This document shows positions 1 through 29,840 of a stretch of 29,840 bases of DNA, piece by piece. The notes under the pieces are model-generated. The model saw only the letters and a list, made by a program, of their open reading frames with translations. It had not been told where the DNA came from and made no database searches. Where the stretch lies: NCBI GenBank assembly GCA_903889605.1, contig CAISYK010000953.1, positions 1-29,840 of the forward strand. Direction: 5' to 3'. Position 1 is the first letter of the stretch, and every line of letters begins with the position of its first letter. Made by a program: the position numbers and the translations under genes. This stretch comes from an uncultured Bacteroidota bacterium (GTDB lineage: Bacteria > Bacteroidota > Bacteroidia > 2-12-FULL-35-15).

Positions 1-186
1 CATTTTTAATATTATTAAAAGCCTGAAGTTAGAGGGGGAAAGAAATTTATACAAAAAGCTCACTTACGCTTTGGCCATAACAATGATAATTACTTTTATC
101 GTTCTTATTATTGTCTTTAAAATGGGATATATTGCTACTTATCCAACTTCGCTTTAAAGAATCTTAGTGAATTTCTATAAGCCGTT

Positions 187-1350
187 TTAATGAAGGATAA
201 CTAATTTTTTTGTAATCAATTTCTTGTTGTTTTCAGTTTCTGCAGCGATGAAGTATATGCCGTTTGGTATATTCTCAGTATTGATTTTAAAATTATTGCT
301 TTTACGGTAATTTACTTCCTGAATAACTGCTCGCCCCTGCATATCATATATTACAACCGAGTGAATATTTGAGCCTGAAACTTCAACAAAATTTTGTGCA
401 GGATTTGGGTACAAGTCATCTGAATTATTAGTTAAAGACTCTTCAATACGGTTGGCTGTAGTATTCCATCCAATTTCCTTTAAAATGCCGAGTTCCCGGT
501 AGGCTGGCCTCCTTATAGTATCTCCCGCTCCCCAGCAATAACTCATAATTGAGCCGCAAACTGAACTGTGCAGATGCAGTAAATCTACACCCAAAGTAAA
601 AGTACCGGTACCGCCGGATAATTTTATTGGCTGCCCTCCATTTGAAGGGTTTGCAAAATTCGGCCCGTCAAAATAATTTGATGTGTACTTGATGCTGTCT
701 CCTAATATTGTTGTGTTGTTTGGGGCTAAACCAACTAAATGGTTCTGGGATTTTTTAATAATAAATTTATCATAGATGGAAGGGACGCTGTCTTGCCCAT
801 GCCATGGGAATGATGCTGTTATAGGGAAAAGAGCTGATGCCGGAATGTTCCCAAATGAACCTATGTTACCCGAATTTACATAACCAGCACTATAAAAACC
901 TAATCCGTGTCCAATTTCGTGCATTATCAAAGTTATAAAGTCATCCTGACTGCCTGACGGCATTCCAGTTCCATAATACATAGGGGTAGCTAAATTGACA
1001 TAAATATCCATATCATATTCGCCGGGATTTAATTCTGTTCCAGCCAGTTGATTAGCTAATGCCGTAGGATATATAAAATTGCTGAATGGAGCATTGGTAA
1101 AGTTTTTTCGCCCGTTTGCTAAGGTAATTGCTGAAAAAGGGTATTGTGAGTTATTAACTAAAAATATATTAACCTTAACGGGTTCCGTTATTATTAGATA
1201 ATTGCCCCATCTGTCTCCGGCGCTGTTCAGAGCAGAAACAAGTCCGGCAGGAACTGAGCTTCCGTTAACATTAAAAGAAAATGTACTGGATGTTTGAGCA
1301 GTAATATGAATTACAGAAATTATAAATAAAGACAGCAGCAGTTTTTTCAT
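187..1350 (-). CDS. Secreted zinc metalloprotease-like protein with T9SS type A C-terminal sorting domain
   Basis: Sec signal MKKLLLSLFIISVIHITA-Q; zincin motif HEIGHGLGFYS (H144, nt 889-921); distal LLHLH...IMSY; C-terminal LYPNPAQN...IYDMQGR...GIYFI...KKLVILH typical of TIGR04183/Por_Secre_tail. Confidence 0.8.
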   Translation of the reverse strand: MKKLLLSLFIISVIHITAQTSSTFSFNVNGSSVPAGLVSALNSAGDRWGNYLIITEPVKVNIFLVNNSQYPFSAITLANGRKNFTNAPFSNFIYPTALANQLAGTELNPGEYDMDIYVNLATPMYYGTGMPSGSQDDFITLIMHEIGHGLGFYSAGYVNSGNIGSFGNIPASALFPITASFPWHGQDSVPSIYDKFIIKKSQNHLVGLAPNNTTILGDSIKYTSNYFDGPNFANPSNGGQPIKLSGGTGTFTLGVDLLHLHSSVCGSIMSYCWGAGDTIRRPAYRELGILKEIGWNTTANRIEESLTNNSDDLYPNPAQNFVEVSGSNIHSVVIYDMQGRAVIQEVNYRKSNNFKINTENIPNGIYFIAAETENNKKLITKKLVILH

Positions 1351-1366
1351 GTAAATTATAAATAAT

Positions 1367-1374
1367 CAAAATTA
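1367..1374 (-). promoter_or_regulatory. Possible Bacteroidota sigma70 -7 box (TAATTTTG) for the metalloprotease gene
   Basis: Exact TAnnTTTG match on the minus strand, 16 nt upstream of the ATG at 1350. No convincing -33 box, and the region is AT-rich, so a chance match is possible. Confidence 0.3.
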
Positions 1375-1707
1375 TAATCACGAAAATAATGTATATTCTT
1401 TAGACTGCAAATTAATATTGCTGCCTTAATAAATTAAAATAGGCTATTATTTTCAAAGGGGTCATTCCAAAACTGCTCATGGGTATTGCCATTGCTTACG
1501 AATGCCGTCAAGTAAATTCATCAGTAAAGTTCGCCGTATTACAGTTGCTTTAACTGCAGCAAAAAACTCGTTATTCTCACATTTGAATCCTGCGGGAAAC
1601 ATAATCTGATGTTATTCGTGTCAAAATTATGACGAACTTCGTTATCCTTATATTCACATCTTACAAGATAACACTAAATAAATATTTTATAATTTAATTT
1701 CCAATCC

Positions 1708-4700
1708 ATGAAATTTGTAAAACTACTCTCCATTGCATTATTCACTGCTTTTATTTTTCAATCGGCAAAAGCTCAAACAGTAACAGTTATTACTCCAAAT
1801 GGGGGAGAGGTGCTGTATGCCTGTCAAAGTTATAACATTACCTGGAGCCAAACTGGGAATCCGTCAAATTACTGGAACATCGATTATTCATCTAATGGCG
1901 GCGCTACATGGACTTCTGTTGCCAGTAACCTTTTGATTTCCAATGGAACTTTTGCATGGACGGTCCCTAACTTACAATCAAGTACAGTAATAATGCGAAT
2001 TGTGGATGCCGCGAATGGTAACGTAACTGATCAGAGTAATTCCAACTTTAGTATTAATATCCCAGTTACAGTAAATATTCCTAATGGCGGAGAAAGCTGG
2101 TTGGCAGGAACAACCCAGAATATCACCTGGACAGCCTTAGGAACTTCAGGGATTTTTGATATTTATTATTCTGTAAATGGAGGAAGTTCATGGAATACTA
2201 TTGTGAGCAATTATACAACAGGCGCAGGAACATATGCCTGGGTGGTGCCTAATAATCCTTCGGCATTCTGTCTTGTAAAAGTACAGGATCATACAACATC
2301 ATGCAGGGTTGATAACAGTAATACAAACTTTACAATTGTGGCTGCAACGCCTATTGTTCTCACTCCAAACGGTACTGAAACAATGTATATGAATTGTGTT
2401 TATACCATTACTTGGAACACACAGACATTTTATTCACCTGTAAAGCTGGAGTATTCAACCAACAGCGGTTCCACTTGGGTTACTATAGTTTCTTCCACAT
2501 CCAATTCAGGCGCATACAGCTGGACTATTCCAAGTACAGCGTCGGGCAGCTGTCTTGTAAAGGCCAGCAATACTGCAGATCTTGCATCTTATGATGTGAG
2601 TAATGCTGTTTTCGCAATATCTCCTGCAGTAACAGTGGTGTCGCCAAACGGAACAGAAACATTAAACGGGTGCAGCAGTTATACCATAACCTGGAACAAA
2701 ACTACCTGCGTAGGAAACTGGAATATTGCCTACTCTGCAGATAATGGCGGCAGCTGGACTAATATTGTCACCAACCTTGCTAATACAGGGGTCAACAGCC
2801 AATCATATACATGGTATGTCCCAAACAATATTACTACCTCACAAGCGCTTATCCGGGTAGAATCATATAATAATCCGGGAACATACACTGATGCGAGCAA
2901 TGCCGCTTTCAATATCAATCCAAACAATAATATTACAGTATCTGCGCCTAACGGAACTGAAACATGGATTGGATGCTCTTCTTATTCAATTAACTGGACA
3001 AAGCTGAGCGCTCCATGCAACACATATTTCGATTTATATTACTCTTTAAATAACGGGTCTACTTATAATTATATTACAACTGTAGCAGATAACGGGCAGA
3101 CTTCTCAATCATATTCATGGAGTATTCCTAATACGCTAAACAGCAGCCAATGTTTAATCAAAGTGGCATCAGACAATTGGCCTACAGTTTTTGATGTGAG
3201 CAACGCAGCATTTACAATTACTCCAAGTGCTGATGTTACAGTTTTAATTCCAAACGGAGCAGAAGTATGGCAGGGCTTAACATCTCATAACATTACCTGG
3301 AGCAATTTGTCGGGTGCATCCGGGTTATATAACGTGGAATATTCTACTAACAACGGTTCAAACTGGACTTCCCTTGCATCAAATATATCCGGGAATTCTT
3401 ATACATGGGCATCTGTTCCGAACACTCCAAGTACAACTTGCCTGGTAAGAGTTACAGATTATCTTAATCCATGTAAATATGATATGAGCAATGCGGTTTT
3501 TACAATATCAGCTGCAGCGCCTGTCCTTACATATCTGAATGGAGGCGAAATAATTAATGTTGGATGCTCATCAAGCATATACTGGACGGCGGCAACTTTT
3601 TATTCTTCGGTAAATTTATATTACTCTACCAATGGAGGAAGCAGTTATACCTTGATTGCTTCATCTTTACCTAATAACGGCTCATACAGCTGGACTGTAC
3701 CGAATGATGCCTCTGCAAATTGTTTGATAAAGGCTGCCAACTCAGCCGATGTAAATGTGTTCGATGTGAGCAATGCTCCGTTTACCATAAATGTACCGCT
3801 AACAATTACTGCAGCGAACGGAGGCGAATCTTGGATTGGCTGTAATAGCTATAATATTACCTGGACCAAATCAAATTGTCTTGGTAATTGGAATCTATAT
3901 TATTCAACTAATAATGGTTCAACCTGGACCGCTATAGTAAACTACCTTGCCAACTCAGGAACGGCCTCTCAAAGTTATTTATGGCAGGTGCCTAACGGAA
4001 TCACAACTACACAAGCAAAGATTAAAGTAGAATCGTATAATGATCCTTCAACTTATTTTGATGTGAGTGATGCAGCTTTCAATATCAACCCAAGTAACGA
4101 CATTACAGTGACAGCTCCAAACGGCGGGGAAACATTAACTGCATTAACAACATATGTAATTACATGGACCAACCTTCCTGCAGCGTCAGGACAGTATTCA
4201 CTTCAGTATTCAACCAACAATGGAGCTTCTTATTCTTCCATTGTTTCAAATATCACCGGCAACTCTTATACCTGGACAGTGCCAAATACCTCCAGCAGCC
4301 AATGTTTAGTTAAAGTTATCGACTATGTTAATACTTGTAAGTTTGATGTAAGCAATGCTCCATTTACAATAACTCCTGCCGGGCCTGTATTATTATCTCC
4401 AAACGGCGGTGAAACAGCATATATTAACTGTTACACAACCATTACCTGGGCTTCTTCAACTTTCATTTCGGCTGTTAAGCTTGAATATTCAACCAACAAT
4501 GGATCAACATGGACCCTGATCACATCAAGCACATCAAATACAGGAAGCTATAGCTGGCTTGTGCCTAATACAGTTTCGGCAAACTGTATAATAAAAGCAA
4601 GCAACACGTCCAATCTTACCTTATTCGATGTTAGTGATGCGGTATTTGCTATTGCTCCGGCAGCAACGGTAACTTCACCTAACGGCGGAGAAACTCTCAC

Positions 4701-7700
4701 AGGATGCAGCAACTATACTATCACCTGGAGCAAATCAATCTGTCTCGGCAACTGGAACTTAGAATATTCAACAAATAATGGAGTTTCATGGACTACCATT
4801 TCAAATAATATTTCCAATACTGGTGCCAACATACAATCATACAACTGGTATGTTCCTAACAGCATCACAACAGCACAGGGACTTATTCGTGTATCTTCAT
4901 ATTCAAACCCGGGAACTTATTTTGATGCGAGCAATGCTGTATTCAGTATAAATCCAAATAATAACATCACGGTTGTATCGCCAAATGGCGGCGAGGTTTG
5001 GGCAGGATGTTCCACTTATAATATTACCTGGTCAAAATTAACTTCGCCATGCAACACTTCTTTTGATTTATACTACTCTTTGAACAATGGAAGCACCTAT
5101 ACTTATTTTGCAAGCGCTTCTGATAATGGACTTGCTTCGCAGTCATATTCATGGAGTATCCCAAATACATTAAGCGGTAATCAGTGCCTTATCAAGGTGG
5201 TATCAGGCAACTGGCCTACGGTTTTTGATGTCAGCGATGCTGTATTTACTATTAATCCAAGTGTTGATATTACTGTGACAAGCCCCAATGGCGGTGAGGT
5301 TTGGCAGGGATTGTCTTCCCATGTTATCACCTGGACCAACCTGCAGGGAGCATCAGGATTGTATAATATAGAGTATTCTATAAACAACGGAACAAACTGG
5401 ATTCAATTAGCAGCAAATTATTCAGGCAATTCATATACCTGGCCGATAGTGCCTAACACGCCAAGCACAGCATGTTTGGTGAGAGTTACCGATTATCTTA
5501 CTCCATGTAAATACGATGTCAGCAATGCAGTATTTACTATTTCTCCTGCAACACCTATTCTAACATCACCAAACGGCGGTCAGACATTCAAAGTTGGCTG
5601 CGGCGCCAGTATAACCTGGACAAGCTCAACATATTATTCTACTGTAACGCTTTACTATTCATCTAACGGAGGAACAACATGGAACTCCATAGCAACAGTC
5701 GCAAATAACGGGGCTTATACCTGGACTGTTCCAAATGCCGCTTCCGGCAATTGCCTGATAAAAGCTGCCAATTCTGCGGATCTGAACGTTTTTGATATCA
5801 GCGATGCCCCTTTCACTATTAGTGTTCCTCTTACAGTCACATCCGCAAACGGCGGCGAATCTTGGGTCGGATGCAGCACTTATAACATAACGTGGACCAA
5901 AAGCACATGTATCGGTAACTGGAATATATCTTATTCAACAGATAATGGCGCAAACTGGATAGCAATAGCAAATAACGTAACTAACACAGGAGTGGCTTCG
6001 CAGTCCTACCCATGGTCTGTTCCAAACACAATTACCACAACACAGGCTCTTATTAAAGTGGAGTCCTATACCAGCCCAGGAATATATTTTGATGTCAGTG
6101 ATGCCGTGTTTACAATTAACCCAAGCAACGATTTAACTATAATAACCCCTAACGGCGGCGAAACAATCGCTTCATTAACAAATTACAATATTACATGGAG
6201 CAACCTGCCTGCAGCGTCAGGGCAATATGATTTGTATTATTCTACAAATAACGGCGGTTCCTGGACCAATATAGTTTCAAACATTACAGGTAACTCATAC
6301 ACCTGGAGTGTGCCGAATCTTTCAAGTACACAGTGTTTGATTAAAGTGTATGATTATGTCAATTCTTGTAAGTATGATGTAAGCAATGCTGTATTTACAA
6401 TTACTCCTCCAACTCCGATTCTGTTAACACCTAATGGAGGTGAAACTTTATACATTGGATGTTCTTATAATATAACTTGGAATCCTTCTACTTTTATTTC
6501 CACAGTAAACCTTGACTATTCTACCAACGGCGGAATTACCTGGCTGCCTATTTTGGCCGGTACAGCAAATGACGGAACACAATCATGGACAATTCCAAAC
6601 ACTCAATCACTGAATTGTCGTGTTAGAGCAAGCAACTCCATAGATGTTTCAATATTTGATATCAGTGATGCTTCATTCACAATTGCACCATCGGTACAGG
6701 TTATTACCCCTAACGGAGGTGAAACACTAACAGGATGCAGCAGTTATAACATAACATGGAACAAAACAAATTGTGTCGGAAGCTGGAATATACAGTACTC
6801 ACTAAATAATGGTGTTTCCTGGACAAATATTGTGACCAACCTGACTACAACCGGACCAAATTCCCAAACCTATATCTGGTATGTGCCAAATAACCTAACC
6901 ACAACTCAAGGCCTTATTAAGGTATCTTCATATTTAAACCCTAGTACTTATTGGGATCAAAGTAATGCAGTATTCAGCATCAACCCTAGTAACAACATTG
7001 TGTTGATTACACCAAACGGCGGAGAAACCTGGACGGGCTGTCAGTCATATAATATTACATGGTCTAAGTCATCATCTCCCTGCAACACAAATTACGATTT
7101 ATACTACTCTTTGAATAACGGAGTTTCTTATGTTTATTTTGCAAACGTCGCGGATAATGGTAATCCTACTCAAACTTATTCATGGACCGTTCCTAACACA
7201 ATTTCAAGCACTCAGGTATTAATCAAGGTCGTTTCCGGTAATTGGCCTACAGTTTTTGATGTAAGCAATGCGGTTTTTAATATCAACATGAATGTAGATG
7301 TAACTGTTACTTCACCTAATGGAGGGGAGTCGCTGCAGGGGCTTTCAACTCAGGTGATTACCTGGAACAACTCTGTTTATGCATCTGGGTTATACAATAT
7401 TTATTATTCTACTAATGGCGGTTCTACATGGAACACAATCGCCACAAACGTGTTTGCAAACTCTTATACCTGGAGTGTACCTAATACACCAAGCACCACA
7501 TGCTTAATAAAAGTGGAAGATTATCTTGCCGACTGCAGATTCGATATTAGTAATGCAAATTTTACAATTTCTCCGGCTACGCCTATACTTCTTACACCAA
7601 ACGGCGGAGAAGTATTGAATTCGGGTCAGACTTATGGTATCACATGGACAGCTTCTACATATTTTTCTACAGTGAATCTTTATTATTCCGCAGATAACGG

Positions 7701-10700
7701 TATTACATGGAACACAATTGTTACTAATCAGACAAATAGCGGCTCTTATACATGGACAGTTCCAAATGTGAATTCCGCTAACTGCCTGGTAAAAGCTGCA
7801 AACTTTGCTGATGTGACAATATTTGATGTCAGCGATGCGGTATTTACGATCAAACCTGCCGTGAAGATTGTTACTCCTAACGGAGGAGAAAGTGTCGGCG
7901 GATGCACGGTAACGTCTATTACCTGGGAGAGATCTCCATATTGGAACTCATATAAAATTGAATACTCCACTAACAATGGTGCATCCTGGAATACAATAGC
8001 CGCAAGTTACTCAACGTCTGCAAACCCTGCTACGTATATCTGGACATTGCCAAATACTGCATCTGCTCAAACATTAGTAAGAGTAACACCTACACTTGCG
8101 GTTTCCTATTATGACCAAAGTGATAATGTATTTACAATAACGCATCCTGTAACTATTATTCAGCCAAACTTAGGCGGAACAATGACGGTGGGAAACACAT
8201 ATAATATCACATGGAACTCGGATGGTATTTCGAATTTATATGATATTTATTATTCAACCAATGGAGGTACTTCTTATACCAATATTGTAACAGCTTATAA
8301 CACAAGTACAAATATATACGCATGGACAGTTCCTAATTTCCCATCTACTAACTGTAAGATTTGGGTAAAGGATAATACAGCTTCATGTAAACAAGATACC
8401 AGTGATGTAGTTTTTACAATTAGTTTAACAGCGGCTCCTATTACAGTGCTTACTCCAAACGGCGGTGAGAACCTGAGCGGGTGCTTCCCATATAATATTA
8501 CCTGGTCCGAACCTACAACAATCGGAACATATGACATATTATATTCAACTAACAGCGGATCTTCATGGAATAATATTGTAACCGGATATGCAACTTCATC
8601 ACATAACTATGCCTGGAATATCCCCAATACGATAAATTCCAGTACCTGCCTCATAAGGGTAAGGTCGACATCAACCCCAACAACCTATGATCAGAGTGAC
8701 GCTTTGTTGAGTATCCACTACGGAAACCTAACTGCGCTGCCATCAGATACAACAGTATGCTCCGGGCACACAGTGCAGCTTAATGCTTCCAATGGCGTTA
8801 ATTATACATGGAGTCCATCAACCGGATTAAGCTGCACTTCTTGTGCAAATCCTATAGCTACTCCTTTAGCTGGCACAACTTATACCGTTACATCAACTAA
8901 TAACGGATGTATCTTAACCGATACTGCACGTATTAATGTTTTTACTGCATCAGTAACAATCGCCGCATCTCCTGCCGGAACAATTTGTACAGGAACAAGC
9001 GTTACATTCACTGCCGCACCTGTAAATGGCGGAACAACACCTGCGTATCAATGGTATCTGAATGGGACGCCGACAGGTTCGAACAGCCCAACCTTCACAA
9101 ATTCAGGCTTAGCTAATGGTAATCAGGTTTATTGTGTCATGACATCTAATGCCCCTTGTCTGATAACTAACACCGCCACTTCCGGTACAATTACTATGAA
9201 TGTAATTTCTATACCGGCTGTTCCAGGAACCATCTCTGGAACAACGACTATTTGCTCGGGAACAAGCAACACCTACAGCATAACAGCGGTGAGCGGAGCA
9301 ACTTTTTATACATGGACATTGCCGGGCGGCTGGACAGGAACCTCTACTACAATTAGTATACCATCAACATCCAGCAGTACAAGCGGAAACATTACAGTGA
9401 CATCAGGAAATACATGCGGATCTAGTTCCGCTAAAACACTTGCTGTTACCGTGAATGTCATTCCTTCCACTCCCGGCACTATTTCTGGTCTTACAACTAT
9501 CTGCAGCGGAACAAGCAATACATACAGCGTTATTGCAGTGAGCGGAGCAACATCTTATTCATGGACATTACCAGGCGGTTGGACAGGAACTTCCGCAACA
9601 AACAGTATTACAGCAACCGCAAGCACAACAAGCGGCAGTATTACGGTGACTGCAAATAACAGCTGCGGAAACAGTTCTGCACAAACATCAGCAATTATTG
9701 TTAATACAACACCGGCAATGCCAGGAACAATTTCAGGAACGACTCCAATTTGTGCCGGTTCCACAAACACATACAGCGTCACAGCTGTGAGCGGAGCATC
9801 ATCATATACTTGGACATTACCTAACGGCTGGACAGGAACTTCTGCAGCCGCTAGTATCAGCGCTGCGGCAAGTACAACCAGCGGCAATATAACAGTTACC
9901 GCAGACAATACATGCGGAAGCAGTGCAGTAAAAACATTGGCCGTTATTGTAAATTCAATACCTGCTGTACCTGGAACAATTACGGGTTCAGCAACCATTT
10001 GCCAGGGCAGTTCAAATACATACAGCATAACAGCAGTAAGCGGTGCAGCTTTTTATACCTGGACATTGCCAGGCGGCTGGACAGGTACTTCATCAACAAA
10101 TAGCATTACTTCAACTGCTGGCAATACAAGCGGAAACATCACAGTGACTGCCGGAAACACTTGCGGATCAAGTTCAGCTCAAACACTTGCAGCTACTGTG
10201 AATTTGATTCCAAATGCACCTGGAACAATTTCAGGCCTTTCAACAATATGCAGCGGAACAAGTAATACTTACAGCATCACTGCTGTGAGCGGAGCAGCGT
10301 CTTATACTTGGACATTACCTGGCGGCTGGACTGGAACTTCTGCAACAAACAGTATAACTGCAGCCTCAAGTACAACCAGCGGCAATGTTACTGTAACTGC
10401 CAATAACAGCTGCGGAAGCAGTTCTGCACAAACGTTACCAATAACTGTTAATACCCCCCCGGCAATACCTGGAACGATTTCAGGAACTACTCCAATTTGT
10501 TCTGGTACTTCAAATACTTATAGTATTACAGCCGTAAGCGGAGCAACATCTTATACATGGACGCTCCCTAATGGCTGGACAGGCACTTCAACAACCGCAA
10601 GTATAACTGCTGCGGCAAATACAACCAGCGGAAGCCTTACTGTAACTGCAAACAATGGATGCGGCGGAAGTGCAGTAAAAACCTTAGCCGTAAATGTCTA

Positions 10701-13700
10701 TTCTATTCCTGCTGCACCCGGAATAATTACCGGTTCAGCAGCAGTTTGTGAGGGCAGTTCAAATATTTTCAGCGTGACAACCGTACCTGATGCAACTGTA
10801 TATAACTGGACGTTACCATTAGGCTGGACTGGCTCTTCAACAACAAATAGTATTACGGCAGGCGCTAATAATACAGCTGGCAACATTACAGTCACCGCAG
10901 GCAATATTTGCGGCACAAGCAGCGCTCAAACGCTAGCGGTAACAATCAACCCCTTACCGAATGTGACAGCTGGAGGCACAGCAACAATCTGTGCAGGACA
11001 ATCAACCCCTTTAACATCCGGCGGCGGAATATTATTCAGCTGGCTGCCAACAACCGGATTAAACAATCCTTCTATCTCTAATCCTTCTGCCAGCCCAACC
11101 ACAACAACTACTTATACTGTTACAGGAACTTCGGCATCTTCATGCTATGCCACCGCCACAGTAACAATAACAGTAACACCCGGCCCTACAATCACTCCTT
11201 CTGCAAGCACTTCAATTTGTGCAGGCAGCAGTACCGCATTATCTGCAAGCGGGGCGACTGCATTCAGCTGGCTTCCTGTGACTGGACTTAGCAACCCTTC
11301 GATATCAAATCCATCGGCAACCCCATCGGCTACTACTACTTATACCGTAACGGGCACGACAGGTTTGTGTTCTGGTACAGCATCAGTTACCATTACCGTT
11401 AATTCTATTCCTACTGTTACAGCGGGCACAGCAGCTACTATCTGTTCGGGATCTTCTACTCCTTTAACTTCAGGCGGTGCTTCAGGTTTCAGCTGGCTGC
11501 CTACAGCAGGATTAAGCAGCGCCTCGATTTCAAATCCGTCCGCATCTCCAGCAGCAACAACTACATATACTGTCACAGGAACGTCTTTAAATTGTTCTTC
11601 AACCGCAACGGTTACAATTACTGTAAATGCTTTAACCGTTAGTGCCGGCAGTGATGCCGCAATCTGCCAAGGCGGTAATACTGCACTTTCCGCTTCCGGA
11701 GGAACGGCGTTTTCATGGCTGCCTGCAACAGGGCTTAGTGCTGCTAATATCGCAAATCCAACAGCAAGCCCAACAACAACTACAACATATACAGTAACTG
11801 TCACTTCCGGCTTATGTTCTGCGACTGATGCGGTTTTGGTAACAGTAAATTCACCTCCGACTGCTAATGCCGGTTCGGATGTTTCAATAGCATGCGGTGG
11901 AAATACAACACTTTCAGCAAGCGGAGGCGGAACCTATTCATGGCTGCCTGCAACCGGATTAAGTAATACAAATACAGCAAATCCAGTTTGTACTCCTCCA
12001 TATTCAATTACATATACAGTGACTGTTTCTAACGGAACATGTTCGGCAACTGACCAGGTAATTGTAACAGCAGGTTCACTCACAGCAAATGCAGGCACAG
12101 ATGCCTCTATTTGTACAGGAGGCAGCACAACGCTGAGCGGTTCTTCTTCTGCTCTTCCATGGGTTGATGTAGCAAACAGCTATTCATTCGCTCAGAATAC
12201 TGCATCGTTTACGCTGATTACCGGCGGAACTATTGTTTTGAACTCTGGAAGTTCATCAATGGATGACATCGTTTCCGGTCCTTTCACCATGCCTTCATTT
12301 AAATTTAATAATATTACCTATACTTCTGTATATATATCCACCAACGGATTCATTACATTCGGTTCTGCACCTACGAGCACTAATTACAATCCAATAAGTT
12401 CTTCAGAAACTTATGCCGGTGCCGTTTCAGGATTCGGTGTAGATTTAAACAGAGCTGCTGCCGGAACACCTGAGATCAGATACCAGACTGTTGGAACTGA
12501 ATTCATTGTTCAGTATAGGGATATGGGAAGGTATGGTTCAGGAGGTACGCTGGATAGGCTCAGTTTCCAGATTCGTTTAAATACAGTTGGCAATACAGTA
12601 AAAGTTGTTTATGATGCACCAGGCCTCATAGGAGCAGCTTCTTCTGATCCTGAAGTAGGATTAAGAGGTCCGAACAATACTTTTACCACCAACGTTCATA
12701 ACAGGTCGGTAATATCCTCAACAGGATCATGGGTAAACTCAACGCAGGGCAGCGCAAATTCAAGTGTATGCTTCTTCGAAAGCTCTGCTCCAAATACGAA
12801 ACCCAGTGCCGGAACTACATTCACATGGACTCCGGTAAGCGGCGGAACAACCACCTATGCATGGTCTCCTTCAACCGGTTTGAGTTCAACCACAATTGCA
12901 AATCCTGCGGCGAATCCAACAACTACCACTACATATACGCTGACTGCAACAAACGGATCCTGCAGTGCTATTGATATGGTAACTGTTACTGTAGGGATAA
13001 GTAATGCTAATGCCGGTGCTGATGCAGCAATATGTACAGGTGGAAATACCAATCTAAACGCAACAGGAGCAACAACTTATTCGTGGCTGCCTGCGACAGG
13101 CCTTAGTGCTGCTAATATTGCAAATCCTATTGCATCACCAACAACGACAACCTCCTACACGGTAACCGGAACCAGCGGAACATGCACATCAACTGATATA
13201 GTTGTTGTTACAGTTAATTCAGTGCCTGTTGCTAATGCAGGAAACGATGTGTCGATTTGCACAGGAAACAGTACTGCGCTAAGTGCATCCAGCGGTTCGA
13301 CCTATTCATGGCTGCCTGCCACTGGATTAAGCTCAGCAGCAATTGCAAACCCTTCGGCAAATCCAAGTTCAACAACAACATATACCGTGACCGTTTCGAA
13401 CGGAAGCTGCTCATCAACGGATATGGTTATAGTTACAGTTGTAGCTCCTCCAGCAGCCAATGCAGGAACTGATGCGGCAATCTGCGCAGGAAACAATACT
13501 GTATTGAGTGCATCAGGCGGAACATCTTATACCTGGCTGCCAGCAGCAGGATTAAGCAGCGTTTCGATAGCCAGCCCGGTTGCATCTCCAACAACTACGA
13601 CAACATATACAGTATCTGTTTCGAACGGAACATGTGCTGTAACAGATATGGTAGTGGTTACAGTGAATACGGTTCCAGCAAATGCCGGATCTAATGCAGC

Positions 13701-14655
13701 AATTTGCAGCGGAAACAGCGCGGCGTTATCTGCATCAGGCGGCACCTCATACTCCTGGTCGCCCGGCACAGGCTTAAGCTCAACGAGCATCGCTAATCCT
13801 ACAGCAAATCCGACAGTTACAACAACTTATACTGTGATAGTTTCAGATGGAACTTGTTCCGCGACAGATTCTGTGATTGTTGCCGTGGCCAGTTCCCTTC
13901 CAGCCTCTCCGTCTTCGATAATCGGTGCAGCGTCTATTTGTGCTGGTTCAAATCAAACATACTCTGTTGCTTCTGATCCAAATATATCTTCATATGCATG
14001 GGTAATTCCAGGAGGGTGGAATGGTTCTTCTGTAACTAACAGCATCACAGCTTCTGCTGGTTCAAATGGCGGAATAATAGAAGTAACAGCGACAAATGGA
14101 TGCGGATCTGCTGCGCCTGCCGCATTGAACCTAACCGTAAATCCATTACCAACAGTCACAATGTCGGCACTTGGAACAGTTTGTGTTTATTCTCCAGCAT
14201 TTACACTTTCAGGCGGCAGTCCTGCAGGCGGGATTTATTCAGGTTCTGGTGTAACCAGCAATACTATTTTCACACCTGTATCGGCTGGTGCCGGCACCTT
14301 CATTATTACGTATGTTTACACTGATGGGAATGGCTGTTCAAATAATGCAAACAGTGCAATCAATGTGGATGTGTGTACCGGAATTACCGCTTTAACAGAT
14401 AATAGTAAAAGTGATGTTATTGTATTTCCAAATCCATTCAGCACTTATACAACAGTTCATATCAACGGAAACATAATCTTGAATGGCTCTGCTGTTAAGG
14501 TGTTTGATTTGACCGGCAAAAATGTTCTAAACATTACGAATATACAATCATACGATGTGAAAATAGAAAGGAAGGATTTGCAGGCAGGGATTTACTTCTA
14601 CCAGTTCGTGAACGATAATCATATTGTAAGTACCGGCAAATTGATTATTAATTAA
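1708..14655 (+). CDS. Giant (4315 aa) T9SS-secreted multi-repeat surface protein / putative adhesin with type A CTD
   Basis: Uninterrupted ORF; signal peptide MKFVKLLSIALFTAFIFQSAKA-Q; about 45 tandem beta-sandwich-type repeats of several classes; C-terminal VFPNPFS...VFDLTGK...GIYFY...GKLIIN (nt 14377-14655). Confidence 0.9.
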   Translation: MKFVKLLSIALFTAFIFQSAKAQTVTVITPNGGEVLYACQSYNITWSQTGNPSNYWNIDYSSNGGATWTSVASNLLISNGTFAWTVPNLQSSTVIMRIVDAANGNVTDQSNSNFSINIPVTVNIPNGGESWLAGTTQNITWTALGTSGIFDIYYSVNGGSSWNTIVSNYTTGAGTYAWVVPNNPSAFCLVKVQDHTTSCRVDNSNTNFTIVAATPIVLTPNGTETMYMNCVYTITWNTQTFYSPVKLEYSTNSGSTWVTIVSSTSNSGAYSWTIPSTASGSCLVKASNTADLASYDVSNAVFAISPAVTVVSPNGTETLNGCSSYTITWNKTTCVGNWNIAYSADNGGSWTNIVTNLANTGVNSQSYTWYVPNNITTSQALIRVESYNNPGTYTDASNAAFNINPNNNITVSAPNGTETWIGCSSYSINWTKLSAPCNTYFDLYYSLNNGSTYNYITTVADNGQTSQSYSWSIPNTLNSSQCLIKVASDNWPTVFDVSNAAFTITPSADVTVLIPNGAEVWQGLTSHNITWSNLSGASGLYNVEYSTNNGSNWTSLASNISGNSYTWASVPNTPSTTCLVRVTDYLNPCKYDMSNAVFTISAAAPVLTYLNGGEIINVGCSSSIYWTAATFYSSVNLYYSTNGGSSYTLIASSLPNNGSYSWTVPNDASANCLIKAANSADVNVFDVSNAPFTINVPLTITAANGGESWIGCNSYNITWTKSNCLGNWNLYYSTNNGSTWTAIVNYLANSGTASQSYLWQVPNGITTTQAKIKVESYNDPSTYFDVSDAAFNINPSNDITVTAPNGGETLTALTTYVITWTNLPAASGQYSLQYSTNNGASYSSIVSNITGNSYTWTVPNTSSSQCLVKVIDYVNTCKFDVSNAPFTITPAGPVLLSPNGGETAYINCYTTITWASSTFISAVKLEYSTNNGSTWTLITSSTSNTGSYSWLVPNTVSANCIIKASNTSNLTLFDVSDAVFAIAPAATVTSPNGGETLTGCSNYTITWSKSICLGNWNLEYSTNNGVSWTTISNNISNTGANIQSYNWYVPNSITTAQGLIRVSSYSNPGTYFDASNAVFSINPNNNITVVSPNGGEVWAGCSTYNITWSKLTSPCNTSFDLYYSLNNGSTYTYFASASDNGLASQSYSWSIPNTLSGNQCLIKVVSGNWPTVFDVSDAVFTINPSVDITVTSPNGGEVWQGLSSHVITWTNLQGASGLYNIEYSINNGTNWIQLAANYSGNSYTWPIVPNTPSTACLVRVTDYLTPCKYDVSNAVFTISPATPILTSPNGGQTFKVGCGASITWTSSTYYSTVTLYYSSNGGTTWNSIATVANNGAYTWTVPNAASGNCLIKAANSADLNVFDISDAPFTISVPLTVTSANGGESWVGCSTYNITWTKSTCIGNWNISYSTDNGANWIAIANNVTNTGVASQSYPWSVPNTITTTQALIKVESYTSPGIYFDVSDAVFTINPSNDLTIITPNGGETIASLTNYNITWSNLPAASGQYDLYYSTNNGGSWTNIVSNITGNSYTWSVPNLSSTQCLIKVYDYVNSCKYDVSNAVFTITPPTPILLTPNGGETLYIGCSYNITWNPSTFISTVNLDYSTNGGITWLPILAGTANDGTQSWTIPNTQSLNCRVRASNSIDVSIFDISDASFTIAPSVQVITPNGGETLTGCSSYNITWNKTNCVGSWNIQYSLNNGVSWTNIVTNLTTTGPNSQTYIWYVPNNLTTTQGLIKVSSYLNPSTYWDQSNAVFSINPSNNIVLITPNGGETWTGCQSYNITWSKSSSPCNTNYDLYYSLNNGVSYVYFANVADNGNPTQTYSWTVPNTISSTQVLIKVVSGNWPTVFDVSNAVFNINMNVDVTVTSPNGGESLQGLSTQVITWNNSVYASGLYNIYYSTNGGSTWNTIATNVFANSYTWSVPNTPSTTCLIKVEDYLADCRFDISNANFTISPATPILLTPNGGEVLNSGQTYGITWTASTYFSTVNLYYSADNGITWNTIVTNQTNSGSYTWTVPNVNSANCLVKAANFADVTIFDVSDAVFTIKPAVKIVTPNGGESVGGCTVTSITWERSPYWNSYKIEYSTNNGASWNTIAASYSTSANPATYIWTLPNTASAQTLVRVTPTLAVSYYDQSDNVFTITHPVTIIQPNLGGTMTVGNTYNITWNSDGISNLYDIYYSTNGGTSYTNIVTAYNTSTNIYAWTVPNFPSTNCKIWVKDNTASCKQDTSDVVFTISLTAAPITVLTPNGGENLSGCFPYNITWSEPTTIGTYDILYSTNSGSSWNNIVTGYATSSHNYAWNIPNTINSSTCLIRVRSTSTPTTYDQSDALLSIHYGNLTALPSDTTVCSGHTVQLNASNGVNYTWSPSTGLSCTSCANPIATPLAGTTYTVTSTNNGCILTDTARINVFTASVTIAASPAGTICTGTSVTFTAAPVNGGTTPAYQWYLNGTPTGSNSPTFTNSGLANGNQVYCVMTSNAPCLITNTATSGTITMNVISIPAVPGTISGTTTICSGTSNTYSITAVSGATFYTWTLPGGWTGTSTTISIPSTSSSTSGNITVTSGNTCGSSSAKTLAVTVNVIPSTPGTISGLTTICSGTSNTYSVIAVSGATSYSWTLPGGWTGTSATNSITATASTTSGSITVTANNSCGNSSAQTSAIIVNTTPAMPGTISGTTPICAGSTNTYSVTAVSGASSYTWTLPNGWTGTSAAASISAAASTTSGNITVTADNTCGSSAVKTLAVIVNSIPAVPGTITGSATICQGSSNTYSITAVSGAAFYTWTLPGGWTGTSSTNSITSTAGNTSGNITVTAGNTCGSSSAQTLAATVNLIPNAPGTISGLSTICSGTSNTYSITAVSGAASYTWTLPGGWTGTSATNSITAASSTTSGNVTVTANNSCGSSSAQTLPITVNTPPAIPGTISGTTPICSGTSNTYSITAVSGATSYTWTLPNGWTGTSTTASITAAANTTSGSLTVTANNGCGGSAVKTLAVNVYSIPAAPGIITGSAAVCEGSSNIFSVTTVPDATVYNWTLPLGWTGSSTTNSITAGANNTAGNITVTAGNICGTSSAQTLAVTINPLPNVTAGGTATICAGQSTPLTSGGGILFSWLPTTGLNNPSISNPSASPTTTTTYTVTGTSASSCYATATVTITVTPGPTITPSASTSICAGSSTALSASGATAFSWLPVTGLSNPSISNPSATPSATTTYTVTGTTGLCSGTASVTITVNSIPTVTAGTAATICSGSSTPLTSGGASGFSWLPTAGLSSASISNPSASPAATTTYTVTGTSLNCSSTATVTITVNALTVSAGSDAAICQGGNTALSASGGTAFSWLPATGLSAANIANPTASPTTTTTYTVTVTSGLCSATDAVLVTVNSPPTANAGSDVSIACGGNTTLSASGGGTYSWLPATGLSNTNTANPVCTPPYSITYTVTVSNGTCSATDQVIVTAGSLTANAGTDASICTGGSTTLSGSSSALPWVDVANSYSFAQNTASFTLITGGTIVLNSGSSSMDDIVSGPFTMPSFKFNNITYTSVYISTNGFITFGSAPTSTNYNPISSSETYAGAVSGFGVDLNRAAAGTPEIRYQTVGTEFIVQYRDMGRYGSGGTLDRLSFQIRLNTVGNTVKVVYDAPGLIGAASSDPEVGLRGPNNTFTTNVHNRSVISSTGSWVNSTQGSANSSVCFFESSAPNTKPSAGTTFTWTPVSGGTTTYAWSPSTGLSSTTIANPAANPTTTTTYTLTATNGSCSAIDMVTVTVGISNANAGADAAICTGGNTNLNATGATTYSWLPATGLSAANIANPIASPTTTTSYTVTGTSGTCTSTDIVVVTVNSVPVANAGNDVSICTGNSTALSASSGSTYSWLPATGLSSAAIANPSANPSSTTTYTVTVSNGSCSSTDMVIVTVVAPPAANAGTDAAICAGNNTVLSASGGTSYTWLPAAGLSSVSIASPVASPTTTTTYTVSVSNGTCAVTDMVVVTVNTVPANAGSNAAICSGNSAALSASGGTSYSWSPGTGLSSTSIANPTANPTVTTTYTVIVSDGTCSATDSVIVAVASSLPASPSSIIGAASICAGSNQTYSVASDPNISSYAWVIPGGWNGSSVTNSITASAGSNGGIIEVTATNGCGSAAPAALNLTVNPLPTVTMSALGTVCVYSPAFTLSGGSPAGGIYSGSGVTSNTIFTPVSAGAGTFIITYVYTDGNGCSNNANSAINVDVCTGITALTDNSKSDVIVFPNPFSTYTTVHINGNIILNGSAVKVFDLTGKNVLNITNIQSYDVKIERKDLQAGIYFYQFVNDNHIVSTGKLIIN
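1777..8721 (+). repeat. 24 tandem ~95-aa PNGGE...ITW...YSxNxG..W...W.VPN...D.S...F.I repeats (resemble the Kre9/KNH Ser-Thr-rich family, PF10342)
   Basis: Counted directly in the translation (aa 24-2338). The family name is from recognition of the consensus, not an HMM run. Confidence 0.85.
9211..10953 (+). repeat. Seven tandem 83-aa (249-nt) PKD-like repeats (PGTISG..TIC.G..NTYS...YTWTLP.GWTG...CG; resemble PF19408); an eighth copy lies at 13897-14145
   Basis: Exact 249-nt spacing: starts at 9211, 9460, 9709, 9958, 10207, 10456 and 10705. Confidence 0.85.
10954..13896 (+). repeat. Ten tandem ~75-aa Ig/PKD-like repeats (ANAG.D..IC.G....LSASGG..YSWLP.TGLS...IANP.A.P..TTTYTV...C); the sixth is split by an inserted domain
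   Basis: Counted in the translation. A further copy of this repeat type lies at 8722-8943. Confidence 0.85.
12151..12840 (+). other. ~230-aa non-repeat domain inserted inside a repeat of the giant protein; possibly nidogen/NIDO-like
   Basis: The host repeat reads TTLSGSSS-[insert]-GGTTTYAWSPSTGLS. The insert carries F.FNNITY..VYISTNGFITFG, which resembles the motif at the start of NIDO-like domains. It is homologous to nt 20847-21566. Confidence 0.7.
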
Positions 14656-14708
14656 GTTCAGGCCAAATGACAAATATTTTCAGAGGACTGATTGATTATT
14701 AAAAAAGT

Positions 14709-14741
14709 GCCCCCCCCTGTCAATTTTTTTGACAGGAGGGG
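14709..14741. terminator. Hairpin between convergent genes; probable terminator or REP-like element
   Basis: CCCCCCCTGTCAA-TTTTT-TTGACAGGAGGGG forms a 13-bp stem with one mismatch. An A-tract at 14701-14706 would give a U-tract on the minus strand. Confidence 0.55.
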
Positions 14742-14852
14742 TTTGCTTAAACATGATGCATAAAGAAATAGGCTGAAACAAAAGCATTCAAAACATATTT
14801 TTATTGCCTCAGAAGGTTGTATTTCAGGTGAGAAAATTAAATGTGGATTTAG

Positions 14853-17800
14853 TTATCCTACCACTTTTCCTTCTTCAATGTATACTAATAACTTTTCAGT
14901 AACTGTATAACCCATTTGGTTTAACAAATCGGCATATTGAAGAATTTGTTTTGTGTGTGCCGGCTTTTCTTCACCTGTTTTATAATCAATAATTACGGCT
15001 GTTAATCCGCTTTCTGACTTTGAATGCAGAATAACTCTGTCGAGGCGGAATTTTTCGCCGGTCAAAGAAATTATTTCAGCTTCATTTTTCACAACTAAGC
15101 CATGTGCAAAATGCGCTTTAAGTTTCGGCAGTTTAATGATTTTTTTAATTACGGCCAACAAATTTTCTTTTTCATCGGAAGTAACCAACCCTTCAGAAAA
15201 CATTGAATTTACAGCAGATTCAACATCATCTGCTGTTTTAATTTTTGCCAAAGCCGTATGAACCATCACACCGTAATCTTTTTTACTGTCGGCCATTTCT
15301 AAATTCCAAATACTTGGAGCCGCGGTGCGCATTTTAATATTATTTCTCCACTGATTAGAATTGAAAGTTTCAAGTTTAAAATTTAAAATTTTAGAACTTT
15401 GTAAATGTTTTTGATGTTCGGTCTCTTTACCAAAAGTATAAACGGTTTCCCCCTCCTGCCATTCACCATTAATTTGATAATAATGTGCAAACATATCACT
15501 AACTGTACTCAAATTGGCGGGAAATTTTGATGGTTTACCGGTAAGTATATACAAACGTTCTTCTGGGCGTGTCAGAGCTACATATAAAACATTCAAACTA
15601 TCAAGCAGGGACTTATTTTTTTCATCATCATATAAATCGCCGTAAGGGGTTTCCCTTAAACTTTCGCTGGCCGAAACCAATGCAGAAGCCATTTGCGGGA
15701 TTTTTGAATTTTCTAAATCTACCCATAAATGTTTTTTTCCTTTTTCTACTTTTCCATTAGAAAAAGGCAGTATTACCACCGGAAATTCAAGTCCTTTGGC
15801 TCGGTGAATTGTCATAATGGTAACCGCATTCATTCCAAGAGGCACTATCAATGAGGCCTTAGCTTTTTTATCTTCCCAATAATCAATAAAATCATTCAGA
15901 TTATTGTTTTGTTTTATAGAATAGTTCAAGACTTCATCCAAATAAAATTGAATGTATGCATTGGGAGTTTTATTGAGTTTAAACAAACGCACGAGCTCTT
16001 CGCAAAGTTCATACAACGCCATTTTAGAAAGCGCATTTGTATTAAAATCAGGACAAACTTTTTTAACGATTGAAATAAATTCCTGTTTATTTTCAACCAG
16101 CAGCTGGTTAATATCAAAGTTAAAATCAGCTCCGGCGATGTTCGAAACTTCTGAAATGGCAGGCTTTGAAGCATCATCAATAATTGCCTTTGCGGCATCA
16201 ACCCTAACTGGGTTTGAAACCCTGTCAGAGGGGGGGGGCGGAATAAGTTTAGAAGCAACAAAGTATTCCAATAATTCGGCCTGTATTATCTGGTCACTCG
16301 TATTATTCAAATATCTGAGCAGTGAATAAATAAAATTTACTTCGGCAGAATTGCTCAACAGGAGGGAATCCGAAGAAATCACTTCAATTCCTTTGTTTGA
16401 TAAATAATTTGCAATATCACTGCCGTCACTATTCTTCCTTACTAAAACGGCGACATCCCTTAGTTGAAAATTATGCTGCAGCAGATCCTGGATAATTGAA
16501 TATGTGCGTTCCAGATTTTGGTCCCGCATATCTTCTTTTTCACTGTCAAGAAATTCAACCTGAACGTATCCGCCAATATTTTCCGGATTAAATCCTTGTT
16601 CCAGCTTGTCGTAAATGCTCTTAAATTTATCGTTTAATTTATTGGACAGAGTTCTGAAAATAGAATTGTTGAATTCAATTATTTCACGTTTGCTGCGGTA
16701 ATTTTTATCCAGCATCTGAGGGTTATGATTCCGCTTCAAGGCTTGTTCGCGCTCTAATACCAGAGGGTTATTGTTGTGTGCAAATACTTCTGGCAGCATG
16801 GCAAACTGTTCAACTTCACCTCCGCGCCAGCGGTAAATAGCCTGTTTGCCGTCACCAACAAGCATGGTAAAATGCCCGCTTGCCAATGAATTATCAATTA
16901 AGGGCAGCAGGTTTTGAAATTGCAGAACAGAAGTATCCTGAAATTCATCAATCAGATAATTATTGTACCTCTCCCCCAAACGCTCATAAATAAAAGGAAT
17001 TGGCTCGTTAAGTACAATTTTGGCAATCAGTTTATTGAACTCAGAAATGTGCAGAATATTATTTTGAGCTTTATATTCATTCAGGAGCTTTTCAATTTCA
17101 TTTAATACCGCCAATGAATAAATTGTTGTATTAATCAACCTGAATAATGCCGCCTCCTGTAAATTAATTTTAATATAATTTAAAGCCTCATTAAACAAAT
17201 CAACTAACGCCTGTTTTACAGCATCAATACCATTTTTGTCAGCAGTATCTGCTTTACCTGCGTACCATTTATCAGCATCAATATTTTTCTGAATTGTATT
17301 TGAAGGCATCAATTTATCGAACCGTGATTCGGTCAGATAAGTAAAATACTTGCCTATACCATTGGCTCCGCCAGCGAATTTATCATGCTCAATTCCTGAA
17401 TCGCTGATAATTTTTAACGCATCTTTTCCGCACCTGTTAATGAATGCTTCAAATTTTTTAATCTCCGCCTGTATGGTGTCTTTAATTTTAAAAAAATCAT
17501 CAATGCTTAAATGCCTTAGCTTTTCAATGTGCACTGCGCCTTCTTCGTTGAGCAGATTTTTAGCAAAATATTTCAGGTCATTTTCTATGTGCCAGCTTTT
17601 TTCATCATCAGTTTTGCTTTCGGTAAATTCCACCAATGCCTTTGTCAGTGTTTCATCAGTTCCAATCTGTGCAATCAACAGGTCAATGGCTTGTGTCAGA
17701 AGTTTATCGTCATCCATTTCCAATTCAAAGCTCATTGGTATTTTTAGGTCAAATGCAAAAGTTCTTACTATCTTATGTACAAAGCTGTCGATGGTTCCAA

Positions 17801-18167
17801 TTGCAAAATCTGAATAGTTGTGCAGCACCTCTGTAAGCACATTATCTGCACGTTTCCGAATGGCATCATCATCTAATTGTTTATGAGCATTAAGTTTTTT
17901 ATGTTTTTTTAATTCTGACAGCAATGTTTTTGTGCCGCCCGAAATTTTTGAGTAATCTACAGTTGAAAGTTCTTTTAAAGCCTTTATGATCCGGTCTTTC
18001 ATTTCAGCAGCAGCCTTATTGGTAAAGGTAACAGCTAAAATATGACGGTAGGCTTTTGGAGGAATTGATTCATCGTTCAACGCCAATGCCAGATATTCTT
18101 TCACTAATGTGAAAGTTTTGCCTGATCCGGCTGATGATTTATATATTGTAAAGTTTTTATCTGTCAT
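14853..18167 (-). CDS. addA: UvrD-like SF1A helicase fused to a RecB-family nuclease (AddA-type helicase/nuclease subunit)
   Basis: Walker A SAGSGKT, LAVTFTNKAA.EMK.RI, TIDSF, Walker B LIDEFQDTS, VGDGKQAIYRWRG, NYRS, TIHRAKGLEFP, LYVALTR; C-terminal E...RLDR...IIDYKTG...Q...Y nuclease motifs. Confidence 0.85.
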   Translation of the reverse strand: MTDKNFTIYKSSAGSGKTFTLVKEYLALALNDESIPPKAYRHILAVTFTNKAAAEMKDRIIKALKELSTVDYSKISGGTKTLLSELKKHKKLNAHKQLDDDAIRKRADNVLTEVLHNYSDFAIGTIDSFVHKIVRTFAFDLKIPMSFELEMDDDKLLTQAIDLLIAQIGTDETLTKALVEFTESKTDDEKSWHIENDLKYFAKNLLNEEGAVHIEKLRHLSIDDFFKIKDTIQAEIKKFEAFINRCGKDALKIISDSGIEHDKFAGGANGIGKYFTYLTESRFDKLMPSNTIQKNIDADKWYAGKADTADKNGIDAVKQALVDLFNEALNYIKINLQEAALFRLINTTIYSLAVLNEIEKLLNEYKAQNNILHISEFNKLIAKIVLNEPIPFIYERLGERYNNYLIDEFQDTSVLQFQNLLPLIDNSLASGHFTMLVGDGKQAIYRWRGGEVEQFAMLPEVFAHNNNPLVLEREQALKRNHNPQMLDKNYRSKREIIEFNNSIFRTLSNKLNDKFKSIYDKLEQGFNPENIGGYVQVEFLDSEKEDMRDQNLERTYSIIQDLLQHNFQLRDVAVLVRKNSDGSDIANYLSNKGIEVISSDSLLLSNSAEVNFIYSLLRYLNNTSDQIIQAELLEYFVASKLIPPPPSDRVSNPVRVDAAKAIIDDASKPAISEVSNIAGADFNFDINQLLVENKQEFISIVKKVCPDFNTNALSKMALYELCEELVRLFKLNKTPNAYIQFYLDEVLNYSIKQNNNLNDFIDYWEDKKAKASLIVPLGMNAVTIMTIHRAKGLEFPVVILPFSNGKVEKGKKHLWVDLENSKIPQMASALVSASESLRETPYGDLYDDEKNKSLLDSLNVLYVALTRPEERLYILTGKPSKFPANLSTVSDMFAHYYQINGEWQEGETVYTFGKETEHQKHLQSSKILNFKLETFNSNQWRNNIKMRTAAPSIWNLEMADSKKDYGVMVHTALAKIKTADDVESAVNSMFSEGLVTSDEKENLLAVIKKIIKLPKLKAHFAHGLVVKNEAEIISLTGEKFRLDRVILHSKSESGLTAVIIDYKTGEEKPAHTKQILQYADLLNQMGYTVTEKLLVYIEEGKVVG
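16200..16241 (-). repeat. Degenerate palindromic REP-like element with a G9 tract, translated in-frame inside addA as PPPPSDRVSNPVRV
   Basis: The minus strand reads CCGCCCCCCCCCTCTGACAGGGTTTCAAACCCAGTTAGGGTT. CTGACAGGG and CCCAGTTAG are imperfect inverted arms around TTTCAAA. Confidence 0.6.
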
Positions 18168-18378
18168 TTCTGATTAGCTATCCTCGTATGTTGACTGACG
18201 ATCGAAATCCTGATTCTTAAGCTGGAATTGTATTGCAAAATACACATTTATTGAATAGTATTGTATATAGATTTATAGCTTGAAGGATTAATAAACAGAA
18301 AGTATAGGCCAGACAATACTATAAAAACGGGGCGAAACCGAAAAGCCAAATAAGGTGAAAATTAAAGGCAATGTATTT

Positions 18379-18867
18379 ATGAAAACGAAATTTAGTACCG
18401 CAATTTTTATTGCTGCTGCATCATTTATTATGATTCAGTCCTGCAAAAAAGATAGTAAAAATGAAATTGGAAATGGAAGTGAAAACAATGAAACAAAAAT
18501 CAGTGCACAAGGCGGAGGCAGCAGCCACAATATGGGACAGAACTGCATGAGCTGTCATAAACAAGGCGGTTCAGGAGAAGGGTGGTTTAGTGCTGCCGGC
18601 ACTGTGTATGATAGTTTATTAACAAGTGCTTACCCAAATGCTGTAGTAAAACTTTATACAGGACCAGATGGAACAGGAACGTTAAAAAAGACAATTCAGG
18701 CTGACGCAAAAGGAAACTTTTTTACAACAGAAGCCATTGATTTTGGAACGGGGCTGTACCCTTCTGTCTCAGGAGGCTCGATAACAAAGTATATGTCATC
18801 AGCAATTACAGCCGGGCAGTGTAATGGTTGTCATGGCGTTTCGACAGACAAAATATGGATTAAATAA
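18379..18867 (+). CDS. Lipoprotein with two CxxCH motifs (putative di-heme c-type cytochrome)
   Basis: The ATG at 18379 gives the SPII signal MKTKFSTAIFIAAASFIMIQS-C (the ORF track starts at a GTG at 18355). CMSCH is at 18544-18558 and CNGCH at 18820-18834. Confidence 0.75.
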   Translation: MKTKFSTAIFIAAASFIMIQSCKKDSKNEIGNGSENNETKISAQGGGSSHNMGQNCMSCHKQGGSGEGWFSAAGTVYDSLLTSAYPNAVVKLYTGPDGTGTLKKTIQADAKGNFFTTEAIDFGTGLYPSVSGGSITKYMSSAITAGQCNGCHGVSTDKIWIK

Positions 18868-18951
18868 AAAAGCTGAAAAATTGACTTATCTAATATTGCT
18901 GAGATGATTTATTATTTAGTACCTTCATAAGTTCTAAAGATAATCAAGGCT

Positions 18952-20634
18952 ATGAAAACAAACTCGTTTTTTCTAGTTATGGTGCTGGTTTTTACCTGCC
19001 GTTTTATATTTGCCCAGGAAAGTAATATTGTTTCGGGCAATATTTTGGTAATGGTCAATTCAGATGCTTCAGCGCAAAAGCTTTCTAGTGAACTGAAGGT
19101 TGTTAACGGAATTAAAACTGATTTTAAGATAGAGCGTGTCCTTTCAAAATCTATGCATATTTATTTGTTTGATTTTAATTCCGCCATTATTGATAATAAT
19201 GCAATGCTGAAGGCTGTAAAGCGAAACAATTCCGCAGTAATTGCACAATTCAATCACACTTTTACAGAACGTATTATCCCCAACGATCCCCAATTCGGAG
19301 CCATGTGGGACATGGAAAATACAGGGCAGAATGCCGGTACGCCTTTAGCTGATATTCATGCTGCAGAAGCCTGGGATATTACTACCGGCGGATTAACTTC
19401 TCAAGGCGATACAATTGTGGTTGCCGTTATTGACGGCGGGTTTGATCTAAGCCAGCAGGATTTGAATTTCTGGAAAAATTACAATGAGATACCAAACAAC
19501 GGCATTGATGATGATAATAATGGTTATATAGATGATTTTGATGGATGGAACGGCGCATCGGCCACGGATAATTTTTCGGCTGCAAGTCATGGAACTCATG
19601 TTTCAGGAACAGTAGGTGCCAGGGGAAATAACGGTATAGGTGTGACGGGTGTAAATTGGAATGTGAAAGTAATGGCCATTTCGTACGGTTCTTCCGGCGG
19701 CGGCTTTGAAGCAAATGTTGTAGCGTCTTATGCTTTTGCTATGGATCAGCGGAGAGAGTACAATCAAACAAACGGTGCAAAAGGAGCGTTTGTGGTTTCA
19801 TCCAACTCTTCTTTCGGTGTTAACAATGGTCAGCCATCGGCATATCCTCTGTGGTGCGCAATGTATGATTCATTGGGTTCTGTTGGTATTTTAAGTGCCG
19901 GCGCTACTGCTAATGCAAACTATGATATAGACGTACAAGGCGATATTCCAACAGCCTGTTCAAGCGACTGGCTTATTACAGTTACAAATACCACCAATAC
20001 TGATTCGAAAAACAGCAGCTGCGGGTACGGCGCAGCAACGATTGATTTGGGTGCCCCCGGAACAAATATCACCTCCACTTATCCATCAAATTCATATGCA
20101 TCCATTTCAGGAACATCTATGGCTTCGCCGCACGTAGCAGGCGCAATTGCTTTAATGTATTCTGTTGCCTGCCCTCAGTTTATTGCTGATTACAAAGCAG
20201 ATCCGGCAGGCATTGCTTTAATGGTCAAGGATTCGCTGTTGGGCGCGGTTGATTTGATTCCTTCTATGAGCGGCGGAATCACAGTAACAGGAGGAAGATT
20301 AGACTTATTTAAAGCTGTAAAATCAATTCAAAATTATTGTTCTGTCGTTTCTGTTAATGATATAGGCCAATTTAACAATCCACTTGAAATTTCTAAGGTT
20401 TATCCTAATCCTGCAAGTAATTTGTTAAATATAGTATACAGCAGCAATCAGGACGCTGTTATCAGCATTGTTAATGTATTAGGCCGGGAAGTGAAACGCA
20501 TTAAAGCTGACAGCAATTGCAAAGGTTTACAGCACAGCAGTATTGATATTAACTCTATTGATAAAGGAATTTATTTTGTAAGTATCAGTTCACCAGATAA
20601 AAAATCAAAAGTAGTGAAAGTGGTGATTAATTAA
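18952..20634 (+). CDS. S8 subtilisin-like serine peptidase with T9SS type A CTD
   Basis: Catalytic triad VAVID161GG, SH213GTHVSG, SGTS389MASPHVAG; DDDNNGYIDD Ca-binding-type loop; signal peptide; VYPNPAS...VLGRE...GIYFV...KVVIN CTD. Confidence 0.92.
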   Translation: MKTNSFFLVMVLVFTCRFIFAQESNIVSGNILVMVNSDASAQKLSSELKVVNGIKTDFKIERVLSKSMHIYLFDFNSAIIDNNAMLKAVKRNNSAVIAQFNHTFTERIIPNDPQFGAMWDMENTGQNAGTPLADIHAAEAWDITTGGLTSQGDTIVVAVIDGGFDLSQQDLNFWKNYNEIPNNGIDDDNNGYIDDFDGWNGASATDNFSAASHGTHVSGTVGARGNNGIGVTGVNWNVKVMAISYGSSGGGFEANVVASYAFAMDQRREYNQTNGAKGAFVVSSNSSFGVNNGQPSAYPLWCAMYDSLGSVGILSAGATANANYDIDVQGDIPTACSSDWLITVTNTTNTDSKNSSCGYGAATIDLGAPGTNITSTYPSNSYASISGTSMASPHVAGAIALMYSVACPQFIADYKADPAGIALMVKDSLLGAVDLIPSMSGGITVTGGRLDLFKAVKSIQNYCSVVSVNDIGQFNNPLEISKVYPNPASNLLNIVYSSNQDAVISIVNVLGREVKRIKADSNCKGLQHSSIDINSIDKGIYFVSISSPDKKSKVVKVVIN

Positions 20635-20640
20635 TTTTTA

Positions 20641-20670
20641 GCCCGCCTTAAAGCCTCCCCCAAAGGATTC
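20641..20670. repeat. Possible degenerate C-rich REP-like remnant just after the S8 gene
   Basis: GCCCGCCTTAAAGCCTCCCCCAAAGGATTC resembles the C-rich stretch at 28855-28880. It has no strong stem. Confidence 0.25.
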
Positions 20671-20736
20671 TCTTTAATTTCATATTCATTCTGCCTTTTC
20701 ACAAAGACTGCTGTTTTTTTGTTCAAAAAATTGTTG

Positions 20737-20745
20737 TAATTTTGC
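20737..20745 (+). promoter_or_regulatory. Bacteroidota sigma70 -7 box TAATTTTGC for the GEVED protein gene
   Basis: Exact TAnnTTTG, about 42 nt before the ATG at 20787. A TTTG lies at 20718-20721, but the 15-nt spacer is shorter than canonical. Confidence 0.5.
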
Positions 20746-20786
20746 ACCCGATAAAAATAAAACACAAAACTAAAAAAGCAATAAAA

Positions 20787-23700
20787 ATGAAAAAAGCTGT
20801 ACTTACTTTATTTTCAATTTCTGCCTTGTTTAATTTTTCGAGCGCACAGGTTAGTTCATACTCTTTTGCATCAAGCACGGGAACATACGCTGCAATTACC
20901 GGCGGAGCTGTTTTGGGTGATACAACCACCGATGAGAGGAACTTTTTAGACCCGTCAGTTCCTTTGGGAGTTACAACATCAACAACAACCGGTGTTGGTT
21001 TTCCAATAGGTTTTAATTTTACCTATAATGGGATAGTTTTTGATAAGTTGGCCATAAATAACAATGGATGGATAAGTTTGGGGCAAACCAGTTTAACTCC
21101 GCACGTAAATATTGATTCGTATGATTATTATTCTTTGCCGCTTTCTCAAACATCGGCAGCTATTCCAGCACTTTTACGGAATAGAATTGGTGGTCTCGCT
21201 TTGGATTTAGATTCACAATTTGGCTCTGAGCTGAGAATACAGACAATAGGAACGACACCAAATATGGTTTGTGTAATACAGTGGAAAAATTATAAACAAT
21301 ACGGAAGTTACGGAGACATATATAATTTCCAAATTCGTTTAAAAGAAACCTCAAATGTTGTTGAAGTTGTTTACGGTACTATGGTTAATAGTGCCACATC
21401 AACTGATGCTCAAGTTGGCTTGAGCGGGACTACTGATCCTGATTTTAATATTAGGGAAACATCATCTAACTGGGCTTCAACAACCACAGGAATTGCAAAT
21501 ACTGCCACATGCTTTCTTTCTTCTACAATAAAACCGGCAAGCGGACAGACCTTTTCCTGGACTCCTTCGCCAGTTTGCACTGGAACTCCAACAGCAGGAA
21601 CTATAACAGGCCCAACAGGAGCTTGCTCAGGAGTAAGCTACAATCTAATACTAACAGGTTATTCTTCCAATGTTTCAGGTCTTACTTTTCAGTGGCAGTC
21701 GTCATCAACTTTAGGCGGAACCTATGCTCCCATTGCTGGCGCTACTTCCGTAACATATACAGCAACTCAAACAGCTGCAACTTATTATAAGTGTGTTGTT
21801 ACCTGCAGCGGATCGCCTGCCACCACAGCAGCTTTTTCTGTACCTATGAATACCGGAATATATTGTTATTGTACTGCTACTAATGGCGGTGGAGCTTGTA
21901 TTACTAATGTTACATTAGGCACCTTAAACCGGACATCAGCAGCGTGTGAAAATTCTCCAAGTTATTATACCTCGGTTCCTATTGGAACAGCTACAACAAC
22001 TGTTAATCAAGGAGTGTCATACCCTATGTCAGTTACCACCGGCAGTTCAGGCGCGGCCATTTTATCTGTTTGGATTGATTATAACCAAAATGGAACGTTT
22101 GAAGCCTCCGAATGGAATCAAATTGCGACAAACGCTCTTGCTTCAACTACAACGACTATTAATGTTATAATTCCCGGTTCTGCTGTATTAGGTCAAACTG
22201 GAATGAGAATTAGATCCCGCAGCACGGGCAATCCAAATGGGTCAGGTGATGCTTGTACAGCAATGGTTTCTGGTGAAACAGAAGATTACATGATAACTAT
22301 AGGCGCAGGCGCAGCATGTACCGGAACACCAACAGCAGGAACTGCGACTGGCCCGGCAAGTATCTGCAGCGGAGTAAGCTTTAACCTTTTATTAACAGGG
22401 TATACTTCAGGAGTAACTGGAATTACACTTCAGTGGCAATCCTCAGCAACATTAGGCGGAACCTATTCAGACATTGTAGGTGCCACTTCCCCGACCTATG
22501 CAGGAACACTAACTGCTTCAACTTATTATAGGTGTGAAGTTGTCTGCGGCAACGGAACACCTGTTTATTCAAATATTGTAACTGTAACTTTAACCCCCGC
22601 TTCAGGGTGCTATTGCACTCCTGTCCACAGCGTAACGTGCAGTGCAAACTACATTGATAGTGTAAGAATAGGGTCTACAACACTTGCTAATTTACATACA
22701 GGCTGCACAGGAACAGATGGTATGGCATATACTATTTATCCAGCAACAGGTAACACAACCGCATCTTTAACTGGCGGCACTGCTTATACTTTTAAAATTA
22801 CAACAACATCTAGCAACATTGTTTCTGTATGGATCGACTATAATCAAAATGGTCTGTATGAAGCATCTGAATGGACACAGGTATGCATCACATCAACTGC
22901 AAATATTGTAAATACCGCAACTATTACAATACCTGCAAATGCAACATCTGGCCTCACAGGAATGAGGATAAGAAGCCGTTCAGCAGGAAGCCCTAACGGT
23001 TCTTCTGATGCGTGTACCAGCTTTGCCAGCGGAGAAACAGAGGACTATAAAGTAACTATTGTTGCAGCACCAGCATGTACAGGAACTCCAACGGCAGGAA
23101 CAGCTTCAGCAAGTGATGATACTGTTTGCAGCGGTGTAAATTTTAATCTTGTGTTAACAGGCTATACTTCTGGAGTTTCAGGTCTTACTTTTCAATGGCA
23201 GTCATCTACTGATGGAACCACCTATACAAGCATTATTGGTGCCATGACATCTACATACCAAACATTACAAACAGCTGCAAAATATTATAAGTGTTTGGTA
23301 TCCTGCAGCGGCGGAACACCAGCTCCTTCTAATGCTGTACATGTAATAATGAATGACTTAATGAACTGTTATTGTACTTCAACTGCAACCTATGTTGCTG
23401 ACGAAGATATTTTTAATGTTACGGTCGGTACTTTAAATAATTCATCCACTTGTTTAACTACAGGAGGTGTAGGTTCTTCATTGAATAAATATTCAAATTA
23501 TAAGGCTGTTGCAGCGCCGGATCTTGAAAGAAATACTTCTGTTCCTTTTTCTGTTCAAATTGGAACTTGCGGTACCACTCCATACAGCAATGCATTCAAA
23601 ATATTTATTGATTATAACCAAAATGGTTCCTTTGCAGAAGCAGGAGAAGTTGTTTATATTTCTGACACTGCAAAAGGCGGATATACTCAAACGGGAACAT

Positions 23701-24116
23701 TTACTGTACCTGCAGCTGCAGTATTAGGACATACATTGATGAGAGTTGTGAATAAAGAAACTTCTGATGCTTCATCAATTGACTCCTGCGGAACGTTTGG
23801 TTATGGAGAAACAGAAGATTACATTGTAAATATAACAGGCCCTTCTGGAATTGAAGAAAATACTATCAGCGGGATTGCAATATATCCAAACCCTACAACC
23901 GGTATGTTTAATATAACAACCAGCAGCGCAGACTTTAAAGAACTTCAGATCAGCGTTTTTGATATGCAGGGCAAAGAGGTATTTAGTGCGGTAGATAAAA
24001 ACAATTCTACTAATTATAATAAACAAATTAATCTGGAAGGTTTGGCAAAAGGCATTTATTATATCAAGTTAAATTCCGGAACGGGTATAAAAATCCAAAA
24101 ATTAATTATGCAGTAA
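20787..24116 (+). CDS. T9SS protein: N-terminal NIDO-like domain, three (Ig-like + GEVED) dyads and a type A CTD
   Basis: The ATG at 20787 gives the signal MKKAVLTLFSISALFNFSSA-Q. There are three WIDYNQNG.FE..E / GETEDY motifs (GEVED, PF20009-like) and an IYPNPTT...FDMQGKE...GIYYI...KLIMQ CTD. Confidence 0.88.
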   Translation: MKKAVLTLFSISALFNFSSAQVSSYSFASSTGTYAAITGGAVLGDTTTDERNFLDPSVPLGVTTSTTTGVGFPIGFNFTYNGIVFDKLAINNNGWISLGQTSLTPHVNIDSYDYYSLPLSQTSAAIPALLRNRIGGLALDLDSQFGSELRIQTIGTTPNMVCVIQWKNYKQYGSYGDIYNFQIRLKETSNVVEVVYGTMVNSATSTDAQVGLSGTTDPDFNIRETSSNWASTTTGIANTATCFLSSTIKPASGQTFSWTPSPVCTGTPTAGTITGPTGACSGVSYNLILTGYSSNVSGLTFQWQSSSTLGGTYAPIAGATSVTYTATQTAATYYKCVVTCSGSPATTAAFSVPMNTGIYCYCTATNGGGACITNVTLGTLNRTSAACENSPSYYTSVPIGTATTTVNQGVSYPMSVTTGSSGAAILSVWIDYNQNGTFEASEWNQIATNALASTTTTINVIIPGSAVLGQTGMRIRSRSTGNPNGSGDACTAMVSGETEDYMITIGAGAACTGTPTAGTATGPASICSGVSFNLLLTGYTSGVTGITLQWQSSATLGGTYSDIVGATSPTYAGTLTASTYYRCEVVCGNGTPVYSNIVTVTLTPASGCYCTPVHSVTCSANYIDSVRIGSTTLANLHTGCTGTDGMAYTIYPATGNTTASLTGGTAYTFKITTTSSNIVSVWIDYNQNGLYEASEWTQVCITSTANIVNTATITIPANATSGLTGMRIRSRSAGSPNGSSDACTSFASGETEDYKVTIVAAPACTGTPTAGTASASDDTVCSGVNFNLVLTGYTSGVSGLTFQWQSSTDGTTYTSIIGAMTSTYQTLQTAAKYYKCLVSCSGGTPAPSNAVHVIMNDLMNCYCTSTATYVADEDIFNVTVGTLNNSSTCLTTGGVGSSLNKYSNYKAVAAPDLERNTSVPFSVQIGTCGTTPYSNAFKIFIDYNQNGSFAEAGEVVYISDTAKGGYTQTGTFTVPAAAVLGHTLMRVVNKETSDASSIDSCGTFGYGETEDYIVNITGPSGIEENTISGIAIYPNPTTGMFNITTSSADFKELQISVFDMQGKEVFSAVDKNNSTNYNKQINLEGLAKGIYYIKLNSGTGIKIQKLIMQ
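21567..23834 (+). repeat. Three tandem ~250-aa dyads (CTGTPTAGT...QWQSS...YY.C.V.C...CYC + GEVED)
   Basis: CTGTPTAGT begins at 21576, 22317 and 23076 (periods of 741 and 759 nt). Confidence 0.85.
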
Positions 24117-24134
24117 ACATTAGAATAAATTAAT

Positions 24135-24171
24135 AAAAAAGCCCATTCCTTTATAAGGGATGGGCTTTTTT
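24135..24171. terminator. Bidirectional intrinsic terminator
   Basis: AAAAAA-GCCCATTCCTT-TAT-AAGGGATGGGC-TTTTTT between the convergent GEVED gene and ybeY. Confidence 0.85.
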
Positions 24172-24219
24172 ATATTTAAGCCGTAAAATTCCTGAGTAAC
24201 CCTGACTTTGGTGATAGTA

Positions 24220-24648
24220 TTAGATCGTTTCAAGCACTTTCAAACAAATATCCTCCTGTTTAGTCATTTCTTCTTTTGCCTTTTTGGTTTTGTCGGTAAA
24301 TCCAAGCAAATGTAATATGCCGTGAATGATTACCCTTTGTAATTCATTTTCAAAAGATTTAGAATACTTAGCTGCGTTTTCTCTTATACGGTCAATACTA
24401 ATGAAAATGTCGCCGCTGACAGCTTGTTTTGCATCTTCATTTGAATAATCAAATGTTATGATATCTGTATAGGTGTCGTGATTGAGATATTGCTTATTTA
24501 TGTTTAATAAATAGGCATCCGAACAAAAAATAAACGTAATTTCTCCTGTTTTTCGTTTATTTTTCTCAATTATTGATTTTATCCACTGTTTAAGGACTTT
24601 TTTGTTTCTTAATTTGAACTTTACTTCTTCGGTTTGGAGGATTATCAT
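24220..24648 (-). CDS. ybeY: rRNA maturation endoribonuclease YbeY
   Basis: LNKQYLNHDTYTDIITFDY, GDIFISID, RVIIHGILHLLGFTD. Confidence 0.93.
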   Translation of the reverse strand: MIILQTEEVKFKLRNKKVLKQWIKSIIEKNKRKTGEITFIFCSDAYLLNINKQYLNHDTYTDIITFDYSNEDAKQAVSGDIFISIDRIRENAAKYSKSFENELQRVIIHGILHLLGFTDKTKKAKEEMTKQEDICLKVLETI

Positions 24649-24699
24649 ATAGTGAAAATTAAAGGTTCTTACTCGCCATTAACTAGGAAGGTTTGATTG

Positions 24700-25077
24700 T
24701 TATATTTTCTTTGACAAATTTTTTATTTCCTGGAGCTGCAGCTTTTCTTTTTTAGCAAGACCTGAAACCACAAGGTTATATGAATCGGTTATCCACTCCT
24801 GTATATTTTTTATCGAAACAGAACCGTCCAAAATAACTGTATTCCAGTGCTTTTTATTCATGTGGAACCCTGGGATTATGCAGGCATATTGCTCACGCAG
24901 TTCAATTGCTTTTTCAGGGGCGCATTTCACATTAAATTCCAAAGGACTGCCCTCTAAATCAGTAAGTAGAAAAACCTTACCCATTACCTTAAATACTAAA
25001 GTTTCAGGCCCAAAAGGCAAACTTTCCGTCACTCCTTTTTTTGAAATGCAATATTCTCTCAGCTCTTCTATGTTCAT
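24700..25077 (-). CDS. MmcQ/YjbR family DNA-binding protein
   Basis: E..PFGPETLVFKVMGKVF.L, NVKC.PE.A.ELRE.Y..I.PGFHMNKKHWNTV, I.DSYNLVV. Confidence 0.9.
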   Translation of the reverse strand: MNIEELREYCISKKGVTESLPFGPETLVFKVMGKVFLLTDLEGSPLEFNVKCAPEKAIELREQYACIIPGFHMNKKHWNTVILDGSVSIKNIQEWITDSYNLVVSGLAKKEKLQLQEIKNLSKKI

Positions 25078-25118
25078 CTTCTATATTATCTGTTTATCAA
25101 TGCTTAAGACAATCTTCA

Positions 25119-25127
25119 GCAAAAATA
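25119..25127 (-). promoter_or_regulatory. Possible -7 box TATTTTTGC for the MmcQ/YjbR-ybeY transcript
   Basis: Exact TAnnTTTG on the minus strand, about 42 nt upstream of the ATG at 25077. No clear -33 box. Confidence 0.4.
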
Positions 25128-25211
25128 TAAATTACGTTTTAATATTAAGAAATCTGTTTATTCGCATATTTACAAACTCTGTTATTCTGCGAATAATTGA
25201 ATTCAAAGATA

Positions 25212-25220
25212 TATATTTGC
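25212..25220 (+). promoter_or_regulatory. Possible -7 box TATATTTGC for hemL
   Basis: Exact TAnnTTTG, about 110 nt upstream of the hemL ATG. No clear -33 box. Confidence 0.45.
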
Positions 25221-25328
25221 AGCCGAATAATTTTGAATACTAAAATGTACATGGCATAAATTATACAATTACATAAAATATATCTCATGGCAAATTTCAT
25301 TTTAACTTAAAAACAAAACAACATACCA

Positions 25329-26627
25329 ATGAAAAGAGAAAAATCAGAAGCTTTATTTGAAAAAGCAAAAACATATTTTCCCGGCGGAGTAAATTCGCCG
25401 GTTCGCGCATTCCGCTCTGTAGGGGGCGCTCCATTATTTATTGAACGAGGTAAAGGATACAATATTTGGGATGCTGATGGTAACGAATTCATCGATTTCT
25501 GCGGCTCCTGGGGACCGCTGATATTAGGGCATGCTAATGATAAAGTAAATGATGCTATAAAAAAAACAGTAGAAAAAGGATGCACATTTGGTGCACCTAC
25601 TGTATTGGAAAATGAGTTGGCGGAGTTAATTCTGAATAACAATAAATATATAAAAAAAATTCGTTTTGTAAGTTCCGGCACCGAAGCGGTTATGAGCGCA
25701 ATACGTTTGGCCCGCGGGTATACAAAACGAAATAAAATTTTAAAATTCGAAGGCTGCTATCACGGACACAGTGATTCACTTTTAGTAAAAGCCGGTTCAG
25801 GATTGGTAACATTCGGAAACTCATCATCAGCAGGCGTTCCGGAAAGTTTTGTAAATGAAACAATTGTTGTTTCATTAAATAATGAACAAGCTGTAAAACA
25901 AGCGTTCATTGATTTTAAAGACCAAATTGCCTGCATAATTATTGAGCCGATTCCAGCAAATAATGGTTTATTGCTGCAGCGGAAAGAGTATCTTCAGTTT
26001 CTGCGCGAAATATGTACCGAAAACAAAACGCTGCTGCTTTTTGATGAGGTGATAAGCGGTTTTCGTATTGGATTTACCGGCGCTGCAGGTTATTATGATA
26101 TTCAGCCTGATATTATAACTTATGGAAAAATTATCGGCGGAGGCCTGCCTGTTGGTATGTATGGGTCAAGCAATGAGATAATGAGCCATATTTCACCTGA
26201 CGGGAATGTATACCAAGCAGGAACATTGAGCGGAAACCCTGTTGCCATGGCAGCCGGCATTGCTCAGCTGACCGAATGTTTGAAACCAGGCTTTTACAAA
26301 GATTTGGAGAAAAAAAATACTGCATTTGTAAATGCATTGAATGATTACGCTGGCCTAAACCGCTACAGCTTTAAAGTGTTTTCTATAGGCTCCATTTTTT
26401 GGTTCGCTTTCACTGATGCTTTAAGCATACAGTCCGCTGAAGAGATTGTTCCTGACAGTATGAAATATTTTAAAATTCTGCACAAAGAATTGCTTGAAAG
26501 AGGAGTTTATATTGGACCTTCCGGCTATGAAGTAGGATTTGTTTCTGAAGCGCATACACCGGAAATATTGCAAGGTGTTCAGCGCGTAGTGATGGAATGT
26601 TTAGACATTGCGCTGAAACAACAATAA
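25329..26627 (+). CDS. hemL: Glutamate-1-semialdehyde 2,1-aminomutase
   Basis: PGGVNSPVRAF, SGTEAVMSAIRLARGYT, FEGCYHGHSD, FDEVISGFR, PLP-lysine motif GKIIGGGLP, GTLSGNPVAMAAG. Confidence 0.96.
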   Translation: MKREKSEALFEKAKTYFPGGVNSPVRAFRSVGGAPLFIERGKGYNIWDADGNEFIDFCGSWGPLILGHANDKVNDAIKKTVEKGCTFGAPTVLENELAELILNNNKYIKKIRFVSSGTEAVMSAIRLARGYTKRNKILKFEGCYHGHSDSLLVKAGSGLVTFGNSSSAGVPESFVNETIVVSLNNEQAVKQAFIDFKDQIACIIIEPIPANNGLLLQRKEYLQFLREICTENKTLLLFDEVISGFRIGFTGAAGYYDIQPDIITYGKIIGGGLPVGMYGSSNEIMSHISPDGNVYQAGTLSGNPVAMAAGIAQLTECLKPGFYKDLEKKNTAFVNALNDYAGLNRYSFKVFSIGSIFWFAFTDALSIQSAEEIVPDSMKYFKILHKELLERGVYIGPSGYEVGFVSEAHTPEILQGVQRVVMECLDIALKQQ

Positions 26628-26684
26628 TAATAAAATCCGATTATTTCAATTGATTAAATAACTGAAATATAACGATAACGCTTG

Positions 26685-26704
26685 ACCTGCCTGTGAGAGC
26701 AGGT
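26685..26704. other. Short GC-rich hairpin between hemL and rfbA
   Basis: ACCTGC-CTGTGAGA-GCAGGT. There is no U-tract, so it is not called a terminator. Confidence 0.25.
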
Positions 26705-26852
26705 AATTCTTAACTCAGCATAATTTAGGGAGCCGAAGTTGTGTTTATTCAAACAAAGCTATTCCTTAAGCCTATCCTTGAAGAGATATAGCAAAGCGAG
26801 TTCTTATTGTTAATTTCGGCATATAATAATATACCATTAATACCTGTTTTAA

Positions 26853-27716
26853 ATGAAAGGAATAATTTTAGCCGGAGGTTCTGGCACACGTCTGCATCCA
26901 TTAACACTTGCCGTTAGTAAGCAGTTAATGCCTATATATGACAAGCCAATGATATACTATCCGCTTTCTGTTTTAATGATGGCCGGGATCTCGGAGATAT
27001 TGATCATTTCTACCCCGCATGATTTACCGCATTTTGAGCGCTTGCTCGGTGATGGTAAAAGCCTTGGATGCAGTTTTTCTTATGCTGTTCAGGAAATCCC
27101 TAACGGGCTTGCACAAGCTTTTGTTATTGGTGAAAAATTTATTGGAAAAGATAAAGTAGCTTTGATTCTCGGAGATAATATTTTTTACGGTGCAGGTCTA
27201 GGCCGATTGCTTCAGCAGCATCAAAACCCTGAAGGCGGAGTTGTATTTGCATATCATGTGTCGGATCCTGAACGTTACGGCGTTGTTGAGTTTGATGAAA
27301 ACGGAAAGGCAATATCTATCGAAGAAAAACCGGTAAAACCAAAATCTAACTACGCAGTTCCAGGTTTGTATTTTTATGATAACAGCGTAATAGGAATTGC
27401 GAAGGATCTTAAACCAGGCCCGCGCGGGGAATATGAAATTACAGATGTAAATAAACATTATTTACTGCAGGGAAAATTAAAAGTTGGAATTATAGACAGA
27501 GGCACAGCATGGCTTGATACAGGGACATTTGCCTCGCTTATGCAGGCAGGTCAGTTTGTTCAGGTAATTGAGGAGCGCCAGGGCTTGCGTATTGGATGTA
27601 TAGAAGAAGTAGCTTACCGAATGAATTACATAAATAAGGAACAATTAAAAAAACTTGCGGTACCGTTAATGAAAAGCGGTTACGGCAATTATTTAATGAA
27701 ACTTGCAGAACAATAG
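26853..27716 (+). CDS. rfbA: Glucose-1-phosphate thymidylyltransferase (RmlA)
   Basis: [67 protein letters not shown]. Confidence 0.96.
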
Positions 27717-27724
27717 TGCAAATA

Positions 27725-27855
27725 GGCAATTTTGCAATTTACATCCGGCAATTAATACAATTTGGCAATTCCGCGGCCGGCAATTGAAAACAATATTAAA
27801 TCAATTCTCAAATTTAACAGAGTAATTTAACAAACTCTAATTCGTAATTCGTATT
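27725..27855. repeat. Degenerate short (G)GCAATT / TAATTCG repeat cluster
   Basis: CAATT at 27727, 27735, 27749, 27758, 27766, 27781 and 27802, followed by TAATTCG twice at 27838-27851. Confidence 0.55.
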
Positions 27856-27858
27856 ACT

Positions 27859-28839
27859 TTGAATACTTTCATTGAATATCAGAAACAAATTGAGCAAGCA
27901 TTAAAAAACAAAAAATACGGCTCAAATCCCAAGGAACTATATGAACCTATTGAATATATTATGTCTTTAGGGGGTAAACGCCTGCGTCCGGTATTAGTAT
28001 TTGCTGGCTGCGGTTTTTTTGACGGGGATGTATCTAAGGCATTATATCCGGCATTAGCGGTTGAACTGTTTCACAACTTCTCATTGGTGCATGACGATAT
28101 TATGGATAAGGCGCCATTGCGTAGAAATAAAAGTACCGTTCATAAAAAGTGGAATGATAACGTTGCGATTTTAAGCGGTGACGCTATGCTTATAAAATCA
28201 TATCAGGAGCTTTGTAAATATGAAGGAGCGGTTCTTCCGCAGCTTTTGGAAATATTCAGCGATACGGCGGTTAAGGTATGTGAAGGTCAGCAGCAGGATA
28301 TGAACTATGAGCATATTCAAACGGTTACTATCGGGCAGTATTTAAAAATGATAGAATTAAAAACCGCTGTATTGCTTGGAGGGAGTCTTAAAATAGGAGC
28401 ATTAATTGGAGGCGCTGATGAAAAAAGTGCTCAAAACCTTTATAATTTCGGAAAACATATTGGTTTGGCATTTCAGCTGCAGGACGATATTTTAGATGTG
28501 TATGCCGATGCGGAAAAATTCGGGAAACAAAAAGGCGGAGACATTGCTGCAAACAAAAAAACGTATTTGCTTCTGAAAGCTGTTGAAATGGCAGAAGGCA
28601 ACCGCTATATGAAAGAAGAACTTCATCAGTGGATAAATGCCCCTCACTTTGATGAAAAAGAAAAAGTGGAAGCCGTAACTGCGATTTATAATTTTTTAAA
28701 TATTGCAGAACTTGCCCGCGCAGAAATGAAAAAACATTACAGTACAGCCCTTACATTCCTCAATGAAATACCCGCGGATGAAATAAAAAAACAACAGCTA
28801 ATAAATTTTGCCGACAGCTTGATGGTAAGAGAGGTGTGA
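27859..28839 (+). CDS. Polyprenyl diphosphate synthase (trans-prenyltransferase, probably short-chain FPP/GGPP)
   Basis: GGKRLRP, FARM HNFSLVHDDIMD..RR, GQQQDM, KTAVL, SARM FQLQDDILD, G.DI..NKKT; TTG start. Confidence 0.92.
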   Translation: MNTFIEYQKQIEQALKNKKYGSNPKELYEPIEYIMSLGGKRLRPVLVFAGCGFFDGDVSKALYPALAVELFHNFSLVHDDIMDKAPLRRNKSTVHKKWNDNVAILSGDAMLIKSYQELCKYEGAVLPQLLEIFSDTAVKVCEGQQQDMNYEHIQTVTIGQYLKMIELKTAVLLGGSLKIGALIGGADEKSAQNLYNFGKHIGLAFQLQDDILDVYADAEKFGKQKGGDIAANKKTYLLLKAVEMAEGNRYMKEELHQWINAPHFDEKEKVEAVTAIYNFLNIAELARAEMKKHYSTALTFLNEIPADEIKKQQLINFADSLMVREV

Positions 28840-28847
28840 AATAAAAG

Positions 28848-28952
28848 AGTCAGCTCCTGACTAACCTCCCCGAAAAGGCTAATTAGCCCAGCTATTGAGT
28901 TCCATTATATATTGACTTTGCCCCCCCCTTTTTTGGAGGATTGCTGCTGACT
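28848..28952. repeat. Composite imperfect inverted repeat filling a convergent intergenic gap; possible terminator or REP-like element
   Basis: Terminal AGTCAGC/GCTGACT, inner CCTCCCCGAAAAGG against CCTTTTTTGGAGG, internal GGCTAATTAGCC palindrome and a C8 tract. Confidence 0.4.
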
Positions 28953-28954
28953 TA

Positions 28955-29785
28955 TTAATCAACCTTAGCACAAGGGTTTGCCAGTCCTGAATATCCTGTT
29001 AATTCTGCTTTTATGGAACCTACCAACACGTCTGCCTGGCCTAGAATAGGAATGTGGTTTTTGTCGTCACTTATCCAAACATTCAAATCTTCTTCATGTT
29101 TAAATACGCGTCCTTTTTGAATAATAGGGCGGAATTTCAAACATTTGAAGGTTCCCAAAGCTGTCGTAATCGTTTCCCGGCCGATAAACTTTATTTTTAC
29201 CGGAAATATTTCTTTATCCACAAAAGTATTAACCAAGTAAACATCACCAGGCTTGGCACCAGAAAGATCCATTGTACGCGCGTTATAAAAAGCGGAAAGC
29301 ATATCCTGCATGTTTGGTCCGCTGTCGAATATTTGATTGTCTCCAACATTTACTTTTTCTTTATAGTGGTCAAAAACATAATCCTGACTGCATGTATAAC
29401 TGCCTTCTTGTATACGTCTTACAAATAACCATGGAACAATTGCCTTTTCATCAATATATGTTTCATAACGGTCGCGTACTTTAAAGAACCAGTCAAATGC
29501 ACCTTGAGATTTCCCTATACCTACAACGTGAAAAGTTTTTCGACCTCCTAGATCACGGGCTTCATCAGTTACTGCAAGAGTGGCTATTCCAGCCTCAATA
29601 ATGCCGTAACGCATTCTGAAAGTCAGCATTTCGCCGCGTTTAAAGGCTTCATTATTCAGTAAAGGAAGGTCTTTTACCGAACCATTATTTGCAATCTGCG
29701 GCATCTCTCTTCTATCGCTTTGAAATGATAGAAAACCTAGGCTTGCAATCATTACGACTGTTAATATTAATACATACTTTTTCAT
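28955..29785 (-). CDS. DUF3108 domain-containing exported protein
   Basis: N-terminal hydrophobic signal; F..GE.LTFR..YG...AG, FFKVRDRYETYID, QDMLSAFY..R, VWISDDKN.IP pattern typical of DUF3108. Confidence 0.82.
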   Translation of the reverse strand: MKKYVLILTVVMIASLGFLSFQSDRREMPQIANNGSVKDLPLLNNEAFKRGEMLTFRMRYGIIEAGIATLAVTDEARDLGGRKTFHVVGIGKSQGAFDWFFKVRDRYETYIDEKAIVPWLFVRRIQEGSYTCSQDYVFDHYKEKVNVGDNQIFDSGPNMQDMLSAFYNARTMDLSGAKPGDVYLVNTFVDKEIFPVKIKFIGRETITTALGTFKCLKFRPIIQKGRVFKHEEDLNVWISDDKNHIPILGQADVLVGSIKAELTGYSGLANPCAKVD

Positions 29786-29816
29786 AATATTTTGAATTAG
29801 TTACTATAATTAATGG

Positions 29817-29832
29817 GCAAATGCTATGCCAA
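29817..29832 (-). promoter_or_regulatory. Sigma54 (RpoN) -24/-12 promoter upstream of the DUF3108 gene
   Basis: The minus strand reads TTGGCATAGCATTTGC: TGGCA and TTGC with exact GG-N10-GC spacing. The predicted +1 near 29805 gives a leader of about 20 nt. Confidence 0.7.
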
Positions 29833-29840
29833 TTTTTAAA

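Follow-up and report, generated by a model that had tools for sequence, protein, structure and literature searches.

What does the outer end of a giant secreted protein do if it is built entirely of repeats? The question is raised by a 4315-residue protein secreted by a lake-water Bacteroidota bacterium and encoded in a 29,840-nt stretch of DNA, here called the window. An earlier note on this DNA described a T9SS rod protein with no obvious distal tip domain, its distal half pure repeat and its candidate ligand domain close to the cell. The sequence, its relatives and structure predictions have now been used to examine that description.

The open reading frame (1708-14655, + strand) is uninterrupted over 4315 codons. 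By segment, dN/dS relative to the closest orthologue is between 0.04 and 0.25, and because of this purifying selection a chance ORF or a pseudogene can be ruled out. Decomposition with HMMs built for the purpose resolves the product into 45 beta-sandwich modules, an inserted domain and a CTD:

1708..1773, + strand: Sec signal peptide, aa 1-22 (MKFVK, a 12-residue hydrophobic core, AKA/Q), read directly from the translation.
1777..8739, + strand: array of 24 PNGGE repeats, aa 24-2344 (HMM decomposition; 24 profile matches, all within ORF 1708-14655).
8743..9207, + strand: two transition domains, one Ig_7-like (aa 2346-2411) and one "YQW" Ig-like (aa 2416-2500) (HMM decomposition).
9214..10938, + strand: seven PKD_6 repeats, aa 2503-3077 (PF19408; HMM decomposition).
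10939..12072, + strand: five Ig_7-like repeats of the CHU_C-associated type, aa 3078-3455 (HMM decomposition).
12079..12150, + strand: N-terminal piece of a split Ig_7-like repeat, aa 3458-3481 (HMM decomposition; orthologues).
12151..12843, + strand: nested NIDO-like domain, related to the RemA N-terminal domain, aa 3482-3712 (profile, alignment and AF2).
12844..12993, + strand: C-terminal piece of the split Ig_7-like repeat, aa 3713-3762 (HMM decomposition; orthologues).
13018..13887, + strand: four Ig_7-like repeats, aa 3771-4060 (HMM decomposition).
13900..14412, + strand: an eighth PKD_6 (aa 4065-4141) and a unique last Ig-like domain (aa 4147-4235) (HMM decomposition).
14422..14655, + strand: T9SS type A CTD, aa 4239-4315, and stop codon (TIGR04183, PF18962).

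This decomposition reproduces the order given in the earlier note (signal peptide, 24 PNGGE repeats, two transition domains, seven PKD_6, ten Ig_7-like, two more domains and the CTD) and its count of about 45 domains. The repeats do begin straight after the signal peptide: the array starts with the first mature residues, at T24, so that nothing lies ahead of repeat 1 (R1) once the signal peptide is removed, and the orthologues have a like signal peptide pattern with Gln at +1. The PNGGE repeats are 93-101 aa each by the same decomposition. PF19408 (PKD_6) is matched by eight stretches of the protein (Pfam, E 2e-129), and the eighth of these, paired with the last Ig-like domain before the CTD, is kept in all orthologues. 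The large non-repeat domain (231 aa) is indeed the only one, in the CTD-proximal quarter of the protein, but its end is 527 aa from the start of the CTD, not about 510.

By these sequence features, the protein is most likely a giant fibrillar protein exported by Sec and T9SS. That it is T9SS cargo, as proposed, agrees with a CTD above both cut-offs (TIGR04183, 38.9 bits against 23, E 6e-10, over aa 4239-4315; PF18962, 34.4 bits against 27), with only type A CTD models matching, and with a genome that, at 79% completeness, contains a SprA ORF (2421 aa; PF14349, E 2e-160), together with 150 or more CTD ORFs of type A and some 90 of type B. Neither RNA nor protein evidence of expression turned up, the matching runs being lake-water DNA only.

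Anchoring is a different matter. The earlier note took C-terminal anchoring of T9SS cargo as established, and for this protein it is an assumption: depending on the CTD, type A cargo is released (AmyB) or both anchored and released (RemA) (PMC12618676). The protein could instead be freed by PorU-type processing and serve as a long multivalent cross-linker, a scaffold in the matrix or on particles. Besides the range of type A outcomes, this is consistent with a CTD that in some orthologues ranks with the less conserved regions (37-47% identity) and with the use of NIDO domains as extracellular-matrix modules in animals. Release is nevertheless unlikely, since the stalk repeats are shared with the cell-attached filaments GhpA and SprB-like proteins, and the K-l-CTD end module (PKD_6, last Ig-like domain, CTD) is conserved in all orthologues.

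By sequence, the units of the array are Ig/Fn3-like sandwiches and carry an Asp-box-like YSxxGGxxW motif; they are arranged as about 2.7 copies of a seven-unit super-repeat. Matches to known families are weak: to Kre9_KNH and Reelin_subrepeat-B in Pfam, and to reelin and an Fn3-like protein in a PNGGE profile search of the PDB. Because identity between repeats of the same protein averages only 43.5%, the repeats appear to be old and individually conserved. In eight orthologues all 24 are collinear, over 2315-2323 aa with at most five unaligned residues and at 63-84% identity; the NIDO-like domain reaches 50-75% and the final two Ig domains 49-61%. What lies outside the array varies in length, from 1727 to 3076 aa. 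Compared with the closest orthologue, dN/dS is 0.07 for the array, 0.04 for R1, 0.115 for the NIDO-like domain and 0.25 for the last two Ig domains, rough values with dS at about 1.3, near saturation. The pN of R1 is among the lowest of the repeats in two comparisons, and R1 carries a conserved lone Cys; repeats with an odd number of Cys are present in many family members.

In this subfamily no part of the molecule is under tighter constraint than the array, with its fixed number of repeats individualised by position. The description of the distal half as pure repeat, in the sense of a neutral spacer, needs correcting in view of this conservation, the constant count of 24, the position-specific repeats and the low dN/dS. 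The absence of a distal tip domain is borne out: no separate head precedes repeat 1 in the protein or in 12 orthologues. R1 appears from sequence comparison to be a distinct, conserved cap repeat and is thereby a candidate, no more, for the distinct binding site in repeat 1 that the note named as grounds for its own refutation.

Strong conservation of the array may also stem from constraints of assembly or packing, and not from ligand binding.

A passive role could take the form of a spacer or coat, a brush-like layer that holds off particles, phages, predators or neighboring cells by an array with no specific ligand. The lack of a head domain, a nearly uncharged composition rich in S, T and N, the ruler-like constancy of array length, and a patchy, accessory distribution in the genus would all suit such a layer. 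A spacer would, however, be expected to tolerate substitutions and indels, and here conservation extends to every individual repeat, R1 belongs to the most constrained of them, and canonical O-glycosylation sequons are depleted, not enriched. A coat of this kind is quite improbable.

The stalk half leads in another direction. The earlier note mentioned the grappling hook of Aureispira as a functional precedent and claimed no homology; here it was too cautious, as aa 2340-4315 match the stem repeats of GhpA (phmmer, E 2e-157), with 12 or more significant stretches spread over GhpA 1143-5681, the best-matching stretch being the seven PKD_6 repeats (GhpA 1143-1731). With the same query there is no significant stretch below GhpA residue 1143, and the PNGGE profile gave no GhpA match in the PDB. 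The similarity is at the level of repeats, without collinear orthology: as far as sequence can tell, the stalk half and the GhpA stem are homologous, and the protein is not a GhpA orthologue.

Since the GhpA stem is a heptameric tube with inter-domain disulfides (bioRxiv 10.1101/2024.01.29.577165), the chains of the present protein might likewise lie side by side in register, in a stiff rod-like appendage whose fixed, indel-free array reflects lateral packing. The strictly conserved repeat number and repeat lengths of the array would fit, as would the odd-Cys repeats of the family and the lone Cys of R1. Against it, the hook module is missing, and the genes for GhpB (PorP-like) and GhpC (PorE-like) that adjoin GhpA (bioRxiv 10.1101/2024.01.29.577165) have no equivalents nearby: by Pfam, none of the 11 other ORFs of the window is PorP-, PorE- or SprF-like, and no PorP- or PorE-like labels were found in three orthologue neighborhoods. 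These three neighborhoods have nothing in common, and no partner gene is proposed for that reason. Stalk repeat number also varies freely among orthologues, a poor fit to a precise tube, and the resemblance to GhpA is one of repeats, not of collinear order. An in-register appendage of this type must be counted as improbable.

There remains the non-repeat domain. In all 12 orthologues, as here, it splits one Ig_7-like repeat. The domain itself (aa 3482-3712) has no Pfam match even at E 10; of 140 aligned family members, 51 match PF06119 (NIDO), with a best E of 3.7e-6, and a profile of the family matches residues 20-244 of RemA at E 1.3e-16. From a single sequence (aa 3452-3765) AF2 reached a pLDDT of just 34; with a 140-row alignment the core exceeded 90, and the flanks contributed by the split Ig repeat stayed below 60, so that the nesting is read from sequence alone. 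The model resembles PLXDC1/2, nidogen-2, nidogen, DEX-1 and mucin-like protein (probability 0.87-1.0, E 2e-4 to 0.24), with TM-scores of 0.34-0.41 by a query that included disordered flanks. A Foldseek search of the PDB gave no match (best E 0.95). In a wide VIA-align search, too, no solved structure matched: Z did not exceed 5.1, for supersandwich domains of polysaccharide lyases and phosphorylases, a mere common arrangement from which no carbohydrate-binding fold is claimed. The fold is, by prediction, NIDO-like.

The family's invariant and near-invariant residues are all kept in the nested domain. Among relatives, 136 of 150 carry the domain at the N-terminus, and hundreds of T9SS cargo proteins, RemA included, have it as their N-terminal head. 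One such copy is encoded within the window, in a neighboring gene:

20853..21566, + strand: paralogous NIDO-like domain at the N-terminus of a GEVED T9SS cargo protein (gene 20742-24116; 37% identity, E 2e-16).

In the domain tree the nested copies form one clade (support 0.93), outside which this neighbor falls; the tree suggests a single origin for the nested copies, the module probably having been acquired once by the subfamily. That subfamily has 13 members (the protein and 12 orthologues), the only PNGGE giants with a nested NIDO-like domain. In the orthologues, anything from about 6 to 15 domains separates the nested domain from the CTD. A hairpin with the nested domain at its apex was considered and rejected, there being 36 domains before it and only six after.

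In the wider family with the same kind of N-terminal array and Ig stalk (Aureispira, Fluviicola, Brumimicrobium), the NIDO-like domain is absent, and because of this absence it is to be regarded, on present sequences, as an accessory. The proposal of a cell-proximal ligand domain is therefore retained for its location, as the only non-repeat domain and close to the CTD, and not for its importance, given an accessory of varying position that the wider family lacks. That the protein is an ordinary adhesin, with its main binding site in the NIDO-like domain and the PNGGE array as mere outer decoration, is very improbable: the conserved residues and the domain's N-terminal place in RemA and so many other cargo proteins speak for it, but the wider family has the same array and stalk without the domain, which is moreover less conserved than the array and shifts relative to the CTD.

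The array is the part that is widely shared. At least 498 giant relatives were found in the searched collection, and PNGGE giants occur in Aureispira sp. CCB-E, A. anguillae, Ca. Fluviicola riflensis, Brumimicrobium, and Ignavibacteriaceae and Omnitrophota MAGs. In 95 of 112 other PNGGE giants examined, an array of 18-72 repeats directly follows the signal peptide; a headless layout is, on sequence evidence, the norm for these proteins. Even in the Aureispira, Fluviicola and Brumimicrobium proteins that have no NIDO-like domain, positional orthology holds for R1, R2 and the final four repeats. Within the genus, an orthologue was found in four of 24 other genomes, and for this reason the protein appears to be dispensable. 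No characterised homologue turned up, and the literature found on PNGGE, PF10342, PF21471 and PF19408 was limited to papers on fungal Kre9/KNH and a survey of fibrillar adhesins.

The reading preferred here, to which we give an even chance, is of a long fibril on the cell surface that works through its PNGGE array, a position-specific contact surface at the outer end, with the NIDO-like module as an accessory. After PorV-dependent export the CTD would be removed and the new C-terminus joined to the cell surface, giving a chain with a reach of roughly 150-190 nm, the array outermost and R1 as its conserved cap. The 160-180 nm of the earlier note is likewise a contour length, with full extension assumed. 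The array could present a multivalent surface of defined length, each position specific, that catches or holds a partner (another cell, say, or a particle or polymer); stand-off distance would be variable and set by the Ig/PKD stalk, and the NIDO-like module would be a side-mounted, putative binding domain. A narrower version, which can be held only tentatively, makes the array a fixed-length rod of about 90-100 nm that is itself the functional end, either a capture surface with R1 as cap or an in-register ruler like the GhpA stem; its rod-like extension and rigidity are assumed.

To our knowledge, only two giant T9SS filaments have been studied, SprB (gliding) and GhpA (prey capture). With at least 498 relatives, the class of giant filaments is much larger than that, and its outer end is a repeat array, not a head. 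If the array does act as rod or functional end, a widespread and unstudied class of head-less T9SS appendages would extend through the Bacteroidota, the Ignavibacteriota and beyond. Cultured Aureispira species have close relatives of the protein, and the cryo-ET and genetics already in place there make the function of a head-less fiber directly testable. For RemA-type T9SS cargo, the NIDO-like prediction is a first assignment at fold level for the common N-terminal domain.

Among known systems, RemA and RemZ of Flavobacterium johnsoniae (PDB 8gl6 chain D) share with the protein a CTD of type A, and the N-terminal domain of RemA (residues 20-244) and the nested domain are one family. RemA, an adhesin of the cell surface, occurs in anchored as well as released form (PMC12618676), and it carries a rhamnose/galactose-binding lectin domain (PMC11205867); Pfam finds no lectin family in the present protein. 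At 1436 aa, RemA has its NIDO-like domain at the N-terminus, whereas here the domain is internal and nested. SprB differs in having a type B CTD and an SprF shuttle, and rides the gliding track.

SprB-type and other fibrillar adhesin-like proteins have long tandem stalks, PKD_6 included, and Por_Secre_tail or CHU_C as anchor; PKD_6 was defined as a stalk family by Monzon et al. 2021 (PMC8286594). By the definitions of that survey the protein has a fibrillar adhesin-like stalk and anchor (eight PKD_6, eleven Ig_7-like, Por_Secre_tail) and none of its set of adhesive Pfam domains (PMC8286594). Mid-protein adhesive domains in Bacteroidetes were already reported there (PMC8286594), so the layout, once put forward as the reverse of the usual adhesin, is neither new for fibrillar adhesin-like proteins of this phylum nor exceptional among PNGGE giants, where it prevails in the 95 of 112.

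GhpA of Aureispira sp. CCB-QB1 (PDB 9flp and others) is an outer-membrane-anchored T9SS filament of 240 nm with its N-terminus distal (bioRxiv 10.1101/2024.01.29.577165). It has a 1,377-aa N-terminal hook/adhesin module (residues 26-1402), and neither PNGGE array nor NIDO-like domain; the present protein has the array in place of this head, and a type A CTD in a context not common to both. The uncharacterised PNGGE giants have no published function and, outside the 13-member subfamily, no nested NIDO-like domain; in the closest group of them the domains follow one another as here (N-array, i, y, y, K, i(n), CTD), and the end repeats are orthologous.

The giant protein is encoded by 4315 codons open in a single frame (window 1708-14655, + strand), with a GC content of 39-48% compared to 32-43% elsewhere in the window. 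It carries export signals at both ends: a Sec-type signal peptide, read from the sequence as MKFVK, a hydrophobic core and AKA/Q, and a type A T9SS C-terminal domain (CTD). A motif scan, repeat alignment, and iterated HMMs built from the giant's own repeats matched, domain for domain, the order proposed in an earlier sequence-only note.

Domain order of the giant protein (own-repeat HMMs, apart from the CTD)
aa 24-2344, starting at T24: 24 PNGGE repeats (R1-R24)
after the PNGGE array: an Ig_7-like domain, then a "YQW" Ig-like domain
C-terminal to the "YQW" domain: seven PKD_6 repeats
C-terminal to the seven PKD_6: five Ig_7-like repeats
next, with insert at aa 3482-3712: a split Ig_7-like repeat, interrupted by a 231-aa non-repeat domain
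C-terminal to the split repeat: four Ig_7-like repeats
just before the CTD: an eighth PKD_6, then a unique Ig-like domain
C-terminal end: type A T9SS CTD (TIGR04183, 38.9 bits; PF18962, 34.4 bits)

The array contains a 7-unit super-repeat (R3-9, R10-16, R17-21). By analogy with grappling hook protein A (GhpA) of Aureispira sp. CCB-QB1, the giant would lose its CTD and be attached to the surface with its N-terminus outward. Ig-like domains are 3.5-4 nm long each, and 45 of them would give an extended chain with a contour of ~150-190 nm, on which the PNGGE array could be the working, multivalent contact surface. We give this reading about an even chance. Release into the matrix, which comes into consideration because type A CTD cargo can be either anchored or released (PMC12618676), is plausible but unlikely.

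The distal array is fixed and strongly constrained, with a conserved cap repeat. The overall domain order is common to 12 orthologues (4066-5902 aa). Among the eight nearest of these, the array always counts 24 repeats (2315-2323 aa), and its end-to-end alignment leaves no more than five residues unpaired. Its identity is 63-84%, compared with 50-75% for the nested non-repeat domain, 49-61% for the last two Ig domains, and 37-80% for the CTD. Outside the array, the length of these eight proteins varies between 1727 and 3076 aa, owing to differing numbers of PKD_6 and Ig_7 repeats. Repeats within one protein have a mean identity of 43.5%, and so are old and individually conserved, without homogenisation. 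Of the segments compared with the closest orthologue, R1 has the lowest dN/dS (0.04), followed by the array as a whole (0.07), the nested domain (0.115), and the last two Ig domains (0.25), values that are rough because dS is ~1.3; the pN of R1 is among the lowest in two comparisons. It is on the distal half that the findings differ most from the earlier note, which had a spacer among its options: a passive spacer coat, poorly fitting both the strength and the position-specificity of array conservation, is quite improbable.

The array has 47 cysteines (window 1777-8739) in four recurring column patterns, with odd counts in R1, R5, R12, R21, and R22. The single Cys of R1 is kept in all eight close orthologues, and odd-count repeats are numerous among relatives. 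As sequence features, these are compatible with inter-domain or inter-chain disulfides. The odd counts and the fixed repeat number suggest an in-register oligomer like GhpA, but we rate its chances as slim. Although Ser+Thr amount to 30%, there is a strong depletion of D-(S/T)-(A/I/L/V/M/T), the canonical sequon for O-glycosylation in Bacteroidota: none is found in the array (7.8 expected from shuffles), and three in the whole giant (14.3 expected).

Array-bearing proteins with the order N-array, i, y, y, K, i(n), CTD (i, Ig_7-like; y, "YQW" Ig; K, PKD_6) form a wider family in Aureispira sp. CCB-E, A. anguillae, Ca. Fluviicola riflensis, and Brumimicrobium, in which R1, R2, and the last four repeats are positionally orthologous. 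The nested domain, described below as NIDO-like, is absent from this family, which contradicts an ordinary adhesin centred on it and makes that reading highly improbable. PNGGE repeats are confined to the giant's ORF in the source genome, occur in 71 of 201 genomes searched across the phylum, and form arrays in at least 498 giant proteins; in 95 of 112 examined the array (18-72 repeats) begins right behind the signal peptide. No PNGGE giant examined has been given a functional name by its source, and a literature search found no published work on the bacterial PNGGE domain. Weak matches to Kre9_KNH, Reelin subrepeat B, reelin, and an Fn3-like protein suggest an Ig/Fn3-like sandwich plus an Asp-box-like hairpin. 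Within the genus the orthologue belongs to the accessory genes, being found in 4 of 24 other genomes.

The source genome, a lake-water MAG 79% complete, encodes SprA. Its CTD ORFs, at least 150 of type A and ~90 of type B, make up a T9SS secretome that is very large for a genome of 5.6 Mb. Four T9SS cargo genes, the giant's included, lie in the 30-kb window.

Other T9SS cargo genes in the window
187-1350, -: type A CTD cargo, 387 aa, no other Pfam match (by CTD)
18952-20634, +: type A CTD cargo, S8 subtilase (by CTD)
20742-24116, +: type A CTD cargo, 1124 aa, with an N-terminal NIDO-like domain and three GEVED domains

A GC-rich 13-bp hairpin followed by a T run (14711-14741), likely a terminator, separates the giant gene from a convergent one for a UvrD-type helicase (14853-18167, -; 1104 aa) with a C-terminal PD-(D/E)XK nuclease domain of AddA/RecB type. 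A 170-aa ORF (18355-18867, +) has only weak, sub-threshold c-type cytochrome motif (CXXCH) matches. The gene neighbourhoods of three orthologues of the giant have nothing in common.

On its own, the nested domain matches nothing in Pfam. In a full HMMER search of 1.8 billion representatives, 1659 clusters match it at E <= 0.001, and in 136 of the best 150 relatives it lies at residues ~20-250, right behind the signal peptide. A 140-member family profile matches residues 20-244 of the F. johnsoniae type A CTD cargo RemA (E 1.3e-16), and 51 of the 140 match Pfam NIDO (best E 3.7e-6). An AF2 model from the 140-member alignment has pLDDT > 90 across the core and resembles predicted structures of NIDO proteins (PLXDC1/2, nidogen-2, nidogen, DEX-1, and a coral mucin-like protein; probability 0.87-1.0) and many T9SS cargo clusters of the ESM Atlas (TM 0.55-0.69); no solved structure matches. 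A fold resembling the NIDO-like domain (TM 0.55 by query) is also predicted for an ESM Atlas cluster of ~130 proteins, most of them encoded by tailed phages (Uroviricota), and some members carry SprB repeats; these may be phage surface-binding proteins using the module.

The NIDO-like domain is an accessory side module. In all 13 subfamily giants it interrupts an Ig_7-like repeat after its first ~24 residues. By Ig topology this would be the B-C loop, which lies at the repeat's N-terminal end, and the module would therefore be expected to stick out to the side, close to a junction between domains. In the domain tree, the giants' nested copies form one clade with internal copies of two other proteins, P0108 and P0114 (support 0.93), and the GEVED neighbour's N-terminal copy, 37% identical, falls elsewhere, which points to one old insertion rather than to recent exchange with that gene. 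One orthologue (P0007) has two nested NIDO-like domains, and four (P0003, P0012, P0016, P0018) have one or two extra ~450-aa inserts in the Ig stalk, which thus repeatedly accepts inserted modules; the P0003 insert, the only one scanned, gave a weak SBBP beta-propeller repeat signal.

The stalk itself is of GhpA/SprB type. Residues 2340-4315 match GhpA, the only solved protein they match, at E 2e-157, with 12 or more significant stretches distributed across GhpA 1143-5681, a region corresponding to its stem of 52 Ig-like repeats (bioRxiv 10.1101/2024.01.29.577165). The likeness is at repeat level, and collinear orthology is absent. The N-terminal hook module of GhpA has no counterpart matched in the giant's stalk half, and no genes like ghpA's PorP-like and PorE-like neighbours were found among the 11 other window ORFs scanned or the Pfam labels around three orthologues; on these grounds the giant was rejected as a grappling hook. 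The Aureispira hook, which the earlier note had cited as a functional precedent while disclaiming homology, is therefore also a domain-level relative. The reversed adhesin layout emphasized there is less surprising than was thought, since Monzon et al. (PMC8286594) had already noted central adhesive domains among the fibrillar adhesin-like proteins of Bacteroidetes. Giant T9SS filaments of Ig-like repeats are already a known kind; unlike GhpA, which has neither PNGGE repeats nor the nested domain, this one is an undescribed variant, head-less, with a fixed 24-domain PNGGE array and a nested NIDO-like module.

Follow-up and report, generated by a model that had tools for sequence, protein, structure and literature searches.

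A predicted NIDO-like domain nested in one Ig-like repeat of a giant T9SS surface protein from an uncultured Bacteroidota bacterium

Why is one repeat in a long run of Ig-like repeats broken in the middle by about 230 additional residues, and what might the inserted stretch do for the protein that carries it? The question is raised by the window analysed here, a stretch of 29,840 nucleotides from an uncultured Bacteroidota bacterium. It encodes a giant protein of 4315 aa, whose reading frame was uninterrupted in translation. [quoted passage not shown] From the N- to the C-terminus, it shows PNGGE-type repeats, PKD_6 repeats, ten Ig_7-type repeats and the Por_Secre_tail CTD. The PKD_6, Ig_7 and Por_Secre_tail domains were detected by Pfam, and the N-terminal repeats matched Reelin_subrepeat-B/Kre9_KNH-like models. 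The ten Ig_7-type repeats, each of ~75 aa, occupy the C-terminal third of the protein as five intact repeats, an interrupted sixth and four more intact ones. The features of this gene are as follows.

1708..14655, + strand: gene of the giant T9SS surface protein (ORF list and translation; 4315 aa)
12073..12150, + strand: N-terminal part of split repeat 6, aa 3456-3481, predicted strands A/A' (repeat HMM positions 3-25; the conserved Cys of the IC.GG motif lies inside)
12151..12840, + strand: inserted domain, predicted NIDO-like beta-sandwich, aa 3482-3711 (family-HMM core 12166-12837)
12841..12996, + strand: C-terminal part of split repeat 6, aa 3712-3763, predicted strands B to G (repeat HMM positions 23-74; the second conserved Cys lies inside)
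14422..14649, + strand: T9SS C-terminal sorting domain of the giant (Pfam Por_Secre_tail, E 1.5e-9)

In the translation, the sixth Ig_7-type repeat reads TTLSGSSS, then ~230 aa of insert, and then GGTTTYAWSP. The nine intact repeats were used to build an HMM, which matched the upstream flank (aa 3458-3481) at model positions 3-25 and the downstream flank (aa 3711-3762) at positions 23-74 with an E-value of 6.5e-23; as these model positions are contiguous, the two flanks sum to one repeat. The break site is a Gly/Ser-rich turn that reads SASGG in the neighbouring repeats, and both conserved Cys, one in each half of the repeat, are retained in the giant and in all nested relatives. A composite AlphaFold2 run over aa 3381-3840 (repeats 5 to 7, insert included), based on a 43-row alignment, gave a model with a mean pLDDT of 90.8 and a pTM of 0.68, the pLDDT across the five composite models ranging from 64 to 91. 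The residues of the N-terminal part of repeat 6 had a pLDDT of 80-89, and the strand pattern of the split repeat matched that of its intact neighbours.

Structural alignment of the composite model to solved structures pointed in the same direction. Single solved Ig domains bridged the insert, aligning over 74-80 residues at 2.1-2.5 A within model residues 76-385, and the split repeat outside the insert has only ~81 residues. Among them were ICAM-1 D1 (3tcx_A; Z 9.5, 76 residues, 2.2 A, range 79..385), Perlecan IG3 (1gl4_B; Z 8.9, 79 residues, 2.1 A, range 77..383) and a Big_2 domain (7r3t_B; Z 8.7, 74 residues, 2.4 A, range 76..384). Repeats 5 and 7, which are intact, aligned to solved Ig domains over a comparable 74-75 residues, and two-domain Ig chains from the PDB aligned over the split repeat together with repeat 7. 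The split repeat covers one Ig_7 (PF19081) repeat model and is predicted to adopt one Ig-like fold. The predicted model and the alignment ranges provide good model-level evidence that the two halves form a single Ig domain, with the insert branching off at its side. The preliminary description of this DNA had proposed that the insertion lies mid-repeat and that its flanks would fold as one domain, and the repeat HMM positions, the composite model and the Ig alignments all agree with this proposal. As the host repeat would still be one Ig domain, the insert would project sideways from the rod.

The same description had claimed that the insert is homologous to the N-terminal domain of a GEVED-domain protein encoded downstream in the window. 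The two features concerned are as follows.

20742..24116, + strand: gene of the GEVED-domain T9SS protein (1124-aa ORF from TTG 20742; Pfam GEVED and Por_Secre_tail)
20838..21569, + strand: N-terminal head of the GEVED protein, predicted NIDO-like (family HMM E 1.4e-48; BLASTP)

The GEVED protein contains three GEVED domains (E 5e-59) and a Por_Secre_tail (E 2.8e-18) according to Pfam. Translation more probably begins with the ATG at 20787, in which case the signal peptide ends just before the head domain. Both this protein and the giant have a hydrophobic N-terminus, as judged by eye, and a Por_Secre_tail, as in T9SS type-A cargo. BLASTP of the insert against residues 1-330 of the GEVED protein gave 30% identity over 257 columns (E 5e-25), in a single collinear alignment running from SYSFA to F(T/S)WTP. 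Profile-profile comparison by hhalign of 16 insert orthologues with 16 GEVED-type heads gave a probability of 99.9% and an E-value of 1.2e-34 over 206 columns. The claimed homology is thus confirmed by both methods; the family HMM placed the two domains at 12166-12837 and 20838-21569, in line with the limits first given, and all of the motifs quoted for the two copies are present. The GEVED copy has Ser where the insert has R172, a nearly invariant Arg of the family.

The two local copies are 30-33% identical to each other, and their closest relatives elsewhere are 76% and 67% identical. In an IQ-TREE tree of 103 domain copies, the insert of the window fell into a clade of 16 nested-only copies (SH-aLRT 92) within the N-terminal-head group, and the GEVED head fell into a separate clade of 30 N-terminal-only copies (support 99). 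These data bear out the view that the copies are not a recent duplication, since they lie in separate clades and each is closer to relatives elsewhere than to the other. The GEVED head is only distantly paralogous to the insert and represents another subfamily. The two copies therefore did not arise by a local duplication, and domain shuffling probably brought both of them here. With this divergence, and with Ser in place of R172, it is doubtful that the two proteins present one and the same ligand-binding or self-association domain at different heights, as had been proposed. The two genes are 6 kb apart. Unrelated genes lie between them and encode a small lipoprotein with a CxxCH motif, an S8 peptidase that ends in a T9SS tail and, on the opposite strand, an AddA-like helicase-nuclease; nothing but the common domain connects the two genes in function.

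It was also suggested at the outset that the insert has a nidogen/NIDO-like fold. Neither the insert nor the GEVED head had any Pfam or NCBIfam match; in Pfam, no NIDO match was obtained for the two even at E<=1, and neither reached the 25-bit gathering threshold of NIDO (PF06119). However, AlphaFold2 modelled the isolated insert, from a 66-row alignment, as an all-beta domain with a pLDDT of 93.9 and a pTM of 0.93. The ten best Foldseek matches of this model among the Swiss-Prot AlphaFold models were PLXDC1/2, alpha-tectorin, Drosophila nidogen and C. elegans DEX-1, all of which we take to be animal NIDO-bearing proteins. The first nine had a probability of 1.0 and the tenth (DEX-1) 0.99, the TM scores by query were moderate at 0.44-0.57, and the unrelated matches that followed had probabilities of at most 0.14. 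The insert therefore has the NIDO beta-sandwich at the level of fold, the models being predictions on both sides. A language-model search also returned a NIDO-containing cluster. Among 66 family members, 27 had weak Pfam NIDO matches (E<=1, best E 3.7e-6), and no other Pfam family was matched by more than two of the 66; these NIDO matches covered model positions 1-60 of 186 and scored 19-22 bits against the cut-off of 25 bits. In the PDB, Foldseek found no structure resembling the insert at E<=1e-3, and the highest Z in a wide VIA structure search with the insert was 6.0, inside the range that the tool gives as noise. Matches of the insert to supersandwich and glycosidase-accessory domains were weak (Z 4-4.7) and were not counted as evidence. 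Taken together, the Foldseek matches and the weak Pfam matches of relatives favour a NIDO-like fold, as had been suggested. The assignment is supported at the level of the predicted fold or superfamily, whereas the domain does not belong to the Pfam family as now defined.

The comparison with the metazoan NIDO domain (PF06119; nidogen G1, alpha-tectorin, PLXDC1/2, DEX-1, MUC4, SNED1) shows both similarities and differences. In addition to the predicted fold, the insert and the metazoan domain have the NG.(I/L).F(G) motif in common: NGFITFG is present in the insert, and N65, G66 and G71 are invariant or nearly so in the family. The second NIDO signature, PFW.D, occurs in more divergent relatives and in RemZ; at this position, the insert has SGFGVDL, RemZ has FPFWDD and the relative P0150 has APLWDDL. 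Both the metazoan and the bacterial domains are extracellular and lie in large modular proteins. On the other hand, the bacterial domain has ~225 aa, compared with the 186 positions of the NIDO model, and adds a conserved C-terminal strand, G.T(F/Y).W.P. Unlike its metazoan counterpart, it is linked to the T9SS and is usually an N-terminal head.

The bacterial family is large. When 1.84 billion representative proteins were searched exhaustively by phmmer, 1675 representative relatives of the insert were found at E<=1e-3, 138 of them at E<=1e-30. In ~136 of the best 150 of the 1675, the domain is N-terminal, starting at residue ~15-60 right after the signal peptide, and in a minority of relatives it is internal or forms tandem sets of 2-7 copies; the fetched proteins contained 266 N-terminal and 64 internal copies. 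This distribution fits the idea of a module that can serve as a head at the N-terminus or as a branch within the chain, with ~90% N-terminal and several lineages in which it is nested or lies between repeats. The partner domains vary (GEVED, Ig_7, fn3, CARDB, P_proprotein, MAM, CUB, reprolysin, S8), and word-indexed searches indicated that most head-bearing proteins end in Por_Secre_tail. Searches of AlphaFold clusters and the ESM Atlas recovered the same fold, with TM by query of up to 0.88, as the head of T9SS proteins with Ig_7/fn3, CARDB, reprolysin, S8 or GEVED, and also on proteins of the PEP-CTERM and dockerin types. When the phylum was sampled evenly, 40 of 151 genomes and 35 of 89 genera had a family match at E<=1e-5; the source MAG had four. 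Viral clusters in the ESM Atlas had prompted us to consider a phage link, and a tblastn search of 50,697 phage records gave no match. The notion that N-terminal heads are truncated nested units was also rejected, as only two of 261 precede half a repeat and both are contig-end fragments.

Only one PDB sequence matched the family profile, chain D of 8gl6 (aa 19-243, E 2.1e-15), which is RemZ of Flavobacterium johnsoniae. RemZ (Fjoh_0803) and RemA are mobile T9SS gliding adhesins that carry the homologous domain directly after the signal peptide and, like the giant, are T9SS type-A cargo. RemZ carries the domain as a head, whereas the copy in the giant is nested. The 8gl6 structure resolves only the CTD of RemZ (PMC10994853). 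By Pfam, the Gal_Lectin domain was absent from both window proteins, so that they lack the SUEL/Gal_Lectin domain of RemA-type adhesins and have only the head domain in common with them. The sugar binding of RemA is reportedly attributed to this separate lectin domain.

Based on these observations, we suggest that the insert is probably a domain of the NIDO branch that was nested in the host hairpin by domain shuffling and serves as a binding or adhesion module displayed laterally. The insert would be a complete, independently folding beta-sandwich of ~225 aa from a large, unmodelled bacterial branch of the NIDO fold. In most members from the Bacteroidota/FCB group, the domain follows right after the signal peptide and would form the membrane-distal head of a T9SS cargo held at its C-terminus. 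In the giant and all of its orthologues, the domain instead interrupts a single Ig_7-type repeat at the Gly/Ser-rich A'-B hairpin, and ~600 aa, or some seven small domains, separate it from the C-terminal end, where the protein would be anchored. The module may bind a glycan or a protein ligand and would be shown laterally near the cell-proximal end of the fibre, not at its tip. A binding or adhesion role is the most likely one, judging from the position of the domain and its partner domains; the variable partners, proteases included, would fit a module for binding or targeting. The tip of an adhesin would hardly be expected so close to the base of the fibre, which counts against the adhesin reading.

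The orientation assumed here is the one established for T9SS type-A cargo, which is held to the cell surface by its C-terminus and points away from it with its N-terminus, as GhpA of Aureispira illustrates (bioRxiv 10.1101/2024.01.29.577165). The plan of the host protein, with a signal peptide, Ig-like repeats and a T9SS sorting domain, is like that of the GhpA and SprB fibres. The host repeats align to the GhpA cryo-EM fragments at 22-32% identity, and the N-terminal 2400 aa of the giant consist of a different type of repeat. The sections of the preprint drawn on here describe the GhpA grappling hook as heptameric and report that giant T9SS Ig-repeat proteins can bundle laterally; these sections mention no NIDO-like domain nested in GhpA (bioRxiv 10.1101/2024.01.29.577165).

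Such lateral bundles, together with the resemblance of the host repeats to GhpA, raise another explanation, in which the nested domain is a module for assembly or self-association. It could link fibres laterally, oligomerise the base as in GhpA or dock another head, such as that of the GEVED protein. The location of the insert near the anchored end would suit this function, and some relatives have 2-7 copies of the domain per chain. Animal NIDO proteins, moreover, act in matrix assembly. We nevertheless consider self-association unlikely. In about nine-tenths of the family, one copy of the domain forms the distal head of proteins that differ widely and include proteases, for which targeting is the better fit, and the docking of local partners is not favoured by the 6 kb and the unrelated genes that separate the two local genes, or by domains that are only 30% identical.

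The orthologues of the giant show how general the nested layout is. All 13 of 13 orthologous giants, proteins of 4066-5902 aa from independent assemblies, have the insert in the same hairpin, and one of them has two nested units. The orthologues align by BLASTP through aa 3381-3840 at 58-77% identity, and the nested copy itself is 48-76% identical across the 13. The insert orthologues have 34 invariant and 34 nearly invariant columns, and the conserved positions include the family-wide NG..FG, Q140, R172 and W194. An apparent absence of the insert from nine orthologous giants proved to be an artefact of the HMMER bias filter, which drops true matches in these compositionally biased proteins; BLASTP and hmmsearch --max, which we used, found the insert in them.

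Nested copies were also found in other proteins. There, the nested site lies after C.G...L.(A/S)... and before Y.W.P; the same position is occupied in the 1330-aa protein P0009, in P0094/P0106 and in P0339/P0150/P0366, and a shorter, divergent nested form was found in P0360/P0364/P0365. Other internal copies, that of P0024 and the second one of P0094, lie between intact repeats. Apart from the clade of the window insert, the remaining nested copies occupied two further places in the tree. A single clade of 25 nested copies was rejected by the AU test (delta lnL 573, p 1e-5), this group having been defined after the tree was seen. Nesting in the A'-B hairpin thus arose, or was swapped with other positions, at least three times. 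A search for flanking direct repeats as a footprint of insertion gave only short repeats at chance level, and the GC content of the insert resembles that of its flanks.

That at least three lineages have used the same hairpin may mean no more than that insertions are structurally tolerated there. The insert might be a neutral passenger without function here, the relic of a fusion or of illegitimate recombination in a permissive hairpin. A weak resemblance between the final ~32 aa of the insert and the beginning of the host repeat (E 4e-4) is a hint of recombination between similar motifs. However, a passenger is hardly expected to be kept in every one of the orthologous giants with so many invariant columns, and the nested copy shows no stops or decay and is modelled with a confidence equal to that of the N-terminal heads. 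For these reasons, a passenger appears very improbable. A spurious feature, arising from chance similarity of low-complexity Ser/Thr/Gly-rich sequence or from an assembly chimera, might be suspected in a compositionally biased protein from a fragmented MAG (1288 contigs, 79% complete), but it is already refuted by the orthologues, which show the same nested layout in independent JGI, ENA, NCBI and Logan assemblies, as well as by E-values of 5e-25 and 1e-34, the continuous reading frame and a GC content like that of the flanks.

The preferred reading, a binding module grafted onto the side of an Ig-repeat rod, has a parallel in the integrins, in which the beta-I domain sits inserted in the hybrid domain. 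Here too, a whole globular domain lies in an inter-strand loop of an Ig-like sandwich and forms a side-mounted binding head. The folds and the lineage are unrelated, and in the bacteria the same guest would have entered the same Ig_7/Big_2-like hairpin in at least three lineages. What is new in the giant is the architecture, since the nested domain, the NIDO-like fold and the T9SS Ig-repeat fibre are all of known kinds. In the limited collection of literature that was searched, we came across no account of T9SS proteins that carry a bacterial NIDO-like head.

It is possible, although we put this forward only tentatively, that the ~225-aa domain represents a very large, unannotated bacterial branch of NIDO, that T9SS surface proteins, RemA and RemZ among them, use it as their standard binding head at the distal end, and that it has been grafted repeatedly into the same A'-B hairpin to give branched fibres. 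If this is true, a matrix domain regarded as specific to animals would have a deep bacterial reservoir and perhaps even a bacterial origin, and the bacterial proteins would offer a tractable route to the biochemical function of NIDO. The metazoan NIDO domain itself is, to our knowledge, poorly understood, and the present comparison links this domain of the animal extracellular matrix to bacterial relatives that are abundant and lend themselves readily to expression and assays. A NIDO-like fold assignment and a defined family are now available for a head domain that hundreds of T9SS surface proteins carry; the family currently has no Pfam or NCBIfam model and includes the experimentally studied adhesins RemZ and RemA. 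The clean, conserved and recurrent nesting in one Ig-like hairpin should help in annotating giant proteins in which inserts break the detection of repeats, and the nested layout may be useful for engineering side branches on Ig-repeat rods.

The NIDO-like domain varied in copy number among six of the fetched proteins that carry it (P0276, P0094, P0005, P0074, P0107 and P0114). P0276, an orthologous giant of 5414 aa, has two nested units located in different repeats, while P0094 has one copy that is nested and one that lies between repeats, the two being sister copies. In other proteins, 4–7 tandem copies were found, and some of the copies are divergent and carry the motif (F/Y)NW(I/V)DIS. Two more distant copies, in open frames of about 960–1000 aa, were observed on other contigs of the MAG from which the window comes:

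C818, 524-994: distant domain copy, E 4e-9
C406, 2802-3125: distant domain copy, E 2e-5

The default bias filter of HMMER silently lost true domain matches of 280 bits in nine of 13 giant proteins rich in Ser/Thr/Gly, and the option --max or --nobias is required when such proteins are surveyed with this program. In the ESM Atlas, two matching clusters were labelled almost entirely as viral (Uroviricota). The cluster of 130 members, some of which have SprB repeats, was a structural match (TM by query 0.72), and that of 55 members was matched from language-model features only (score 0.94). A tblastn search of GenBank phage records gave no match for the domain.

At the C-terminal junction, the motif G.T(F/Y).W.P was doubled in every nested unit because the tail of the insert (its last ~32 aa, window 12745-12840, ..C......P.AGTTFTWTP) weakly resembles positions 1–30 of the host-repeat HMM (E 4e-4), the stretch compared with it being window 12073-12180. 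This doubling may reflect the convergence of two beta-hairpins, or it may be the footprint of recombination.

The window harbors two more genes for T9SS cargo; therefore, the neighbourhood is rich in T9SS substrates. A gene encoding a helicase-nuclease separates the giant gene from the others:

187-1350, minus strand: T9SS cargo protein of 387 aa, sole match Por_Secre_tail
14853-18167, minus strand: AddA-like UvrD/PD-(D/E)XK helicase-nuclease
18952-20634, plus strand: S8 subtilase with Por_Secre_tail, T9SS cargo

Two kinds of repeats in the giant protein gave matches to known families or structures:

1708-9050, plus strand: PNGGE-type repeats (first ~2450 aa), summed Pfam matches
10950-14400, plus strand: Ig_7-type repeats, aligning to GhpA fragments

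The PNGGE-type N-terminal repeats matched Pfam Reelin_subrepeat-B (E 2e-34) and Kre9_KNH (E 5e-31) when summed, and no single stretch of them passed alone for either family. In Aureispira, the T9SS "grappling hook" is the heptameric protein GhpA; its cryo-EM fragments 9fly, 9flv, 9flu and 9fls aligned with the host repeats at 22–32% identity. The giant protein may be a fibre related to GhpA.
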